From positions 83,386 through 147,385 of the forward strand of contig JBHLON010000001.1 in the NCBI GenBank assembly GCA_048940445.1: a DNA stretch of 64,000 nt. The letters are read 5' to 3'. The DNA is from Promethearchaeota archaeon. Lineage in GTDB: Archaea; Asgardarchaeota; Lokiarchaeia; Sigyniarchaeales; SOKP01. Shown piece after piece: positions 1-64,000 of this stretch (position 1 is the first letter of the stretch; every line of letters starts with the position of its first letter). Position numbers and translations under genes: made by a program. The notes beneath the pieces are model-generated. The model made no database searches. It worked only from the letters and a program-made list of their open reading frames with translations, and had not been told where the DNA came from.

Positions 1-8
1 CGACTGTA

Positions 9-2585
9 ATGGGATTTCAAGAATTTTTAGGAAGTAATCATCCCAAAAATTATTCAATAGATCGATACAGGTTCTATATTAATTATTATGACAATGATTC
101 TTCTAATATACCTCCTCAAGAAGTATATGTGAGTATTGTGGAGCTATCAAGGAATTTTACTATGTCTCAACTAAATGAAATGGATACTAATTATACCGAT
201 GGAGTTTTATTTGTTAGTGAATATGTTGAGCTAAAAAAGCCTCGAACCTATCATTATTTTTTTATTGGGAGTGACGGTTCTCATAGAGGGAGATATCCAG
301 AAGTTGATGAATTATTTATTTCAATAGAATATCCCTCTGACACTAAAAAATTCCCTTATAGTCATAGCTTTAACAACGGTTTAGACAATTGGATTTATAA
401 TGGTACTGGATGGGGATTATTATTCCAAAATAATTTTATTGATAATAGATCAGGAATCTATGCAAATAACTGGAGTTCAATGTATTTTGGGGCGTTTCAT
501 AATTACCCCTCAAACTATTCTTATCAACCAGATTTAATTACAAAACCTTACCCGAATGGAACTCTTTATAGTCCCTTATTCGATCTTACTCAAATAGACA
601 ATCAATCGACAATTCCATTTGCGAGGTTTGGTTTGAGGACTAGTATTAATTCTGGAGATTTTATAATATTGCAGATTAGCCTTAATTGGACGAATTGGAT
701 AACTTTGCGGATTTATACTAATGAAGAGACCGAATGGCATATTGAAAGTTTTAATTTAACCGAATATTTGGGATTTTTTATCCAATTTAGACTTATATCA
801 CTTTTAGATGACAATTTTGATCCTATTAATTATAAAGGTATCATTCTCGATTACTTTGAATTAACAAACTATACAAATTCATATAGTCCCCAAATCAATT
901 TTGATATTAATAGAGATATTTCTTCAACAAGTGGATCAAAATTTGATGCTTATAGTATTACATGTACTTATAGTGATAAAGACAATAATTATCCTGAATT
1001 TATCTATATCGAGCTTGATGGAACTAATTATTCTATGATAAACTTGATTGGAAAATGGGATGCAAATTCTAGCATTAAATTTACTAGATCCTTATTATTA
1101 GGAAATATAGATAATCGTACTTTTAGATTTCATACATCTGATGGACTACATTTGAATACTACTCCATGGTACAACGCAAATAACAATCTTTTTAATTTTA
1201 TTAACCCTGTGCCCAATCAATTTAATACTTATTATTATGAAAAGCAAATTGGATATAATTTTTCAAGCATGTCATTAGCCGAGTTCTATGTTTCAGGAAA
1301 ACCAAATCCAAAAGAAAATACTGCTTGGTTTGGTAGTGATAATACTTGGCACCCAGTTTACCGTCTTGGTCAATATTATCTTTACGGTGGTATTGGGGAA
1401 AGCTTTGGTAGTTCGTCTCAAGGTTATGGTCCTAATTGGAATGCTAAATTAATAACCTATCCACTATACTTGAATGGAGAATATGACACTTATTTAAAAT
1501 TTAATTTTGAAATCTCCTTACAAAATGAATATGGGATTTCGCAAGAAAATTTAGACAGTTGTATTGTTTCTCTATCTATCGATTATGGAGAAAATTGGAT
1601 TATATTGAAGAAGTATTTTTATGATAGTGAGACTTTGTCTGGAAATGAGTCATTAGATATTTCAGAATATGCAAATAAGGTTATTATGGTAATGTTTAGT
1701 TTAAAATCTAACGGTAATACTGTAGGGTTAGGATATGGATGGTTAATATCAGATATATATATAGGGTATGATAAAAATACAGATTTTATAAATCCAGATA
1801 TCTATTTTATTAAACCATTAGATCAAGAAATAATTAGCTCTATCTATCCCCTAATGGTATACATTTCTGATAATAACAAACTCGACAACTCAAGGATTTA
1901 TATCTATATTGATGGAAACTTAATAGATAGACAATTGTATAGTTTTGATATTAATACAGGAATTTTAGGATTTAACTGGGATACTACTTATTACTCTGAT
2001 GGAAGCCATCAAATAAAAGTAGTAGCTTTTGACGAGGAAGGCAATAAAGTTGAATCATCCATAGGTATATTCATACAAAATGGATTTTTCAATTGGAGAT
2101 CGTGGGGCCCATGGACATTAATTATTATAAGTATAATTATTATTAGTTTTATTTCCTACAAAATAGTTAAAAAGAGAGTTAGGATTAGAAAGAAAAGAAT
2201 TATAGATAGACAAAAATTAAAAATTGAACAATATGAAGTTGAGCAACTTTCGAAGATAAAACAAATTGATCTAGAGAAAGAAATTAAACTGCCCTTGACG
2301 TTACACTGCAAATATTGTAAATCATGGTTCGAATCAGACAAATTTGATTATATTTGTCCTATTTGCGAACATGATCAACTATATGTGGCATATTATTGTA
2401 CTAATTGTAATAATTGGTATTTTAAAGATGAACCTTCTGGGAATTATTATTGTAAAAATAAAGCGTGTCAAGGAATCAGATTGGTAAGGAGAGAAAGTGA
2501 GGAAGTAAAAGATTTATTAGCAAAAGAAGGGATTTTATTAAGAAAATTTAAACATAAAAAGAATAGATTTAGTATTTTGGATTGA
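9..2585 (+). CDS. Large sequon-rich surface protein with a single C-terminal TM helix and a cytoplasmic coiled-coil plus double zinc-ribbon tail; probably 5'-truncated by the window edge
   Basis: 858-aa ORF. The frame is open to nt 3 and there is no signal peptide after M9, so the true N-terminus probably lies left of the window. The protein is Asn/Tyr/Ser-rich with many N-x-S/T sequons. A single hydrophobic helix 'WTLIIISIIIISFISYKIV' is followed by 'KKRVRIRKKR' (positive-inside). The tail carries 'CKYCKSW...CPICEH' and 'CTNCNNW...CKNKACQG'. Confidence 0.6.
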   Translation: MGFQEFLGSNHPKNYSIDRYRFYINYYDNDSSNIPPQEVYVSIVELSRNFTMSQLNEMDTNYTDGVLFVSEYVELKKPRTYHYFFIGSDGSHRGRYPEVDELFISIEYPSDTKKFPYSHSFNNGLDNWIYNGTGWGLLFQNNFIDNRSGIYANNWSSMYFGAFHNYPSNYSYQPDLITKPYPNGTLYSPLFDLTQIDNQSTIPFARFGLRTSINSGDFIILQISLNWTNWITLRIYTNEETEWHIESFNLTEYLGFFIQFRLISLLDDNFDPINYKGIILDYFELTNYTNSYSPQINFDINRDISSTSGSKFDAYSITCTYSDKDNNYPEFIYIELDGTNYSMINLIGKWDANSSIKFTRSLLLGNIDNRTFRFHTSDGLHLNTTPWYNANNNLFNFINPVPNQFNTYYYEKQIGYNFSSMSLAEFYVSGKPNPKENTAWFGSDNTWHPVYRLGQYYLYGGIGESFGSSSQGYGPNWNAKLITYPLYLNGEYDTYLKFNFEISLQNEYGISQENLDSCIVSLSIDYGENWIILKKYFYDSETLSGNESLDISEYANKVIMVMFSLKSNGNTVGLGYGWLISDIYIGYDKNTDFINPDIYFIKPLDQEIISSIYPLMVYISDNNKLDNSRIYIYIDGNLIDRQLYSFDINTGILGFNWDTTYYSDGSHQIKVVAFDEEGNKVESSIGIFIQNGFFNWRSWGPWTLIIISIIIISFISYKIVKKRVRIRKKRIIDRQKLKIEQYEVEQLSKIKQIDLEKEIKLPLTLHCKYCKSWFESDKFDYICPICEHDQLYVAYYCTNCNNWYFKDEPSGNYYCKNKACQGIRLVRRESEEVKDLLAKEGILLRKFKHKKNRFSILD

Positions 2586-2608
2586 GTTTAGAATAAACAG
2601 GTGATTTC

Positions 2609-5572
2609 TTGGGAATAAAGAAGCTTCTATACATGGTTAAAAGTAGAATTAATTTAAAGTTCATTAAACATACTTGGTTAAGCTTAAAAAGAGACAAGAC
2701 CAAAGCGGTGTTTGCTATACTAGGAATTATGATTTCAATTACTCTTTTAACAGCAATAGGTATGGTAAACGATACGATGTCCTATAATTATATGCAGATA
2801 ATAACTAGCAGTACAGGAAATGCCGATATTATGATTTCAAAAAGAGTACAATCAGATATTAGTTATGATCCTTTCTTTGATGAAAATCTTATAGATAATG
2901 ACTTACAAAATATTGAAGGTGTTCAAGAATTCTTTCCTAGAATAATGATGTTTGTGAGAGTATCAGCTAATAACACAAATACAAATGCAACTTTAGAATT
3001 ATATGGTTTAGATTTTTTAAAGGAAGCATATAATGGTCATATGGGAAACTTAGCACTAGTTGATCAATACGGTCTAACAACTGGAAATCTATATTTAGAT
3101 GAACCAAAAGCAGGGGAATGTGTGATCTTATGGAAAGTCGCAGAATTATTAAACGTAACTACAGGCGATTATATTCATCTTGAATACATTCAAAATGAAA
3201 TTGATCTAGAAATTGTAGCAATTTGCAAGCAAGATCTTAAATTTTCGGAATTTGAAAACTCTTTGATACTAGTTAATATTCAGCAAGCACAATCAATTTT
3301 AGATAAACCAAATAGCATTAACTTCATTTATGGAACTTTAAAAAATCCTGAGTCTATATATGACATACGAGATGTAGCAGCCACACAAAGTAAATTAAGG
3401 GTAATTGGAACCAGAATTCAATTACGCTTAGATATCAATGAGTTTTCTGTTGCAATGCCGAAGTTAGAAGAAATTGGAGCGCAAGAATTTATGTTAATCG
3501 CAATGACAGTAATTTTTTGGTTTATCACACTTATTGGAATGTTGATAACTGGTATATTGATTAATTCAATATTATCCACTTCATCTGAAGAAAGACAAAG
3601 AGAATATGGAATTTTGAGAGTTGTTGGAGGGAAAAAGACATTTCCAATTAAAGTGGTGTTATTTGAAGGTGTTTTAATCGGAACAATTGGAGCAATTTTA
3701 GGGATAATAATTGGATTATTACTAACTCCACCAATAGTTAACTTTTTATTTGTTATGACTGGTTTTCGACTTCAAAATGTAGTATATATTATCCAACCTC
3801 AAACTGTACTTCTTGCTTTCGCTATAGGTGCTGGAGGAGCGACGGTTGTTGCATTATTACCCGCTTTTAAAACAGCTAAAATAAATTTAATTAAATCTAT
3901 TACTCCTTTTCGGGCAAAAGAAGAAGGATGGGAAGTTAAGAAGGAAGGGAGTATGAATGTCAAAAGCTTTCTTGTAGGAATCTCAATAGCAACAATTGGT
4001 ATGGTTGTATTTATACTTCTACCAAATATAGTGGTTACTGGTGAATTTATGTTAATTGCTGGTTTATTTATTGGTTTGCTTTGTGCAATTTTAATTGGTC
4101 TAGTATTCGCTTCCGTAGGTATTGTACCGCTAATTCAGCAAATTTTTTTAGGAATAATTAAACCATTTATACGCAAGTATGCTAACATAATTAGTATCTC
4201 ATTAAAACGCAATCGAAGACGAAATACTAGTACAATTGTTATGTTTGCAATTAGTTTTTCATTTATTTTCTTTATCACGAGCGTCACTCAGATGGAATCG
4301 GAAAATACATCTTTAAATTTGCAGTTTCAATATGGTTCAGACCTAGTTATTGTCAATCAAGGATTAGAAGGAGAGCCTAACGCTATAACATTAGAAATGG
4401 CAGAAGAAATAAAGGATCTTCAGGGGGTTGAAGATGTTGCTATTACTTTATTTAACATGTTTGATATTACCTCTGCTATATCACTCATCTACAGCTTTAG
4501 TGAAGGTGGTGGAATGTTTGATGAAGAGTCAATTAATGAAGCATTTCTTAATATCTTTGAGTTCTATAAGGAACAATCAGAAAGAAAGTACAAAGTAGTA
4601 GCTTCAGATATCCCTGAATTTGAACCTCTTGAAGTAGGCTTCATCGGAATTGAAGAAAACTTTATTAATTTGATTGATAAGGACCTAATTATCTGGAATA
4701 GTCCTGGGAGTGGGACAGAATATTCCTATAATCGACTTTTTAGTCATAATGATACTTGCGTCATTTCAGAAGCAATCGCAACAGTTCTTGGCATTAAAGA
4801 AGTAGGAGAAAAAATATTACTTTCGTTCTATGAAAATGAGACTAAGGAAGTCAGAAATCCTTTAATATTTACAGTTTGTGGAATATCTGGTGGAATTCCC
4901 GGTTTCTTTAACTTTAGAAGTTCTGTTTCAATGGCAGAAGGAGGGGGAGTAATGGTTTCTTTGGAGAATTATATTAGATTAATGGGTATAGAAAATCCGG
5001 GAAATCCTGAAATGACTGTAGACAAAATTTTTTTAAGTTTAATCGACAAATCAGAAGAAAGTATTGAACAAACAAAGGAAGATATTCAAGCTTCATACGA
5101 GAATAAAGCCTTTTTCATTGATGATGCTGTTTCGAAAATAAACTTTCTTAGTGATATGTACAAACGACAAAGTACTTTAATGGAAATTATTAATTGGTTT
5201 GCTATTGCAATAGCAATTTTTGGATTAATAAGCTCTATGTATGCTGTTATGCTCGAAAGAAAGTTTGAAATTGGAATTTTAAGATCGCTTGGTATGAAAG
5301 TTAAAAATGTAAGGAATTTATTTTTAATCGAGAGTATGATTTTAATGCTTTCAAGTGGAACTATGGGAACATTAATCGGAACCTTTTGTGCATATATGTT
5401 AGAATCTAATTTGGGATTAATAACAGAGATGCCAATTGTTTTTGATATTCCATTTGACATTTTATTTCGAGTTTACTTTATTTCAATAATTGTTGGCTTT
5501 ATAGGGATGTATATTATACTAATTCGGTTAAGTAGGCAAACAGTAATGGATATATTTAGACAAACCTTCTAA
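2609..5572 (+). CDS. FtsX/MacB-type ABC transporter permease (double FtsX domain)
   Basis: 987 aa. There are two TM blocks separated by large extracytoplasmic domains. Two copies of the FtsX-family loop motif are present: 'ERQREYGILRVVGG' and 'ERKFEIGILRSLGM'. The start is TTG, 4 nt after the SD-like AGGTGA (2599-2604). Confidence 0.85.
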   Translation: MGIKKLLYMVKSRINLKFIKHTWLSLKRDKTKAVFAILGIMISITLLTAIGMVNDTMSYNYMQIITSSTGNADIMISKRVQSDISYDPFFDENLIDNDLQNIEGVQEFFPRIMMFVRVSANNTNTNATLELYGLDFLKEAYNGHMGNLALVDQYGLTTGNLYLDEPKAGECVILWKVAELLNVTTGDYIHLEYIQNEIDLEIVAICKQDLKFSEFENSLILVNIQQAQSILDKPNSINFIYGTLKNPESIYDIRDVAATQSKLRVIGTRIQLRLDINEFSVAMPKLEEIGAQEFMLIAMTVIFWFITLIGMLITGILINSILSTSSEERQREYGILRVVGGKKTFPIKVVLFEGVLIGTIGAILGIIIGLLLTPPIVNFLFVMTGFRLQNVVYIIQPQTVLLAFAIGAGGATVVALLPAFKTAKINLIKSITPFRAKEEGWEVKKEGSMNVKSFLVGISIATIGMVVFILLPNIVVTGEFMLIAGLFIGLLCAILIGLVFASVGIVPLIQQIFLGIIKPFIRKYANIISISLKRNRRRNTSTIVMFAISFSFIFFITSVTQMESENTSLNLQFQYGSDLVIVNQGLEGEPNAITLEMAEEIKDLQGVEDVAITLFNMFDITSAISLIYSFSEGGGMFDEESINEAFLNIFEFYKEQSERKYKVVASDIPEFEPLEVGFIGIEENFINLIDKDLIIWNSPGSGTEYSYNRLFSHNDTCVISEAIATVLGIKEVGEKILLSFYENETKEVRNPLIFTVCGISGGIPGFFNFRSSVSMAEGGGVMVSLENYIRLMGIENPGNPEMTVDKIFLSLIDKSEESIEQTKEDIQASYENKAFFIDDAVSKINFLSDMYKRQSTLMEIINWFAIAIAIFGLISSMYAVMLERKFEIGILRSLGMKVKNVRNLFLIESMILMLSSGTMGTLIGTFCAYMLESNLGLITEMPIVFDIPFDILFRVYFISIIVGFIGMYIILIRLSRQTVMDIFRQTF

Positions 5573-5580
5573 TAGAGCAT

Positions 5581-6165
5581 TTATATACTTCCCAGGAATT
5601 CAATCATTTTTCTCCAAGCTATACCTCTATGAGAAATATGATTCTTTTCTTTAGTTGTTAGTTCAGCAAACGTTTTATTCTGAATTCCATCGGGAATAAA
5701 AATTGGATCGAATCCAAATCCACTAGCACCCTTTATTGACTCCGAAATTTTTCCATTTATCCTTCCCTCAAAAAAGTAGTCTTTACCTAGAGGTTTGAAA
5801 AATAATGCAATAACAGTTAAAAAATGAGCTTCAGTAAGTTCAAAGTTATCAATCAATCGCAAGATTCCTTGATTTCCAATCGTTTTAAAAACATAAGAAG
5901 AATAAACACCAGGGAACCCATTAAGAGGTTTATCAACAAAAAAGCCTGCATCCTCTATAAAACAAGAGCCTTTAACAGATAATTTTACGCTATTTAATTT
6001 AAAAGAGGCATTTTCTTTAATTGAATCTGCTTGAATTTCAGTAGTTTTAACCTTTAACTGTTTTAATACAAAGTTTAACTTCTCACTTTCAAACATTTTA
6101 GAGATTTCATTAAATTTATAATTATTTGTGGTGATAAAATAAATCAGTTTTTCTTCTTTTCCCAT
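5581..6165 (-). CDS. Non-canonical purine NTP pyrophosphatase (HAM1/RdgB/ITPase family)
   Basis: 194 aa. Family motifs 'GFGFDPIF' and 'ISHRG', plus the N-terminal 'FITTNNYKFNE'. Confidence 0.9.
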   Translation of the reverse strand: MGKEEKLIYFITTNNYKFNEISKMFESEKLNFVLKQLKVKTTEIQADSIKENASFKLNSVKLSVKGSCFIEDAGFFVDKPLNGFPGVYSSYVFKTIGNQGILRLIDNFELTEAHFLTVIALFFKPLGKDYFFEGRINGKISESIKGASGFGFDPIFIPDGIQNKTFAELTTKEKNHISHRGIAWRKMIEFLGSI

Positions 6166-6304
6166 AATTATTATAATTTGTTAGAATTTATTTAGGTATA
6201 GGACATATCTCACTTAAAATAAATTAAAATTCCAAAATTTTATTTTGATAAGTTCATTTAGATTTATATCTAGTTAATAGTTGACTGAATATATCTGTGA
6301 TATC

Positions 6305-6763
6305 ATGGCTAGAATGCATAGTAGGAAAAAAGGAAAATCTGGTTCCACAAGACCAGCAAGACTTGATCCCCCCCCATGGATTGAGTTATCAGGAGAAGAA
6401 GTAGAAAATGAAGTAGTGAAGTTAGCAAGAAGAGGATTTTCTCAATCTAGGATTGGTATTATGCTTCGAGATTCATATGGTGTTCCACTGGTAAAAGTCG
6501 TTACAGGCAAATCCATCAGCCAAATACTTGAAGAAAATCAAATTGAATCACCATTACCAGAAGATTTATCCAACTTAGTCAAAAAAGCATTAAGTATTAG
6601 GAAACATTTGGAAACTAATCATAAAGATTTGGAAGCTAAAAAAGGGCTTAATAGAACTGAGTCAAAAGTTTATAGATTGATTAGATATTATAAAAAGAAA
6701 GGATATCTCGAACCAGATTTTAAATATGATCCCGAAAAGATAAGAACAATAGTAATGAGGTAA
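6305..6763 (+). CDS. rps15: 30S ribosomal protein uS15 (S15/S13e)
   Basis: 'MARMHSRKKGKSGSTRP' is the typical archaeal/eukaryotic S15 N-terminus. The track ORF starts at TTG 6281, but the conserved N-terminus begins at ATG 6305. Confidence 0.95.
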   Translation: MARMHSRKKGKSGSTRPARLDPPPWIELSGEEVENEVVKLARRGFSQSRIGIMLRDSYGVPLVKVVTGKSISQILEENQIESPLPEDLSNLVKKALSIRKHLETNHKDLEAKKGLNRTESKVYRLIRYYKKKGYLEPDFKYDPEKIRTIVMR

Positions 6764-6769
6764 AATGTA

Positions 6770-7558
6770 TTGAGTCAGAAGACAAAAAAAAGAAAAGCTA
6801 AAGTCAAAAAAGTAACTTTCAAAGAAAAGAATTGGTATCCTGTAATTGCTCCCAAAAGTTTCAACTTTAGAGAAATTGGTGAGGTAATAGGATTACCAAA
6901 TAACTTAATCGGAAGAACTCTTGAGATATTGCTTTATGATATTACAGATGATTATTCTGATATTAGTCTAAAGTTAAGATTCAAGATATCGGAAGCGAAT
7001 TCTGAAAAAGGTGTTTGTAACAGCATATTTTGGGGACATCAATATACCAATGATTATGTACGTTCACTAATAGGAAGAGGAAGTTCTAAAGTTCAAGTAA
7101 TATTAAATTTGGTCACAAAGGATGAGTGGGGGTTTCGATTAACTGTGATATGTACAACAATAAGGAGAGCACGGAGTTCACAGCAGATTGTTATTAGAAA
7201 AATTATAATGGAAATTTTAAGAGAATTTGCCAAAAATCTTAATCATGAAAAATTCATTAATGGAATTATATATCACGAATTTGAAAATCAAATTAATAGA
7301 GTTGCTAAAACAATATATCCTTTATCCAATTGCTCGATAATTAAAAGTAAAATAATTTCTATACCTGAAGGAGGGGAAGATAAAGAGTACATATCTAAGG
7401 AAGAAGAATTTGATATCGTTGAAGTCGAGGTAAAACGTACTCGAAAAAGCGAAATAAGAAGAACTGAAAGGATTAATGTTGCCAAATTAGCAAAAAACAA
7501 AACAGCACCTGCAGAAACAAGCGAATCTGAAACTGAAAATTCAGAAACAGAGGAATAA
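6770..7558 (+). CDS. rps3ae: 30S ribosomal protein eS1 (S3Ae)
   Basis: 'KNWYPVIAPKSF' is the S3Ae signature region. There is an acidic C-terminal tail. The TTG start sits 8 nt after GAGGT (6757-6761), which overlaps the S15 stop. Confidence 0.95.
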   Translation: MSQKTKKRKAKVKKVTFKEKNWYPVIAPKSFNFREIGEVIGLPNNLIGRTLEILLYDITDDYSDISLKLRFKISEANSEKGVCNSIFWGHQYTNDYVRSLIGRGSSKVQVILNLVTKDEWGFRLTVICTTIRRARSSQQIVIRKIIMEILREFAKNLNHEKFINGIIYHEFENQINRVAKTIYPLSNCSIIKSKIISIPEGGEDKEYISKEEEFDIVEVEVKRTRKSEIRRTERINVAKLAKNKTAPAETSESETENSETEE

Positions 7559-7683
7559 CATTAAATATATCTAATTTGTTATAACAATTTTTGAACGAAT
7601 CATTCTATTTTTTAAGCATTAATTTTATTACTCTCAAAGTTTAATTATTTAATTGTAATCAATTATTTATTCAAGGTTTTCAG

Positions 7684-9414
7684 ATGTCAAATAAAGAGGG
7701 AAATCAGAATAATCCTTATTCATTTGATGATTATCTCTATGTAAGAAATAACTTTAATTATTATCGAGACGATCCATTTCTACAAGCTCTAGTGAAACAT
7801 TATTCTCCTAAAACAGAATATGACACCATTGATCGTGACCTTAACGCTCTCTCTGATTATGTCTCATATAAATGGAGAGATTTAGCTGATAAAGCGGCAG
7901 AACTTGAAAATCGATTGAAGGTTACTAAAATTAAGCATTATGATGCTCATAACCATCGAATAGATAGAATTGAACGCTGTTGGGAAACAGAGACTTTAGA
8001 ACGCGAAATTTTTAGCCTTGGACTTTGGGATCCAAATAGGAATTCTGCTTGGAGTCGCTTCATTAAAATGCTTTTGCTATATGAAAATGGAGAGTTTGGG
8101 GTTATGTGCCCTATTGCCTGTACTCATGGACTTATTTGGATTTTGCAGAAATATGAAAGTGAATTGTCTCCTGAAGCTCATGAGATACTCAATCATTTAA
8201 GAGAAGGAAAAAATGATGAATATGGAAAAGGAGCTCAATTTGTTAGTGAAATCCAAGGAGGTAGTGACGTACCAGCAAATCTTGTTGAAGCTGTATTTGA
8301 AGAGAAAAAAGGTGAAGATGGATTTTCAAATGTTTGGAGAATTTATGGGAAAAAGTTCTTCTGTTCAGCAGCTCATACAGATTATGCTCTTGTTACTGCT
8401 AAACCAAAAAATACCCCTTCCTCGACTCGAATAGCTGCGTTTGTAGTTCCATCATGGCTTCCAGATAATAAAAAGAGTGAAATAAGAAATTCTTATACTA
8501 TAGATCGATTAAAACCAAAATTGGGGACTGCTGAATTACCTACAGCAGAAATTACTTATAATGGAGCAGTTGCATATCCAATTGGTCCTCTCGAAAAGGG
8601 TTTAGCTGATGTAGTAGGTATTGTTCTTTCATTGTCTAGATTGCACGTAGCATTTGGTATGGCAGCAGGAGCCTTGAGAGTAGCAAGAGAAGCAATTTTA
8701 TATACTCAATTTCGAAGCGCGTTTGGAGTACCAATATCATCCTTTCCAATGCTAGTAAATCAAATCAATGAATTAAATCATTTTGCAAAAAGATCTGTTG
8801 CAGGTGTATTTAAAATTTTTTCAGAATTTATTCAATTTGGGGAAGAATTAATTAGCGGGATAAGAGATCTACAAAAAATTGAAAATATCGAAGAACGTAG
8901 GCGTAGATTCCGCTTAAGAGAATTGATTATGCTCCAAAAGATTGTAGTAGCAGATGAATCCCCTAAAATGATTAGAAGAGCAATCTCATTTTTTGGAGGT
9001 CATGGTGTAATAGAAGATTTTCTCTCGTTATCTCGATTTCATAGGGATTCTATGATTATGGAACTCTGGGAAGGTCCTAGATTAGTTTTACTTACTCAAA
9101 TTCATCGAGATTTTCAGAGGGTGAGAGATTGGTATTCACCGGATGAATTTGTTAGAGATCTATTAAAAGGAAGTAATACTGAGTTAATTGAAGATTATGC
9201 CAATAGATTTTCACGAATTATATCCCATGAAAGCTTATTAAGAAATGATGAGAGAACTCTGGAAGTGTGTCAGGAGTGGGAAGATTTTTCAACTAGGCTA
9301 TTCATCGCCTACCAAGAACAAGCTCTTACGGAGATAAATTACAAAGAAAAACCTTTTAAGTTTTCTAAATTATTGCGTCAATTTAAGGAAAGAGAAAAGT
9401 TAAAAGGATACTAA
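7684..9414 (+). CDS. Acyl-CoA dehydrogenase superfamily protein (AidB-like)
   Basis: 576 aa. It has the 'SEIQGGSDV' motif typical of AidB-like ACADs and a long helical C-terminal domain. The assignment is at family level only. Confidence 0.65.
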   Translation: MSNKEGNQNNPYSFDDYLYVRNNFNYYRDDPFLQALVKHYSPKTEYDTIDRDLNALSDYVSYKWRDLADKAAELENRLKVTKIKHYDAHNHRIDRIERCWETETLEREIFSLGLWDPNRNSAWSRFIKMLLLYENGEFGVMCPIACTHGLIWILQKYESELSPEAHEILNHLREGKNDEYGKGAQFVSEIQGGSDVPANLVEAVFEEKKGEDGFSNVWRIYGKKFFCSAAHTDYALVTAKPKNTPSSTRIAAFVVPSWLPDNKKSEIRNSYTIDRLKPKLGTAELPTAEITYNGAVAYPIGPLEKGLADVVGIVLSLSRLHVAFGMAAGALRVAREAILYTQFRSAFGVPISSFPMLVNQINELNHFAKRSVAGVFKIFSEFIQFGEELISGIRDLQKIENIEERRRRFRLRELIMLQKIVVADESPKMIRRAISFFGGHGVIEDFLSLSRFHRDSMIMELWEGPRLVLLTQIHRDFQRVRDWYSPDEFVRDLLKGSNTELIEDYANRFSRIISHESLLRNDERTLEVCQEWEDFSTRLFIAYQEQALTEINYKEKPFKFSKLLRQFKEREKLKGY

Positions 9415-9415
9415 T

Positions 9416-10726
9416 TTATTTTGTTTTTTCATTGTAGAAAGGATTTGTTTTTTTTATTAATTTTCCGTTAGAATCTTGATAAAAAAGTGTATTTGATAAC
9501 AAATTTTCATTTACAAGAGTATGAGCTCCTATAATAGTATCTTCTCCAATAATTTTTCCACACATTATACTTGAATTAATTCCAGTTTGAGAATTAGGAC
9601 CAATAATAGCCCCCAATTTTCTTCTACCTGAATCTATTAATTGATTATTAATTTTCATCTTGATATTTTTGTTGTCAAATCTTAAATTCGATATCTTTGT
9701 CCCAGCACCAAGATTTACCTTTTCACAAATTATTGAATCACCCACATAATTGAAATGAGGAATAGATGTATTCGAAAAGATTATTGAGTTTTTAATTTCT
9801 GACATACCAATATGACAAGAATCTCCAATCGATGAATACGGCCTTATAAATGCGTTTGGTCCTATTAAGCAATTAGTTCCAATAAAGCATGGTCCTTGTA
9901 TATATGTCCCTGAGCGTACCTTAGTTCCTTCTCCAATAAATACATTCTCTGAAATAAAGACATTTTTTTCTGCGTTACCTAAATTTTTTGCCTCTTGTGT
10001 GTCTAATACATGCTTATTAGCTTCTAAAAGCTGCCATGGTAATCCAATATCGTTCCAAAATAAATTTTGAAGATTATATCCATAAATTGTGCCTTTCATC
10101 TCATTGAGAAGAATTTTCATAGAATCAGTAAATTCATATTCTCCTCTAACTGATTTTTTCGTTTTTTCAATCGCTTCAAATATATTAGATTTAAATAAAT
10201 ATATTCCAGCATTCGCTAAATTACCGGCATGTAACTCTTGAGAAGGTTTTTCGATAATGCTTTTTACAAATCCTTTTGAATCAAGTGTAATTACTCCATA
10301 ATTTTGGGGGTCTCCCACTTCAACTAAGGAAATTATTCCATCACATTGAATTGATTTAAAATTTTGAATCAATTGACTAAAAAGATTTGAATCTACTAAG
10401 ATATCTCCATACATAAAAAGGAAGTCATCATTCTTCACAAATTCTCTGGCATAACTAGCAGCATGAGCAGTACCTAGATATACTTCTTGGGTCACATAAT
10501 TTATATCGATATTAAATTTATCCCTACTTTTTCCAAAATAATCTTTAATCATTTCTTCTTTATATCCTACAATTAGCAGGAGTTGGTCTATTCCTGAATC
10601 TATTAAACCCAAAATACTATGTTCTAATATAGGTTTTCCAGCTATAGGTATAAGAGGTTTTGGTCTTGTGGCAGTTATTGGTCTAAGTCTCTTTCCCTTT
10701 CCAGCTGCCAAAATAACAGCTTTCAT
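9416..10726 (-). CDS. Bifunctional sugar-1-phosphate nucleotidyltransferase / acetyltransferase (archaeal GlmU-like)
   Basis: The N-terminus 'MKAVILAAGKGKRLRPITATRPKPLIPIAGKPILEH' is an NTP-transferase signature. The C-terminal half consists of hexapeptide (left-handed beta-helix) repeats. Confidence 0.8.
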   Translation of the reverse strand: MKAVILAAGKGKRLRPITATRPKPLIPIAGKPILEHSILGLIDSGIDQLLLIVGYKEEMIKDYFGKSRDKFNIDINYVTQEVYLGTAHAASYAREFVKNDDFLFMYGDILVDSNLFSQLIQNFKSIQCDGIISLVEVGDPQNYGVITLDSKGFVKSIIEKPSQELHAGNLANAGIYLFKSNIFEAIEKTKKSVRGEYEFTDSMKILLNEMKGTIYGYNLQNLFWNDIGLPWQLLEANKHVLDTQEAKNLGNAEKNVFISENVFIGEGTKVRSGTYIQGPCFIGTNCLIGPNAFIRPYSSIGDSCHIGMSEIKNSIIFSNTSIPHFNYVGDSIICEKVNLGAGTKISNLRFDNKNIKMKINNQLIDSGRRKLGAIIGPNSQTGINSSIMCGKIIGEDTIIGAHTLVNENLLSNTLFYQDSNGKLIKKTNPFYNEKTK

Positions 10727-10757
10727 ACATATTATAAAAAGAGCATATTATTAGAAA

Positions 10758-11645
10758 TTAATGATCAAATTCATGAATAATTTCAGTTAAATAATTAATT
10801 AAGGAACGATAAGGTTTAAGATCTCCAGAAAATTCTTGTCTTAAAGCTTCTTCTTCAGAAATTTTATCCTTTAATTGAAGAAAAATATCTTTAATTCTAT
10901 TGAAATCTCCTGAAGCTACAAAATCAAGGGAATAACCATTAATATCTTCAAATAAAATTAACTTTTTATTTCCATTCTCCGCTAAATCATAAAATTGAAT
11001 TTCTTTAATATTCATATTTGCTCTAATTTGAGTATTCATTGCTATGGTAGCCAATCGAGCTGATAAATTTGAACTAAATAAATCAATATTTTCGTGAGTC
11101 ACTTCACGACGAAGATCATTTAAAAGAGTAGTATCATATAACTGAGAGATAATGGGCAATCCTTGAGCAGAGATACCGCAATAAATTATTTTATTTTCAA
11201 TTTGAGCATAAGAATTATCTAGCTTTTCATCTTCAAGAGGAAAACGGTACTTCTCCCATAAGTATGCTGTAATTAATTTTATAATCTTTGAAAACTCTGA
11301 TTTTTTTGAATACTCATTATATTTATTTGGATTATTGTAATTTGCGATTACCTTTTCATAAAACTCATTTAACATGTTGTCTGCAGCCTCAGAATTAGAT
11401 AAAAAATCACCAGTTATACAGTAAAACAGATTTTGGAAAGCATCATTGATTTCATGTTTAATAATCATACGTTCCCTTCCTTCCTTCCCCTCAAAAAAGA
11501 TATTTTTTAGACGCCAGACATTTTTGGGATTGATACTTCGAATTAATTTCTCTACAAAAAGTACAATTTCAAAAACTGGATATTTATATTCATTCGAAAT
11601 GTAGAGAATTTCATCATCTAAAATAATAGCAAATCCAGTAATCAT
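10758..11645 (-). CDS. Two-domain longin-like + roadblock/LC7-like protein
   Basis: 295 aa. The N-terminus 'MITGFAIILDDEILYISNE...LFYCITGDFLSNSEAADNMLNEFYEKV' follows the longin-domain pattern. The C-terminal half 'IIYCGISAQGLPIISQ...LILFEDINGYSLDFVASGDF' looks roadblock/MglB-like. This is a by-eye call. Confidence 0.5.
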   Translation of the reverse strand: MITGFAIILDDEILYISNEYKYPVFEIVLFVEKLIRSINPKNVWRLKNIFFEGKEGRERMIIKHEINDAFQNLFYCITGDFLSNSEAADNMLNEFYEKVIANYNNPNKYNEYSKKSEFSKIIKLITAYLWEKYRFPLEDEKLDNSYAQIENKIIYCGISAQGLPIISQLYDTTLLNDLRREVTHENIDLFSSNLSARLATIAMNTQIRANMNIKEIQFYDLAENGNKKLILFEDINGYSLDFVASGDFNRIKDIFLQLKDKISEEEALRQEFSGDLKPYRSLINYLTEIIHEFDH

Positions 11646-11903
11646 AAGAAAAATCTTAAAGTTTTAATTCTGCAATAATAATCGTATATCTACAGAAATT
11701 TAAAATTATTTAAATTTTTAATTTATTATGATATTGGGGTAACAAACGAACTAAAGATTATGTTTTATATATCTAATAGTGAAATTTTAAGGGGTTCTTC
11801 GAGGACTCTTATAACAATTAACTTTTAATAATTCATAATATAAATATAAAATAATTCATCTATTAGAGATGGTTTTAGTAGAGCTATTCTGTAGAATATA
11901 TCA

Positions 11904-12704
11904 ATGAAATTAACGAATTTAGAGGAAAAAAAGAAAATTCAAAAAGCGGCAGCGTTATTAATTGAATCAAAAGAAGCTATTGCCTTAACAGGCGCAGGGA
12001 TTTCTACAGAGTCAGGAATCCCAGATTTTAGAGGAGATGGCGGGATATGGGAAAAGTACAAGCCCGAGATTTATGGCAATATTCAAGCATTTTTAAAAAA
12101 TCCAGCAAAATTTTGGGAATTAGCTCAGAAGGTTGCTCCAAACTTACTAAAAGCAGAACCTAATCCGGGTCATTATGCTTTAGCAGAACTTGAAAAGATG
12201 GATATTATAAAGGCTGTGATTACTCAAAATATTGATGAACTTCACCAAAAATCAGGTTCTGTAATAGTATATGAAGTACATGGAAATATAAATCGATTTA
12301 ATTGCTTAGGTTGTAAATCATCTTACACTAAAGATCAAATAATGAGAAAGCTTAAGAAAGAAAAAAAAGGAGCGCCTTTATGTGATTATTGTGGAGCACC
12401 TTTAAAGCCTTCTGTCGTATTATTTGGGGAATCTTTACCGAATTTCGAAATATATCAATCACGAGCATTATCTAAAAAGGCAGATGTTATGTTAGTTGCA
12501 GGATCATCATTAGAAGTGGCTCCTGCGTGTGACTTACCTTTATACACATTAAGAGACGGAGGTAAATTAATTATTGTAAATGATCAACCTACACCTTTAG
12601 ATAAAAGAGCTGAAATTGTAATTCGAAATAAAACTGGAATCATTCTACCTTTAATTGTTGAGGAAGTAAAGAAAATAAAGCAAGAGAGAAAATTAAATAA
12701 TTGA
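11904..12704 (+). CDS. cobB: NAD-dependent protein deacylase (Sir2 family)
   Basis: 'GAGISTESGIPDFRG', 'TQNIDELH', and a zinc module 'CLGC...CDYCG'. Confidence 0.9.
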   Translation: MKLTNLEEKKKIQKAAALLIESKEAIALTGAGISTESGIPDFRGDGGIWEKYKPEIYGNIQAFLKNPAKFWELAQKVAPNLLKAEPNPGHYALAELEKMDIIKAVITQNIDELHQKSGSVIVYEVHGNINRFNCLGCKSSYTKDQIMRKLKKEKKGAPLCDYCGAPLKPSVVLFGESLPNFEIYQSRALSKKADVMLVAGSSLEVAPACDLPLYTLRDGGKLIIVNDQPTPLDKRAEIVIRNKTGIILPLIVEEVKKIKQERKLNN

Positions 12705-12736
12705 TTTTTAGTATTTATCTATAATTTTGGATTTAT

Positions 12737-14299
12737 TTGATGAATGAACGAAACATAATTAAGAAAGATTGGAGAAATATAGATGTATCTTTTGGTTTAA
12801 TATTTCCAAACCAATATGAATTAGGGTTATCCTCATACACAATTAGACTCCTTTATTATTTTATTAATTCTCATGAAAATTATGTTTGTGAAAGAATTTT
12901 TCTTCCAAAAAAAGTAAAATATCCTGCTTCTTTAGATTACTCTATTAAAGATATAAGAAGCATGGAGAGTAGTAGATCTCTAATCGATTTTGATATTCTA
13001 GGATTTTCTATTCATGATGAACATGATTTTAAGAATGTATTATGGATATTAGAAAAGGCAGGCATTCCAATCTATTCAAATGAACGAAAAAGAAGCTATC
13101 CTTTATTGATTGGTGGTGGCCATGTAGTAACTTCAAATCCCCTACTGTTAAATAAAATGTTTGATCTTTTTTTTATTGGAGATTGCGAACCAAATCTCAA
13201 TAATTTTTTAACCAAATTCCTTGAGTTTAAAGCTAAAAGGACTGATTTTAACACATTTCTAAAGGGATTATCATCTATAAGGGGAATTTATATCGCTAGC
13301 TTAAAGAATAATGCACATAGAGAGATTTTAGAGAATCTAGATAAATCACCTATTCCAATACTTCAATTGATTACTAAAAAGAAAGAGGAAAAGAAAGTAT
13401 TCGAAGAAAACTTTTTTCTTGAAATAAATAGAGGTTGTCCTTTTCAATGCAAATTCTGTATATCATCATATCACAATTCTCCATTTCGTAATAGAAGTTA
13501 TGAAAATATCTTAAAAACCATAGACGATGCAATTGAAAATTCTTATTTTGAAAAAATTTCTTTAATTGGCTCTTGTGTATCGTCTCATCCGAAATTTTTT
13601 GAAATTTGTGAATATATTGTGAATCATGGAAAGAAGTTAAGTATTCCATCAATTAGGATTGATCATATAACACCAAAATTAATTGAGATACTTGAAAAAG
13701 TCAACACAAAATCAATTACTATCGCACCAGAAACAGCTACTGAATCTTTGAGATTTTCATTAGATAAAAAAATTTCAAATACGAAAATATTAGAAATCCT
13801 TACCCTAATTAAGGATTCAAAAATCAGAAATATAAAATTTTATTTTTTAATTGGTTTGCCTGAAGAAACTGATGAAGATATTAACCAAATCATCGATTTA
13901 TTAAAAGATGTTTCTAACTTTGGATTTGAATTTAATTCACTTAAAGTTAATATTAATCCTTTTGTACCTAAATTTAATACTCCCTTTGAGAACAAAATAG
14001 ATTTCTATTTATCGCAAAATTTAAAGTTATTAATTAATAGGTTTCAAAAGATTGAACGCGGATTAAAAAAAATACCTGCAATCAAATTAAAATTTCAAAA
14101 TCCAAAAGAAATCGTAAAGAATGCTAGAATCCAAACTATCTTTTCTCTTGGAGATGAGGATATGTCTCAACTATTAATCAAATATTACTCTTATGGAGCC
14201 ACGCCTGGAGCATTTAGAAGATCTGAAAAAGAGCTTAAAATTACTCTAGACGATTATTTACTAAAAATAAAAGCCGGATATAAACCTTGGAATATTTAA
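12737..14299 (+). CDS. Radical SAM protein with an N-terminal B12-binding-like domain
   Basis: 520 aa. It has a CxxxCxxC cluster 'CPFQCKFC' and an N-terminal Rossmann-like segment 'LLIGGGHVVTSNP'. Confidence 0.75.
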   Translation: MMNERNIIKKDWRNIDVSFGLIFPNQYELGLSSYTIRLLYYFINSHENYVCERIFLPKKVKYPASLDYSIKDIRSMESSRSLIDFDILGFSIHDEHDFKNVLWILEKAGIPIYSNERKRSYPLLIGGGHVVTSNPLLLNKMFDLFFIGDCEPNLNNFLTKFLEFKAKRTDFNTFLKGLSSIRGIYIASLKNNAHREILENLDKSPIPILQLITKKKEEKKVFEENFFLEINRGCPFQCKFCISSYHNSPFRNRSYENILKTIDDAIENSYFEKISLIGSCVSSHPKFFEICEYIVNHGKKLSIPSIRIDHITPKLIEILEKVNTKSITIAPETATESLRFSLDKKISNTKILEILTLIKDSKIRNIKFYFLIGLPEETDEDINQIIDLLKDVSNFGFEFNSLKVNINPFVPKFNTPFENKIDFYLSQNLKLLINRFQKIERGLKKIPAIKLKFQNPKEIVKNARIQTIFSLGDEDMSQLLIKYYSYGATPGAFRRSEKELKITLDDYLLKIKAGYKPWNI

Positions 14300-14314
14300 A
14301 AAAAATAAAAAAAA

Positions 14315-14815
14315 TTATACTTTTTGAAAGGCTTTTTTTGTAGCTCCGCAAACAGGACATTTGTCGGGTGGTGCTCCTTCGTGAGTATAACCACATACTG
14401 AACAAATATACATCTCTTTAACCTTCAAATCTTTTCCTTCTTCAACTAATTTTAATGCTTTTTCGTATAATTTATGATGAATTTTTTCTACTTCATTAGC
14501 ATAATTAAATGACCTCTCCGCATCTTTAATTTTTTCTGCTTTGGCATAGTCGATAAATTGTGGATACATCTGAGTAAACTCATAAAATTCGCCGCTGATG
14601 GCTTCTTTTAAGTTTTCTTTTGTAGATTTAATACCACCAAGTGCTTTAAGGTGATTATGAGCGTGAACAGTTTCAGCAGCTGCAGCAGCCCTAAATAGAA
14701 GTGCCACGCCAGGAAATCCATCTAACTCTGCTTTCTTTGCAAAAGCTAAGTATTTTCTATTTGCTTGCGACTCACCAGCAAAAGCCTCTTTCAATCCATC
14801 TTGTGATTTTGTCAT
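14315..14815 (-). CDS. rbr: Rubrerythrin
   Basis: A ferritin-like diiron domain ('GESQANRKYLAFA', 'ETVHAHNH') plus a C-terminal rubredoxin 'CSVCGY...CPVCGA'. Confidence 0.95.
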   Translation of the reverse strand: MTKSQDGLKEAFAGESQANRKYLAFAKKAELDGFPGVALLFRAAAAAETVHAHNHLKALGGIKSTKENLKEAISGEFYEFTQMYPQFIDYAKAEKIKDAERSFNYANEVEKIHHKLYEKALKLVEEGKDLKVKEMYICSVCGYTHEGAPPDKCPVCGATKKAFQKV

Positions 14816-14941
14816 ATTAGATCTTCTAATATTAGTTAATTAATTTTAAGTTTAGTACTAATATAATTTTAATTTCATTTTTATAATTCATAAATTAATT
14901 AATAACTATTTAAAATTGTAAAAGAAATGAATATTAAAAAA

Positions 14942-15748
14942 TTAATTTAATAGTGCTCTAATTTTACTAACAATCTTATGTAAATAAAATTCAGCTATCC
15001 CAAATTTAGTTTTAGAATCAAATATCAAAATAATTAGATAATTTTCATTAAAGTATTCTGAAAAGATAAGCTCGTTGTCTTTGGAAGTATAAAACATTTT
15101 TAAAATAGAATTATTATAGATTTTAATCCTGAAATCTATTTCTTTCAATGCCTTTTTTAATGATCTTTTGTCTTTCGTAGTAGAATAAAGTATTTTTCCT
15201 CCATTAGTCAAAAAGATAATTTCACTAATTTCATCACTCAATTGAATAGTTTTTATATATTTGATCACTTTATCTTCTTTTTCTAAATTGTATTCCTTGC
15301 TTGAAATTTCTTTAATAACGTGTTTTATATCATCATCTAATTGGTTATCGTAAATGTATTCTAGCTCTGTTCTAATCTGATTTTTTTTAACATATTTCAT
15401 GAATTTTATATTTATACGGTTTATGATTCTCTTAAGTATAATCGAATTCTCGTTAATATCACATAATAGAGCATAAAAAAGTGTAGCTTTCTCAAAAATA
15501 ACAAGCTTTATTCCTCCACCCATTTCCAAATTTTTTATCTTGTTTCCAATTAATTCTTTTGTAAAAGACATAAGAGCTGTAAAATAAGAAGATATTAATT
15601 GTTCTTGTTCTAATCTAAAAACATCTGTAAAATTAATTCCATAAATGCAAATTCCTGACCTATTAAAGATAAGTAAATTATGAATACTATAAATTTCCGA
15701 TGATCTTTTAATTTTTGAGATAAATGGAGAGTTCTCCTGTATTGTCAT
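14942..15748 (-). CDS. Tandem longin (sybindin/TRAPP Bet5-like) + roadblock-like protein
   Basis: 268 aa. 'IHNLLIFNRSGICIYGINF...LISSYFTALMSFTKEL...IKLVIFEKATLFYALLCD' resembles the TRAPPC1/Bet5 and sigma-adaptin longin-fold N-termini. A second alpha/beta module is 'IIFLTNGGKILYST...YLIILIFDSKTKFG'. Confidence 0.5.
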   Translation of the reverse strand: MTIQENSPFISKIKRSSEIYSIHNLLIFNRSGICIYGINFTDVFRLEQEQLISSYFTALMSFTKELIGNKIKNLEMGGGIKLVIFEKATLFYALLCDINENSIILKRIINRINIKFMKYVKKNQIRTELEYIYDNQLDDDIKHVIKEISSKEYNLEKEDKVIKYIKTIQLSDEISEIIFLTNGGKILYSTTKDKRSLKKALKEIDFRIKIYNNSILKMFYTSKDNELIFSEYFNENYLIILIFDSKTKFGIAEFYLHKIVSKIRALLN

Positions 15749-16197
15749 ATCATTTCTTTAGTACTAAAATATAAAAAGCACTAACTTTTAGACACACCAA
15801 TTTTTAGATAGAGCTCGAATTAATTCTAATTAAAATATTAATGGTCCGACACTCAAATAAAAAAATGTTAGAAATTATAATAATGAAACCGTTTAGGGAA
15901 TTAAACTTCCATTAATTCATTTTTTAATAGTTTCCTTTAGACTCTACCAATAGATTTTAAAAGCTTTAAAATAAACTCATCTAGAACTCAATTAAATCAG
16001 ACTAATTAGCTATTTTACTGAAAAATTTGTAAATGTTTAAAATTTAATAGTATACCACGTAAAAGATTGATTTTTTTAAAGTAAGGCTAGACTGATAATA
16101 TTAACCTTCTATGATGGTTTTTCAACTAAGTTTAAATATAAGCTAAGAGAATTATATTTTAAATACAATTTATTTTAAAAACAATTTAGAATAATAA

Positions 16198-16204
16198 AAG
16201 GAGG
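16198..16204 (+). promoter_or_regulatory. Shine-Dalgarno (AAGGAGG) for the 65-aa histone-fold-like gene
   Basis: AAGGAGG lies 8 nt upstream of ATG 16213. Similar SD-like elements precede other starts in the window. Confidence 0.55.
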
Positions 16205-16212
16205 AATAAAAA

Positions 16213-16410
16213 ATGGCTAAAAAACCTGCACAAGATACTCTTTTCGTGAAAAGCAAAGTAAAGGAATACATCAAAGGTAAGGGCTGCAATACCGCATCAG
16301 AAGTCCTCGATGGAAAAAAATTGAATGCCATCTTACTTGATTTATTAGATAAGGCTGTCGAACGCGCTAAGGCAAATAATAGAAAGACTGTTCAAGAGAG
16401 AGATCTTTAA
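16213..16410 (+). CDS. Small histone-fold-like protein (DUF1931-like; alpha1-L1-alpha2-L2, no alpha3)
   Basis: 65 aa. 'KSKVKEYIKGKGCNTASEVLDGKKLNAILLDLLDKAVERAKANNRKTVQERDL' aligns by eye with archaeal histone 'IGRIIK...ARHAGRKTIKAEDI', but it ends right after the RKT-x-x-x-D loop. It has a strong SD. Confidence 0.6.
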   Translation: MAKKPAQDTLFVKSKVKEYIKGKGCNTASEVLDGKKLNAILLDLLDKAVERAKANNRKTVQERDL

Positions 16411-16513
16411 ACGGAATTGGTTGATTAAGTAATTTATTAAATCAAATTTTTTTTACTTACTTATTAAAAAAAAGAAAGAAATTTAATTTTTAAGTTTAAA
16501 TCAATATAATATC

Positions 16514-17857
16514 TCAGTTTTCCTCCAACATCTGCATTAGAATAGCTTCCATCATGATACCAGTTTGTACACCCACGGACATTGATTCCTCGTACTGAGT
16601 GTCATCCCATTCATCTTCTGGAATTATATAGCCTAATTCATCATTACCTAAACCAATTTGAAACTTATATGATGCAGTCATCGCTTCTCGTAGGCGAAAA
16701 CCTATACTTGGTAATACTTCTCCTGGCATTGTAATTATTTGAGCGTTTCCAATAGTAATAAGATTTACTTCTGTGGTTATAATCCCCAAACCTGGAGAAT
16801 CAACATACCAAGGTTGTTCTCTAGAAAGTATACCCATTTGTAAAGCACCAAAAAATTGCATATTTTCTAATGGGACTGAGAATGTTTCTTTTTCCACGTT
16901 AAAAGCGATTTTAGGTAGAGACTTTTTCACAGATCTATGGGGTTTCAGAGCATTAATTGTGGCTTTTGCGAGAGCATAACCTATTTCTTTTGCTTTTTCA
17001 AATGTATGTTCTTCTACATCTGGTGTAATCATCCCTCCTAAAGCTCCATTGAAGAAGATTGCAACACCACCAAATTTCTTTTCAACTTTATTACGTAAGT
17101 ACCCCACATAATCTGAAGATATGGCATAATTATCTGACCAAAGAACCTCTGGATGCCCTGCAAAATTAATTAATGTAGCTATTGTATGACCTCTCTTATC
17201 CTCTACTTTCATTAGGCTTAAGTCGGGATATACGCGTCCTGGATCTCGTGAATTTTTCATCAATCCCGGAACAGAGGCTGAAGCAAATCGAATTCTAGCC
17301 TTTTCCAAATTTTTATATGATTGACCAATACAATCCATAATTTGATTTTTTATATATCCCATATAAGCTAAATTGACGCCCCAATCTGGGATTGGAGCGG
17401 ACCAAAGTCCAAGAGTGTCAGGTCCAGAATGAGTATGAGTACATGCTATAATAATATTATTTGCATTGATACCGTATTCTGCCTCAACTTCTTTTCTTAC
17501 CTCATCTACTTGATCAATAAAATAACCAATTAAATCAAGAGCTACAAGTACTATCGATTTTCCTCCATAATTTAAGATTAAACACCGAACAAAAATATCA
17601 TCATGAACTGCCACTGCAGGACGATCTCCAATATCGCCAAATCCAGCAAGGAAAACAGGGTATCCATCTGGATATATAGGAACACCCTCCTCTGTAGTCA
17701 TCGGAGTTATTGGTAATGAAAATGCTCCAGCCATTAATTTCAATGTAGGTTTTTTACATGCTGTAGCTCCCACGGGAAAAGCAAAAATTGATAATCCCAT
17801 GATTAAGACGAGTGTAAATACTTTTACTTTCGTTTTATTCATTTTAAAGCACCTCAA
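16514..17857 (-). CDS. Secreted neutral/alkaline ceramidase-family hydrolase (N-terminal domain type)
   Basis: Signal peptide 'KVFTLVLIMGLSIFAFPVGATAC'. Motifs 'AGAFSLPITP', 'VHDDIFVRCLIL' and 'ACTHTHSGPD' are typical of the neutral ceramidase family. Confidence 0.6.
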   Translation of the reverse strand: MRCFKMNKTKVKVFTLVLIMGLSIFAFPVGATACKKPTLKLMAGAFSLPITPMTTEEGVPIYPDGYPVFLAGFGDIGDRPAVAVHDDIFVRCLILNYGGKSIVLVALDLIGYFIDQVDEVRKEVEAEYGINANNIIIACTHTHSGPDTLGLWSAPIPDWGVNLAYMGYIKNQIMDCIGQSYKNLEKARIRFASASVPGLMKNSRDPGRVYPDLSLMKVEDKRGHTIATLINFAGHPEVLWSDNYAISSDYVGYLRNKVEKKFGGVAIFFNGALGGMITPDVEEHTFEKAKEIGYALAKATINALKPHRSVKKSLPKIAFNVEKETFSVPLENMQFFGALQMGILSREQPWYVDSPGLGIITTEVNLITIGNAQIITMPGEVLPSIGFRLREAMTASYKFQIGLGNDELGYIIPEDEWDDTQYEESMSVGVQTGIMMEAILMQMLEEN

Positions 17858-18172
17858 TGATTAGAAGAAAAGTATTTTTCTTAAAATCATTTTAATTGAA
17901 ACTTAATTAGTTTTTCTTAGATTTCTATACAATCTATGATAATTAAAAGATATAAAAATCTTACCTATATGTCAAAAAATTAAAAATTTTATACTGTATT
18001 CTCATTTAAATTACACTTTTTATAATTTATAGTCATTACACACACAATTTATAGAATAAAAAATTCTAAAACAAATCGCCTTATCCGTTAACCCTACCCT
18101 TTTTAAGTAGAATTTTTTATTCTACATTCTCTCCTTTTCCTTGAATCTTTTAGAAAGAAGGATTAGATTATT

Positions 18173-18724
18173 TTAATCTTTTTTTAATTCTTTATCCACT
18201 ATAAAAAAACCTATTGATAAAACACTTCTCAATCTCTGTAAATCGTCCTTTAATTTTTTTACACGTTGATAGGGCCCTGAAACGGCTAAAATCTCTAAAC
18301 ATTTTTCATATTCTAAATGAACATGCAGAGTAGAAATAATAATATCATTAAAATGATGTTGAATATCAGTTTTTAAGATCTCATCAGTTTGGTAAGTACT
18401 AGCATAGATAGGTCGTGAACCAAAATCATGAGTATGATGTGATTCATCGTGGTCAATCACATGAGAATGATCATGTAAATCGTGATCTTTTTCATCATCT
18501 TGGTTAGTATTTTTTTGCTCAAAATGTTTGTGTATCATGACTATTGAAATACAACCAACTACATTTCCAGAAATTATAGGAATGTTTTCTTCGGCCACCA
18601 TCAAAGCTTTCATGGCTTTTCTAATAGCATCAGACCTAGATATATTGATAGCCTCTCTAAAGGTTTCAAATTCTTCATAAAGATCTCTAGGGAGAGAGAC
18701 TGTGAATCGTTTATATTCTTCCAT
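18173..18724 (-). CDS. nikR: NikR-type nickel-responsive regulator (ribbon-helix-helix + C-terminal metal-binding domain) with a His/Asp-rich insert
   Basis: RHH N-terminus 'KRFTVSLPRDLYEEFETFREAINISRSDAIRKAM'. His-rich 'HDLHDHSHVIDHDESHHTHDF'. C-terminus 'HVHLEYEKCLEILAVSG'. Confidence 0.75.
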   Translation of the reverse strand: MEEYKRFTVSLPRDLYEEFETFREAINISRSDAIRKAMKALMVAEENIPIISGNVVGCISIVMIHKHFEQKNTNQDDEKDHDLHDHSHVIDHDESHHTHDFGSRPIYASTYQTDEILKTDIQHHFNDIIISTLHVHLEYEKCLEILAVSGPYQRVKKLKDDLQRLRSVLSIGFFIVDKELKKD

Positions 18725-18757
18725 ATTTTATAAAATATTATAATTAGATTATGTAAT

Positions 18758-19492
18758 TTATTTCTTTATAACAATCGCAATTGGAACCGATGCTTCACGC
18801 CATTGTGCTATCTTACCTGAATATTCTAAGTCTAATTTTACACGTCCATGGTCTCCGAGGATAATCATTAAAGAGTTAGGTCTCAATTGCTTATAGTTGC
18901 TTAAAATCCATTTATCTGTGCGAAGTATCAACTTCTCAATCAAATCTTCAGGTGTTCTTTGCTTCAAAGCCTGTTGTTGTTTATGGAGATTTTCAAAATC
19001 TAGATAGTGCATTAAAGAAATATCAAAATTATTAATAGTTTTGGCACTCTCAATCCAAGTCGCCATATCTGTTTCTTTAGGAACTGAAAGTGTTCCAGCA
19101 GCATATCGTTCCACATCTTTTTTTCTACCAATTAAACATGACTTTTTTCCTTTTTCATTAAGATATCGTAATAGATGAAAATGGTTGGGTTCCATAGTAA
19201 AACCCCCATAAAATATTTGGTGAAGTACTCCTAATGTATATGGATTTTTAGTAGATAACAACAACATCATTTCAGATTGGCGTATCATAAATTCGGGTTT
19301 ATGATAAGTAATTTCAAAAAGACCAAAATTATCAATAATGTTAATACTAATTCTTTCAACACCGTGATAAGCCTCAATCATAGAATCTACAGGTTCTGGA
19401 ATGATATCAAGGGGGGGATCAATATCAAGTAATTTTAAAAAGGTAGCCGGTAATTGGTTTAAATAGCATTTAATTGTTTGAAGTTCACTCAT
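18758..19492 (-). CDS. Hypothetical protein, possibly alkaline-phosphatase-superfamily-like
   Basis: 244 aa. It has a C-terminal 'MIILGDHGR' (an xDHG motif of the AP/nucleotide pyrophosphatase superfamily). The N-terminal catalytic motifs are not clear. Confidence 0.3.
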   Translation of the reverse strand: MSELQTIKCYLNQLPATFLKLLDIDPPLDIIPEPVDSMIEAYHGVERISINIIDNFGLFEITYHKPEFMIRQSEMMLLLSTKNPYTLGVLHQIFYGGFTMEPNHFHLLRYLNEKGKKSCLIGRKKDVERYAAGTLSVPKETDMATWIESAKTINNFDISLMHYLDFENLHKQQQALKQRTPEDLIEKLILRTDKWILSNYKQLRPNSLMIILGDHGRVKLDLEYSGKIAQWREASVPIAIVIKK

Positions 19493-19654
19493 TCTATAGT
19501 CCTAAAATTATTAGTTTAATTTAATATTATTAGTTCTTAATTATTATAATAATTATCATAAAATAATTAGAATTTATTATTTTTAGTACGAAAATTTTAC
19601 ACCAATTCTCAATGAGAAAAGTATTATTAAATTTCTTGAAAAGTGAATAAATGA

Positions 19655-20950
19655 ATGAAAATATTATATATTGATACCTCTAATTCTGGAATTTCTGGAG
19701 ATATGTTCTTAGCTTCCTTATTAGATATAATACCTAATCCTAAGGAATTATTAGATGAGTTAAAACTAATAAAGAACTATGCTAAAGGAGTGAAAAAACT
19801 TGAAATTGCTTGGGAAAAAGTTAAAAGAACAGGAATTATGGTTAATCACCTTAAAGTGGAGATTGAAGAAAATAAAAATGAAAGATCATCTAAGAACCTA
19901 AAAGAATCCTTACAAGCATTTTTAGATGAAAGAAAGTATTCTGAATTAGCAAAAAAGTATGCTATTAAAGTTTTAGAATCATTATTTCAAGCAGAAGCAG
20001 AGGTTCATGATTCTTTAATAAAAGATATTCATCTGCATGAATTAAGTTCAGTAGACACATTAATTGATATTTTAGGAGTTTCAAAAGCTCTAGATATATT
20101 AGGATGTTTTAGCGAGAGTTTTGAGATATACTGTAGTAAAATTCCATTAGGAGCTGGCAAAATCAAGACTGCTCATGGAATATTAGCTATTCCAGCCCCT
20201 GCCACGATAAAAATATTAGAAAATTCCAAGTTAATAACTGAATCTGGTCCTATAGAGAGTGAATTAGTTACTCCAACTGGTGCAGCTTTATTAGTTAATC
20301 TGAACCCAAAATTCTTAAGATATTCTGATGAAATGGAACTTAAAAAGGTAGCATATAGCACAGGGGATAAAGAGTTTAAAAGATTCTCAAATATCTTAAG
20401 AATTTTCTATGGCAAAGGTCCTGATATTAACATTCAATCAAATCAAATTTCTTTGAAAAAATATGTAGAAGACATAACTGTTATAGAAACTGATGTCGAT
20501 GATGTGTCTGGAGAGCTACTGGGAAATTTAATTAAATGCTTGGAAAATAAACAAATTCTTGATATTCAAGTTATTCCAAGCATCACTAAAAAAAATAGAC
20601 CAAGTCACATTGTTAAAGTATTATGTCATCCTGAAAACAGATTTGAAATAATAAAAACTCTGATAGACGAATTAGGAACTCTTGGCGTAAGATTTAATAC
20701 TATAAAAAGGGTTTGTATAGATAGAAAGATAATTAATTCAGAATTGCAAATTCTTGATAAGATTTACCAAGTTTCCTTCAAGATAGCTTATTATGAAACT
20801 GAAAATAAAAAAAAAATTGTTAACATTAAACCAGAATATGATGATCTTAAAAAAATTAGTTCTGAAACAGGAATATCATTAAAAGAAATTCTTACTTATG
20901 CGCAAGAGAAGTTAAAAAGATTAGCAGATGAATTTGAAATTAAATTCTAA
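19655..20950 (+). CDS. larC: LarC-type nickel insertion protein (DUF111; nickel-pincer nucleotide cofactor biosynthesis)
   Basis: 'MKILYIDTSNSGISGDMFLASLLD' is the hallmark DUF111/LarC N-terminus. Also 'HLHELSSVDTLIDILG'. Confidence 0.85.
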   Translation: MKILYIDTSNSGISGDMFLASLLDIIPNPKELLDELKLIKNYAKGVKKLEIAWEKVKRTGIMVNHLKVEIEENKNERSSKNLKESLQAFLDERKYSELAKKYAIKVLESLFQAEAEVHDSLIKDIHLHELSSVDTLIDILGVSKALDILGCFSESFEIYCSKIPLGAGKIKTAHGILAIPAPATIKILENSKLITESGPIESELVTPTGAALLVNLNPKFLRYSDEMELKKVAYSTGDKEFKRFSNILRIFYGKGPDINIQSNQISLKKYVEDITVIETDVDDVSGELLGNLIKCLENKQILDIQVIPSITKKNRPSHIVKVLCHPENRFEIIKTLIDELGTLGVRFNTIKRVCIDRKIINSELQILDKIYQVSFKIAYYETENKKKIVNIKPEYDDLKKISSETGISLKEILTYAQEKLKRLADEFEIKF

Positions 20951-21003
20951 TCAATTAAAAAAAAGAAATTTAAATTGATTTTTTCTTTCATCTTTACTTT
21001 AAA

Positions 21004-21546
21004 CTAAAATTTATCAACATTAAATTTGTGTAGAAGATACTCGTCCTCTGTGATTTCCTTCGAAAATTCTTTCAATCGAGAAAGCTCCCTTCTAATATCT
21101 TTCTCTTTTCTTAGTTTACCTAATTCATGATATATTCCTGCAGCTTCATTGAAAGTTTTTATACATTCATCATAATTACCTGAGACTTCAAGATCCTCTG
21201 CTAAAAAGACGAGACTTTCTGCTATATCTAACTTTTTACCAAGTTTTTTCTGTATCTTTAATGATTGATATGAATATTTTAGACCTAATGGATATTGTTT
21301 AAATTTTGTATAAGTCCGTCCTAAAGCTCTGAGAACCATTGCCTCCTCGGTTTTAAGATTATTTTCTTGACAATACTTCAAAATATTATTCAAGAAATTG
21401 ATTAACTCCTCTTTCTGCACTGTTTTGGAGCGTTCTATATGATTAATAGCTTTTTCATAACTCTCAATAGTACTAAGTATATCGCCACTTTCAAAAAATT
21501 GTTTTGATTTTTCAAAATCTTCAATGGTTGCGACCATCGGTCTCAA
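21004..21546 (-). CDS. TPR-repeat protein
   Basis: 180 aa of repeated helical hairpins with TPR-like spacing ('EEAMVLRALGRTYTKFKQYPLGLKYSYQSLKI', 'AESLVFLAEDLEVSGNYDECIKTFNEA'). Confidence 0.6.
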   Translation of the reverse strand: MRPMVATIEDFEKSKQFFESGDILSTIESYEKAINHIERSKTVQKEELINFLNNILKYCQENNLKTEEAMVLRALGRTYTKFKQYPLGLKYSYQSLKIQKKLGKKLDIAESLVFLAEDLEVSGNYDECIKTFNEAAGIYHELGKLRKEKDIRRELSRLKEFSKEITEDEYLLHKFNVDKF

Positions 21547-21877
21547 CTCTAGTTACAAAATTTTTTTTCTGTAGATTTTATATAGAATTAGTTTCAATAT
21601 TATCTATATTGATTTACCTATTTATACTTTCCTATTATTTGAATGAATGTGTTTTACACCCGAAAACTACCTTTTTAGCTTGGTGATGTGAAAGTTAATA
21701 AAATATGGTTTAAATCTTAATAAGTTTATAATAAGGTTATATGTAATTTTGTTCAAATAATCGTTTATACAAATCCAACATTATGAAAAAAGAAATAAAA
21801 ATTAGATATAAAAATAATCTTTTTTTAATTAGGATTTAGGGACTGTATTTATAAGAAAAAAAAAAGAAAATTAATAT

Positions 21878-22540
21878 TTATATCAAACCAAGTGGAACGA
21901 AAATACATAATGCAACTATTCCAATGGCATAAATTATTCCAACTATCTTTATTTTATCCTTTAACTCAGGTTTATCATATACGTAAAACGCACCTACGAA
22001 GAAATAGAAGTATCCAATGAAGAAAATGGGAACTAATGAAATCCCCCACGTCCAATTCCACCAGGGATATTCCCAAATAAGATACCCTCCCAAATTTAGA
22101 AATATTTCCACGATTACACAAAATAAAGAGAAACCAACTGCCATAGCCCATCTATTTGGTATTCGTCCAAATAATTTTTCATCCTTATCTTTAGGAAGAA
22201 ATTTCGCAAATACGATTCCTGCGATAGAAAACATAAAAGCAATCTCAATATTCCATCCAACCAAAATAATATAGGCACTTGCTCCTGGAGTCGTCCAAAC
22301 TGCTGAATAATTTGAAAAAGCGAAAACAAGAGCATTCCAAATTTCATTGATTAAATCTAAGCCCAAAACTGTCAACCCTGCAAATATTGTACTCCAGTCC
22401 TTTGTTTCTCTTGCTTTTTTAATCTCTACACCATAGATGTATAAGACAATAGCAAGGAGAGGGATAATATACCAACCAAATTCAGGGTTAAGAACCCTTA
22501 ATTTTGACCATGCTTCTAATGAAGCAGGAGTCGGAACCAT
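21878..22540 (-). CDS. Polytopic membrane protein, unknown family
   Basis: 220 aa with multiple hydrophobic helices and a Trp-rich loop 'WEYPWWNWTWG'. It sits between larC and larB. Confidence 0.5.
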   Translation of the reverse strand: MVPTPASLEAWSKLRVLNPEFGWYIIPLLAIVLYIYGVEIKKARETKDWSTIFAGLTVLGLDLINEIWNALVFAFSNYSAVWTTPGASAYIILVGWNIEIAFMFSIAGIVFAKFLPKDKDEKLFGRIPNRWAMAVGFSLFCVIVEIFLNLGGYLIWEYPWWNWTWGISLVPIFFIGYFYFFVGAFYVYDKPELKDKIKIVGIIYAIGIVALCIFVPLGLI

Positions 22541-22637
22541 ATTAAATCAACCTTTTTTTAAATCTTTTTTGTAATAAATTGTTTATTGAATTCATTTAAG
22601 AAGTATTTATAGTTTTTTATGTGAGTCCTTGAAAAAA

Positions 22638-23423
22638 TTATTTGGCCATTTGATTTGCAATTAAAGCAGCAGAAGCTCCAGCTCCAAAACCATTATCAAT
22701 ATTCACTACTACTAAACCTGGAGAACAAGATTGTAACATGGTTGTTAGAGCTCCTAGGCCTTTCTCTCCTAGGCCATAACCACTTGACACTGGAACACCT
22801 ATAACTGGGACATCTACAAGAGCAGCAACCACACCAGGTAAGGTTCCCTCCATTCCAGCACAAACAATAATAATATGAACCCCTTTTTTTATCATATCAC
22901 TAAGAGGATTAAAAATACGATGGATTCCGGCGATGCCTAAATCATAACTGGTGATAACTTTACAACCCATTGATTCGGCGATTACTTTTGCTTCTTCGGC
23001 AATCGGAATATCCGAACTTCCAGCAGTAATTATTCCAATAATCCCACCTTCTTTTTGGAATTCAAATCCCTTTTCTTTAATAATTATTGTTTTAGCTAAT
23101 TCATTGAAATTTAACACGTATGTTTCATTATTATCGAACTTATTCTTGATAACTTCCTTTTGATCTTCTGTATATCTTGAGATTATAGCAAATCTTTTCT
23201 TTTTTAAGAATGTTTCAGTAATTTGTAAGATTAATTGAGGATTTTTGCTTTTAGCGTATATTACCTCAACTATTCCAGTTCGAGCTTTTCTATAAATATC
23301 TAGTTTAGCGCTATCTCCTACTTCCTCGATCAAATTGGCTTTTAATAGTTTCTCTGCTTCCTCTATAGAACATTCCTTATTCAGTAATTTTTTTAAGATT
23401 TCTCTCATATTTTCCATATACAT
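22638..23423 (-). CDS. larB: LarB-type (PurE-like) pyridinium-3,5-biscarboxylic acid mononucleotide synthase
   Basis: PurE-like core 'GIITAGSSDIPIAEEAKVIAESMGCKV' and 'IIVCAGMEGTLPGVVAALV', plus the N-terminal extension typical of LarB. Confidence 0.8.
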   Translation of the reverse strand: MYMENMREILKKLLNKECSIEEAEKLLKANLIEEVGDSAKLDIYRKARTGIVEVIYAKSKNPQLILQITETFLKKKRFAIISRYTEDQKEVIKNKFDNNETYVLNFNELAKTIIIKEKGFEFQKEGGIIGIITAGSSDIPIAEEAKVIAESMGCKVITSYDLGIAGIHRIFNPLSDMIKKGVHIIIVCAGMEGTLPGVVAALVDVPVIGVPVSSGYGLGEKGLGALTTMLQSCSPGLVVVNIDNGFGAGASAALIANQMAK

Positions 23424-23747
23424 TCACTATAAATTAATTATAACTTCTAATTATCTTTATCTATTATTTGTTCTGGATAAGGTTTATACTTTTTATCGAA
23501 TTTTGTAAAGAAATAGGATATATTTAGATTTCCTTAAGTAGATTTATCTTATGTCTTTTTCCAAAGGAAAAAAATTAAAAACCATACTAAAGATTTAAAA
23601 ATTAATAAATTAAGAAAATTAGGAAATTAATTTAATTACGAATTGGTAATAATTGAGAGATATTATCTTACTTTTTGAGAATCGTTTAAAAACATAAGGC
23701 TTAAATACATAGATTGTATTTCTTATAATGGTCAAAGAGGGTGACCT

Positions 23748-24641
23748 ATGAAAAAAAAAGAATTAAGTTTGCTAATTTTTATTGTTACTACGTTCCTACT
23801 GAGTTTTAATATGTTGATTCCTAACATTAATTGTAATCCTTTACCAGCACCAGAAGATCATTTTGTGGGAGGAATTGTCTCTAATAAAAGTATTTCTCTA
23901 AATCTACTTAATGCTGACGTACTTTTTAATATTGACTCTACAAATTTTTCCAATAATATTGGTATTGATTTCTCTGGAAATTATACTATTTTTAATCCTA
24001 ATGAAAAAACTAATATAACCTTATATGCCCCTTTCTCTTTAGAGACAGATGTTGTAAGTTCAAATTGTGTAGTTCAAGTAAATGAAACAATAGTTCCATT
24101 TAAAATAATTAACATATATGACCTTGATTATAATGTTTATTCATATATAGAGGATTATTTATCATCTTCAAGTTCTATTTGGGGTATAGCTTTAATTATA
24201 TGCAATTTAACAATCTCAGAGAATAGTACTAATACTATTAAATATCAATTTAGTGGTATTATAGAGAGAAGATCAAATGACTTTTCTATCAATTATGATT
24301 TAGGGACAGCAAGAGCTTGGGAAGGAGATTTAAATGAATTTGTTGAATTTAAAGTGATAGGAAAGATTCCTGACAGCTATAGAGAATATACAAATGGCAC
24401 TTCTGAAGATCGCTGTGAAATAACTGACATTGATAATGGTAAAGTATATACATGGGAATGGAATAATGAAAAAACAAATATATTACAAGTAGGAATAATT
24501 TATAGGGAAAGACTATTCAGTTTTGAATTTATAATCTTAATAATTATTCTCGTAGGTATTTCAGCTATAATAGCTATCCCAGTAACCATAATATTGATAA
24601 GAAGAAGGAGAAGAACTCAAAAGGAAATATATACTCACTAA
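23748..24641 (+). CDS. Secreted, sequon-rich protein with a C-terminal TM anchor
   Basis: Signal-like N-terminus 'LSLLIFIVTTFLLSFNMLIPNINC'. Many N-x-S/T sequons. C-terminal TM 'FIILIIILVGISAIIAIPVTIILI' followed by 'RRRRR'. SD-like GAGGGTGA lies upstream. Confidence 0.6.
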   Translation: MKKKELSLLIFIVTTFLLSFNMLIPNINCNPLPAPEDHFVGGIVSNKSISLNLLNADVLFNIDSTNFSNNIGIDFSGNYTIFNPNEKTNITLYAPFSLETDVVSSNCVVQVNETIVPFKIINIYDLDYNVYSYIEDYLSSSSSIWGIALIICNLTISENSTNTIKYQFSGIIERRSNDFSINYDLGTARAWEGDLNEFVEFKVIGKIPDSYREYTNGTSEDRCEITDIDNGKVYTWEWNNEKTNILQVGIIYRERLFSFEFIILIIILVGISAIIAIPVTIILIRRRRRTQKEIYTH

Positions 24642-24918
24642 GAATTAGCTTAAAATTGTGAAAGTTAGTATTAATTGGATAAAGATAGAAAGGAAAATAT
24701 CTAAAAAGTCTTATTGGATATATAAAATGAATATCCAACATTAGTTAATCCAGTTTGTAAGATATATCTTTTTAGAGGGATTTATGTTCTTATCCATAAT
24801 GCATGTGCTTCCTCAATCACATTGGCTTTAATTACTGCTCTGGTTTTTCAATAGAAAATGCTTTATTCAATAACTTCTTTAATATATTAGCACATTTTCA
24901 GGATTATCTTCCCACAAA

Positions 24919-25428
24919 TTAATTATCGTTATGTATTATATGTTCAGGATAAGGCTTAATATTTTTAAGGGAAGTGCGTAAAAATGATGGGTAAACCTCA
25001 AACTTTTCAAGATCAGTTATATTGAACCATCTAAAAATAAGTTTAAGTTCTCTTCCATAAAGTTCATCTTTTTCAAACCTTAATTGAGACTCTTTCCCAT
25101 AGAAGGTATCTTTCTCTATAACTTTTTTAGATTCTGGAGGAAATTCCATCAGATAGATAATAGATACTTCATGGTAATCTCGGTTTTCAAATTTAAAAAA
25201 ACTTTCTACGAAATATAAAGGTCTTATAATCTTTATGGCAATCCCGATTTCTTCTTTCATCTCTCTTCTAAGAGTTTCCTTAGAATTTTCCAATAATTCA
25301 CATCTTCCTCCAGGTAATGCCCAAAAGTCATCTTGTTCACTTCTGTGTAATAAAACTTTATTATTTAAAATAGCAACCCCCGCAATTCTAAATGCAAATC
25401 GTTTTTTTCTCTTTTCAAAAGTTATCAT
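24919..25428 (-). CDS. NUDIX hydrolase
   Basis: A complete Nudix box is present: 'GRCELLENSKETLRREMKEEIGI' (G-x5-E-x7-REUxEExGU). Confidence 0.9.
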   Translation of the reverse strand: MITFEKRKKRFAFRIAGVAILNNKVLLHRSEQDDFWALPGGRCELLENSKETLRREMKEEIGIAIKIIRPLYFVESFFKFENRDYHEVSIIYLMEFPPESKKVIEKDTFYGKESQLRFEKDELYGRELKLIFRWFNITDLEKFEVYPSFLRTSLKNIKPYPEHIIHNDN

Positions 25429-25617
25429 TTAATATATCTTAATGATTAATTCTAATTAAATGAAGTAAATAAGGCTGCTTATAAAAGATATACAAATTAA
25501 AATACGATTTTTAATTCGAATACAAAAAAAATATTAACTTATCAAGATTTTTTTGTTAGTAAATATTAAAATTATTTAAAATCTACTTTCAAATCCTAAA
25601 TAAAAGTGATAACTAAA

Positions 25618-26838
25618 ATGAAAATCGATTATACATCCTATAAAGATGTAGATTTAAGAGGAAAAAAAGTAATAATGCGCGTGGATATCAATTCGAATAT
25701 TGATGTAGAAAAAATGGAAATAAGAGACTCTCCTAGAATTCGTGCATTAGTTCCTGCTTTGGAAGAACTAAAAGAAAGCGCAGTAATATTAATGGCACAC
25801 CAATCACGCCCCGGTGAAAAAGATTTTATAAACTTAGATCTTCATGCAAAAGAAATTGAAAAAGAATTAGGACGGCCGGTGAAATTTGTACCCGACATTT
25901 TTGGTGAAAAAGCAGTTCAAGCAATTAAAGAGTTAAAACCAGGAGAAATCCTTCTTTTAAATAACGTCCGTATGTGGGAGGGGGAAATGGCAAAATATGA
26001 AAGCTTTAAAGATGCTGAAAACACTGAGATGATCAAGACTTTATACCCACTAGTTGATTATGTTATTGTAGATGCATTTGGAGCCGCTCACCGAGCACAT
26101 GTTTCTATTATAGGGTGGCCTAAAATGTTAGCTGGTCCAATTACTACTAATGAATTAAATGCATTAAAAAAAATAATGCATATCCCAGATAAACCCATGG
26201 CTATGCTAATTGGGGGTGCGAAGGCAATTGATAAATTTAAAGCGATGAGATATAATTTTGATAATGAGAAGCTTGATTACGCTCTCTGCTCTGGATTAAC
26301 TGCTATTTTAATTTTTGAAGCACTGGGTAAAAATATGGGTGCCCCAAATCATAAGATCATTGCTAAGGATTTAGAGGAAAATAAAAATATGATTAAGGAA
26401 ACCTATGCAAAGTATGAAGATAAAATTGTACTTCCTAAAGACTTAGTAATAGATGATAATGGCAAAAGAAAAGTAATTTCAATTGATGAGGCAGGTATAT
26501 ATAACACTACAACTGGAGATATAGGCCCTAAAACAGAAGTTGAATTTAAAGATATAATTATGAAATGCAAGACGATTGTAGCCAACGGACCTCCTGGAAT
26601 TTTCGAGCAAGAAGTTTTCAGAGAAGCTACCGATGAAATGGTTAAGACAATGGTCAAAGCAACTAAAGAAAATGGAGCACTAACAATAATCGGAGGCGGT
26701 GAAATGGGTGCTGCTGCTTCAATGGCAGGTTTAGCAGATGAAGTTTCTTTTATTTCCACTGCGGGAGGAGCAATGCTGGAAATCCTTTCAGGAAAAGATC
26801 TTCCCATGATTAAAGCTTTAAGAGAAAAGAAGGTCTAA
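25618..26838 (+). CDS. pgk: Phosphoglycerate kinase
   Basis: 'GKKVIMRVDINS', 'MAHQSRPG' and 'GGGEMGAA'. The track ORF starts at GTG 25606; ATG 25618 is an equally plausible start. Confidence 0.95.
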   Translation: MKIDYTSYKDVDLRGKKVIMRVDINSNIDVEKMEIRDSPRIRALVPALEELKESAVILMAHQSRPGEKDFINLDLHAKEIEKELGRPVKFVPDIFGEKAVQAIKELKPGEILLLNNVRMWEGEMAKYESFKDAENTEMIKTLYPLVDYVIVDAFGAAHRAHVSIIGWPKMLAGPITTNELNALKKIMHIPDKPMAMLIGGAKAIDKFKAMRYNFDNEKLDYALCSGLTAILIFEALGKNMGAPNHKIIAKDLEENKNMIKETYAKYEDKIVLPKDLVIDDNGKRKVISIDEAGIYNTTTGDIGPKTEVEFKDIIMKCKTIVANGPPGIFEQEVFREATDEMVKTMVKATKENGALTIIGGGEMGAAASMAGLADEVSFISTAGGAMLEILSGKDLPMIKALREKKV

Positions 26839-27018
26839 TTAAATCTAAATTTTATTTTTTAATTTTTTAAGTAATCTAAATGCTCTTTCACATTTATTAA
26901 ATCGAGTTATGAAGTTAGATTATTTAAGTAATTAATCCCGAGCTCCAACTTTATTCTTTGTGATAACTTTTATATATCAGTAAATCCAAATAGATTTATC
27001 CAATATTTGGTGATTTAA

Positions 27019-27651
27019 ATGAGTATAACGTTCGATTTCTTTTTACCGTTTGGATTTCTGTATTGGAGTTGGTTAACATGGATTCTTTTTATCATTTTCG
27101 TCCTTACATACTTATTCCTCATTTTAGGAAGTAGGGATTTAAAAAGGGACAATTTTGCATCTACAAAATTCTTGTTTGTCATTGGGATCTTACTTTTAGT
27201 TTGGTATATTCTAGTACAACTTTTTATTCCTTCAATGTCCGTTACTTCACCGACTCCAATGGAATTTATCATTTACATTATCTATACTTTGTTTCTAGGA
27301 TCCGGGATAATCTATCAAGTTTTACATATTATATTAGGAATTGGATTTATTAAAGTTGGAAGCAGTAATAGAGACCATGGTGGAACTGTCGCATTGGTTG
27401 GTGGTATTTTATATCTTATAGCATGGATACTTATTATGTTAAGTGACATATTTTTTTCGTTTATTCCAGTATATCTTTCTTCACTACTATTTAGCGTTAT
27501 TGGTTGGCTTATAATTATCACAAGCCTTGCAGCGGCAATTTTAATCTTTATCTTCAGTATCTTTACTAAGAGACCTTTGTTTATAGTATTTGGTGCTTTA
27601 TTCTTAGCGATTTACTCTTTCCAATTCTTATATTTAACTGGAATTATATGA
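27019..27651 (+). CDS. Polytopic membrane protein, unknown family
   Basis: 210 aa, almost entirely hydrophobic helices, with no recognisable motif. Confidence 0.5.
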   Translation: MSITFDFFLPFGFLYWSWLTWILFIIFVLTYLFLILGSRDLKRDNFASTKFLFVIGILLLVWYILVQLFIPSMSVTSPTPMEFIIYIIYTLFLGSGIIYQVLHIILGIGFIKVGSSNRDHGGTVALVGGILYLIAWILIMLSDIFFSFIPVYLSSLLFSVIGWLIIITSLAAAILIFIFSIFTKRPLFIVFGALFLAIYSFQFLYLTGII

Positions 27652-27670
27652 CATTAATCAATTTCTTTTT

Positions 27671-28042
27671 TTATTTCTTTATACTTAATTTTTCTCTGTT
27701 TTCCTCAGTATCTTCATAAATGTGCCACTCAGCGACTAAATCGTTTTCAATAGTTGCTGTCCATATTGCATGATCCTCTTCTAATGAATCTTCTGACCAT
27801 CTAGCATAACCGATTAATATCACTAAATTTTCTTGAGATTCCACCTGTGTAAAGGTATTTTTGTAAGTAGGGAAATTCTGGAAGAATTCTTTCCAACCAT
27901 TTATCATATCTCCAAAACAATCTCCATGGCGATCGATAAATACATGGTCCTTTGTCATGAGATTAGTAATCCCTTTTATATCTTGATTATTAATGCAATC
28001 ATTAAATAGTAATGCGATTAATTTTGGGTCCCTAGAGTTCAT
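27671..28042 (-). CDS. NTF2-fold / SnoaL-like small protein
   Basis: 123 aa. The pattern 'LFNDCINNQDIKGITNLMTKDHVFIDRHGD...' is typical of SnoaL/NTF2-like cone proteins. Confidence 0.45.
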   Translation of the reverse strand: MNSRDPKLIALLFNDCINNQDIKGITNLMTKDHVFIDRHGDCFGDMINGWKEFFQNFPTYKNTFTQVESQENLVILIGYARWSEDSLEEDHAIWTATIENDLVAEWHIYEDTEENREKLSIKK

Positions 28043-28176
28043 AAAACCACCTTAGAAAGAAGTATTCTAACGCCTTGTCTCTTTATTCAAAAACTAATAA
28101 AATATTTATTTTTTAATAAAATAAATTACATATTATTATTTTAAAAATATTATTAATGAAAATAGAAAACATTAAA

Positions 28177-28280
28177 GGGCCCATGGTCTAGAGAATTCGT
28201 TATATATAGAAGATTCGGAAATTTGGTATGACGTCCGCTTGACGTGCGGAAGGTCGGGAGTTCAAGTCTCCCTGGGCCCA
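28177..28280 (+). tRNA. tRNA-Val (anticodon GAC) with a ~31-nt intron in the D-loop
   Basis: Acceptor GGGCCCA/TGGGCCC. Anticodon arm TCCGC-TTGACGT-GCGGA. Variable loop AGGTC. T-arm GGGAG-TTCAAGT-CTCCC. Discriminator A. The D-arm GTCTAG...TTGGTATGAC is interrupted by AT-rich sequence. The gene is a GC-rich island in an AT-rich region. Confidence 0.8.
28192..28222 (+). other. Non-canonical (D-loop) tRNA intron of tRNA-Val
   Basis: Removing 'agaattcgttatatatagaagattcggaaat' restores a 73-nt cloverleaf. The exact boundaries are ambiguous by 1-2 nt. I did not verify a bulge-helix-bulge fold. Confidence 0.6.
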
Positions 28281-28316
28281 TTAACTTATCAAAAGTTAAG
28301 AGGAACACCAAAAGCT

Positions 28317-28796
28317 ATGCCAATAAGAATTCGTTGGAGATCAAAGGAAAATATCCCTTTTGCTTTAATGATTTTAGGAGGATGTGGTCTTTTCCAAGTA
28401 TTATTTATTTTTATTGCTCAATACTTATTAAGAGTTGGAAATTATATAATGATCATTTTAATCCCATTTGGAGCAATAATAGGGTTATACTTTGGAACTA
28501 CTATGGTTTTTGAAGCTTTTGCCCAAGAACAACGAAGAAGGAAATTAAAAAGGCAGTTTCAAAAATTAAGATTCGACTTTTCGATTATTCAAAGATTTTT
28601 AGACTTTCCTGTAGTTAAACCATTACTTATTATATTTATGATTTTCACTCCTTTGTTCTTTATTACATATTATGCAACTCTTTATTATTTGGGTAATATA
28701 ATTTCCTTTTTAGTTGCTGAAATTTTTTCGACTTTAATCTGTTTACTTATAGCAAATCTCGTTGAAAAGAAATATGGAAAAGTAAAAAGATACTAA
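28317..28796 (+). CDS. Small membrane protein, unknown family
   Basis: The track ORF (28239) begins inside the tRNA. The first ATG clear of the tRNA is 28317 ('MPIRIRWRSKE...'). There are four hydrophobic helices separated by a basic 'QEQRRRKLKRQFQKLR' loop. Confidence 0.5.
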   Translation: MPIRIRWRSKENIPFALMILGGCGLFQVLFIFIAQYLLRVGNYIMIILIPFGAIIGLYFGTTMVFEAFAQEQRRRKLKRQFQKLRFDFSIIQRFLDFPVVKPLLIIFMIFTPLFFITYYATLYYLGNIISFLVAEIFSTLICLLIANLVEKKYGKVKRY

Positions 28797-28929
28797 AAAA
28801 TCAATTAAATATTTTTTTTTGATCTCGTAATTATTAAGAAATCATAATAATTTAATACCAAAATAGTTATTATGTATATAACCATAATCGCAATAGGATA
28901 AATCTATAATTAAAAGTTCGATTTCTATC

Positions 28930-29772
28930 ATGGCTAAACTTCAAGTTCGATGCCCTTCTTGTTCAAAGAGTAATTTCATTGAGGTTTCAGATGAAGAAGT
29001 TAAAAAAGCGTCAAAAGGTCTTTTTGCTGTAAATGTTGCAGAAGGGATAGTATGTAACCATTCTTTTGTGGCTTATGTAGATAAAAATTTTACTGTAAGA
29101 GATGCTTTCATAGCCGATTTTCAAGTTGAACTTCCGAGTACTAATACTGAAAAAGTTGTTGAAGTAAAAAAAGATTTTTCTGATTTATTTGACATTGATT
29201 TGATTAAATTAAATATTACCGCCTCTTTATTAGGATATGTTCTAAGAGCTATGATATTTAAAAAGAAAATTGTACTAATTTCTAATCAACAATATATCTT
29301 TAATCAAGTTTCAAACTTTTTTCATTACATCACCGAAAATTCTTTTGGGATAGATCTTATCTTAATTGATGAGAATCAATATAACAAGGACTCATTTGGC
29401 GATCATTTCGCTTTTAAAGGTCGAGAAATTGTTACTGATTTTAACGGTAAGCTCGAATCCACAAAGATAAATGTTGAGAAAACTATAATTCAAAAATTCT
29501 TAAATGAATATGATCCTATGACAAGCTTAATCATACTAAAGAATGAAATTCAAAAAGCATTTCAGCTGTCTAAAACAATAGTAGAGATAATTAACAATTT
29601 AAAGAAAAATGAAAAAATCTATTCTAAAAAATTAATAATTGAATTAGAAAAAAGACATAATCTAAAAATAGTAATACCCTATTTAGAGTTTCTTTATGAA
29701 ATTGTAGAAAATTATTTTGACGTAAAAATCCCAAAATCGTCAGGTATTTCCAATTTCCTCGGGACCTTATAA
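28930..29772 (+). CDS. Zinc-ribbon protein with a C-terminal alpha/beta domain (weak DENN-core-like segment)
   Basis: 280 aa. 'RCPSCSKS...VCNHS' forms a CxxC...CxH site. The central 'LLGYVLRAMIFKKKIVLISNQQYIFNQVSNFFHYI' resembles the DENN-core 'aLLxErrIvlxSsxxxxLxxvxxal' pattern. No family is confirmed. Confidence 0.35.
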   Translation: MAKLQVRCPSCSKSNFIEVSDEEVKKASKGLFAVNVAEGIVCNHSFVAYVDKNFTVRDAFIADFQVELPSTNTEKVVEVKKDFSDLFDIDLIKLNITASLLGYVLRAMIFKKKIVLISNQQYIFNQVSNFFHYITENSFGIDLILIDENQYNKDSFGDHFAFKGREIVTDFNGKLESTKINVEKTIIQKFLNEYDPMTSLIILKNEIQKAFQLSKTIVEIINNLKKNEKIYSKKLIIELEKRHNLKIVIPYLEFLYEIVENYFDVKIPKSSGISNFLGTL

Positions 29773-29921
29773 ATTTAGATCAAAAAGCTAATATAATTAC
29801 TTTGAATACTTACCTAATAATATTAACTACTTATTCTGATCTAAATATAGGAAATATTAAATTAATTGATTATTATTAGACAATCATATTAATAGGATAA
29901 GGAAAACGTGTTATAAATAAG

Positions 29922-30782
29922 GTGATTGATAAAATGAATGATCTCATATTTTTTAGTTTGATTATGTTAATATTTTTGAGAGCTGTAGGATTAGGAGTTT
30001 CTGTGGAATTCTTTTATAACACGAGAGATCGGAAATTCATATCTTTCATTTTCTGCTGGATTTTTTGGATGATTGCGAACATCTTTCCAATATTAGCAGA
30101 TATTGTCTTAAATATGAGTTTAAAAGAAATTTTTCTTATAGTTAATATATTATTTTTTATTCTTGGAGTTATTTTTTACTTTTGGGGATTTTGGCAATAT
30201 TATCTAATAATATCATCAAGGATATTGATTGCTTTAATAATTATATCTATTATAACCCCTCTTTTATTGTATATTCTGATCGATTTCAATATTGCTATGA
30301 CATTTTCGACAATGATTATTATGCTTTTATTTCTGAGTGGATATATAATACCACCATTAAAAAAAAGGGAATTTGTAAAATATATGGGTAAAACAATAAG
30401 ATGGTATTATGCGGCAACAGTAACATTTGTTCTTTATTTTCCAATTTCAATTATAAGTTACACATTAGGATACAGATATGGCGTGTATTTCGCTGAGGAA
30501 CCCCTGATTATAATATTATACTATATTCCTAGCCTTGGTATTACGCTATTACTCATTGTTTTACTCGTTCACATCGAATACTCTATTTCCTCTCGTCATA
30601 AAAATGATTTGAAGGATAAATATTCTCATGATTTAGGGAATATAATGCAGGCAATTAGTTCTGCTTATGAACTTTATAGCTTAAAGCTTGAAAATATTAA
30701 AGGATCTGCCGAATTGGATAATATGTTAAAATCAAAGATTACTGAGGCCGGTAAACTAATTAAAGATATACGGGAATTATAA
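29922..30782 (+). CDS. Membrane protein ending in a HisKA-like (DHp) helix; no kinase ATPase domain
   Basis: 286 aa with about 6-7 TM helices. The C-terminus has 'KYSHDLGNIMQAISSAYEL' (an H-box like SHDLRNPL), and the ORF stops about 45 aa later without N/G1/G2 boxes. Confidence 0.55.
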   Translation: MIDKMNDLIFFSLIMLIFLRAVGLGVSVEFFYNTRDRKFISFIFCWIFWMIANIFPILADIVLNMSLKEIFLIVNILFFILGVIFYFWGFWQYYLIISSRILIALIIISIITPLLLYILIDFNIAMTFSTMIIMLLFLSGYIIPPLKKREFVKYMGKTIRWYYAATVTFVLYFPISIISYTLGYRYGVYFAEEPLIIILYYIPSLGITLLLIVLLVHIEYSISSRHKNDLKDKYSHDLGNIMQAISSAYELYSLKLENIKGSAELDNMLKSKITEAGKLIKDIREL

Positions 30783-30898
30783 ATCAAAATTATTATAATA
30801 ATAATTATTTCATAGTTTTCGTAAAATGTCTGTTTCACGAAAATTCATCTAATTAGGATAGCTTATTATAATACTTATATTAAATTAAGTATGTAAAA

Positions 30899-30989
30899 TG
30901 CGTCGTCCGGGATTTGAACCCGGGTCCCGCGCGTTCTGCTTTCAATTAGAAAATGGCAGGCGCGGATTCTACCACTATACTAACGACGC
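30899..30989 (-). tRNA. tRNA-Gly (anticodon GCC) with a canonical 37/38 intron (~20 nt)
   Basis: The reverse complement gives acceptor GCGTCGT/ACGACGC, D-arm GTAT-AGTGGTA-GAAT, and anticodon stem CGCGC/GCGCG with loop CTGCCA[intron]C. The T-arm is CCGGG-TTCAAAT-CCCGG and the discriminator is A. Intron 'GCAG' can pair with 'CTGC' of the anticodon loop. Confidence 0.85.
30934..30953 (-). other. Canonical-position intron of tRNA-Gly(GCC)
   Basis: 20 nt 'TTTTCTAATTGAAAGCAGAA' (tRNA-sense) lie between A37 and C38. Removing them yields a 71-nt tRNA. Confidence 0.7.
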
Positions 30990-31060
30990 TTTATTTAAGA
31001 TTTAAAAAACTGCTAAATTATACTAAAATAAATTAGTTTAAAGAAAAAAAACTTTTTTAA

Positions 31061-31924
31061 TTAATCTTTTAAATCAAATATTATTTCAACTGAACTGACA
31101 ATCCCCAACTTACGGGCAAATCTTCTAATATATTGAATCCTATGTTTTTTAATTACATCTGAGACAATCAAAGTTGGAATAAAAGGAAGGATCATAAAAA
31201 AAGGGAACGGAATGAAAATTGCCAATAAAATGGAAAATAAACTTGTAAAACTAGCCGTTTCTACTAAAAAGATAGTAATAAATTCAAAATAGGAGAATAT
31301 TACTGATACACCAGCGTAACCTTTTAGAAATTGCCCATACCATCTCCCTATAGAACGAACCTCAGGTGGATTAATTGTTTTATCTAATTTATTTCTATTA
31401 GAATAGATTATACCAGAATCACTTAAAAACCATGTAGTAGAGAAAAGTATTGTTGCAAGAAAAAAAGTTAGTACTAATAATACTACAAAGGTAGTAGCAT
31501 AATCTGCTTGAGTAGTCGGTATGCTCCCTCTTGAGAAGGTGACAATTTCAGGAGTAAGTAAAAATAATGAGAAATTAATAGCCATTAATGCAGAAAATAA
31601 ACCAGAAGAAAAATATTTAAATTTGGGAAATTCTGGTCTATTGAAAAGTCCATATTCCATTTTGGTTTTAAAGATTTTTTTATGGATATAAAGAAAAAAC
31701 GGTGAAAATCCATATCCACCAACAAATAAACCAATTAAAGAAGATACGGGTAATATGATTATAGAAAGTAATCCTGTTTCTAATCCCATATCAGAAATTG
31801 GAATTAATTTAGTTAAATCATCGGTTCTTCCAATAATTAAAGAAAAAGTAATAGAGATCCCAATCCAAAATAAGCAATAAAATAAAAAGAACAATAAAGC
31901 TCGTTTATATTTCCCAATTTTCAT
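31061..31924 (-). CDS. Polytopic membrane protein, unknown family, translationally coupled to the upstream small GTPase
   Basis: 287 aa with multiple TM helices. Its ATG (31922-31924) is 1 nt from the GTPase stop codon (31926-31928). Confidence 0.6.
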   Translation of the reverse strand: MKIGKYKRALLFFLFYCLFWIGISITFSLIIGRTDDLTKLIPISDMGLETGLLSIIILPVSSLIGLFVGGYGFSPFFLYIHKKIFKTKMEYGLFNRPEFPKFKYFSSGLFSALMAINFSLFLLTPEIVTFSRGSIPTTQADYATTFVVLLVLTFFLATILFSTTWFLSDSGIIYSNRNKLDKTINPPEVRSIGRWYGQFLKGYAGVSVIFSYFEFITIFLVETASFTSLFSILLAIFIPFPFFMILPFIPTLIVSDVIKKHRIQYIRRFARKLGIVSSVEIIFDLKD

Positions 31925-31925
31925 A

Positions 31926-32444
31926 TTATTTTACCATAATTCTACTAATTATATCAAATACTATATCTATATTTTCTCCAGTTTTGGAAGAACACTCTAA
32001 ATATTCTAAGAAATTATTTTCATTGGTAAAATTTTTAGCTTCTTCCTGGGAGATTGTTCTATTCTCCATAAGATCTAATTTACCACCAACTAAGACTTTA
32101 GGAACTTCTTGATTATGAGTTTGATTTGAATTATCAAACACCGTTAGCCAATCTGTTAAATTTTTAAAAGTATTATATCGGGTAAGATCATACATAAAGA
32201 TAGCCCCATGTGTGCCTACTAGAGTGCTAGATAATAAAAATCTGAACTTATCTTCACCTGCAAAATCCCATATATGAAGAGCAATCTTATTACCATTCAA
32301 ATGTAGTTTCTTTACATAAAAATCCATGCCTAATGTTAATTTGTATGACTCTTTAAAAACACCAGAAAGATATCGATGCGTTAGAGTAGTCTTTCCAACA
32401 GCAGAATCCCCTAAAATGCAGACCTTATACTGATTATCTTCCAT
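31926..32444 (-). CDS. Rab/Ras-like small GTPase (Asgard-type), no C-terminal lipidation motif
   Basis: G1 'GDSAVGKT'; switch I 'TLGMDF'; G3 'WDFAGED'; G4 'GGKLD'; G5 'CSSKTG'. 172 aa, ending '...RIMVK'. Confidence 0.85.
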   Translation of the reverse strand: MEDNQYKVCILGDSAVGKTTLTHRYLSGVFKESYKLTLGMDFYVKKLHLNGNKIALHIWDFAGEDKFRFLLSSTLVGTHGAIFMYDLTRYNTFKNLTDWLTVFDNSNQTHNQEVPKVLVGGKLDLMENRTISQEEAKNFTNENNFLEYLECSSKTGENIDIVFDIISRIMVK

Positions 32445-32703
32445 GTTTCAGATATGAGATTAAGTATTCGTTTTAATAGTTCGTAATTTCTTTACAATAT
32501 GATATAAAGCCTACAATTTAAGTATTAATTTATCAATAGATTTAAAAAGAAAAAATACATAGCAATTTTTTAAAAAATAGAGGAAACATTGATTCAATTA
32601 ATAGGAAAATTCAAATGAAACACGGGTAATATCATCAATCGTGTAATATTTTTATTAATCTAATAATATTATAAGAAAAAAGTCTATTTGTATTAATATT
32701 ATC

Positions 32704-33729
32704 CTACACAATTTTTGAGATTACTTGTTTAATAGGATTACTTTTAACAAAAGTTTCTAATTCATATGAACTATTAGGAAGTCCTTCACGAACACCAATT
32801 TCTTTACATTCTAGATAGGACATTGCTGTAGCCATTTTTGAAGCCTTTTGTAAATCAAAATTATTTAATTCTGAAATTAGGAGCCCGGAAAGGAACGCAT
32901 CTCCCGCACCAGTTGTATCTTCTACAGAACCTGGATAAACAGAACTATTAACAATATGATTACCATCAGAGATAATGGAGCCATTGGGTCCATCTGTTAT
33001 AGAAATTAATTTTATCCCCATATCTAAAAAATGATGGATCATATGGGTTGCATCCTTTTCATTTGTGAATTCTTCAGCTTCTTCTTTATTTAAAGAAACT
33101 ACATCAGAATTGGATATTAATTCTTTGGCCCATTTCGGGTTATTTTTAATTATTGACATGCTAGGAGCAGCAAAGATTCTGCCATTTTGGTCTATTGTGA
33201 GATCTATTGCTTTTTTAATAGCTTTACAGCCATTTTCAGAAGTTAAAGAAGTCCATGCAAACGCTTTTGCATTGTTAAAAATTTCATCTTTGATATTAGA
33301 AGCCTCCAATAAGTTATTAGCCCCTTTATAAGCAAGTATACTTCTATCTTTTCCCCATTCTGTCTTTAAGATCACTGAAAATGCTGTATTATCTTTCTCA
33401 GTCTGAATAATGTTAGACATATCGACTCCTCTATTTTTCATATCTTCTAGACATATATTTGCTGAAAAATCTTTACCCATAATACCAATATATGTGCTTT
33501 TTAATCCTAGCATAGCACAATTAGTTGCAATATTTGCTGCAGAACCCCCTGGGACAAATCTAACTTTTTCAACGTTAAGTTTTCGACTATATTCAATAGC
33601 AGTGTATTTTTTAACTATATCTTTATCTAATAATTCGAATCTAAGAATATCATTTACTTGAATCATGCAATCAAGGGTGCAACTTCCAATTGTAATTACA
33701 TCAAAATTACTGTTCATTTTATACCACAA
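32704..33729 (-). CDS. PfkB-family carbohydrate/nucleoside kinase
   Basis: 'GGSAANIA' and 'DTTGAGDAFLSG' signatures. ATG 33717 (MNSNF...) is an alternative start. Confidence 0.85.
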   Translation of the reverse strand: MWYKMNSNFDVITIGSCTLDCMIQVNDILRFELLDKDIVKKYTAIEYSRKLNVEKVRFVPGGSAANIATNCAMLGLKSTYIGIMGKDFSANICLEDMKNRGVDMSNIIQTEKDNTAFSVILKTEWGKDRSILAYKGANNLLEASNIKDEIFNNAKAFAWTSLTSENGCKAIKKAIDLTIDQNGRIFAAPSMSIIKNNPKWAKELISNSDVVSLNKEEAEEFTNEKDATHMIHHFLDMGIKLISITDGPNGSIISDGNHIVNSSVYPGSVEDTTGAGDAFLSGLLISELNNFDLQKASKMATAMSYLECKEIGVREGLPNSSYELETFVKSNPIKQVISKIV

Positions 33730-33817
33730 ATATTAAAAAGTTGAAATCGATGAATATGTTAAAAATAAAGCTTTAACTTAAATAGTTTTAGCTAATAAGA
33801 TAATTGTATTATTATTA

Positions 33818-33864
33818 AATGTTTAAAGAGCTTTCTAAATCAAGAATTAAAGCCTTTAAACATT
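33818..33864. repeat. 11-bp perfect inverted repeat (AATGTTTAAAG ... CTTTAAACATT) with a 25-nt spacer
   Basis: Read directly from the sequence. It is intergenic, between the MFS gene end and the PfkB kinase start. Confidence 0.6.
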
Positions 33865-34014
33865 AATTTTTGATTTTAAACTTAATTTTCATTAATTAGA
33901 TTCAAACTGTATTTTAACAGAAACTTTGAATTAGGAATTGAGTAAACCTACGTTTTTAAATATCTTAGACAAGAGAAGAAGTAATAAGTAAATTTCCGGA
34001 GATTATTTGGGCCT

Positions 34015-35196
34015 TTAATTTCTTTCCTCTTCTGGGGGTTTGATATTACGAAATATAAAATAAATTGCTATATCATACACAATTTTAATACTTCCACCAA
34101 AAACAAATGGTAAAATAAAATTTCCCGTATCAATTAATGATGTAGCTAATGGAGGACTGATAGATGAGGATACTGTTCGAACAGTATTAGTAATTGCTGC
34201 AGTTGATGCTCTATCTTCAGATTTAACTATTGCATTTACATAAGATTGCCTTGTGGGAACATCCATTTGTGAAATTGATTGCCGTAAGAGTAACAGTACT
34301 ACCGCAAATACCAATGTAGGGGCAAAAGGTACGGCTATTAAAAAGATATTAGAAGGAATGTGTGTGATAACCATCGTTTTTAATAGACCAACTCTTTTTG
34401 CTAAAATTGGTGCTAAAACTATAGAGATTGCCGTGATAATATCTGTAAGAGAGAAAATAATTGATAAAGATATTAATTGCACATTGAATCTTAAATAGAA
34501 CCATGTTGAAAGCAAGACTTTAACGATGAATCCTCCTCCAAACGCGTCAATTGAAAACAAAGAAGATAATTTTAAAACAATTTTTCTTGAATCGGAATGA
34601 AATATTATTTTTTCAGATTTAGCAAAAATTTCATCAATATTTTTGAAACTCAAATATATGATCATTTGAAATATACCGATAATTAAATATGCATAAAAAG
34701 CAAAACTTAAAGATAAGCCAACTTGTGGTAAAAAATCTGGTAGCCCACTGAATAGAGATCCTAACGACATGGACACGTAACCAACGAAATTGTAAAAGCT
34801 AAAAATATGAGTTCTTTTTGTGTCATCTACAGACCAAGAAATTATTGATTGTTCAATACTTTGAAAAGGTCCTGTTTCTGTTCCATGAGCACTCAATAAA
34901 CCGATAAGAGCCGCAACAATGATCATAGTTGAATTTAAGTTCCATAGGAATAGCGATGCAGAGACAACCATTAAGAATGAGAGAAACACCAATATCCAGC
35001 GTTGACCTATTCGTTTTATTACTAACGTTAATATGATATTAAAGGGGATATTTGATAAGATCATCAAAGAAACAATAATACCTACAAAAGTCAGGTTATA
35101 ACCTTGACCAAGTAAATATAACGGTAAAATGATACTCATAAGTGAACTTCCAAATACTCTTATAAATTTTACTACCATTAATTTTTGAATTAGCAT
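34015..35196 (-). CDS. MFS transporter
   Basis: 393 aa with a 12-TM-like layout and a central loop, which is typical MFS organisation. Confidence 0.7.
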   Translation of the reverse strand: MLIQKLMVVKFIRVFGSSLMSIILPLYLLGQGYNLTFVGIIVSLMILSNIPFNIILTLVIKRIGQRWILVFLSFLMVVSASLFLWNLNSTMIIVAALIGLLSAHGTETGPFQSIEQSIISWSVDDTKRTHIFSFYNFVGYVSMSLGSLFSGLPDFLPQVGLSLSFAFYAYLIIGIFQMIIYLSFKNIDEIFAKSEKIIFHSDSRKIVLKLSSLFSIDAFGGGFIVKVLLSTWFYLRFNVQLISLSIIFSLTDIITAISIVLAPILAKRVGLLKTMVITHIPSNIFLIAVPFAPTLVFAVVLLLLRQSISQMDVPTRQSYVNAIVKSEDRASTAAITNTVRTVSSSISPPLATSLIDTGNFILPFVFGGSIKIVYDIAIYFIFRNIKPPEEERN

Positions 35197-35321
35197 AATA
35201 AAATTACTAAAAGTAGAATTAACTAAAAAATCATATTATTTTGAAAATCTATTTAATAAAGGAGAACTGAAAGCTAAATAAATTTAGTTTCAATATAAAA
35301 TTTTTTAGGAAAAGGTAAATT

Positions 35322-35948
35322 TTAATCTCTCGATTTTAATTTATTGAGTTCTTCTTCTAATTCCTTAATCTTACCATCGGGTTCTACAGAGGGTAATGCT
35401 CCCCCTACTTCAGCTCCAATTTCTGCATCTATTTCACCTAAAACATCCTTAACATCAGTATCAGTAACTGCAGTATCAATCATTAAATCATTTATTCCAT
35501 CAGTAGTTATTTCTTCCGTAACATTAAAGTCTTCGATATCTACTCCAATTTGAGTCATAAGTTCGGTAATTTGTGGAATTGATAATGAATTTTTTAGCGC
35601 ACCAAGACTCATTGCTATTCCTCTCATAATTTCAGCAACATCTTTTACAGCACTAGCTTGTTCCAACTTAAAGACCATACCTTCAAGGTTTGTCCTGAAT
35701 AGGTCTATTGCTCTTGCTTGTTTCTTAACTTGTAAGTAGTTACGAGCGTGAAATTCCGAACCCTGCATATCACCAGCTTTTCGAAGATTGACAGCTTTGT
35801 CCCTTGCAAGTTTTGCTGACATCTCCATTTTTTTTGTTTGCCTCATTAATCGTTTGTTAAAAACTTTTAATTTTACGGTCGCAGATCGTACAGTATCCTT
35901 TTTACGACCTCCGGATAACCAACCCGAAAGATCTTTCAAAAATCCCAT
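35322..35948 (-). CDS. ESCRT-III (Snf7/CHMP family; Vps2/24/46-like)
   Basis: 208 aa. The N-terminal half is a basic helical hairpin ('KLKVFNKRLMRQTKKMEMSAKLARDKAVNLRKAG...'). The C-terminal half is acidic. The terminal 'IKELEEELNKLKSR' has MIM1-like Leu spacing. The gene is divergent from vps4. Confidence 0.85.
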   Translation of the reverse strand: MGFLKDLSGWLSGGRKKDTVRSATVKLKVFNKRLMRQTKKMEMSAKLARDKAVNLRKAGDMQGSEFHARNYLQVKKQARAIDLFRTNLEGMVFKLEQASAVKDVAEIMRGIAMSLGALKNSLSIPQITELMTQIGVDIEDFNVTEEITTDGINDLMIDTAVTDTDVKDVLGEIDAEIGAEVGGALPSVEPDGKIKELEEELNKLKSRD

Positions 35949-36163
35949 TTTTCATCAACTTTTAGTTAATTTATATAATATAAAAAAATTCGAGATTATA
36001 TAATTTTTTGTAGACCAATAATTAAGATGATAAATCTCGAGGAGACATCATACCAAAAAGAAAATTTGTATTAACTTTTTTTAATGTTTAATAAAAGTGA
36101 AGATTGGTATTAGATTAATTTAAATAACAATTGAAATATTATAAAATAAAATAAGCTAAAAAT

Positions 36164-36180
36164 AAGAGGTTTTAATTATC
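36164..36180 (+). promoter_or_regulatory. Shine-Dalgarno (AAGAGGT) plus in-frame near-cognate start candidates ATT (36175) / ATC (36178) for vps4
   Basis: GAGGT at 36166-36170 immediately follows the in-frame stop TAA (36163-36165). ATT and ATC lie 4 and 7 nt downstream, in the Vps4 frame. Confidence 0.45.
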
Positions 36181-37395
36181 TCATCAGTAGACTCAAAACT
36201 ATATCAATATGCAGTCCAAGAAGCTCAAGCTGCTGTAAATTTAGATGAAAAAGGTCATTTACACCAAGCAATGAATAAGTACTTTAGAGCAGCAGAAATA
36301 CTTATTCAATTTATTAAGTATAATAAAAATCCAATTATGATCAGAAAGTGTAAAGATCAAATTGAACAATACATGACTAGGGCTCAAGTTCTTAAAGAGC
36401 ATCTAAGTGGTCCAAGAGCTAGGAGGCCACATCCAAAGGCAACTCCTAGTGAACCACATGAAGGAGAACCAAATGCAGAGGAAGGAAGTCTATCAGCTGA
36501 GGAGCAGGAACTCATGGACTCTATTTCAGACACAATCTTAACAGAATCCCCTAATGTTAAGTGGAACGAAATCGCAGGTCTAAGCGATTGTAAGCAAGCA
36601 GTAAGAGAAGCTATTGTATTACCAATCATGAAACCGGATTTATTTACAGGTGCAAGAAAACCATGGTCGGGAATATTGTTATTTGGACCTCCTGGATGCG
36701 GAAAAACATTATTAGCAAAAGCGGCTGCCACGGAATGTAAAGCGACATTTTTTAGTGTCTCATCAGCAGATTTATTAAGCAAATGGTTAGGTGAAAGTGA
36801 AAAATTAATCTCATCGCTTTTTAAGTTAGCCCGAACAAGAGCACCAAGCCTAATTTTTATGGACGAAATTGATTCCGTAACCACGACTAGAGGTAGTGGA
36901 CATGAAGGAGGAGGAGAGAGAAGAGTCAAAACTCAGTTATTACAAGAAATTCAAGGCGTTAAATCAACTCATGATAAGCCAATGCTTGTGCTGGGAGCTA
37001 CAAACCGACCTTGGGATATTGATATAGCAATGTTAAGCAGATTTGAAAAGAAAGTATACGTGCCACTTCCAGATCAACCAGCAAGAGCAGGTATTTTTAA
37101 GATTCATACTTCAGGAGTTAATTCTGCCTTAACAGAAGAAGATTATATTGAATTAGCAGTTCGTACTGAGTCTTATTCTGGTAGAGACATATCAAATATT
37201 TGCCGTGAAGTCATTATGATTCCTGTAAGAGAATTAGATATGGGTGGGTTACTGGAAGATCCGGAAAAAGAAGTTGTTGTGAGAGATATAAACCTAAAAG
37301 ATTTTTTAAAGACTATAAAGAAAGTAAAGCCAATGATGACTAAGGCTGAATTGAAGAAATATCAAGTATGGGCAGAGGAATTCGGAGAATTTTAG
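36178..37395 (+). CDS. vps4: Vps4 AAA+ ATPase (MIT domain + AAA + Vps4 C-terminal helix)
   Basis: Walker A 'GPPGCGKT', Walker B 'LIFMDEID', 'ATNRPWDID' and 'LSRFEKKVYVPLP'. The MIT helices 'LYQYAVQEAQAAVNLDEKG / HLHQAMNKYFRAAEILIQFIKY / IMIRKCKDQIEQYMTRAQVLKEHL' start upstream of the first ATG (36271, the conservative start). The proposed start is ATC 36178 or ATT 36175. Confidence 0.9.
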   Translation: MSSVDSKLYQYAVQEAQAAVNLDEKGHLHQAMNKYFRAAEILIQFIKYNKNPIMIRKCKDQIEQYMTRAQVLKEHLSGPRARRPHPKATPSEPHEGEPNAEEGSLSAEEQELMDSISDTILTESPNVKWNEIAGLSDCKQAVREAIVLPIMKPDLFTGARKPWSGILLFGPPGCGKTLLAKAAATECKATFFSVSSADLLSKWLGESEKLISSLFKLARTRAPSLIFMDEIDSVTTTRGSGHEGGGERRVKTQLLQEIQGVKSTHDKPMLVLGATNRPWDIDIAMLSRFEKKVYVPLPDQPARAGIFKIHTSGVNSALTEEDYIELAVRTESYSGRDISNICREVIMIPVRELDMGGLLEDPEKEVVVRDINLKDFLKTIKKVKPMMTKAELKKYQVWAEEFGEF

Positions 37396-37396
37396 G

Positions 37397-38281
37397 ATGG
37401 AGAAACAAAGAGAAAAACCAAAAGAAATTCCAAAAAAAGTTGAAGAAAAAGCAACAATAGATCTAGATGAATTAAGAAAGGAGTTAGCACGATTAAAAGA
37501 ACTGAAGAAACAAAGAGAGTCAGAGAAGCCTCCGGAAGACATTGTTAAGGAAGAAGAAGTTATTGAAAAACCAATTTCAGAAAACATTGGAACTCGGTTA
37601 GATAGAATTGAGGATTTCTTGACAAGTAAACTTGGTGATGTAGATTTAGAAGCATATAAGCAACATTCTGCTCAAATAGAAAAAGAACTTAAAAGCATAG
37701 AACAAGAATTAGTAGGTGAAGAAGGTGTTATAGCTAAAGAGATCTCTACCTACGAATTACTACTCAATGATTATCCTTGGCTTGAAGAAAAAAGATATGT
37801 ATTCATGTATTCTATCCCTAATAAAAAAAATAATCTTAAAGATTTCGAATCATGGAAGAATGAATGGTCAAAGGTACTTTTTGATTATGCAAGATATGCA
37901 ATTCTTCACATTTTATATTTAAGAAAATTAGAATCGGAGAAGCCATTCTCTAAATTTGAAAACAGAAATACAGCTTTAGAAATAATTGCGCAGGAATTAG
38001 TCGATAGAAACCAGGCAGAATGGCTTACAAAAAGCAAAGAGAAATTAAGAATATATTGGAAAACTCTTGACAATTGGGCAGAGGAAATTTATGAATGGGC
38101 CATGGAAATATCACCTCTAGAACCCATTTTGATATTTGAAATAAGAGAATCTAATAGAGCTTTCAGTACATTACCAAAAGAGGATTTGCTTGAAATTTTC
38201 AAAAGACTTGAGAAAAATGAACGTGGAAGGATTATTAAGTCAGAGGATGGCCAAATATCTTTCAAAATAAAGGTAGAATAG
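37397..38281 (+). CDS. vps25: ESCRT-II Vps25-like protein with a ~110-aa charged N-terminal extension
   Basis: 'NQAEWLTKSKEKLRIYWKTLDNWAEEIYEWA' compares with human VPS25 'GNLEWLDKSKSSFLIMWRRPEEWGKLIYQWV' (recalled from memory). The C-terminus '...RIIKSEDGQISFKIK' compares with '...AEIITVSDGRGVKFF'. The ATG is 1 nt after the vps4 stop. Confidence 0.8.
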   Translation: MEKQREKPKEIPKKVEEKATIDLDELRKELARLKELKKQRESEKPPEDIVKEEEVIEKPISENIGTRLDRIEDFLTSKLGDVDLEAYKQHSAQIEKELKSIEQELVGEEGVIAKEISTYELLLNDYPWLEEKRYVFMYSIPNKKNNLKDFESWKNEWSKVLFDYARYAILHILYLRKLESEKPFSKFENRNTALEIIAQELVDRNQAEWLTKSKEKLRIYWKTLDNWAEEIYEWAMEISPLEPILIFEIRESNRAFSTLPKEDLLEIFKRLEKNERGRIIKSEDGQISFKIKVE

Positions 38282-38285
38282 ATTT

Positions 38286-39014
38286 TTATATCGAGGGAAA
38301 ATACCATTGCTTCCCCTTTAAAAGGGACTCTCTATATTTTGCAATACCACTTTGCTCAAGAGAATGCAAAGTCTCTAATGCTCGATCCTGAGCCCAATTT
38401 AACCCCACACATACATCCTCTAAAGACAGAAAACCCTTATCTTTAGCAATTTCTAAAACTTTTACTTGATCACTAGTATATTGTACTGGAAAGAATCTAA
38501 TCATTATAGTGCCTGAATCCAATTCAATTAAATCATCAATTACTTGATTTTTCTTTAGTATCTTCAATGCTTTATTTAAGTCTTTAATATCAACGTTTCC
38601 TTTTAAAATTCCGGTATTTATCATGTCAAAAACTTCTGAAATAGGAATTATTCCGGCTCCAATTTCTTCTTTTTGCATAAGAACTCTTTGATATGCTAAC
38701 ATACCTAACTTCTCATGATCTACCTTTGAAGACCTTTTTAAAACATCATGTTCATTAATTTGCTCGGTGATGATTTTAGAAGTAGGAATTTTATATTCTT
38801 TTTGTAAATATTTTACTTCATCCTTTAATTCTGGTGTTAAAGCTAAAACAACTCCATGTTTCTTAGCTAATTCTCTTAATCTTTCCTTTGTAAACTTTTC
38901 TGTTTCTGCTTTAGCTTGAATGTCTTTTATTCTAAGCTCTGCTGCCTTTTTCTTGATCGCTTCTTTTAAGTCAATTTCATCTTCTATTTTTCGAATACCC
39001 ATCCTGCCTAACAC
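38286..39014 (-). CDS. ESCRT-II Vps22/36-like (EAP30 domain) protein
   Basis: The N-terminal 'GRMGIRKIEDE...' helix, then tandem winged helices ending 'LNWAQDRALETLHSLEQSGIAKYRE...KQWYFPS'. This matches the SNF8/EAP30 C-terminal pattern. Confidence 0.8.
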   Translation of the reverse strand: MLGRMGIRKIEDEIDLKEAIKKKAAELRIKDIQAKAETEKFTKERLRELAKKHGVVLALTPELKDEVKYLQKEYKIPTSKIITEQINEHDVLKRSSKVDHEKLGMLAYQRVLMQKEEIGAGIIPISEVFDMINTGILKGNVDIKDLNKALKILKKNQVIDDLIELDSGTIMIRFFPVQYTSDQVKVLEIAKDKGFLSLEDVCVGLNWAQDRALETLHSLEQSGIAKYRESLLKGKQWYFPSI

Positions 39015-39080
39015 TATTTTTTAATATCTTACTTGATTAATATTAATAAATCTACTTATTTCTTTTGATTTTTCTCTGTT

Positions 39081-39656
39081 ATGAATATTTCAAAAAAAGT
39101 TAGACGAGTTAATAACTTTGAAAAAAAAATTATAACTAATACTTTTAATCAAATTTCACCAAAATTCAATGAATTGTTAGAAGAAGATAAATTTTCTATG
39201 TATATAACCTTAAATAAAGAACCTGAAAAACAGCAAATTTCAATTTACTTAATTCACAGAAAATTAAATTATTTAGAGCAATTGATTAATTTTGCTGATA
39301 TACACTCATTTGGTCTTTATTTTGGTTTCATAAAAAAAGGAAAATTCTTTTTAAGCTTAGAAGGAGCTGATTTTCTGTATAAAGGAAACTTTATTTCTAA
39401 AAAAGATGAACTCATAGTTAATAAAGAAGGAGAGAAGGCTATTCTTTATGGAAATAACGTACTAAAGAAAATGATATTACATTTTCCCCTAGAAGCAAAA
39501 AGTGAAAGTCTAATAATGATTTTAAACGAATTAGAAGAATTAATAGGTATTGGGTTTACTAAGATTAAAGGTGATGATTTCAACAAATATTTTCCAGAGG
39601 ATCTGATTACAGTAAATTTAATCGATAAAGGGTATTACCTAAGAAGAGAAAATTAA
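39081..39656 (+). CDS. NIP7-like ribosome biogenesis protein (UPF0113, C-terminal PUA domain)
   Basis: 'HSFGLYFGFIKKGKFFLSLEGADFL' and 'EKAILYGNNVLKKMI' follow the NIP7 pattern. A Nop2/Sun methyltransferase gene is adjacent. Confidence 0.65.
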   Translation: MNISKKVRRVNNFEKKIITNTFNQISPKFNELLEEDKFSMYITLNKEPEKQQISIYLIHRKLNYLEQLINFADIHSFGLYFGFIKKGKFFLSLEGADFLYKGNFISKKDELIVNKEGEKAILYGNNVLKKMILHFPLEAKSESLIMILNELEELIGIGFTKIKGDDFNKYFPEDLITVNLIDKGYYLRREN

Positions 39657-39659
39657 TTA

Positions 39660-40646
39660 TTAAGTTATTCTTTTAATCAAGCAAAAAAAGAATCCAATTG
39701 TATTATGAAGATGAGGATATAGCCTCTGAGAATATTTAAGGTCATCCAAAAGGTGTTTTTTATAATAAGATGTTAATCCTTGCATTCCATAATTTTTATT
39801 AATTTTTTGAATTTTAAATTTAGACTGATTTCTCAAAACCTTGTCTATTACTAATTCATTCTCTTCAGGACTTATAGAACAAGTACTATATAATAATAAG
39901 CCCTCTTGCTTTAATGAATGGAGTCCAGCATTTAATAATTCTTTCTGGACTTTAGCCAATTTTTCTAAGTCATGCATAGTTCTACTCTTTTTTCTACTTG
40001 AATCCTCTCTTATTAAACCCTCACCGGTACAAGGAGCGTCCAATAATATTTTATCAGCTTTAATGTTTAATTCTAATAAATTTCTTGCATCATTTTTTAA
40101 AATAATTGAATTGTTAATTCCCATTCTGCGTATATTCATTTCTAAAGACGAAATTCTCTTAGAATTTTTTTCAATTAGAATAAGAGTTCCTTGATTATTC
40201 ATAATTTGAGCTAAATGGGTTGATTTGCCTCCAGGAGCAGCGCACATATCTATTACAATTTCATTTATTTTGGGATTGAGAATCATTGGCGGAAGCATAG
40301 AGGCGGTATTTTGTAAATAATAATAACCTTGTAAATACTCATGAGTAGAACCAAGATTAAATTTAGTTTTTAAAACCTCGAATCCATAGGGAATCCATTT
40401 TATATTTTTTAACTTTAAACCTTTCTTTGTTAATCTGTATTTTAAGTTCTCTGTAGTTATCCTTAATGTATTAACTCTCAAAGATGGAATCAATGGTATT
40501 TCATTTGCTTCTAATAGCTTTATAGTATCTTCCAAACCTAAAATTTGGATATATCTCTCAATCATATAGGGGAGATAACCAAACTTTTGGGCAAGTTCTT
40601 CGCTTCTTTTTAGGGGATTAGATATTTTACTGTCAACTCGATCCAT
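39660..40646 (-). CDS. RNA cytosine-C5 methyltransferase (NOL1/NOP2/Sun family)
   Basis: SAM motif 'VIDMCAAPGGKSTHL', catalytic 'LLDAPCTGEG' and 'LLYSTCS'. Confidence 0.9.
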   Translation of the reverse strand: MDRVDSKISNPLKRSEELAQKFGYLPYMIERYIQILGLEDTIKLLEANEIPLIPSLRVNTLRITTENLKYRLTKKGLKLKNIKWIPYGFEVLKTKFNLGSTHEYLQGYYYLQNTASMLPPMILNPKINEIVIDMCAAPGGKSTHLAQIMNNQGTLILIEKNSKRISSLEMNIRRMGINNSIILKNDARNLLELNIKADKILLDAPCTGEGLIREDSSRKKSRTMHDLEKLAKVQKELLNAGLHSLKQEGLLLYSTCSISPEENELVIDKVLRNQSKFKIQKINKNYGMQGLTSYYKKHLLDDLKYSQRLYPHLHNTIGFFFCLIKRIT

Positions 40647-40700
40647 TCTATTAATACTTAATAAAAAATAATGAATTATATTTGTTATTAGTAAAGTAAG

Positions 40701-41309
40701 TTGAAGGATATGATTGAAGTCGAAATAAAAGTAGCTATTTCTAATCCAAAGTTGATATTAACAAAAGTAAAAGAACTAAATGGAAAATATATTATGTCGT
40801 TGAATCATGAAGATACATACTATAATATGCCAAATGGTTTAAGAAATTTCAAAGAAACCGATGAAGCACTCCGAATAAGGAAAGTTATCGAATTTAATAA
40901 ATATAAAGCTGATAAATCTTACTTGATCAAGGGTTATATCACTTATAAAGGACAAAAAATCGACCAAACAACCAAAACTCGTGAAGAAATAGAGATTGAA
41001 ATAGATGATTTCAAAAGTATGAAAAGTATGTTATTACATCTTGGATTTAAAGAAATAATTACTGTAAAGAAAGAAAGGGAATTATATGAATTTTGGTTTA
41101 AAAATAACAAAATTGAATTATTACTGGATTTTTTACCCCTTCTAAATCAAAATTTCATAGAAACTGAAATAATAATAAATGATAAGAAAAATATCAATAA
41201 AACTAAAGAGATTATGTTCGACTTTCTTAAACTATTTGGAGTAACTGAAAAGGAATCAATAAGAGAATCTTATTTAGAGTTAATAACAAAAAAGCTGCAT
41301 ATTCTATAA
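40701..41309 (+). CDS. CYTH-domain protein (triphosphate tunnel metalloenzyme / CyaB-like)
   Basis: ExExK signature 'IEVEIKV' at the N-terminus, 'EALRIRK', and 'EIEIEID'. The TTG 40701 or ATG 40710 start is uncertain. Confidence 0.75.
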   Translation: MKDMIEVEIKVAISNPKLILTKVKELNGKYIMSLNHEDTYYNMPNGLRNFKETDEALRIRKVIEFNKYKADKSYLIKGYITYKGQKIDQTTKTREEIEIEIDDFKSMKSMLLHLGFKEIITVKKERELYEFWFKNNKIELLLDFLPLLNQNFIETEIIINDKKNINKTKEIMFDFLKLFGVTEKESIRESYLELITKKLHIL

Positions 41310-41342
41310 TAAAGATTTTTAAGTAGAAAGATGAATGCTTGC

Positions 41343-41519
41343 TTAATTTGATAGCAATTCAGCGAACTTTTGGATCTCCATTTCTAATTCTTTTTTAATG
41401 ATACATAGATTATAGTTTTCATAAACGATTTTGGCAGCATCAGTTTGAATTAATTTTGCCTTCTTAGAAATTTTATTTACAAAATCTAAAAATTGATAAT
41501 AATCGGCATTATTCTCCAT
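41343..41519 (-). CDS. Possible small helical protein (58 aa), below the ORF-track threshold
   Basis: My manual translation is 'MENNADYYQFLDFVNKISKKAKLIQTDAAKIVYENYNLCIIKKELEMEIQKFAELLSN*'. It has no obvious SD. It is the only ORF in a 537-nt gap. Confidence 0.25.
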   Translation of the reverse strand: MENNADYYQFLDFVNKISKKAKLIQTDAAKIVYENYNLCIIKKELEMEIQKFAELLSN

Positions 41520-41846
41520 TTCTACATTCGTCTCATACTTTTATATTTTCTTAATTCATTATGGTTTAATGTTAATTAATAGATCATCAATAACACTTAA
41601 TAACAATCTGGAGTCCAATTATTAAGAAATCATAAGTTTAATTGCTAAGCACCTACGTGATTAAGACTTATTCTAATAAAGAGTGTGGGAATAAGCACCC
41701 ATTTCTTCTTAAAGTTATCTCCAATATTTTTAATGAGTTTTTTTTACATTTTAACTATTAATTGGATATAGACTTTCTCTTAAACAAACAAGCTTCAAAT
41801 AATTGACATCATTAAATAATAAAGAATTATGAGATTTAATGATCAA

Positions 41847-43361
41847 TTAGATAATTATTGTAATCTCATCAACAATTTGTTCTTTCTTTTTGGGTTTTAT
41901 ATCTGTTTTAATATCTTGTAATTGAATTTTAGTTTGAGAAAATTTATTTCCTCTATTTAATCTATTAAATGTATTCTTTTTTTCATTTGAAAATGTTTTA
42001 AAATTGAATCCCATGAGGTTCTCTGCTTCCTTGTTTTTAAATTTCATTAGCCAATTGAAATCATCTAAATATAGAACTATCTCATCTAATAATGTAATCT
42101 TTTCCAATTCAGTTGTAAAATACGTATCTCTGACCTTAATTGGAATGGGTCTGCCCCACTCTTGAAGTTCGTCTATTAGTAATAAGAAAAAAGCTAATGG
42201 ATGTTTATCAAATGTATATTCTTTTAGTTGTGCTTTAAAATTGTGGATCGCCATTGCTTTTGCCACTAAAATATAGCCTGAATATTCATCATTATTTTTA
42301 ATTTCATCAGGTGTCCCCAAGCTATTCAATAAAGAAAGAGCAGAAATTACACCATGGTCTAGGTTTATTGGATTTGTATATTCATATTCTGGATGACCTT
42401 TTTCTCCTTTAAGGTAAATTTGCGGTTCTTTAGGAATTAAACTTGGATGATCAATTCCCGTTCCGATTCTTATGAGTGACCGTGCTTCCTTTGAGAGCCC
42501 TTCTTCAATTATTTTTAAGTAAGCTTCTTGAGATCCTTTCCATGATAATCCAATTTCAAGAGGTATAAATTCAAGATCCAGAGTAGGATAACATTTTAGC
42601 AATTGATTTACTAATGAATAATTAATAGCTGTCGTCATTTTACTTAATGGGTAGCCAATATCATGGATTAACCCTGCAATCCACCAAAATTTATCTTTAA
42701 TTACATTCTTTTCTAATTCAGTCAAATCTGCAATAACACCAGCTAACTCGCCTTGCCCTAAATCTTGCTCTAAAAGAAAATCTCCTAAAACTGCTACTCG
42801 AAGCGCATGCTCTGTATGATCTCTATAATATTTTTTAACACTAGTACTATATAAGAATGCTTCTAGGTCTGGTAAAGCACGAAGTAAATATAATATTCCT
42901 TCTGAATCAATTCCACGTTCTTTTGATACATCATAAAGAGCAGATGATAGATTTTTTTGCTTTCCCATTAAAAAGTCAAGATCAAGCTCAGTTTCTAACT
43001 GACTCTTAATTTCCTTATGAACTGAGCTCACAATTTTATTTGCTAAATCTGTACCAAATCCTAAAGCTTTTCTCTCTAAGAATCCTATATTACCCAATTC
43101 TTTTTGAATATTAGGTAATTCTCTTCGGAGAATTGCTAAATTACGATCAATATCTTTAAGAGAAGCTATGTCTCCATTTTGTTTTACTTTTTCAAGACTC
43201 TTAGGTGTTATTTCTTTTACACTTTTTTGGACTGTATCAATTACATTATTTAACCAATCAGTAAAGCTTGAGCTTTGAGAAGAAATTCGATCTAAAACCC
43301 ATTTATCGTTAATGATGTGTTCGCTCAAATTTAACACCAGTATTATTTCAATAAGCAACAA
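41847..43361 (-). CDS. HD-domain phosphohydrolase with a long helical N-terminal extension
   Basis: 'RDHTEHALRVA', 'GLIHDIGYP' and 'LLLIDELQEWGRP'. The N-terminal ~170 aa are coiled-coil-like. The start is uncertain (TTG 43361, with GTG and TTG alternatives a few codons in). Confidence 0.7.
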   Translation of the reverse strand: MLLIEIILVLNLSEHIINDKWVLDRISSQSSSFTDWLNNVIDTVQKSVKEITPKSLEKVKQNGDIASLKDIDRNLAILRRELPNIQKELGNIGFLERKALGFGTDLANKIVSSVHKEIKSQLETELDLDFLMGKQKNLSSALYDVSKERGIDSEGILYLLRALPDLEAFLYSTSVKKYYRDHTEHALRVAVLGDFLLEQDLGQGELAGVIADLTELEKNVIKDKFWWIAGLIHDIGYPLSKMTTAINYSLVNQLLKCYPTLDLEFIPLEIGLSWKGSQEAYLKIIEEGLSKEARSLIRIGTGIDHPSLIPKEPQIYLKGEKGHPEYEYTNPINLDHGVISALSLLNSLGTPDEIKNNDEYSGYILVAKAMAIHNFKAQLKEYTFDKHPLAFFLLLIDELQEWGRPIPIKVRDTYFTTELEKITLLDEIVLYLDDFNWLMKFKNKEAENLMGFNFKTFSNEKKNTFNRLNRGNKFSQTKIQLQDIKTDIKPKKKEQIVDEITIII

Positions 43362-43402
43362 TAGTAAGCATTAAATTTTATCTTTTCTCTATTACATTAA
43401 AA

Positions 43403-43708
43403 ATGAAATATGTGGTATTGATGGAGGATATAAAAAAAAATGCTCTTGTTATTTACGAAGCAATTTTTGAAAGAAAAAAAAAAGTGATTATTGATGAAAT
43501 TGAATATCCTATCGAAAAATTCTCAAGCGGTGTTAAATATTTAGATTATTTTGGTTATCGTTATATTCAACAAAACTGGAAAAAAAAGTCAGAATGGGGT
43601 AAAAAAGCTCGCGAAGGACATAAAATTATGTGGATCATTAAAGGAAGACGTTATATAGCTAGAATTATGGATGGAGAATATACAGATTTGTTAAAAAAAG
43701 AAAATTGA
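43403..43708 (+). CDS. Hypothetical small basic protein
   Basis: 101 aa, divergent from the HD gene. It contains 'YRYIQQNWKKKSEWGKKAREGHKIMWI' and has no confident family. Confidence 0.4.
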   Translation: MKYVVLMEDIKKNALVIYEAIFERKKKVIIDEIEYPIEKFSSGVKYLDYFGYRYIQQNWKKKSEWGKKAREGHKIMWIIKGRRYIARIMDGEYTDLLKKEN

Positions 43709-43772
43709 GAAAAGTTGCTTACAATTTCTTTTAATTTATAACGTATAATTATATAATTTGAAGTATCAAAAT

Positions 43773-45119
43773 CTATATTTTCAGCGATTTCAAGGATTTA
43801 ATTGATTCGGGAATATTTTTTATTACATTTCCAGTAAGATCTAAAATTTTGAGATTTTGTAAATTAATTATATGTTCAGGAACACTATTAAGGTTTCCTT
43901 GATCCGTTTTCAGATAAAAGTATTCTAACTTTTCTAAATTACCTATAGAGGCTGGAATTTCACCGATTTTATTATAATTCAAATTTAAAATCTGTAAGTT
44001 GGTTAATTCTCCAATACAATTAGGAATAAATCTAATATTTTGGTTTACCATACATAACTCTACTAATAACTTTAAATTGCAAATCTCTTTCGGGAAAATT
44101 CCAATAGGAGAAAGCTCTGAAGATATATAAAGAGTGTGTATATTACCATTATTATTAATTTTATAATAAAATAATAATGAATGAGAAGCAGAGCTATCTA
44201 ATTCTAATCTAATAAAAGCTTGACCAGTTAGAATCTCCAATAATCCTAATATCGAAGCCTCTTTAAAATTTACTCCATCTTTAACATATTTTTTAGTAAA
44301 ATAATCTTTTGAGGCTACTTTCAATACCCAATTCGGAATGCTTTCAATCTGATTGTTATTTAATATAAGATTTTTAAGATTAGACAAATAACCAGAATCA
44401 TCTGGTATGGATTCAATTTTACTACGTTTAATTACTAAATTCTCTAATTTAGAGAGGGTGTGAAGAGAATTTGGTATTTTTGCAAGATTTTCTAATACCA
44501 ATCCCGTGATACATCCATCTTTTGTCGATTTTATCCTCCCTAAACCTTTAAATCCTATTTCAGAATTCTCCTTAAATAATTTTTTTCTTTCAATTTCAGA
44601 TATTTTAAATTTATTTGAAAATTCACTAAAGGTCTTGATGAATTTTTCATAATCAAGAAAATCTAATTCTAATATAAATCTAGAATCTGCTTTTCTTAGA
44701 TTGTAAATCATTTCTAATTTTTTTAGAATTTTTTCTTTAAAGATTTGAAGTTTTGAATCTTGAGATTCATCTATAAAATCCAACATTTTTTTATAAAATA
44801 AAATAGATTTTTCATTGTTAACTAACCAATTTAATGCATTTTTAGTTTGATCAAGATTATTTTTAAGAGCAAATTTTGCGGCACTAAATCTTACTAAAGG
44901 TGATTCATCAGTGATTATACATTTTTCGACGATTTTAACAACTTTTTCATTAAAAAATGATAATTTTTCGATTAGGTTAATTGCTTGAACCCTAATTTCT
45001 TCCTTATCACTTTCATTGATAAACGATTCAAGATTCTTTAGGGCTTCAATTTTATTAACTTTATTCTTTATAAAATCTTCATAAATTCTATCTGGATCAA
45101 AATTTTTATCCATCTTCAA
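43773..45119 (-). CDS. HEAT-like + leucine-rich-repeat (LRR) protein
   Basis: N-terminal HEAT/PBS-lyase-like repeats ('DESPLVRFSAAKFALKN'). C-terminal LRRs include 'LSNLKNLILNNNQIESIPNWV', 'LTNLQILNLNYNKIGEIPASIGNLEKLEYF' and 'LQNLKILDLTGNVIKNIPESI'. Confidence 0.8.
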   Translation of the reverse strand: MKMDKNFDPDRIYEDFIKNKVNKIEALKNLESFINESDKEEIRVQAINLIEKLSFFNEKVVKIVEKCIITDESPLVRFSAAKFALKNNLDQTKNALNWLVNNEKSILFYKKMLDFIDESQDSKLQIFKEKILKKLEMIYNLRKADSRFILELDFLDYEKFIKTFSEFSNKFKISEIERKKLFKENSEIGFKGLGRIKSTKDGCITGLVLENLAKIPNSLHTLSKLENLVIKRSKIESIPDDSGYLSNLKNLILNNNQIESIPNWVLKVASKDYFTKKYVKDGVNFKEASILGLLEILTGQAFIRLELDSSASHSLLFYYKINNNGNIHTLYISSELSPIGIFPKEICNLKLLVELCMVNQNIRFIPNCIGELTNLQILNLNYNKIGEIPASIGNLEKLEYFYLKTDQGNLNSVPEHIINLQNLKILDLTGNVIKNIPESIKSLKSLKI

Positions 45120-45138
45120 AAAATCGTAAATTATTTAG

Positions 45139-46275
45139 TTAAATTAAACTTTCCTTTACCACTTCATGGTGACAAAAGTTAATTGATTGCATTTCCTTAG
45201 TATATAGCCTAATATCTTTTAAAACTTTAACATAAGAAGCTAGTATAACTAAATTCTCATTTTGTCCCTTTAATTGAACATTTTCTTCAAGAAGACAATT
45301 ATCAGAAATTATTGACTTTTCAATCTTAACTTTTTTTGAGATATAAGATTCATTGTATATTAATGTTTCTTTGATTTGGGTTTCTTTATCTATATAAACA
45401 TTATCACCGATAATTACATTCGGACCTATAACACAATTTCCTCTAATAATAACTTTTTTTCCTATTACACAGGGATGAATGATTTTAGTAGTTGGATCAA
45501 TATCAACAGAATCATCAATTAATGATTTCCTTTTTTCATTTAGATTATGTAAAATATCGTTCATTAACAAGATACTTCCTTGATATAAATCATATGGCTT
45601 TCCAATATCTTTCCATATACCTGTAATAGGAAAGTGAAATAATTTATTCTCAGCAGCTAATTTATGAAATATGTCTCTCTCCATTGAAAGTTTTTTATTT
45701 GGTTCAATGTAGGAGAATATTTCTGGTTCTAAAATATAGAGCCCTGCATTGATAGGTATTGGAGTATATTTACCGTTAGGAGGAAAATACTCTTCTTTTT
45801 CAAGAAACTTTTTAAGCTGATTAGTTTCTGGATTAATTATCAGAACTCCATAAGGAGAGGGATCATCGACGATTTTGCTAGCTATTGTACCTCTTGCTTG
45901 AGATTTTTCATGAAATTCAAGCATATCTTTAAAATTAAAATTTAAAATGATATCTCCATTTAACATAAAGAAATTCTCATCTTTCAGATAAGATTCCGCT
46001 AACTTGATTGCCCCTGCTGTTCCCATAGGATATTTTTCATTTGTGTAATGAATTTTTACTCCAAACTTACTTCCATCTTTAAAGTAATTTTGTACTACTT
46101 CAGACATTACACTTACAGCCAATATTATTTCTTTAACACCTGCGGATTTCAAGAGTAAAATCTGTCTTTCAATAACAGGTTTATTAACAATAGGTATCAA
46201 GGATTTAGGAATAGTGCAAGTTAAAGGTCGTAACCTTGTTCCCCAACCACCAGATAAAATTATCCCTTTAGTCAT
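45139..46275 (-). CDS. Sugar-1-phosphate nucleotidyltransferase with a C-terminal hexapeptide-repeat domain
   Basis: 'GIILSGGWGTRLRPLTCTIPKSLIPIVNKPVIE', with LbH-like repeats in the C-terminal third. Confidence 0.8.
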   Translation of the reverse strand: MTKGIILSGGWGTRLRPLTCTIPKSLIPIVNKPVIERQILLLKSAGVKEIILAVSVMSEVVQNYFKDGSKFGVKIHYTNEKYPMGTAGAIKLAESYLKDENFFMLNGDIILNFNFKDMLEFHEKSQARGTIASKIVDDPSPYGVLIINPETNQLKKFLEKEEYFPPNGKYTPIPINAGLYILEPEIFSYIEPNKKLSMERDIFHKLAAENKLFHFPITGIWKDIGKPYDLYQGSILLMNDILHNLNEKRKSLIDDSVDIDPTTKIIHPCVIGKKVIIRGNCVIGPNVIIGDNVYIDKETQIKETLIYNESYISKKVKIEKSIISDNCLLEENVQLKGQNENLVILASYVKVLKDIRLYTKEMQSINFCHHEVVKESLI

Positions 46276-46412
46276 TTCATAAGTCCTTTATATGAGTACT
46301 TGTATGTAATTAATATTTTCTAAAAAAAATTTAGGTTTCTGACGATAAATCTTCTGGTTCATTTAATAATAGAAAAATGAATATGTAACTTAAATTAATG
46401 ATCTATTTCTTA

Positions 46413-47666
46413 TTATTTATCATATACATGTTCATATTTAACAGACGACACGTTTGTAACTAAAAGTGTAGTAGTCACTACAACAACAATTAAGTAGGCA
46501 AAGGATAAATAAAGAGGGATAATCCCTATTAACGCTGCTAAAGTACCAGCCACCAAACTCCCTAGAGGTATTACAAACCATGCTAATGAAACAACGATGG
46601 ACATTACTTTTCCTTGTTTTTCTGCTGGAACATGTAATTGGATGATCGTTAGAAAATTTGTATTAATCAAGGGAGTCATTGCGGCACGTATCATCCCACC
46701 AATACCTATCATCGCAAAAAAACCAATTGGAGAAAGTGCAGATATAACATAACCTACAGCTGAAATCAGAATACAACTTGTGATTACTAATACTCTATTT
46801 TTATAGTCTTTTTTAATTGTCGCTATCACTGCCCCCACGATCATACCTATTTGCATTAACCCTACAATAAATGCATAAGAATATTGATTTCCATGATGAA
46901 CATCTCCCACAAATACCGGCAATAATGTACCAAAAGGTACACCTAAAAAGTTTACAACTGAGATAAGTATTAATAAAATTACAAGTCCTGGAACCTTCCT
47001 AAGTCCTCTAGTTCCTTGCCTAAAGTCTCTAAAAAAAGAAAACTTTTTCGCTTTAAAGTTGTTCTGCTTAACTTTTGGAATCCTAATCAATATCAGGGGT
47101 ATTAAAGCAATAAAAAAAGTTATAACATCCGCCCATAAGATGGTTGCAATTGGAAAAAACCCATAAAGTACCGCTCCAACAGCAGGTCCAGCAATTTGAA
47201 CGAGTCCGTTAAAACCATAATCAATAGCATTCATTCTACTCAAATATTTTTTAGGAATCATTATTGGAATTATAGCTTTTACAGTTGGAAAATGAAATGC
47301 TTGACAAACTCCACGAAGACTATTAATAAGAATTACAATCGTTACATTTTCCATCCCAGACATAAAGATCAGTATTAAGCAGAACGTAATAAAAGCTTGC
47401 ATAGAATCTGCAATCGCTATAACATATTTTCGATTCCATTTATCAATGAAAACCCCAGCAATAGGACTCAAAACAATTAATGGCAACATATTTAAGAAAT
47501 TTGCAAAACCTAGTAAAAAACTTGCCAAATTTACATCAGGCGTGATTTCCCTAATCCACCAAACTATTACAAAACCTACTACAGAGGACCCAAGTAACGA
47601 AAATAATTGACCACCCCAAAAAAAAATGTAACTCTTAAAAGTATTACCTGTTGCTATAGAATGCAT
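46413..47666 (-). CDS. MFS transporter
   Basis: 417 aa with a 12-TM-like pattern. 'DKWNRKYV' after TM2 is an MFS-like D-R/K-x-G-R-K-type loop. Confidence 0.7.
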   Translation of the reverse strand: MHSIATGNTFKSYIFFWGGQLFSLLGSSVVGFVIVWWIREITPDVNLASFLLGFANFLNMLPLIVLSPIAGVFIDKWNRKYVIAIADSMQAFITFCLILIFMSGMENVTIVILINSLRGVCQAFHFPTVKAIIPIMIPKKYLSRMNAIDYGFNGLVQIAGPAVGAVLYGFFPIATILWADVITFFIALIPLILIRIPKVKQNNFKAKKFSFFRDFRQGTRGLRKVPGLVILLILISVVNFLGVPFGTLLPVFVGDVHHGNQYSYAFIVGLMQIGMIVGAVIATIKKDYKNRVLVITSCILISAVGYVISALSPIGFFAMIGIGGMIRAAMTPLINTNFLTIIQLHVPAEKQGKVMSIVVSLAWFVIPLGSLVAGTLAALIGIIPLYLSFAYLIVVVVTTTLLVTNVSSVKYEHVYDK

Positions 47667-47776
47667 ATTCTATGATTTTGATAAATAAAAATTCTTAATA
47701 AAATAAAAAATAAAGTTTTGTATTTGTAGTTTTTGTGCTTGAAGTTAAATTGAACTAGTTGTTTCTTAATTGAAAC

Positions 47777-49558
47777 TTATTTTTTATATAATGGATCCGC
47801 TTCTTGAAGTAGCCTTCTTTGAACTTTTCCCATTACACTTTTAGGAATTTCGTCAATAAATTCTATATATTTAGGTATTTTCCAGTGTGTCATATTTTCT
47901 TCTGCCCATTTTAGGAGATCTTGTTCAGAGATTTTTCCAATATAACCTGATTTTAATGCAATCCATGCTTTGGTTATTTCTCCAACTTTTCCCTCAGGAT
48001 CCGGTAATCCAGCAACTGCAGCTTCAGAGACAGCCTCGTGCTTCATAAGCATTGTTTCTATTTCAGTGGGAAATACAGAATGACCAGCAACTTTAATTAG
48101 TTGCTTTTTTCTATCCATTAATGTAATAGTTCCATCTTCTCGCATATATCCAATATCACCTGTTCTTAACCAAATTCTACCATCCCATTGTTGTAAAGTC
48201 TGTTTAGTTTCTTCTGGCTGATTCAAGTATTCTTTCATTACCTGAGGACCATAAATACATACTTCTCCTGTATAATGTTCTCCATATTTCGAACCAGGGA
48301 GTCCATCAGCTATAGGTCCATTATTTAATGTTGGTGCATTTGCATCAAAAATACTCCAATCTGTTCCTGGTAAAGGCATACCAATTGTTCCTATTGGAGA
48401 TTCTCCGAATAGGTTACCAGCACTAACAATGGGGCTTGCTTCTGATAACCCATACCCTTCTACAATTCTTCCTCCGGTCTTTTTCTCAAATGCATCCCTT
48501 ATAGGAGCATGAAGTGGACCAGCTCCAGAGACATTTAGTTTCATTTTTCCCATCAAATGAGAGAATTTATTTAAATATGGATAATCTGTTATTCGTTTAA
48601 ATAGTATCTCTGCTGCAGCATAAGCAAGACCTTGAGGGGCTGGTAATTTATCTATAGTTTTAAGTAAATCTTCTGTAGAAGGGGGTCTAGCAAAAAGCAT
48701 CATCCATCCTCCAAGACCAATTGCTACATGCATTACAGCAGTCATAGCAAAGGAATGAAATAAGGGTAAAACACCTATATCTCCTATACCCGGCTGTTCT
48801 CCTCCAAAAATTTCAACTACTTGTCTAACATTAGATACTAAATTGAAATGAGTTAAAACTGTAGCTTTGGGTACCCCAGTAGTTCCACCCGTCATTATAT
48901 AAGTTGCAGTATGAGTCGAGGGATCAAAACTAACTTGTGGAACATTTGAGGGTGTATTTAAAAGATCCAAAAATTTATGTGAGGGAATAAAATCAACTTT
49001 TCCAGAAGGTAATTTTCCTAACATTTTTCCTAAAATCTTTTTAAGACCCTTAAATCCAGATGCTAAGTCAATAATATTGGTATATATAACTAATTCAACG
49101 TCTGTCTTTTCAATGATAGGTGCCGCTAGATCTTTATATAATGAATCTAAAACAATTAATACTTTTGCTTTAGTTAATTCGAGATGATGACGTACTTCTA
49201 GAGGTTTATACGTAGGATTTATCCCAGTAGAAATTACTCCCAACTTAGCACATGCGTAGAAAGCAATAATATATTGAAAACAATTCGGTAACAACAATGC
49301 TACTACGTCATTTTTAGTTATACCTAAATTGTGAAGAGCTGTTGCAAAAGAATCAATGTAATTTCCTGCTTCATCATAAGTCATCCAAGTATCTAAGAAC
49401 CACATTACATTATAGTCAGAATATTTCTTCCTTTGTCTTTCAAAAAATTCTCCAAGGCTAATATTTTCGAAATCAGTATTAAAAGGGACTCCTTCAGGCC
49501 ACCAACTATGAAACCAACTCTTTTCCTCGTTAATATGAAATTTTTTCATAAATAACAC
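47777..49558 (-). CDS. Long-chain/medium-chain fatty acid-CoA ligase (AMP-dependent synthetase family)
   Basis: 'TGGTTGVPKATVLTH', 'EGYGLSE', 'TGDIGYMREDG' and C-terminal 'GKVQRR'. Confidence 0.9.
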   Translation of the reverse strand: MLFMKKFHINEEKSWFHSWWPEGVPFNTDFENISLGEFFERQRKKYSDYNVMWFLDTWMTYDEAGNYIDSFATALHNLGITKNDVVALLLPNCFQYIIAFYACAKLGVISTGINPTYKPLEVRHHLELTKAKVLIVLDSLYKDLAAPIIEKTDVELVIYTNIIDLASGFKGLKKILGKMLGKLPSGKVDFIPSHKFLDLLNTPSNVPQVSFDPSTHTATYIMTGGTTGVPKATVLTHFNLVSNVRQVVEIFGGEQPGIGDIGVLPLFHSFAMTAVMHVAIGLGGWMMLFARPPSTEDLLKTIDKLPAPQGLAYAAAEILFKRITDYPYLNKFSHLMGKMKLNVSGAGPLHAPIRDAFEKKTGGRIVEGYGLSEASPIVSAGNLFGESPIGTIGMPLPGTDWSIFDANAPTLNNGPIADGLPGSKYGEHYTGEVCIYGPQVMKEYLNQPEETKQTLQQWDGRIWLRTGDIGYMREDGTITLMDRKKQLIKVAGHSVFPTEIETMLMKHEAVSEAAVAGLPDPEGKVGEITKAWIALKSGYIGKISEQDLLKWAEENMTHWKIPKYIEFIDEIPKSVMGKVQRRLLQEADPLYKK

Positions 49559-49676
49559 CCCTCTTACAAATTCTTTATATCAAAAATTAATTTTATAGTA
49601 CAAATAATATTTTTAAGAGAGTTTAATATAAAAAGTTTATAAGTATTAATCAAAATTTCTATAAAATGAAGTGGTT

Positions 49677-50783
49677 TTAAATATCATCTGTCACTTTCTT
49701 TGAAAAGTAAAATACTCCTGGTTCAATCCCTCTTCTTTCAGCTATTTTATAGAATAATAGTTGAATAATAATTATTTCTAATATTGGTGCTAAGTGGTTA
49801 TCCATAACATTATGTTTATAGACTAGCACTTTAGGATTATTGTGTATTGCTTCAAGTTCTTCATTAAAGTTTTGATTTGTTATATGCAGAAGTTTTTTGC
49901 ATTTCCATTTGTTTATAAGGTGCTCCAAAAATGTTTTACTCAACAGTAGATTTTTCTCATCAGCAGTGATTAAGATTATTATTGTATTGTCATTAAGGCA
50001 TTCAATCCCTCCATGACGGAATATTGATATTGAAGTAGCTTCAGAATAGATTTTTGTTATCTCCTTACAGTTTAAAGCTGCTTGATGAGCTGTAACCATT
50101 GAGGATCCCCGTGAGATAATTTCAATAAAGTTCATATCATATCCAACAAAATTCACTAAATTATTCCAAATTTTATTGATTAAATCATTTAGAAGGATAG
50201 TAATCTCTTCAATTAAGAGATCGATATGTTCATGCTCTTTTCCATTTATGAAGAATTCACCAGTTATTGTTTTTGCCATTACATAGAGTAATAATAAAGT
50301 ACAAACATAGCTTTTCGAGGTCACAGAAGTTTCCTCATCAAAATTCATTAAAATTTGTAATTCTGTCATTGAAGCAAGATAACTATTAGGATTATTTGTA
50401 ATGCCTATAGTGAGAGGTGTATCCTCAATTGAGTTAATTTTTCTTAATAACTCTCTAATTTCACCTGATTCTCCAGATTGAGAGATAATCACGATTCCAG
50501 TGTTCTTAAATATGTCTTGCTTTCTTTCTGGGAATAGATTAAAGAGAAATTCTCCAGAGTCTCTAATTTCTGTTGTTATTCCATATTGATTTAAAATATA
50601 GTAAGGTAAATAGGTACTGATAAAACTACTACCCATACCAGTGAAAATTAACTTGGTTATACCCCCTTTTTTAATAAAGTCCTTCACGATCAAAAATTGA
50701 GCCTTCCCTTCGTTTAAGACATAATTTAAAGTATCTCTTAACGCTTGAGGTTGAGATTTAATCTCTGCTAAAAACTGATTCAT
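49677..50783 (-). CDS. Double SIS-domain sugar-phosphate isomerase/deaminase (GlmS C-terminal / AgaS-like)
   Basis: 'FTGMGSSF' and 'IIISQSGESGE' in the first SIS domain, followed by a second SIS-like half. There is no glutaminase domain. Confidence 0.75.
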   Translation of the reverse strand: MNQFLAEIKSQPQALRDTLNYVLNEGKAQFLIVKDFIKKGGITKLIFTGMGSSFISTYLPYYILNQYGITTEIRDSGEFLFNLFPERKQDIFKNTGIVIISQSGESGEIRELLRKINSIEDTPLTIGITNNPNSYLASMTELQILMNFDEETSVTSKSYVCTLLLLYVMAKTITGEFFINGKEHEHIDLLIEEITILLNDLINKIWNNLVNFVGYDMNFIEIISRGSSMVTAHQAALNCKEITKIYSEATSISIFRHGGIECLNDNTIIILITADEKNLLLSKTFLEHLINKWKCKKLLHITNQNFNEELEAIHNNPKVLVYKHNVMDNHLAPILEIIIIQLLFYKIAERRGIEPGVFYFSKKVTDDI

Positions 50784-50860
50784 AAATAATAATAAAAAAA
50801 AATATAAAATAAAATTAATTTAAAGAACTCAAATAGAAAACTTTATTGAGTTAATAGTTT

Positions 50861-51220
50861 ATGATTTGTAGACACGGTCTTGAAATAATTAATTGTCCGG
50901 TTTGTCGAATATCCATTAATACACGACCATTAAATGATTTAAAACCAGATCTAATTACTAAAAATTTAATTAAACCAATGAGTCCTGTCTTTAAGCAACA
51001 CTTTAAAAATAATAATGATAAGCTAAATTTTGGTATTTCAAAGACTAAATTTACTCATACTGTTCCATTACCTAAAATGATGGGCCAAATACCCAATTTT
51101 GAAAACAGATTATTTCTTGAAAAACTCAAAGAAATAAATGTTAAGAAATTTAATAAATATGGAGTTTCAAAGAACATTCCTTTTTCAAAAAAGGAATTTA
51201 ATCTTGAAAATATAGAGTAA
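50861..51220 (+). CDS. Hypothetical small protein with an N-terminal CxxxxxxxxCPVC zinc knuckle
   Basis: 119 aa, 'MICRHGLEIINCPVCR'. The rest is Lys/Asn-rich and low in complexity. Confidence 0.35.
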   Translation: MICRHGLEIINCPVCRISINTRPLNDLKPDLITKNLIKPMSPVFKQHFKNNNDKLNFGISKTKFTHTVPLPKMMGQIPNFENRLFLEKLKEINVKKFNKYGVSKNIPFSKKEFNLENIE

Positions 51221-51327
51221 TTTTCATTTTATATTAATTAGACTTAAGTATTAATTTTTCACTTATTTAAATTATCATTACATCTAATAATTATAACTCA
51301 ATTTAAATTAATAGAAGGTGGTATATT

Positions 51328-51975
51328 TTGGATTATCAAATGGAAATTTTTTGGTTAGATCATGCTGCTTTTAAGATTAATATGTTTAATGGTAAAATTA
51401 TCTATTTAGACCCTTATAAAATCAAGGAAGCAAAAGAAAAAGCAGACATAATAGTGACGTCGCATACACATAGCGATCACTTTTCCAAAGCAGATATTAA
51501 GAAAGTATGGCAGGATAGCACAATTTTAATTGGACCTGAAAGTATTGCAAGCAGTTTAGAGAAGTATAACGGAAAAGCTCTCAGAATTGGAGATATCGTT
51601 GATTATAAAGATTTTAAAATAGAATTAGTTCCCGCATATACAATTAAAAAAGCCACCCATCCTAAGAGTAATCGATGGTCAGGAACAATTATTGAGGCTG
51701 GGGGAAAAAGTGTATATCATGCTGGAGATACGGAAAGAATCCCAGAAATGAAAGAATTAGCTAAAAGAAATATAACAGTTGCATTACTACCATGTGGAGG
51801 TACATATACTATGGATTTTGAAGAATCCACTGATGCTGCGATGGATATCCAGCCTGAAATTGTCGTTCCAATGCACACGTGGGGAGCTAATTTAAATCAA
51901 TACAAGGAAATTATGAATAAAAAAGACCCAAACATTAAGGTCGAGATTTTAGAGAATAGATCCCTAAAGATTTAG
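51328..51975 (+). CDS. Metallo-beta-lactamase-fold hydrolase (UPF0173-like)
   Basis: 'IIVTSHTHSDH', 'YHAGDT' and 'VPMH'. The TTG start lies 6 nt after AAGGTGG (51315-51321). Confidence 0.8.
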   Translation: MDYQMEIFWLDHAAFKINMFNGKIIYLDPYKIKEAKEKADIIVTSHTHSDHFSKADIKKVWQDSTILIGPESIASSLEKYNGKALRIGDIVDYKDFKIELVPAYTIKKATHPKSNRWSGTIIEAGGKSVYHAGDTERIPEMKELAKRNITVALLPCGGTYTMDFEESTDAAMDIQPEIVVPMHTWGANLNQYKEIMNKKDPNIKVEILENRSLKI

Positions 51976-52122
51976 ACTTATTTATCTTTTTTACTTCTTT
52001 CTTTTTTTACTCCTATGCAAAATATTAAATAATACTTGAATATAATATTACACATTCAATTTATTAGGTGATCCAATATAGAAACAACAAGAGTATTAGA
52101 TTTAATATTTAAAATCCTTTTA

Positions 52123-52854
52123 TTGTCAATTGGGATTATCTTTGATATATTTATAATGTTATTTTGCAATGATTATACATATTTGGGCAGAGTATTATTT
52201 TCCACGGGTATATTTATTGGGCCTACTTGCACTATTTTTGGAATTTCTTTCTTATTGCCTAGTAAGCACTCTGTTAGGATCTATTGGGTTATTATTGGAT
52301 GTTTGATTGGTGCAGGTTCGATATATTTGGGTACTTACTTCTTAGTTAATTCATTTTTCAAAATACCTCAATATGCTTACTCTATCTTACCTTATCTTTT
52401 GTACATTATACCATATATTCTTCTAGTAGGGGGAACACTTTTAATTATAGGTGCTCCATTAAATTTTGCAAGAAATTCGAAGAAGATAAGGAAATTGGAC
52501 TCATTGTCTCAAGCAGATTTAGTTAATTTGTTCAGCTGTCCCAAATGTGGAACAATTGGTGCTATTTACTTTGTAAAGCCTGTTAAAGATCAACTTTTAG
52601 TAAAACAAAAATGTCCCTATCATGGAGGAAGACTTTTTAAACTCCCAATAAGATTAAAAGATGATTCAATTTCCCACTTCCAGGATGCTATATTTCGTTG
52701 TCTTAAATGTGGACAAAGGGCTACATCTTTTCACGTAAAATATTCATTACCTTGGGCTTTAATTACAGTAGATTGCCCAACCCATGGATTGAAAACCTAT
52801 AAAATATGGTACACTGTCTACAGTGAAATTTCTGAAGGGATAATTGAGCGTTAG
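52123..52854 (+). CDS. Membrane protein with a cytoplasmic duplicated zinc-ribbon module
   Basis: There are four N-terminal TM helices. These are followed by 'CPKCG-x21-CPYHG' and 'CLKCG-x21-CPTHG', which look like an internal duplication. Confidence 0.5.
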   Translation: MSIGIIFDIFIMLFCNDYTYLGRVLFSTGIFIGPTCTIFGISFLLPSKHSVRIYWVIIGCLIGAGSIYLGTYFLVNSFFKIPQYAYSILPYLLYIIPYILLVGGTLLIIGAPLNFARNSKKIRKLDSLSQADLVNLFSCPKCGTIGAIYFVKPVKDQLLVKQKCPYHGGRLFKLPIRLKDDSISHFQDAIFRCLKCGQRATSFHVKYSLPWALITVDCPTHGLKTYKIWYTVYSEISEGIIER

Positions 52855-52916
52855 AAAACTTTTTTATTGCTCTTAGTACAATAAATTAAAGAAATATTCT
52901 AGACAATAATTTTAAT

Positions 52917-53672
52917 CTACTTTACTAACTGTTTTAACATGACAAATTCAGCTTTTTTAGATAGAGTTTCCCTTATAAAACTTTTAAATCGATATAAGAA
53001 CATATCTCCCGTATTAATCCATCTATCAGGTCTAAAAAGAGCGTTTTTCAAAATATCTGAAAGTTCGATTTGATTAAACAATAATGATCTCATCTCTATT
53101 GCCTCCCAAGGGTGCACGTATAATACTAATAACTCTTTTTTATATATCCACTTACGTAAAGGAGAATAACTCAAGGGTAATCTAAAAATTATATTTAAAT
53201 TTGGATGGAATTCTTGAATTTCTCCATTAATTCCATGAGAATTTTTTAGTATATGGATTGAATTATGATTTATTGAAGAATCATATTTAAATCCCTGATT
53301 CTTTAAAATAATAAATAAATAATTTGGAACCTTTAAATAAGGAGCTCTAAAACCTATAATTTCTGAACTTTGAGAGACTTTTTCAAGAATCTTTTTGTTT
53401 TGAGTTATTATTTCTTCACATTCTTCAAAATCCAACTTGGTTAGTCTCTCGTGATTTAAACCATGACACGCAATCTCATGTCCTTGACGAATAATTAACT
53501 TTATATATTTTGGCAAACGATTAGCGATATTTCCAGTACAAAAGAAAGTTCCTTTAATATTGAAATCATCTAAAATCTTAAGTATTTTTACCAAACCGAA
53601 TTCTATCCCAAAAGATGTATCCAAAACATTAGGTATATCCCGTTCAATATCAAAAGTTAAAGCAATTTTCAT
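52917..53672 (-). CDS. Polysaccharide deacetylase (CE4 / NodB-fold)
   Basis: 'ALTFDIERD', 'ACHGLNHE' and 'FRAPYL' correspond to NodB motifs 1-3. Confidence 0.8.
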   Translation of the reverse strand: MKIALTFDIERDIPNVLDTSFGIEFGLVKILKILDDFNIKGTFFCTGNIANRLPKYIKLIIRQGHEIACHGLNHERLTKLDFEECEEIITQNKKILEKVSQSSEIIGFRAPYLKVPNYLFIILKNQGFKYDSSINHNSIHILKNSHGINGEIQEFHPNLNIIFRLPLSYSPLRKWIYKKELLVLYVHPWEAIEMRSLLFNQIELSDILKNALFRPDRWINTGDMFLYRFKSFIRETLSKKAEFVMLKQLVK

Positions 53673-53723
53673 TATTGTAATCTTTTATAGTAATTTTAGC
53701 TTAAATTATTCTGTTTATTTAAA

Positions 53724-54491
53724 TTATTCAATTTTCTTAGCTAAATCATGATAAATGTCTTTATTGGAATAATATTGGTGAACTCGTCTAAGGCTTCGTT
53801 TTACAGTTAAATTACGACCACTAGTTAATACAGAAATGAACGTCAATGTTTTAATTTTTCCTTTCTTCAATTTACGAATTAAATATATCAGAGAATCCGA
53901 AAAAACTTTATCAATTCCTAAAGAATATGGTGGTTGTTTAAATCCACCCGATTTAAAGAAAACATCTCTTCTAACAATCATATTAGTTCCAGATAATTCA
54001 GGATATCCAAATAAACTTTTACAAAAATAGTATAAATGGCTCCCGAGATTTTGAAAAAAGTATTTAGTTATTGTGTATTTTGGGGTTCCGATATTAAATG
54101 AAAAGGCAATCCCGTCATAATATTTTATCCGAGCACTGCAAGCAAAAAGATTTTTATTTTTGTTAAAGATATGATATATTTTTTGTAAAAAGTAGGGGCC
54201 TATTAGTGTATCAGCATCTAAAAACAACAAGATATCTCCAGATGTTTTCTGTGCAGCATAATTTAACTGATGAGTCTTTCCTTTTTTAGGTGATACAAAT
54301 ACTTTTGCAAAATTTTTAGCAATTAAAACTGTTTTATCAGTACTTTGTCCATCACTTACGATAATTTCATAAGGAAAATTACAAATTTGTTTTTCAACAG
54401 CTAACAAAGTTTCTTTTATTAATTTTTCCTCATTATAAGCCGGGATCACTACTGATATTTTGGGATTATGCAACTGGTTAATTGCCTTCAT
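53724..54491 (-). CDS. Family 2 glycosyltransferase
   Basis: 'ISVVIPAYNEE' and 'LFLDADT' (DxD). Confidence 0.85.
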   Translation of the reverse strand: MKAINQLHNPKISVVIPAYNEEKLIKETLLAVEKQICNFPYEIIVSDGQSTDKTVLIAKNFAKVFVSPKKGKTHQLNYAAQKTSGDILLFLDADTLIGPYFLQKIYHIFNKNKNLFACSARIKYYDGIAFSFNIGTPKYTITKYFFQNLGSHLYYFCKSLFGYPELSGTNMIVRRDVFFKSGGFKQPPYSLGIDKVFSDSLIYLIRKLKKGKIKTLTFISVLTSGRNLTVKRSLRRVHQYYSNKDIYHDLAKKIE

Positions 54492-54594
54492 TTTATTTTA
54501 TATAAAGTAGAATGATTATTATACTTTAATTCATTCATTTGAGAATATATGATTTTGCAATATTTAATATGAATTTAATTTTAAAATTTGAGTA

Positions 54595-55689
54595 GTGACA
54601 AAAATGAAAAAAGCATTTATAATACCCTTTCTTTTTCTTATCTTTAGTTCTACACTTCTCATTTTATTCATATTGTCACGTTTGTTTTTCTCAATTCCTT
54701 GGATTAACATCCTATATGACTTTATAAGACCTTGGATGGCTCTGATTTTTTACAAATATAATATATATATCTATGGTGGAATTGTAATCTGTTTTGTTGC
54801 TTTATTACCTTTATTTGTTTTAGGATATAATATAGCAAAGTCTAATCAATTACTTGGTTCAATTATATATATTTTTAGTTTATTGGGTTATGTAGTAATT
54901 ATCTTATTAGCTTCCTTATTCACATATTTCAGTATTCTATTCAATGAACAACTAACAATCAATACTAGATTAATGCTATTTCTCCTTTTTTTACCAGTAA
55001 ATTTTACGATAACTCTAATTCTTTTTTTAGTAAACATCGATTTCTACCTTTTTTTAAAGGATTTGATGAAGGCTAGAAAAGTTTGGAAACATAAAAAACC
55101 TGAGTTTGAGGTCGTCGAGAAAGGTAAAATGACTTATATTAACATTGAAACCGATGAATTTATTTTTACTCCTGTACCAATGTTAATAATCGCAAAACAT
55201 CTTCAGCAAAAGCGATATTCTATTGCTTGGTTTGTAAAGGGAGCATTTAATCATTTATTTTCACTTGTTATTTCATACTTAATTGGGTGGCCGACAGCCA
55301 GAAATATGTTATTTCGCTTCTTAGGAATGAAAATAGGTAAAAATTGCCATATTTCGCAAAAAGCTATACCTGATCCCTTATTACCAGATTTAATTGAATT
55401 TGAAGACGGGAGTGGGTGTGGGATTGGTGTAAAGTTGTTGACTCATAATGCAATGAATATTAAACATGGAAGCTTCAGTTTTGGACCTATCAAAGTCTGT
55501 AAAAATGCGAGAATAGGAGCATATTCTATTATTCTCCCCGGTGTCACAATTGGTGAAGGATCTATTATAGGGGCTCATTCTGTTGTTGCAGAAGATATTC
55601 CACCATATAGCATCGCATTGGGATCTCCAGCGAAGGTTATCAGGGAATTAACAGAAGCCGAAAGAGAGGAAGTAAATAAGAACTATTGA
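54595..55689 (+). CDS. Membrane-anchored hexapeptide-repeat O-acetyltransferase
   Basis: The N-terminal ~160 aa are TM helices. The C-terminus has LbH repeats 'VCKNARIGAYSIILPGVTIGEGSIIGAHSVVAEDIPPYSIALGSPAKVI'. Confidence 0.8.
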   Translation: MTKMKKAFIIPFLFLIFSSTLLILFILSRLFFSIPWINILYDFIRPWMALIFYKYNIYIYGGIVICFVALLPLFVLGYNIAKSNQLLGSIIYIFSLLGYVVIILLASLFTYFSILFNEQLTINTRLMLFLLFLPVNFTITLILFLVNIDFYLFLKDLMKARKVWKHKKPEFEVVEKGKMTYINIETDEFIFTPVPMLIIAKHLQQKRYSIAWFVKGAFNHLFSLVISYLIGWPTARNMLFRFLGMKIGKNCHISQKAIPDPLLPDLIEFEDGSGCGIGVKLLTHNAMNIKHGSFSFGPIKVCKNARIGAYSIILPGVTIGEGSIIGAHSVVAEDIPPYSIALGSPAKVIRELTEAEREEVNKNY

Positions 55690-55690
55690 A

Positions 55691-56473
55691 TTATTTCTCA
55701 ATAAACTTTTCAATTAATTCATTTATCTCTTTATGATTGTCAACCATGACTCTATGCGTTCCATTATCAATAACAATCATTTCTGAATTCGGGATTAAAT
55801 CCTTTAAATTATTAAGCATTGATTTGTCAATAATTTTGTCTTTATTTCCGTAGATTATAAGAGTTGATTGATGAACTATTAAGTTTTTATTATATAAATG
55901 ATATTTTCTTGTCATATTTTTAAATGTACTTAAAACTATTGATTTGGGTAATTTTAGGGCATTTAAGTACAGTTTTTTAAACTCAGTATTATCATTTGTA
56001 TTCGAAACTATTTGGTGAACAATAGATTTTAAAAATTTTTTATAGAGGATTTTAAAAATTAAATTTACCAAAAAGAGTATTATTTTATCTTTATAAGATG
56101 ACGTGAATGAAGCACTTGTACTAATTAAAATTAATTTTTTTACTAAATCCTTATTTTTTATGGCAATATTTAATGCAATCATTCCCCCTAAAGAATGGCC
56201 TACTAGTATAACTTCATTATATCCTATAATTTTAAGAAATTCTAAAATTTGATTTGAAAAGAACTCTATAGAGTATTTGGTATTTGGTTTACTTGATTTA
56301 CCAAAACCGGGTAAATCTAATATAATAATATGTCTTTTGGAATTAAAATAGCATATTTGATAAATCCATTCATTTGAACTTCCTAACCAACCATGTATAA
56401 ATAAAATGGGAATACCTTGAATAGTATTTTCAGAATAAAAAATTTTTAAATTAGTAATACTAACAAATGGCAT
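55691..56473 (-). CDS. Alpha/beta-fold hydrolase
   Basis: 'ILFIHGW' and the nucleophile elbow 'VGHSLGG'. Confidence 0.8.
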   Translation of the reverse strand: MPFVSITNLKIFYSENTIQGIPILFIHGWLGSSNEWIYQICYFNSKRHIIILDLPGFGKSSKPNTKYSIEFFSNQILEFLKIIGYNEVILVGHSLGGMIALNIAIKNKDLVKKLILISTSASFTSSYKDKIILFLVNLIFKILYKKFLKSIVHQIVSNTNDNTEFKKLYLNALKLPKSIVLSTFKNMTRKYHLYNKNLIVHQSTLIIYGNKDKIIDKSMLNNLKDLIPNSEMIVIDNGTHRVMVDNHKEINELIEKFIEK

Positions 56474-56486
56474 TATTGTTTAACTT

Positions 56487-57518
56487 TTATTTTAATATAT
56501 TTTGATAGATAAAATTTCTAATAGGATGTTTAACAAAATTAGAAGGATTCCAATAACAAGGTTTAAAACAGTTGCAGTAATCAAATTTAAACGCTTTGAC
56601 TGTTTTGACTCGTTTCTTATGATGTAATGTAATAAAATCATTAAATTGAATATTAGTATTTACATCTTCACAGAGCATTACGGAACCATCATTATCTATT
56701 GAGTAATATAAATCTCCAGCATCGCAATTCCAATAGCTTCCTTTTTGATACCATTTATTCATGTAATAATAATAGATATTCGGGGAGAAAATTTGGATAC
56801 CTAATCTTTTGAGATTTTGAATTGTTTTCCTTAATCTCTCCATTTGTTCTTTCTTTAACAATAAATCAGGACAATAATTTCTATATTGATATTCTTCAGA
56901 GGGCTTTAATGATGAGTGAACAGGATCTATTGAAAATCGACAATCTATTTTTGAATTGATAATTTTTATTAGAGGAATAAGCCTTTGTATATTCTTTTTA
57001 GTAGGTACAATATGAATGCAATAATCAATATTATCAGGATACTTCCTTTTTATGTTATGAAGTAATTCAAATAATTCTGGACGATATCTTTTCGGACTAA
57101 AACTTGTTTCTCTTAAATCATCAATACTAATTCCTAAAAGGAAGTAACCATATGACGCAAATTCTTCAAGTAAAGGTTCAGATAATAAAGTACCATTAGT
57201 AACTACATGAGTGAATGTATTTAAATTTATACAATATTTCAAAAGTTCCCCTAAGTCTGATCTAAGGGTGGGTTCTCCTCCATATATTGTAATAAACCTG
57301 CATCCTTGATTATAAATTTGATTTATTATTCTCTTCCATTGATTTAACGATATATCTGCTTTTTGATTTCTTTTTGAAGCAGCACAATAATTACAATCAA
57401 GGTTACACTTCCTAGTAAAAAATAGGCTAACGAATACAGGTCCTTTTATTATTCTAAAAATTCTCTTTAAATAACTGACTCCAACTTTTCTTAAAATGGT
57501 GTTTTTTTTATTTGTCAT
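56487..57518 (-). CDS. Radical SAM enzyme with a C-terminal Cys-rich (SPASM/twitch-like) extension
   Basis: 'CNLDCNYC' cluster and 'ITIYGGEPTL'. C-terminal cysteines: 'WNCDAG...MLCED...DYCNCFKPC'. Confidence 0.75.
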   Translation of the reverse strand: MTNKKNTILRKVGVSYLKRIFRIIKGPVFVSLFFTRKCNLDCNYCAASKRNQKADISLNQWKRIINQIYNQGCRFITIYGGEPTLRSDLGELLKYCINLNTFTHVVTNGTLLSEPLLEEFASYGYFLLGISIDDLRETSFSPKRYRPELFELLHNIKRKYPDNIDYCIHIVPTKKNIQRLIPLIKIINSKIDCRFSIDPVHSSLKPSEEYQYRNYCPDLLLKKEQMERLRKTIQNLKRLGIQIFSPNIYYYYMNKWYQKGSYWNCDAGDLYYSIDNDGSVMLCEDVNTNIQFNDFITLHHKKRVKTVKAFKFDYCNCFKPCYWNPSNFVKHPIRNFIYQNILK

Positions 57519-57573
57519 CTTTAAATTTTCTTAATCGAATGATTAAAATAAGTAAATATACTAAAAAATATTA

Positions 57574-58563
57574 ATGACTCAAGTTTTGCAACCAGTGTCC
57601 ATTGTTGTTCCTATAAAAAATAGGGGTAATTTTCTTCCCAGTTTAATTAAAAATCTCCAAGATTTAAATTATCCAAAATATGAGATCATTATTGTTGATG
57701 ATGGATCAACAGATAATACAAAAGATTTATTAAAAAAGTCTCAGATCAAATCAATTTTACTAACAAAATCGGTTGGATCTGCGGAAGCAAGAAATCTAGG
57801 GATTAGGCAAGCAAAATACAAAGTTATCGCTCTTACAGACTCAGATTGTTTTGTATCAAGAAATTGGTTAAGAAACTTAGTTCCATTTTTAAATAAGTAT
57901 GATATAGTTGGGGGTAAGGTCTTATTTTGCGATAAATCTGAACGAAAATTAAATCCATTTAGTCAAAATGATGAGGTAATCATACGTAAAGATTCAAATA
58001 TTAATTTTCTTAATACAAGTAATATGTTATTAAAAAAAGATGTTTGGAACTTAGCAGGTGGATTCCTAAGTTATAGAATTGAAGATTTAGAATTTTCCTG
58101 GAGATCTATAAAAAAAGGATTTAAATTAATCTACGTTCCAAAGGGCTTAGTAATTCATTATGGAAAAAGAAATCCTCTTCAAAATATTAAAAAATATTTT
58201 CATTATGGGAAAGCTTATTCAGAAATTGTATCAATCCATAAGATGGAATTTATATTTAAATCAGAGCCTATTTTTAATTCTAAATCAATTAGAGACTATA
58301 TTCCAATAATAATCTATTCAAATGTCGTATTCTTAGTGTTTTTTATAAGTGGTTTTTTCCTTTTTAATAAGATATTTGGATTTTCATTTTTAAACGTTGC
58401 ATCCTTTCTTTTTGTTTATTTATTTTTTCGATTCATAATAAAAGTTGATGTAATTTACAAATTATATAAATTTAGTATCACATTTAGCATAATATTATAT
58501 ACTCTAATCTATATGCTAAAAAATAAGAAAAAAAGAAGACAGTTTAATAAAGCCAATCAATAA
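57574..58563 (+). CDS. Family 2 glycosyltransferase with C-terminal TM helices
   Basis: 'VSIVVPIKNR', 'IIIVDDGSTDNT' and 'ALTDSDC'. The C-terminal ~90 aa are hydrophobic. Confidence 0.85.
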   Translation: MTQVLQPVSIVVPIKNRGNFLPSLIKNLQDLNYPKYEIIIVDDGSTDNTKDLLKKSQIKSILLTKSVGSAEARNLGIRQAKYKVIALTDSDCFVSRNWLRNLVPFLNKYDIVGGKVLFCDKSERKLNPFSQNDEVIIRKDSNINFLNTSNMLLKKDVWNLAGGFLSYRIEDLEFSWRSIKKGFKLIYVPKGLVIHYGKRNPLQNIKKYFHYGKAYSEIVSIHKMEFIFKSEPIFNSKSIRDYIPIIIYSNVVFLVFFISGFFLFNKIFGFSFLNVASFLFVYLFFRFIIKVDVIYKLYKFSITFSIILYTLIYMLKNKKKRRQFNKANQ

Positions 58564-59854
58564 TAGAGGAACAACTTTTACCTTGTACGTTTTTTAATCG
58601 TCCAATGATTCTAAAAGTGGCACCTTCATACCCACATTCTGGACAATTCTTTTTTGAAATAAGTTCTACAATATCATCGACTAGAACCGCTTGATTAATG
58701 CTTCCATTCACACCATATGGCGTAATTACTTCTAGAAGGCCCTCCATTCCATCATTAACTGGTTCTAGACTTTCTATATCTCTTACTATAATCCTAGATG
58801 TATCTGGACAATGTAATATGAAATCTTGATATTTTTCAGACCAATGCCCTCCAAAAAGTGTAGGTCCTTCAGTGAATGCATAAATATCAGCTATATCCTT
58901 TGGCTTGATATTAAAAACCTTTTCATAATTTTGAATAAACCTAAGTTTATCAACAGCATTTAATTTTGCCTCCCCTTTAACTCCATCCCATCCTCCTCCA
59001 CCACAACCAACGAAGGACATACCATCAAGATCATAAAAAATATTTTCCTTCAATAATCTATTCTCAAACATATTATTCATTAATAGAGGACTCCCACCAA
59101 ATAATAATTTGCATACTTCAGTATTTTTCCATTGATTTGTTTTCACAATTTTTTTTATTATTTTTAACATTCTGCTTACATCTACGATGAAACCACCTTT
59201 CATTGAAAGAGTTGACAGAATCGCCCAGATTGTTTTTAAAAATTTGGCTTTTACCATATATTCCTCAAAACCATAGTATTCCCATGGTTTATTCATACAC
59301 GCCGTAAAGTAGCGTGTCTTTTTAACATATTCAAACCCTTTAACATTTTTTCTTGCCATCATTGCCATTAAGAAACGTCCAGGTGCAAAGTTAAAGATAA
59401 CGCTCTTCTTATTTTCTGTTCTTAAATCTTTCCACCTGAAAAATTCATTAAATACTTTAATTGAATTATATTGGATTTGATCGAAATCTTCTAGTGTACG
59501 AGGGACTATAGAAGGATCTCCTGAAGTAGAAGAAGAACATGAAAAAAGAACTATATCATCTAGAGGTACTTTTAGCAGGTTTAGAGTTCGGTTCTCACTT
59601 TTTTTATATAAATCTGAAGGGATATAGGGAATATTATCCAGATTATTACTATTTATTTCATCAGGAATGGAAAAGTCGAACTTTTTACACAGATCTTCTC
59701 GATAATACCTACAGTTACTATAAGAGAATTTTATTTGTTCTAAAACATCATTATAAAATGTCTTATCCGAATATTGATGCAATTCTGAATCAAAATATTT
59801 TCTCTTCAGTTCTTTGGGTAAATAATCATGTACTTTATATTTCAAGAAAATCAC
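58544..59854 (-). CDS. LuxE-like acyl-protein synthetase / adenylate-forming enzyme
   Basis: The N-terminal 'IPYIPSDLYKK' then 'FSCSSSTSGDPSIV' resemble the LuxE/PaaK-type 'SSGTTGxPS' region. There is a C-terminal 'CPECGYEG' zinc knuckle. Assignment is at family level only. Confidence 0.45.
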   Translation of the reverse strand: MIFLKYKVHDYLPKELKRKYFDSELHQYSDKTFYNDVLEQIKFSYSNCRYYREDLCKKFDFSIPDEINSNNLDNIPYIPSDLYKKSENRTLNLLKVPLDDIVLFSCSSSTSGDPSIVPRTLEDFDQIQYNSIKVFNEFFRWKDLRTENKKSVIFNFAPGRFLMAMMARKNVKGFEYVKKTRYFTACMNKPWEYYGFEEYMVKAKFLKTIWAILSTLSMKGGFIVDVSRMLKIIKKIVKTNQWKNTEVCKLLFGGSPLLMNNMFENRLLKENIFYDLDGMSFVGCGGGGWDGVKGEAKLNAVDKLRFIQNYEKVFNIKPKDIADIYAFTEGPTLFGGHWSEKYQDFILHCPDTSRIIVRDIESLEPVNDGMEGLLEVITPYGVNGSINQAVLVDDIVELISKKNCPECGYEGATFRIIGRLKNVQGKSCSSIIDWLY

Positions 59855-59963
59855 ATTATATAAAAAAACCAGTCTAGTTGGTTTTTTAATTGATTATAAT
59901 AATTTTAGTCTATTTTTATATATATTCCCTCTTAACTAAAATAAAAAGAAAAAAGAAAAAGTT

Positions 59964-61316
59964 TTATTTTGTAGATAAAGCTATTATTTCAGCTTCTTGT
60001 TTTTCAAATAACATAGGAGTTTTTTCCCAACTTAATTCCTTTGGAAGTTTAAATTGACGTAAAAACATGTATAAATGAATATAACCACTAATTAGAAAGA
60101 CTAGCAAAACACTGTAATGTTTATCGCCATACTTTCTAATAGCATTGAATAGATAGCCAAACATAAAAAGTAGACAAGAAGTACTCCAAATTAGTAAATA
60201 ATATTCCCCAATTAGAAAGAAAAGGACCATAAATCCAATGACTATAGGAATCCAAGTATCTATATTCCCTATTAACATCATTGTCATATTTCTCGCGATA
60301 ATTAAAGATTTGCCATTTTTATGCTCGCTTTTCATTGCCATCAACTGAGGCATATCAAAAATAAACCCTGCAAGCCATCTTGTACGTTGTTGAGTTAATA
60401 TTTCCCATGTACTTGGTACATATTCGTAAATTTTAGCTTTAGGAGAAAAGAGTATTTTAACTCCGTCTAAGTTTAAAAGTACAGATAAATAAAGATCTTC
60501 AGTCATAGAATCTTCATTAAAACCTCCATATTTCCTTAAAAATTTAGTTCTAACAGCAAAATTTCTTCCGAATGAATAAGCTGAAGACCCCAACCGATTT
60601 TTAATTTCAAAAAGCAAACCTCCACCCGAAACCATAGCATAATCAAGAAGAATTCCTCGGGTTAAATTATTTTCTTTCCAATTTTTAACTAACACTGGTC
60701 CTATAACCGCATTATTGTTATCATTTTGAAATGGTGAAATCAAATCTTTTAGGGTATCTGGTTCTAAAATACAGCCTGAGTCATAAAGTAGAACGATATC
60801 GTGTTTGACATATTTTAAACCATAATTCAAAGCTGGAGGTTTACCCTTCTTTGCTAAGCTATCTGATAACACCTCAATATCTATCATATTGTATGTCATA
60901 GCAAACTTTTGACAAAACTCTGTTGTATCGTCTGTAGAACCACTTGTGATTATGATTATTTGGATATTTTCTTTTGGATAATTTGAATTAACAATAGATG
61001 TTAATGTTCTTTCCAGAAGGATTCGCTCACTTTTAGAGGCAATCATTATGCTTATTTTTGGATAATAAGTTGTTTTAGTCTTATAACCACTTCCAAATGA
61101 GGCTAAAAAGTGAATTCCATAATAAAGAAGCAAGCCCCATATCATTACAAGCCCTATTAAAGGAAATATAAACCACCAATAAGTTAAAGGATCAGTAAAG
61201 AAGGCATTAATAGAATCTCTTACGCCTGAAGTCCAGAAAGATGGAAAGTATATATGGAAAATAACATATAAAACTACCAAAAAGAACCCATATAATATGA
61301 TTTTTGACATTTTCAT
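59964..61316 (-). CDS. Processive family 2 glycosyltransferase (cellulose/chitin/PNAG-synthase-like; TED and QxxRW motifs)
   Basis: N- and C-terminal TM bundles flank a GT2 core with 'ISIMIASKSE', 'LLYDSGC', 'MTEDLYLS' and 'QQRTRWLAG'. Confidence 0.85.
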   Translation of the reverse strand: MKMSKIILYGFFLVVLYVIFHIYFPSFWTSGVRDSINAFFTDPLTYWWFIFPLIGLVMIWGLLLYYGIHFLASFGSGYKTKTTYYPKISIMIASKSERILLERTLTSIVNSNYPKENIQIIIITSGSTDDTTEFCQKFAMTYNMIDIEVLSDSLAKKGKPPALNYGLKYVKHDIVLLYDSGCILEPDTLKDLISPFQNDNNNAVIGPVLVKNWKENNLTRGILLDYAMVSGGGLLFEIKNRLGSSAYSFGRNFAVRTKFLRKYGGFNEDSMTEDLYLSVLLNLDGVKILFSPKAKIYEYVPSTWEILTQQRTRWLAGFIFDMPQLMAMKSEHKNGKSLIIARNMTMMLIGNIDTWIPIVIGFMVLFFLIGEYYLLIWSTSCLLFMFGYLFNAIRKYGDKHYSVLLVFLISGYIHLYMFLRQFKLPKELSWEKTPMLFEKQEAEIIALSTK

Positions 61317-61337
61317 TGAGAATCACGTTTTTATTTT

Positions 61338-62288
61338 TTATTTTAATACTCCATTTTTTTTATCCATTTCCTTTAATCCTTTATAGATGTATCGCCCAAA
61401 TGGTATTACTGATATGACCATAATTATAAATAAACTAATTTGAAAAATAAACATTGTCCATGTAGTTATCCATGTATGAACCGATGCCCATATTGTTGTA
61501 CTAGAGGGATTGATTAAATATGTAATCAACATAGTTAGACTTGAGACTCCATACATTGCAAAAAATGTAGCAGTTACCAAAAATCGAGTAATTCTTTCAC
61601 CTATAAAGGGCTTTGTTTCCTTCATTCCTAAACCTTCATGTCTCGCTCTCATATATTCATAAATAAAAATAAGGAATATATTTGTCCATACTATCCATCT
61701 AAAATTAAGACCATAAGCATTTATAATCATATAATTGGCGGGAATTAAGCATACAAACATAAGTATATCACAAATTCGATCAATTACATTATCTAACCAA
61801 GCACCTCGTTTTGATTTAATGTTTAGTAAACGAGCTATAGCCCCATCAATTCCATCAATAATACCCGTAAAAAGTACCAATATTGCCAAAGGAAGAAACC
61901 ATGCACCATAAAAAGGTTGTTCAGAGAATAAGTTAACACCAGGTAAAGTCCCGTCCCCAAGCATAACAACACAATAAAAGATTAGGAAGGATAAAATTAA
62001 ATTCATAAAAGAAACTTTATTTGGAGTTAATCCCCACCTTATGAAGATCTTTGCCCCTCTATATGTTATTGGCATATAAATCTTTCCAGAAGGGTCTTTT
62101 TTCATTTTGGTAAAATAATCTTCTAACTTGTGAGCTGATCCATGATCTCTAATCCAATCTTTAATGAAGTCATCTAAACTCATAAATTCTTGATTTGGTT
62201 TCCTATTAGGAATTCCACTAATTAAAATAATTATAAGTAACAATATCAAAATTAATGGAAATATTACTTCGAAAATAATTTCTGTCAT
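61338..62288 (-). CDS. CDP-alcohol phosphatidyltransferase family protein
   Basis: 'DGIDGAIARLLNIKSKRGAWLDNVIDRICD' matches D-x2-DG-x2-AR-x8-G-x3-D-x3-D. The protein is polytopic. It lies 21 nt upstream of the processive GT2, on the same strand. Confidence 0.85.
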   Translation of the reverse strand: MTEIIFEVIFPLILILLLIIILISGIPNRKPNQEFMSLDDFIKDWIRDHGSAHKLEDYFTKMKKDPSGKIYMPITYRGAKIFIRWGLTPNKVSFMNLILSFLIFYCVVMLGDGTLPGVNLFSEQPFYGAWFLPLAILVLFTGIIDGIDGAIARLLNIKSKRGAWLDNVIDRICDILMFVCLIPANYMIINAYGLNFRWIVWTNIFLIFIYEYMRARHEGLGMKETKPFIGERITRFLVTATFFAMYGVSSLTMLITYLINPSSTTIWASVHTWITTWTMFIFQISLFIIMVISVIPFGRYIYKGLKEMDKKNGVLK

Positions 62289-62511
62289 CTAATACACCTA
62301 TATTAACTAATTTATTTGTTTAAGCAATAAATTTTGATTTGGTAATTAAAGTTAGAGTTTTCAATATATATAAATTTAGTGCAAATCCCTTTTTGTTCTA
62401 AAATAATTATTTTATCTTATCTATCTTATTTATTAGAATTCTAAATTACTTTAAATATAATACACAGTATTAAATAATCACAGATTCATAAAAAATTAAA
62501 CAATAGATAAG

Positions 62512-64000
62512 ATGATTAAAACTGGAAATTGATGATAATCTAAAAAATAATACTTCTGTTGCTTATATATCAATGGAAATAGGTTTAGATTCTAATATCC
62601 CAACTTATAGTGGTGGTTTAGGAGTACTATCAGGAGATACAGTAAGATCTGCTGCTGATTTAGAGATCCCAATGGTAGCAGTTTGCCTATGTTACAGTTC
62701 AGGATACTTTTTTCAATTATTTAATGAAGCTGGTGAACAAAAGGAAAAAGAAGTCGAATGGAATTTTTTCTATGAATTTGATAAAGTTGAGAAACCCATT
62801 TCTGTTAAAATTGAGAATCGAGAAGTTAGGGTCTCTGCATGGCTTTACAAAGTCATTGGTCAATCAGGTCATGTTTTACCTGTCTATCTTCTTACAACTG
62901 ATGTTGAGGGAAATGAACCATGGATGAAAAAGATGACAGGATCTCTATACGATTCAACTTCGCGATGGAATCGCATTGTCCAAGAAATAATCCTTGGAAT
63001 TGGTGGTGTTCGCCTCCTAAACTCCCTAGGATATGAAAATATTAAAACTTATCATCTTAATGAGGGTCATGGAAGTTTTGCTTCAATTGAATTATATAAT
63101 ATGTATAAAGGGGACATTGAAAAGATTAAGTCAAGTGTTGTTTTTACTACTCATACACCTGTAGCTGCTGGACATGATAGATTTGATCAAAGTTTGGTAA
63201 CTAAAGTTTTTGAAAATAGAATTCCTGAACGAATTCGAAAGTTTGGTGAGGATAATGGGCAATTTAATATGACATTTTTGGGGATGAACCTCTCAAGATA
63301 TCGGAATGCAGTTTCAAGAAAACATGTTGAAATAACTAAACAAATGTTCCCAAAATATGAAATTGACTATATTACAAATGGAATTCATTTACCCTTCTGG
63401 GTATCAAAACCATTTAGAAAAATGTTTGATAGAAAGTTTCCTAATTGGAAGGCAAACCCATCTTTACTGCAAAATGCAATCGAGTTAGATGATCTAGATG
63501 TTTTCGATGCTCACATTAAAAATAAATTCAATCTTATTAGCTATCAAAAGGGCCATTCATGGAATTTATTAGATGAAGAATTAATAACAATCGGTTTTGC
63601 AAAAAGATTTGCTACTTATAAAAGAGGTACTTTAATTTTCCATGATATTGATAGATTAGGAAAAATCTGTAAGGGAAGTGTACAATTTATATTTGCAGGT
63701 AAGGCTCACCCTAAAGATGAAATGGGGAAGGATTATATCAAGAAAGTTTATGAATCAGGCAACTATTTGTATGATAACTATGGAGTTAAAGTCGTTTTAA
63801 TGGAGAATTATAATATGGATTTAGCACATATGTTAGTTTCAGGGTGTGATGTTTGGTTAAATACTCCTGAAAGATATCGTGAAGCAAGCGGTACTAGTGG
63901 CATGAAAGCAGCATTAAATGGTGTATTAAATTTCAGTATTCAAGATGGATGGTGGTTAGAAGGTTATAAAAAAAATGCTTTATCAGGATGGGCTATTGGG
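62512..64000 (+). CDS. glgP: Alpha-glucan (glycogen/maltodextrin) phosphorylase, 3'-truncated by the window edge
   Basis: I translated this manually; it is not in the ORF track because there is no stop in the window. Motifs: 'VAYISMEIGLDSNIPTYSGGLGVLSGD', 'HLNEGHGSF', 'FTTHTPVAAGHD' and the PLP-lysine region 'EASGTSGMKAALNG'. Confidence 0.9.

Follow-up and report, generated by a model that had tools for sequence, protein, structure and literature searches.

In E. coli, the genes infC and pcnB have near-cognate AUU starts, and starts at ATT, ATC, ATA and CTG are permitted by translation table 11 and in NCBI annotation. For archaeal mRNAs, the only start codons described are AUG, GUG and UUG (review PMC7531240). 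Ribosome profiling in Haloferax found near-cognate codons at ∼30% of putative alternative starts, and these near-cognate sites were set aside against false positives (PMC7261190). A reconstruction covering 61,358 AUG starts recovered one switch to AUU and none to AUC (PMC5622118); thus, AUG-to-near-cognate switches are extremely rare, the reported prokaryotic rate being roughly 1e-5 to 1e-4. Sub-optimal start codons tend toward compensation by stronger Shine-Dalgarno (SD) sequences (PMC5622118). The archaeal SD is described as pre-positioning the initiation complex, with local scanning afterwards (PMC6237735); the Pyrococcus abyssi aEF1A model mRNA has 7 nt from GGAGGU to AUG (PMC6237735).

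The locus described here lies in a 64-kb stretch of Promethearchaeota DNA (64,000 nt, 29% GC), called the window below; its features are collected in Table 1. The gene in question is vps4 and the protein itself is ordinary, the oddity residing only in the translation start. The product has an MIT bundle, a single AAA+ cassette with lid and a C-terminal helix, it is collinear with known structures, and its gene has ESCRT genes as neighbours. Pfam matches were obtained for AAA (PF00004, 7.7e-40), the AAA lid (PF17862, 2.7e-09) and Vps4_C (PF09336, 34.3 bits versus a cut-off of 21.3), the latter representing the C-terminal oligomerisation helix; Walker A (GPPGCGKT), Walker B (IFMDEID) and pore loop (KWLGESE) motifs are read in the translation. 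Residues 13-359 align with residues 11-360 of yeast Vps4 (5uie_A, 1.1e-96) and residues 8-354 with residues 9-359 of human VPS4B (7l9x_A), that is, the protein is collinear with both from residue 8-13 onward, and the domain order, MIT-linker-AAA-Vps4_C, is that of yeast Vps4, human VPS4B and Asgard Vps4 (PMC7240154). Crenarchaeal CdvC is likewise an MIT-AAA ATPase partnering ESCRT-III, but the CdvC equivalog model (NCBIfam NF041006) gave only 278.4 bits versus a cut-off of 650; the window protein belongs to the eukaryote-like Asgard Vps4 group and not to the CdvC equivalog. The divergent ESCRT-III neighbour is common to the orthologous loci and its ATG is conserved.

Table 1. Position and strand of features at the vps4 locus (window coordinates)
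Feature	Coordinates	Strand	Basis or remark
ESCRT-III (Snf7-family) gene, divergent from vps4, ATG start	35322..35948	-	Pfam Snf7 2e-16
Predicted vps4 promoter, BRE-like AGATTA plus TATA box TTTAAATA	36112..36126	+	Orthologue alignment
Predicted transcription start, 5′UTR ∼26 nt	36150..36154	+	From the TATA-to-start distance of leaderless orthologues
In-frame TAA stop bounding the Vps4 frame upstream	36163..36165	+	Kept in 15/16 ATC-clade loci
Shine-Dalgarno GAGGT, core of AAGAGGT (36164-36170)	36166..36170	+	Invariant in the ATC clade
In-frame ATT, less likely start	36175..36177	+	4 nt from SD; ACT in L015
ATC, likeliest Vps4 start codon	36178..36180	+	Aligned with 70 canonical starts; 7 nt after SD
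Vps4 CDS, 405 codons plus TAG stop	36178..37395	+	Pfam MIT, AAA, AAA_lid_3, Vps4_C
MIT three-helix bundle, residues 3-76	36184..36405	+	AlphaFold2 model and full-length Pfam MIT match
Out-of-frame ATG, 9 codons plus stop, incidental	36209..36238	+	Arises from conserved Tyr-Ala codons TAT GCN
First in-frame ATG, Met32, internal codon	36271..36273	+	Inside helix 2; Ile in 9/12
ESCRT-II (Vps25-like) gene directly 3′ of vps4	37397..38281	+	Pfam ESCRT-II 1.2e-10; synteny conserved
EAP30 (Vps22/36-like) gene	38286..39014	-	Pfam EAP30 7.2e-10; synteny conserved

Downstream of the in-frame TAA the window reads GAG GTT TTA ATT ATC TCA TCA GTA GAC ... GCA ATG, and the stretch of the Vps4 frame between this stop and ATG 36271 translates as EVLIISSVDSKLYQYAVQEAQAAVNLDEKGHLHQA-M. 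A preliminary description of this DNA had reported that the frame is open here with no canonical start; this was borne out, the translation agreeing exactly with the one quoted then, and none of the 35 codons between TAA 36163-36165 and ATG 36271 is ATG, GTG or TTG. In orthologous locus L009 the position of this TAA is occupied by TTA, and the in-frame stop lies two codons further upstream. A stop-to-stop survey of the whole 64-kb window gave startless leaders of 0-14 codons for the other real genes, the 35 codons of Vps4 being the sole long one and so far beyond the others that a chance open frame can be dismissed. Two further long startless leaders were discarded, one (39660-40757) as an overlap with an opposite gene and the other (28176) as tRNA-like sequence.

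With the upstream stretch included, the protein matches the Pfam MIT domain (PF04212) at profile positions 2-66 of 66 with 40.8 bits, the cut-off being 30 bits; the 374-aa form beginning at ATG 36271 matches positions 25-66 only, with 20.8 bits, below the cut-off. A full MIT domain, the ESCRT-III (MIM) binding module (PMC7240154), is thus obtained only with the upstream codons, when translation begins upstream of ATG 36271. In an AlphaFold2 model (m1e33256ffda9; pLDDT ∼77-85 across residues 11-70) the helices comprise residues 3-25, 28-48 and 52-76, and Met32, encoded by ATG 36271, is four residues inside helix 2. It had been proposed earlier that a start at this ATG would remove helix 1 and half of helix 2; the model agrees as to helix 1, while of helix 2 only the first turn would go.

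A start at ATG 36271, with the upstream open frame being a relic, has in its favor that this codon is the first canonical start and is the one picked by Prodigal-type callers, for example in Logan contig L094. Such a start would split the three-helix bundle. Nine of the 12 unique members of the clade introduced below, their upstream frame open and conserved, have Ile there (ATA or ATT), and the codon has no SD at usable spacing, the nearest SD-like sequence, AGGT, lying 15 nt upstream. Given also the pattern of substitutions considered below, we regard this start as highly improbable.

Alignment with orthologues, which the preliminary description had put forward as a check, locates the N-terminus. 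Across 86 orthologous loci the codon preceding the invariant N-terminus SSVDSKLY is ATG (56), TTG (12), GTG (2) or ATC (16). The orthologues are nearly all 405 aa long and begin with MSSVDSKLY, and their M aligns with ATC 36178 of the window, the position of the ATG, TTG or GTG start in 70 orthologues. Loci with ATC are monophyletic in the Vps4 tree (the window and nine species representatives), and ATC is invariant among them, in 16 of 16 clade loci and also in L087 and L094. MAGs belonging to this clade include JBHLOY01, JAEOTP01 and JBHLOI01. A metagenome pattern scan for clade variants with an ATG start returned none; the one extra locus it found also has ATC. NCBI annotation starts Vps4 at this ATC in three relatives. 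From this distribution we infer a single ATG-to-ATC mutation at the base of the Lokiarchaeia-type clade, retained since.

ATC is one base off ATG, and the region is AT-rich with homopolymers; the preliminary description had allowed for an error of the assembly, and a SNP or indel arising there or in sequencing could hide a canonical start. This alternative is refuted, with next to no chance left to it, by the recurrence of the same ATC and reading frame in at least 15 independent assemblies (nine other species) made with different assemblers from different samples. The sequence ...GAGGTTNTNATTATC TCN TCN GTN... is common to these assemblies, to a JGI metagenome contig carrying the ATC start and to a strain variant of the window organism itself, assembled in Logan, in which five SNPs are found upstream while the start region is identical and ATC is kept.

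Within the clade, dS is 1.15-1.9 (synonymous sites are saturated) and dN/dS is 0.03-0.07 for vps4, and ATC is still invariant. Codons 2-13 after ATC vary almost solely synonymously, which, at dS > 1, again argues against ATG 36271 as the start; the three variable positions between the SD and ATC would be amino-acid-changing if read as codons. Protein-level purifying selection thus sets in at the codon right after ATC, upstream of the first canonical start, and at a position homologous to canonical starts and stably inherited. It should be kept in mind that, across the clade, 9.4% of 4-fold sites do not vary and 3 of 24 Ile codons (each of them ATT) are fixed as well, and that third-position invariance of ATC would be only modestly improbable for an ordinary codon. 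Moreover, the 130 nt upstream of ATC are also nearly invariant; thus, conservation around ATC may serve another element.

As described earlier, AAGAGGT occupies 36164-36170, and ATT 36175 and ATC 36178 follow it at 4 and 7 nt. Between 36166 and 36208 there is no ATG, GTG or TTG in any frame, hence GAGGT has ATC 7 nt downstream with no rival canonical codon nearby. The ATG at 36209 is, as had been stated, in another frame (+1) and ends after 9 codons (MQSKKLKLL and a stop). Fusion to an upstream ORF, readthrough and frameshifting are excluded by stops in all three upstream frames and by the lack of a usable canonical start. The earlier proposal of a near-cognate AUU or AUC start is therefore supported from three sides: the orthologue alignment, the onset of selection and the lack of any canonical, upstream-ORF or frameshift route.

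Across 79 unique orthologous start regions, no 5-nt SD other than GAGGT occurs, and the rest have at most the 4-nt AGGT. At spacing 7, GAGGT is exclusive to the ATC clade, and elsewhere AGGT is found at 8-10; the SD of the ATC clade thus combines the longest length and the shortest spacing among all orthologues. In the window, where SD motifs tile GGAGGTGATC, an SD is present upstream of 8 of 53 genes versus 2.4 ± 1.5 at random positions, and SD-led genes have spacings of 5-8 nt, a range that includes ATC (7 nt) and leaves out ATT (4 nt).

The alternative of initiation at AUU 36175 (in relatives also at the AUU one codon up), or diffusely over the AUU/AUC cluster, would make the protein one or two residues longer. 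ATT is present at codon -1 in 15 of 16 clade loci, most members reading ATT ATT ATC, the NCBI start in L001 is the ATT at codon -2 (TTA 36172-36174 in the window), and AUU is the classic near-cognate start of E. coli infC and pcnB. On the other hand, L015 has ACT at codon -1, and at codon -2 the window has TTA while L004 and L008 have TTT; the two positions would be only 4 nt and 1 nt from the SD, and within the cluster ATC alone aligns with the ATG, TTG and GTG of orthologues. We therefore consider this reading unlikely. Where the preliminary description left the choice between AUU and AUC to be made, invariance and spacing favour AUC 36178. Still, in most clade members some initiation could come from the AUU codons one and two positions before AUC.

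The start region has a conserved neighbour upstream. The sequence at 36112-36126 is homologous to AGATTA(GC)TATAAATA, a conserved element that precedes vps4 at nearly every orthologous locus and is probably the promoter. The 31 loci without an SD have leaderless geometry, 23-25 nt (nearly all 25) separating the end of the element from ATG; where an SD is present, 44-62 nt lie between element and start, the distance to ATC in the window being 51 nt. The conserved promoter thus predicts a leadered vps4 mRNA. Applying the 25-nt element-to-ATG distance of the leaderless orthologues to 36112-36126 gave the predicted transcription start of Table 1. A substitution-only fuzzy promoter search in the ATC clade had picked AAATAAGCTAAAAATA, 13 nt from ATC; this candidate was rejected because the homologous element falls at 36112-36126 when the clade is aligned by MAFFT with L016 and L017, two loci that have the downstream GAAATATTATAAAATAAA box in common with it. 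Promoter positions taken from TATA-like hexamers upstream of 45 window genes without a 5-nt SD match proved too noisy in this AT-rich DNA, and the orthologous promoter alignment was used for that reason. An Rfam search of the whole window together with a permissive scan of 35900-36320 detected no known RNA element in the leader. Folding of 36100-36240 gave no significant structure (z = +0.75, 150 of 200 shuffles folding at least as well); the prediction is limited to a weak 5-bp SD/start hairpin, in which the clade does not vary.

The same geometry bears on another possibility, that the vps4 mRNA has no leader or only a very short one, with its 5′ end at or just before AUC, initiation depending on that end and GAGGT not acting as an SD. 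Most window genes have no SD, PMC7531240 reports that SDs are not prevalent in Prometheoarchaeum, and an AT-rich TATA-like stretch (36136-36148) lies 30-42 nt before ATC. Against this, the promoter element sits 51 nt upstream and an SD is present, an arrangement shared with the other SD-bearing orthologues; the 31 loci of leaderless geometry all have ATG and no SD, every TTG, GTG and ATC start falling in SD-bearing, leadered loci; and the 5′ codon of leaderless mRNAs is described as AUG, GUG or UUG (PMC7531240). A leaderless vps4 mRNA is thus very unlikely.

What we propose, and consider probable, is SD-led initiation at AUC 36178-36180 that yields full-length, 405-aa Vps4 and does not proceed from ATG 36271. 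The mRNA would be leadered, with transcription from the promoter at 36112-36126 starting near 36152 and a 5′UTR of ∼26 nt. The 5-nt GAGGU would pair with the 3′ end of 16S rRNA, and this pairing would set the initiation complex 7 nt downstream, the spacing of the P. abyssi aEF1A model mRNA. With no AUG, GUG or UUG within reach in any frame, the initiator tRNA, presumably Met-tRNAi, would accept AUC by a third-position mismatch; the predicted N-terminal peptide is (M)SSVDSKLYQYAVQEAQAAVNLDEK. Vps4 output is expected to be lower than with AUG, the presumed loss in efficiency being partly offset by an SD that exceeds those of all other orthologues by one base pair and has the better spacing. In Sulfolobus, discrimination by aIF1 against non-canonical starts has been reported (PMC6237735), and the efficiency of AUC could accordingly be very low.

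The vps4 start codon has been weakened three separate times (to TTG, GTG and ATC), only in leadered SD-bearing lineages, and the weakest codon, ATC, is paired with the strongest SD among vps4 orthologues, which fits the compensation reported in PMC5622118. This repeated weakening with SD compensation suggests tolerance of, or a preference for, low Vps4 output, and putative translational throttling through the AUC start is plausible.

How the locus compares with the described systems can now be stated. Similarly to infC and pcnB, a conserved essential-type gene retains a one-mismatch start served by an SD, with low or regulatable translation expected; unlike them, vps4 is archaeal, is translated with aIF1, aIF1A and aIF2 and no IF3, and has AUC instead of AUU. 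Moreover, in contrast to infC autoregulation, in which the initiation-fidelity factor under control of the gene product senses the start codon, Vps4 is not a translation factor and no autoregulatory logic is known for it. The locus shares its architecture with archaeal SD-led GUG and UUG starts, vps4 of sister clades having TTG (12) or GTG (2) with AGGT 8-10 nt upstream, but its AUC falls outside the AUG, GUG and UUG described for archaea. In the literature on Asgard archaea, Vps4, start codons and archaeal AUC/AUU starts we found no account of an AUC-start vps4. The vps4 ATC is a rare, well-supported non-standard start codon.

It may have company. When the window was searched for near-cognate codons preceded by an SD, an ATA start candidate emerged at 52078, in a membrane/zinc-ribbon gene, after an 8-nt SD; two of ∼10 SD-led genes in the 64-kb window (vps4 and the gene at 52078) thus have no canonical start at a conserved N-terminus. 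It is conceivable, if doubtful, that AUC and AUA starts on SD-led mRNAs are tolerated in the Lokiarchaeia-type lineage not just once but recurrently, as a selectable means of setting expression. If this is true, start-codon stringency would be relaxed in an SD-dependent manner in these close relatives of eukaryotes, Vps4 dosage could, speculatively, depend on the activity of initiation factor aIF1, and many Asgard N-termini, those of ESCRT domains included, would be systematically mis-annotated. Public annotations of the vps4 start already conflict (ATC, ATT, internal TTG and internal ATG), and across the ATC clade callers limited to ATG, GTG and TTG shorten Vps4 to 374 or 396 aa and break its MIT domain; in studies of ESCRT evolution such calls could be mistaken for an Asgard Vps4 that lacks MIT. 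As a core cell-biology gene with a phylogenetically old and conserved AUC start, vps4 would offer a clean natural substrate for studies of aIF1 fidelity and SD-assisted local scanning in the archaea closest to eukaryotes, and the vps4 series would illustrate compensation between start codon and SD.

The protein encoded in the Vps4 frame is an ordinary eukaryote-like Asgard Vps4, with MIT, AAA, lid and Vps4_C domains and with ESCRT genes as neighbours; its score of 278 bits, against a cut-off of 650, rules it out as a CdvC equivalog. What sets vps4 apart is its start codon. After the stop TAA (36163-36165) the frame reads GAG GTT TTA ATT ATC TCA TCA GTA GAC TCA AAA CTA TAT ... GCA ATG, the ATG being that at 36271, and a re-reading of the sequence bore out the preliminary description in that none of the 35 codons in between is ATG, GTG or TTG. 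Startless leaders of the other real genes in this 29% GC window measure 0-14 codons; thus the leader of Vps4, the sole real outlier, is not due to chance. The ATG at 36209 is out of the Vps4 frame and meets a stop after 9 codons, as described earlier.

The claim that the MIT domain needs the upstream codons also held. With them, the Pfam MIT model is matched at positions 2-66 of 66 with 40.8 bits (cut-off, 30 bits); from ATG 36271, the match shrinks to positions 25-66 and 20.8 bits, below the cut-off. In an AlphaFold2 model made from an alignment of 30 sequences the MIT helices are residues 3-25, 28-48 and 52-76 (pLDDT ∼77-85 across residues 11-70; the model is mediocre outside MIT, with a mean pLDDT of 65.9), so that Met32, encoded by ATG 36271, lies inside helix 2. 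Alignments to yeast Vps4 and human VPS4B are collinear, beginning at residue 8-13 of the protein.

A protein search yielded thousands of Vps4 relatives, the closest of which are almost all 405 aa long with the N-terminus MSSVDSKLY. Their initial M aligns with ATC 36178 of the window, in support of the near-cognate start proposed earlier. We collected the DNA of 86 orthologous loci (six via exact-protein look-up and 80 via a scan that took one genome for each GTDB species), all from Promethearchaeota/Lokiarchaeia-type MAGs with mixed NCBI labels; the labels Hermod-, Hod-, Odin- and Thorarchaeota look at odds with the Vps4 relationships of several clearly Loki-type MAGs. Locus L077 ends at a contig edge and was left unscored. 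In the window and the 85 scorable loci, the codon just before SSVDSKLY is ATG (56 loci), ATC (16), TTG (12) or GTG (two). The ATC set comprises the window and L001-L015, including nine species representatives (L007-L015); in a neighbour-joining protein tree it makes a single clade, as do the TTG loci. One further locus, again with ATC, came from a pattern search through JGI metagenomes.

An assembly error had been named as the alternative to a near-cognate start. In a Logan assembly of run SRR30758823 the vps4 locus of the window recurs as a strain-level variant, with five SNPs at 36053-36101 and an exact match over 36102-36300, including TTAATTATC. With this variant, the ATC start region was found in at least 15 independent assemblies, which excludes an assembly artefact.

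Between the window and the ATC clade dS is 1.15-1.9, that is, saturated, and dN/dS is 0.03-0.07, which marks vps4 as a functional gene and the clade as an old one. Within the clade, codons 2-13 after the ATC (SSVDSKLYQYAV) differ by little else than synonymous changes (TCA/TCG, TCA/TCT, GTA/GTT, TCA/TCC/TCG/TCT, CTA/TTA/TTG, GCA/GCC/GCT and GTC/GTT), with D/E and Q/N as the only amino-acid changes, and hence are translated. ATG 36271 is replaced by ATA or ATT in nine of the 12 unique members and so cannot be the clade's start codon. In the other frames, neither an ORF upstream of the ATC nor a point of entry by frameshifting was found. Since the codons after the ATC are translated, 36271 is excluded and no such route was found, we regard initiation at a non-canonical codon within 36172-36180 as very highly probable.

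Four codons are left between the TAA and the ATC (GAG, GTT, NTN and ATT), two of which make up the Shine-Dalgarno (SD) sequence, and the few variable positions just upstream of the ATC alter the would-be residue (I/L/F at codon −2, I/T at codon −1). The ATC is the only near-cognate codon of the interval present in all members of the clade. Of the two codons proposed earlier, AUU and AUC, the former (ATT 36175) is not in every member and has an SD spacing of 4; the start codon is probably ATC 36178, used via SD-led initiation. The invariance of its third position is suggestive, not decisive, as 9.4% of 4-fold sites are also invariant across the clade; codon-invariant columns make up three of the 24 conserved Ile columns, and all three are ATT.

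The SD motif AAGAGGT is located, as first described, at 36164-36170, with the in-frame ATT 4 nt and the ATC 7 nt further on. SD-like motifs of the window tile GGAGGTGATC and are enriched upstream of genes (8 of 53, against 2.4 ± 1.5 for random positions); the majority of genes lack one, in line with the low prevalence of SDs reported for Prometheoarchaeum (PMC7531240). Where a gene of the window matches over 5 nt or more, its spacing, counted from the T of GGAGGT up to the start codon, is 5-8 nt. The value of 7 for the vps4 ATC is the same as the GGAGGU-to-AUG distance of 7 nt in the P. abyssi aEF1A model mRNA (PMC6237735).

A comparison of 79 unique start regions of orthologues found the 5-nt GAGGT, with a spacing of 7, in the ATC clade only; all other SD-bearing orthologues have the 4-nt AGGT at spacing 8-10. 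The weakest start codon is therefore paired with the strongest and best-placed SD, which is the compensation pattern of Belinky et al. (PMC5622118). Of 61,358 reconstructed AUG starts in that study, 363 switched to GUG, 113 to UUG, two to CUG and one to AUU; AUC is absent from the listed switches, and such switches are rare. Translational throttling of Vps4 is a reasonable suggestion. The vps4 start was weakened on three separate occasions, exclusively in loci that have an SD. GAGGU (36166-36170) and AUCUC (36178-36182) are complementary, and the minimum-free-energy prediction pairs them into a hairpin of 5 bp around a loop of 7 nt, whose middle G-C pair depends on AUC and is absent with AUG; this hairpin is weak, shows no variation across it and may be incidental.

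The E. coli genes infC and pcnB start with AUU, and translation table 11 permits ATT, ATC and ATA starts. Near-cognate starts in general are already known, and the probable ATC start of vps4 is a further instance. We found no description of it in the literature; the archaeal start codons listed in a review are AUG, GUG and UUG alone (PMC7531240), and a ribosome-profiling study of Haloferax set aside its near-cognate sites, which made up ∼30% of the putative alternative starts, to guard against false positives (PMC7261190). NCBI annotation of the ATC clade starts vps4 at the ATC in three relatives, at an ATT two codons before it in one and, in one or two, at an internal TTG (396 aa); Logan gene calls use the same TTG in one assembly and an internal ATG (374 aa) in another. 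The public calls thus disagree among loci L001, L002 and L003 (protein P0004) and the Logan contig L094.

Throughout the class, an element AGATTA(GC)TATAAATA is kept upstream of vps4. In 31 loci, all with ATG and no SD, its end is separated from the start by 23-25 nt (almost always 25), which, judged from sequence, is a leaderless geometry. In the SD-bearing loci, with ATG, TTG or GTG, this gap is 44-62 nt. The homologous element of the ATC clade was placed with the support of an alignment to the vps4 loci L016 and L017, which have the downstream box GAAATATTATAAAATAAA in common with the clade; given its distance from the ATC, every non-ATG start is SD-bearing and predicted to be leadered. If the leaderless distance applies, transcription would start near 36152, giving a 5′ UTR of ∼26 nt with the SD inside. 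Within one archaeal class vps4 alternates between leaderless (31 loci, all ATG) and leadered, SD-bearing forms (ATG, TTG, GTG and ATC), and the orthologues L016-L086 offer a clean natural comparison of two initiation modes.

The ∼125-130 nt upstream of the vps4 start (36055-36177, aligned with L001-L015) hardly vary, although synonymous sites in the gene are saturated (dS above 1.2); the start region is therefore within a block of strong non-coding constraint. This block had no Rfam match and no significant predicted RNA fold, and its probable role is in regulation of the ESCRT locus. The clades that keep GATTATATAATTTTTTGTAGACCAAT have Vps4 proteins ∼75-80% identical, and this sequence may be a transcription-factor site common to them or act as a second promoter.

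Sequence features of the window (positions are window positions)
Feature	Position	Strand	Sequence	Remarks
Snf7/vps4 divergent intergenic sequence	35994-36019		GATTATATAATTTTTTGTAGACCAAT	Nearly invariant across ATC, TTG, GTG and ATG-sister clades
Upstream box	36055-36068		AAAAAGAAAATTTG	Kept even across clades with different start codons
Predicted promoter element, ATC clade	36112-36126		AGATTAATTTAAATA	Homologous element, 51 nt before ATC
tRNA-like sequence	28177-28281	+	GGGCCCATGGTCTAGAG (5′ end at 28177)	Rfam tRNA, sub-threshold 25 bits at 28217-28280
tRNA-like sequence	30899-30989 (91 nt)	−		Rfam tRNA, 48 bits
Candidate ATA-start ORF	52072-52854	+	AGGTGATC (8-nt SD, 52066-52073)	ATA 52078, 4 nt after the SD

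Both tRNA-like sequences appear intron-bearing; ARAGORN reported no tRNA in the whole window.

When the window was searched for long ORFs that open with a near-cognate codon behind an SD, ATA 52078 emerged as a candidate for a second non-canonical start. The encoded protein has CxxC pairs, zinc-ribbon-like, and matches no Pfam family. Its first canonical start, TTG 52123, is within a conserved transmembrane helix, LIFxILLLSIGIxFD, and the homologues P0122 and P0123 start 3-7 residues ahead of this helix. Codons 2 and 5 after the ATA are ACA and GTA in the window, ACG and GTG (annotated start) in the related locus L088, and ATG (annotated start) and GCG in the related locus L092; ATA-GAA-A and the SD are unchanged in all three lineages. 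The T of AGGT is 8 nt from the ATA versus 14-23 nt from the annotated starts. If ATA 52078 holds, near-cognate starts on SD-led mRNAs may recur in this lineage, and such recurrence, if true, would be more interesting than vps4 alone.

Follow-up and report, generated by a model that had tools for sequence, protein, structure and literature searches.

Which glycoconjugate is made by a block of nine genes coding for glycosyltransferases, modifying enzymes and a CDP-alcohol phosphatidyltransferase in an Asgard archaeon? The block, with genes here called A to I, occupies positions 52917-62288 of the window, the 64,000-nucleotide stretch of Promethearchaeota DNA that was analysed. An earlier note had read it as a PNAG/chitin-type exopolymer pathway in which a processive synthase works together with a deacetylase. 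Open reading frame calls and Pfam searches reproduced the nine genes with exactly the coordinates and domains given there, and the Pfam matches of A to I all lie above the curated cut-offs. An Asgard origin of the block is supported by sequence comparison; H is 100% identical to protein P0001, which, like all close homologues, is labelled as coming from MAGs of Promethearchaeota or other Asgard archaea.

Conservation and core of the block

Gene neighbourhoods were compared in 57 related low-GC Asgard (Loki-type) loci, counting neighbours within 10 kb on either side of H. Block genes were found in 16-55 of the 57 loci and flanking window genes in 0-2; the block is not a chance neighbourhood, its genes recurring far more often than by chance, and the window genes outside it are without synteny in the relatives. 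H (59964-61316), a membrane GT2 (Pfam Glyco_tranf_2_3, 107 bits), and I (61338-62288), a CDP-alcohol phosphatidyltransferase (Pfam CDP-OH_P_transf, 48 bits), both on the minus strand, form the core, and B+C, A and D-E-F are recurrent add-on modules. Every locus with room for it (53/53) has I immediately 5' of H in the same orientation, and the pairing is also seen in three further divergent lineages (L064; L066/L067; L068/L069). P0133, P0275 and P0276 are natural H-I fusions, with 31% identity to full-length H and 25% to I, the N-terminal motif of I included. The idea that synthase and deacetylase form the core is hence not upheld, as a CE4 gene is found no farther than 10 kb from H in just 20 of the 57 loci and the invariant partner of H is I. 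Helarchaeota-labelled and related loci possess two to three tandem H paralogues after I, an arrangement that would suit a pathway in which different sugars are added one after another.

A sizeable minority of the loci lack A, B, C and G in the 10 kb on either side of H. In two more divergent Asgard clades (25-41% identity, GC-43% contigs), A, B, C, G, H and I are kept together, and in one of these clades H and I are a single fused protein. Recurrence in the 57 loci and in the divergent clades bears out the proposal that the genes form a co-conserved functional unit in related genomes. A possible accessory gene (52123-52854, plus strand) has no Pfam or NCBIfam match and, as read from its sequence, encodes about four transmembrane (TM) helices and, in its C-terminal part, two CxxC...CxxH pairs resembling zinc ribbons. 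Homologues are located beside the cluster in L003 (66%) and L006 (75%) and within the distant L064 cluster (28%), and further TM plus zinc-ribbon proteins (families c8 and c11) recur adjoining I, H and G. Three window genes had been put forward as a source of UDP-GlcNAc, a suggestion that stands in part. At 9416-10726 lies a genuine archaeal GlmU gene (498 bits, cut-off 292), but the sugar-1-phosphate nucleotidyltransferase at 45139-46275 remains below all equivalog cut-offs, and the similarity of 49677-50783 to GlmS (110 bits) is confined to the double-SIS half at the C-terminus. In relatives, all three lack synteny with the block, and the GlmU/SIS genes nearby have ordinary housekeeping roles and no link to it.

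The H glycosyltransferase and the I phosphatidyltransferase

H belongs to a membrane-embedded cellulose-synthase/HAS/PgaC-like GT2 branch and forms a discrete clade in a 1.8-billion-protein representative search. It is the core glycosyltransferase of the locus and possibly also a translocase. Its AF2 model (pLDDT 80) has two N-terminal and four C-terminal TM helices, these six containing conserved polar residues, together with a GT-A domain and an interface helix bearing QRTRW. The motifs MTEDLYL (TED) and QQRTRW (QxxRW) and a C-terminal SWEKTP (WxKT) loop, predicted to be flexible, are present, while the DxD motif reads D-x-G, its second Asp being lost across the H clade. In falling into this branch and not among the Dol-P-sugar synthases, H is in line with the earlier note: the top NCBIfam match is PgaC_IcaA, AglJ and the ArnC-type Dol-P-sugar synthases match only negligibly, and the Foldseek matches include XlHAS1 (1.5e-14), PcManGT (7.7e-14), BcsA (1.7e-12) and, also among the top matches, CvHAS. 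H as a PgaC/IcaA or NodC equivalog was ruled out by the scores (96 bits with a cut-off of 422 and 39 with 550, respectively), and the CelA match reaches 35 bits with a cut-off of 699. Profile searches of the PDB returned PcManGT (1e-17), BcsA (3e-9) and GCS (4e-7). Among solved structures, the one nearest to H in sequence is PcManGT, an archaeal membrane GT2 of small size, which is not a polymer synthase.

CDP-alcohol phosphatidyltransferases form phospholipid head groups or phosphodiester polyols. I is a polytopic member with an extra N-terminal TM helix and soluble segment and an intact DGxxDGxxAR...GxxxDxxxD signature. Its top NCBIfam match is archaetidylinositol phosphate synthase (AIPS; 69.7 bits, cut-off 180), and its family profile matches RsPIPS (4e-14), MtPgsA1 (1.7e-13), AF2299 (2e-12), DIPPS (4e-7) and CHPT1 (7e-5). 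The segment Y212-x-R214-A-R216...G-E231-R232-x-x-R235 aligns with YxKAR...ERPxR of PIPS, in which the RxxR motif holds the Ins-P-binding arginine, R153 in RsPIPS and R155 in MtPIPS (PMC4634129). I has no clear counterpart of the second Ins-P-binding arginine of PIPS. These alignments to inositol-phosphate phospholipid synthases, the RxxR acceptor motif included, point to a PIPS/AIPS-like enzyme; its donor or acceptor could also be a non-lipid, as for DIPPS and AF2299. No inositol-1-phosphate synthase gene was called in the eight related loci that have H, I and Pfam-annotated genes.

The tailoring enzymes

The deacetylase A (52917-53672, minus strand; Pfam Polysacc_deac_1, 71 bits) is a CE4 NodB-fold protein of the DUF3473/PEP-CTERM-locus subtype (TIGR03006, 94 bits with a cut-off of 276) that also matches NodB/PgdA-type CE4 enzymes in NCBIfam (NodB, 58 with a cut-off of 240). 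Its catalytic motifs TFD(I)E, HxxxH and RxPY are intact. Homologues with 35-39% identity in L062 and L064 and CE4 genes in L066 and L067 place the deacetylase in the deeply conserved set, in agreement with the earlier note. All orthologues begin MKIALTFD(I/V)ERD, and a signal peptide or TM helix is absent from every one of them. De-N-acetylation would therefore take place in the cytoplasm, where NodB, PIG-L and LpxC also work, and A could not act on an exported polymer in the manner of PgaB/IcaB.

G (58544-59854, minus strand; Pfam LuxE, 95 bits) is an adenylate-forming enzyme of the LuxE/PaaK type, with weak PaaK and FlxY matches. It carries an SSSTSGDP nucleotide motif and a C-terminal CPECG...GRL...GK(S/G)C(S/T)S motif, the latter conserved in both paralogue types. 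A G-family gene is present in 44 loci; in 31 of them it has the orientation of H and follows it at a distance of at most 200 bp. The distant fusion locus L062 has a homologue 37% identical to G, and L064 and L068 have LuxE genes. C (54595-55689, plus strand; Pfam Hexapep) combines about four N-terminal TM helices with a left-handed beta-helix (LbH) domain, predicted from the sequence to be cytoplasmic by the positive-inside rule, and is a candidate membrane-anchored LbH acyl/acetyltransferase. The top NCBIfam match, heptaprenylglyceryl phosphate O-acetyltransferase (77 bits, cut-off 300), is followed by galactoside, maltose and WcaF acetyltransferases. C is present in 33 of the 57 loci and adjoins B in 32; L062 has a homologue with 38% identity, and Hexapep genes are found in L066, L067 and L068. 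B (53724-54491, minus strand; Pfam GT2, 100 bits) is a small soluble GT2 present in 34 of the 57 loci, whose top NCBIfam match is the rSAM-associated glycosyltransferase TIGR04283 (92 bits, cut-off 182). Homologues with 41% identity occur in L062 and L064, and a B homologue immediately adjoins H in L062 (fused H-I), L066 and L067. As A lacks a signal peptide, G depends on ATP and C, with its predicted LbH topology, on acetyl-CoA, we expect all three to work on the cytoplasmic face of the membrane, as happens in the Nod-factor, GPI, lipid A and mycothiol pathways. For such chemistry, a lipid-linked or oligosaccharide intermediate is a better fit than a co-translocationally extruded polymer.

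The D-E-F module is found in fewer loci. F (57574-58563, plus strand; Pfam GT2, 105 bits), a GT2 with a hydrophobic C-terminal TM tail, is present in 17 of the 57 loci, adjoining E in all 17 and accompanied by D in 16. It best matches an MftF-type glycosyltransferase (125 bits, cut-off 280) and probably adds a further sugar. E (56487-57518, minus strand; Pfam Radical_SAM, 82 bits; 18/57 loci) has a Cys-rich, SPASM/twitch-like C-terminus. Its top NCBIfam match is a PTO1314-family rSAM (72 bits, cut-off 306), its best matches are of the SPASM type, and its PDB matches are SuiB-type, viperin, SkfB and PqqE; the L064 cluster encodes a 343-aa rSAM-SPASM protein with 22% identity to E. D (55691-56473, minus strand; Pfam Abhydrolase_1, 124 bits), present in 16 loci and each time with E and F, has a GHSLGG nucleophile elbow and reaches no NCBIfam equivalog, and is a putative alpha/beta-fold serine hydrolase or acyltransferase.

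Candidate products of the locus

We hypothesize, tentatively and with slightly less than even confidence, that the locus directs the synthesis of a lipid-anchored glycoconjugate whose tailoring takes place at the cytoplasmic face, namely a phospho-glycolipid comparable to PIM, GPI or Nod factor, for which we infer substrates, step order, chain length and final location. I would use CDP-archaeol and an anionic polyol, most likely inositol-1-phosphate or similar, to form a phospholipid anchor, or might alternatively transfer a phosphatidyl group onto the glycan. Next, working at the inner leaflet, H would add a sugar, probably HexNAc, to the head group, and it may also move the glycan to the other side of the membrane. 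B would add or supply a second sugar on the lipid-linked intermediate and F, where present, another one. Before export, A would strip the N-acetyl group from a HexNAc of the intermediate in the cytoplasm, and G would activate an acyl or aminoacyl carboxylate with ATP for re-acylation, for instance of the amine freed by A, or for other esterification of the product. C would O-acetylate or O-acylate the membrane-bound intermediate, and D and E may provide optional extra tailoring. The best match of C acts on a lipid, which we count in favour of a lipid anchor, as we count PcManGT being the nearest solved relative of H in favour of a phospho-glycolipid. Counted against it are the processive hallmarks of H, the sub-cut-off AIPS score of I and its unclear second Ins-P-binding arginine, the lost second Asp of the DxD motif, the lack of an inositol-1-phosphate synthase in the eight loci and the sizeable minority of loci that lack A, B, C and G near H. 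Lipid data for organisms bearing the locus were not found in the literature.

A polymer product is possible given the TED, QxxRW and WxKT elements of H and its HAS/BcsA-like predicted fold. I could make a phospholipid primer from which H processively extrudes a membrane-anchored beta-linked HexNAc polymer, comparable to lipoteichoic acid or to lipomannan/LAM built on PIM, with modification by A, G and C limited to the primer or to the non-reducing end as it grows. That I and H are adjacent and sometimes fused suits a primer-plus-polymerase pair equally well, and the nearest curated family of H is a PNAG synthase. However, cytoplasmic enzymes could not reach internal residues of a polymer extruded during synthesis, the tandem H paralogues, like the additional GT2s B and F, speak for a defined hetero-oligosaccharide, the nearest solved relative is the small PcManGT and no polymer-handling partner recurs, so we regard this as unlikely. 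The free secreted PNAG, chitin or chitosan-type exopolymer of the earlier note, made by H, partly de-N-acetylated by A and decorated by the others, draws on the PgaC_IcaA and NodB/PgdA-type matches, on GT2 and CE4 genes co-conserved in deep clades and on natural GT2+CE4 fusions (P0290 and P0293) among more distant GT2s matching the H-I fusion query. The co-conserved unit, the branch of H and the deeply conserved CE4 survive from that proposal, but its PgaC/PgaB-IcaA/IcaB logic does not: H is not a PgaC, NodC or CelA equivalog, A would have no extracellular role and is near H in a minority of loci, and no PgaA/PgaD/IcaD-like or other polymer-export partner is recurrent in related loci. We know of no role for a CDP-alcohol phosphatidyltransferase in PNAG/chitin logic, which leaves the invariant, sometimes fused partner I unexplained, and we consider a free exopolymer distinctly improbable.

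Slightly more doubtful still is a protein glycosylation pathway, in which surface proteins would receive N- or O-glycans from an oligosaccharide built on dolichol phosphate. The depositors of PcManGT call it a mannosyltransferase from a crenarchaeon. PcManGT has been linked to N-glycan synthesis; the cluster has several GT2s and an acetyltransferase, and UDP-galactopyranose mutase and sulfotransferase genes are recurrent in related loci, as in archaeal agl clusters. Yet no AglB oligosaccharyltransferase or flippase was called in the nine related loci that have Pfam-annotated genes, H barely matches the Dol-P-sugar synthases and I has no place in dolichol-linked glycan assembly, in which CDP-alcohol phosphatidyltransferases have, to our knowledge, no role. 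Mycothiol is made in the MshA-D order by a glycosyltransferase, a deacetylase, an ATP-dependent ligase and an acetyltransferase, a set mirrored here, and the I profile also matches AF2299 and DIPPS. I acting on soluble CDP-alcohols like these enzymes, to yield a mycothiol- or compatible-solute-like glycoside, is nevertheless very improbable, since H, C, F and I are integral membrane proteins, the fold of H is of the membrane-embedded synthase type and the I profile scores lipid-using PIPS above DIPPS.

Across more than 120 Asgard protein clusters, full-length identity to H is 56-95%, and the H-I pair often adjoins housekeeping genes, for instance one of the ribosomal protein L10e family (assigned from sequence reading alone). 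This suggests that the locus serves a core function in the cell envelope and not the production of an accessory exopolysaccharide.

The nine-gene block and its conservation in Asgard archaea

The block at 52917-62288 lies in a window of about 29% G+C and comprises nine closely packed open reading frames, with a largest intergenic gap of approximately 110 bp, which by their arrangement form five transcription units: I-H-G, F, E-D, C and B-A. The domains that an earlier note had read from the sequence were each confirmed by Pfam, all above the curated thresholds. A (52917-53672, minus strand) is a CE4 deacetylase, B (53724-54491, minus) a small GT2 and C (54595-55689, plus) a protein with about four transmembrane (TM) helices followed by a hexapeptide-repeat (LbH) acyltransferase domain. 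D (55691-56473, minus) is an alpha/beta hydrolase, E (56487-57518, minus) a radical SAM (rSAM) enzyme with a Cys-rich tail, F (57574-58563, plus) a GT2 with a hydrophobic tail and G (58544-59854, minus) a LuxE-family adenylating enzyme. H (59964-61316, minus) is a GT2 of 450 amino acids with MTEDLYL and QQRTRW motifs between TM bundles, and I (61338-62288, minus) is a CDP-alcohol phosphatidyltransferase with an intact signature motif. As no NCBIfam equivalog cut-off is reached by any of the nine (0/9), none of them belongs to a characterised family.

The block is bordered on one side by a TM/zinc-ribbon gene (52123-52854, plus) and on the other by a 285-bp AT-rich spacer followed by an alpha-glucan phosphorylase gene (62573-64000, plus), which continues past the window end and is not syntenic with the cluster. 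The former encodes a 243-aa protein without a family match, in which about four TM helices are combined with two zinc-ribbon-like CxxC...CxxH pairs; homologous genes adjoin the cluster in L003 and L006 and lie within the distant one of L064, and in many loci I, H and G are flanked by similar TM and zinc-ribbon proteins (c8 and c11). Elsewhere in the window, a leucine-rich-repeat protein (43773-45119, minus) and a long-chain-fatty-acid-CoA-ligase-like enzyme (47777-49558, minus; 341 bits, below the equivalog cut-off) are likewise not syntenic with the cluster. The sole Rfam gathering-level match in the window is a tRNA (30899-30989, minus), which at 91 nt exceeds the usual length, perhaps because of an intron or a long variable arm.

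Conservation was assessed in 57 related Asgard loci from a motif-seeded scan of GTDB species representatives, by searching the window proteins against six-frame ORFs of all loci and scoring matches within 10 kb on either side of H on contigs of metagenome-assembled genomes (MAGs). Most frequent is I, in 55 loci, ahead of G (47), B (34), C (33), A (20), E (18), F (17) and D (16), and the five window genes flanking the block are found in 0-2 of the 57. Co-conservation of the block is thus clearly borne out, both here and in the divergent clades described below, and the absence of it, which the earlier note had named as evidence against its reading, was not seen. The same note had suggested that nearby genes for GlmU-like and double-SIS enzymes could feed UDP-GlcNAc; the GlmU, nucleotidyltransferase and SIS genes concerned are not syntenic in any of the 57 loci, so we treat them as housekeeping genes. 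Gene-order maps resolve a core of I-H-G, a pair B-C and a triad D-E-F, with A usually near B-C. I is encoded immediately upstream of H on the same strand in all 53 loci with room for it, mostly with gaps below 100 bp; G follows H within 200 bp in 31 of the 44 loci containing a G-family gene, and D, E and F are immediate neighbours in 16 of the 17 F-bearing loci. The invariant partner of the GT2 H is therefore the phosphatidyltransferase I and not the deacetylase A.

The block comes from an Asgard archaeon: its H protein is 100% identical to one annotated from a Promethearchaeota MAG, and the best 120 H matches are full-length proteins of about 450 amino acids with 56-95% identity and Asgard labels. 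The same range of identity holds across more than 120 protein clusters. Submitter labels of the 57 loci include Thor-, Hermod-, Hod-, Odin- and Helarchaeota, but the G+C content is 25-34% in all 57, and hence we treat the main clade as Lokiarchaeia-type (hereafter Loki-type), do not rely on the labels and have set aside the pan-Asgard distribution that they suggest. Among L003-L059, MAGs labelled Thor-, Hermod-, Hod- or Odinarchaeota carry H proteins 73-86% identical to that of the window in loci of 27-34% G+C; either the labels or the binning of the contigs may be at fault. No cultured Asgard strain is among the matches, for a genome scan that used two exact motifs only. In loci labelled Helarchaeota and related ones, I is followed by two or three H paralogues in tandem; those of L002 (8624-12723), L054 and L057 are 50-59% identical to the window H, and one L057 copy reads GSEDGSK in place of TED.

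Further recurrent neighbours in relatives are UDP-galactopyranose mutase (Glf), a sulfotransferase, B12-binding rSAM enzymes, often three in tandem, and TM/zinc-ribbon proteins. Glf is encoded inside or beside the cluster in 17 loci and the sulfotransferase in 16 (L004, L011, L017, L018, L022, L024, L027-L030, L033, L035, L039, L048-L055), and both are absent from the window; their recurrence suggests that the product of some lineages contains galactofuranose and sulfate. Two or three tandem B12-binding rSAM genes (about 486 aa) lie directly downstream of H or G in, for instance, L009, L015, L023, L038, L040, L043, L046 and L058, and other rSAM proteins of 455-530 aa flank the cluster. The idea that these flanking enzymes are tetraether synthases (Tes/GDGT-MAS) marking a core-lipid island was dropped, because the three L066 rSAM proteins (503-530 aa) match only 9ccb and RimO- and MiaB-type enzymes, with no match to 7TOL.

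The GT2-phosphatidyltransferase pair

H was placed relative to BcsA, PgaC, NodC, CHS and HAS by NCBIfam and PDB profile scores of H and its 78 nearest representatives. The best curated family is PgaC/IcaA (TIGR03937), at 96.4 bits against a cut-off of 422.3; all 78 representatives also match PgaC best (best E-value 6e-61), none of them near the cut-off. NodC, CelA and HpnI score much weaker and Dol-P-sugar synthase types are negligible, so that the grouping of H with dolichyl-phosphate sugar synthases, which the earlier note had considered as an outcome against its model, is not seen in these profile scores. In a profile search of 1.8 billion representative proteins, H forms a discrete clade at 650 bits, followed by a few distant relatives at 478-212 bits and then by generic PgaC-like GT2s, which level off at about 120-150 bits. 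The closest solved structure by sequence is that of PcManGT, a small membrane GT2 from an archaeon (1e-17), followed by BcsA (3e-9) and ceramide glucosyltransferase (4e-7). In the AF2 model of H (pLDDT 80), two N-terminal TM helices precede a GT-A domain, which is followed by an interface helix with QRTRW and four further helices; the loop at 430-437 is of low confidence. Foldseek searches with this model retrieved XlHAS1 (1.5e-14), BcsA (1.7e-12), CvHAS and, with an equally good score, the non-polymerising PcManGT (7.7e-14), in a range of 1e-14 to 1e-11, with TM-scores of about 0.45-0.5 at a sequence identity of just 14-16%.

The TED (T272-D274) and QRTRW (310-314) motifs of H are invariant. 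At residues 179-181, by contrast, all 61 Loki-type sequences, paralogues included, have D-x-G (DSG in 49, DAG in 7, DCG in 5) instead of the GT-A metal-binding motif DxD, which is present in 75 of the 78 nearest GT2 representatives. The loop at 430-437 holds an invariant W-x-x-T-P (SWEKTP), whose tryptophan, usually within W-x-K-T, is common to more than 90% of PgaC-like relatives, and we infer that it is the counterpart of the HAS/BcsA gating loop. H thus resembles HAS, BcsA and PcManGT in predicted fold, in TED and QxxRW and in the position of its C-terminal loop motif at the HAS/BcsA gating-loop site, but differs from them in the replacement of DxD throughout the Loki-type clade. Judged by its sequence, H belongs to the membrane-embedded synthase branch of GT2, within which processivity cannot be read from sequence.

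The best curated matches of I are archaetidylinositol-phosphate synthase (AIPS), Bacteroides PIP synthase and PIP synthase (PIPS), the PgsA and PssA types being much weaker; I scores 69.7 bits against AIPS (NF040950; cut-off 180) and 52 bits against PIPS (NF045883; cut-off 170). The family profile of I matches RsPIPS (4e-14), M. tuberculosis PgsA1 (1.7e-13), AF2299 (2e-12), DIPPS (4e-7) and CHPT1 (7e-5). The signature D1xxD2GxxAR...GxxxD3xxxD4 is present, with D145, D148, G149, A152, R153, G162 and D170 invariant and residue 166 an Asp in nine of ten sequences and a Glu in one. I also has an additional segment at its N-terminus and a loop insertion. In PIPS, two arginines bind the phosphate of inositol phosphate (R153 and R191 in RsPIPS, R155 and R195 in MtPIPS), one of them within an RxxR motif (PMC4634129). 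The invariant Y-x-R-A-R...G-E-R-x-x-R of I is aligned by profile onto the YxKAR...ERPxR segment of PIPS, so that R232-x-x-R235 coincides with the RxxR motif (ERPER/ERSER) of MtPIPS and RsPIPS. The second arginine has no confident place in I, where an insertion follows; position S293+6 is variable and a K/R at S293+10 is conserved. With its sub-cut-off scores, its PIPS-like RxxR and no clear place for the second arginine, I appears from its sequence to be a divergent relative of the head-group synthases that use inositol phosphate, and not a demonstrated member. Among related loci whose called genes have Pfam matches, no gene for inositol-1-phosphate synthase was called near the cluster.

The two proteins also occur as natural single polypeptides. 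In P0133, P0275 and P0276, an H-like N-terminal part with 31% identity to full-length H is followed by an I-like C-terminal part with 25% identity to I, which includes the distinctive N-terminal soluble motif of I; this fused clade has DAE at the DxD position. The fusions come from metagenome contigs of 43% G+C, one of which, L062, encodes the fusion at 7881-9872 together with C-, A-, B- and G-like proteins of 35-41% identity. Unfused relatives of the L062 type on L066 and L067, from an Asgard MAG, have the order C...A-B-H-I with flanking rSAM genes, and L064 contains genes for LuxE, H, an rSAM-SPASM protein, B, a zinc ribbon, I, a choline-kinase-like kinase and A. In a third clade (P0122 type, including a Sigynarchaeum-labelled protein), an I-like gene abuts H, with LuxE and Hexapep genes nearby.

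Several other features accompany these distant relatives. The APH/choline-kinase-like kinase gene of L064 (6652-7812) adjoins the I-like gene and could encode an enzyme phosphorylating an alcohol destined for CDP-activation. A P-type cation ATPase of about 960 aa with a P2-like domain set is encoded inside the I/H/LuxE neighbourhood of both P0122-type loci examined (L068, 5168-8065; L069, 8603-11488). L063 carries two tandem H-like GT2 genes (10815-15558), with no I or G nearby, and genes for ThiF/E1-like, UQ_con/E2-like, ubiquitin-like, ESCRT-II and Vps4 proteins; such eukaryotic-signature genes are typical of Asgard archaea and confirm the Asgard origin of that divergent H clade. Finally, distant matches of the fusion query include synthase-deacetylase(-chitinase) fusions: P0290, P0293 and P0294 combine GT2, CE4 (Polysacc_deac_1) and Chitin_synth_1 domains in one protein, and the two of 1146 aa (P0290 and P0293) also have a GH18 domain, which P0294 does not.

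Predicted cytoplasmic tailoring and the proposed product

All 20 Loki-type A orthologues start with MKIALTFD(I/V)ERD, so that the catalytic motif begins at residue 6, and divergent orthologues, which keep HxxxH and RxPY, are also devoid of a hydrophobic N-terminus. With such a start and no signal peptide, A is predicted to be cytoplasmic. G matches the LuxE acyl-protein synthetase family (PF04443) over residues 222-431 with 94.6 bits (cut-off 24.9), holds the adenylate-forming motif SSSTSGDP and has a conserved cysteine in its C-terminal GK(S/G)C(S/T)S, which we take to recall the acyl-cysteine of LuxE. No LuxC- or LuxD-type family was found in the window block or among the recurrent neighbours, so that G is without the partners of a LuxCDE system. 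The LbH domain of C, which follows four TM helices and a basic stretch, should face the cytoplasm. G requires ATP, and acetyl-CoA is found in the cytoplasm. Hence A would act before export, and G and C should do so too. NodB, PIG-L, LpxC and MshB act on small or lipid-linked intermediates, and the predicted topology of A, G and C fits this logic, which argues against extracellular partial de-N-acetylation of an extruded polymer. A calditol or HpnIJK-type cyclitol pathway, which combines a GT2, a deacetylase and an rSAM enzyme, was rejected: the HpnI match is weak (39 bits versus 310), and the rSAM E occurs in only 18 of the 57 loci and is not of the B12 type.

The locus was originally read as a PNAG/chitin-type exopolymer locus with extra tailoring enzymes. 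Part of this stands, since the genes are co-conserved, H falls in the synthase branch and, as in PgaABCD and IcaADBC, a membrane GT2 with TED and QxxRW is encoded beside a CE4 deacetylase. However, H scores below the PgaC/IcaA cut-off, the CE4 enzyme is predicted to be cytoplasmic, whereas PgaB and IcaB are periplasmic or extracellular and act on secreted polymer, and the obligatory partner is a CDP-alcohol phosphatidyltransferase. PgaABCD and IcaADBC also lack counterparts of the LuxE-type ligase, the TM-LbH acetyltransferase, the extra GT2s and the rSAM enzymes, and no equivalents of PgaA, PgaD or IcaD are among the conserved neighbours, where small TM proteins without a class do recur. A free PNAG- or chitosan-like exopolymer is therefore improbable. 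A long polymer primed on a lipid would accommodate both I and the HAS-like features of H; the cytoplasmic placement of A bears on it as well, and we consider it unlikely, if less so than the free polymer. Protein glycosylation and a soluble product are both less likely.

The best match in logic, from the genes alone, is the Nod-factor pathway (NodC, NodB, NodA, NodL, NodH), in which a short HexNAc chain is built by a QxxRW GT2 and loses one N-acetyl group to a cytoplasmic CE4 enzyme, the freed amine is re-acylated and an LbH enzyme O-acetylates the product; the sulfotransferase of related loci adds to the likeness. In contrast, NodC and NodB equivalog thresholds are far from reached (39 of 550 and 58 of 240 bits), no NodA-like match is found among the nine block proteins, acyl activation would be the task of a LuxE-type enzyme, and a phospholipid-type transferase is added and central. 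The latter recalls the mycobacterial pgsA1-patA-pimA operon for PIM synthesis, which likewise groups a CDP-alcohol phosphatidyltransferase of the inositol-phosphate type with acyl/acetyl-transferases and a glycosyltransferase. In the GPI pathway, de-N-acetylation, which is cytoplasmic, and acylation come after the transfer of GlcNAc. Among the block proteins, I has homology to PgsA1 and AIPS and keeps the RxxR acceptor motif, a likeness to PIM, GPI and glucosaminyl-archaetidylinositol synthesis. The early GPI families (PIG-A GT4, PIG-L LmbE, PIG-W) are not found in the block, which has inverting GT2s in place of GT4 enzymes (PimA, PIG-A), CE4 in place of LmbE/PIG-L and LuxE/LbH acyl chemistry in place of PatA/PIG-W. 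The likeness to Nod, PIM and GPI is one of logic only; the families differ save for a distant kinship of I with PIPS/AIPS, H with NodC and A with NodB.

We tentatively favour, at not quite even confidence, a lipid-anchored glycan tailored in the cytosol, that is, a phospho-glycolipid. In the steps we infer, I would use CDP-archaeol and an anionic polyol, for example inositol-1-phosphate, to form a phospholipid anchor, which H would glycosylate at the inner leaflet; H may also translocate the glycan. B, together with F where that gene occurs, would add further sugars, A would remove an N-acetyl group, G would activate a carboxylate for re-acylation and C would O-acetylate, with D and E being optional. 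A more specific version, by which Lokiarchaeia-type archaea, along with two or more other Asgard clades, produce a conserved and hitherto undescribed phospho-glycolipid at their surface, is a rather doubtful proposition. It would be an acylated/acetylated (oligo)glucosaminyl-inositol-phosphate-type archaeal lipid, a functional parallel to GPI, PIM or Nod factors, with a HAS-like GT2 physically coupled to a head-group synthase and, in some genomes, fused with it.

Implications for Asgard membranes and cell surfaces

The locus is an uncharacterised, deeply conserved Asgard glycoconjugate locus centred on a GT2-phosphatidyltransferase pair, and among the membrane-associated gene sets of Lokiarchaeia-type genomes the cluster ranks with the more strongly conserved ones. 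Literature searches on the cluster, on Asgard polar head groups and on LuxE in archaeal glycolipids found nothing relevant, and no description of the enzyme combination was found. Even on a conservative reading, the Rosetta-stone fusion of a GT2 with a CDP-alcohol phosphatidyltransferase and the D-x-G variant offer concrete starting points to enzymologists, and the module map as revised here (core I-H-G, B-C, D-E-F and A) indicates which genes to co-express. The locus is directly testable by lipidomics and reconstitution.

To our knowledge, Asgard polar-lipid and cell-surface chemistry is almost undescribed. What membranes and surfaces are composed of is nevertheless central to how syntrophy, cell-cell contact and the archaeal-to-eukaryotic membrane transition are modelled. 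If the more specific version holds, this lipid would parallel GPI, PIM or Nod factors functionally while being built with non-homologous enzymes, and head-group synthesis, glycosylation and outward translocation would be united in one machine. Were the product a GPI/PIM-like glycosyl-inositol phospholipid or a glucosamine glycan anchored to lipid, it would serve as a specific lipid biomarker of these organisms and be a candidate adhesion or protective layer, and GPI-like logic would have evolved convergently next to the eukaryotic stem.
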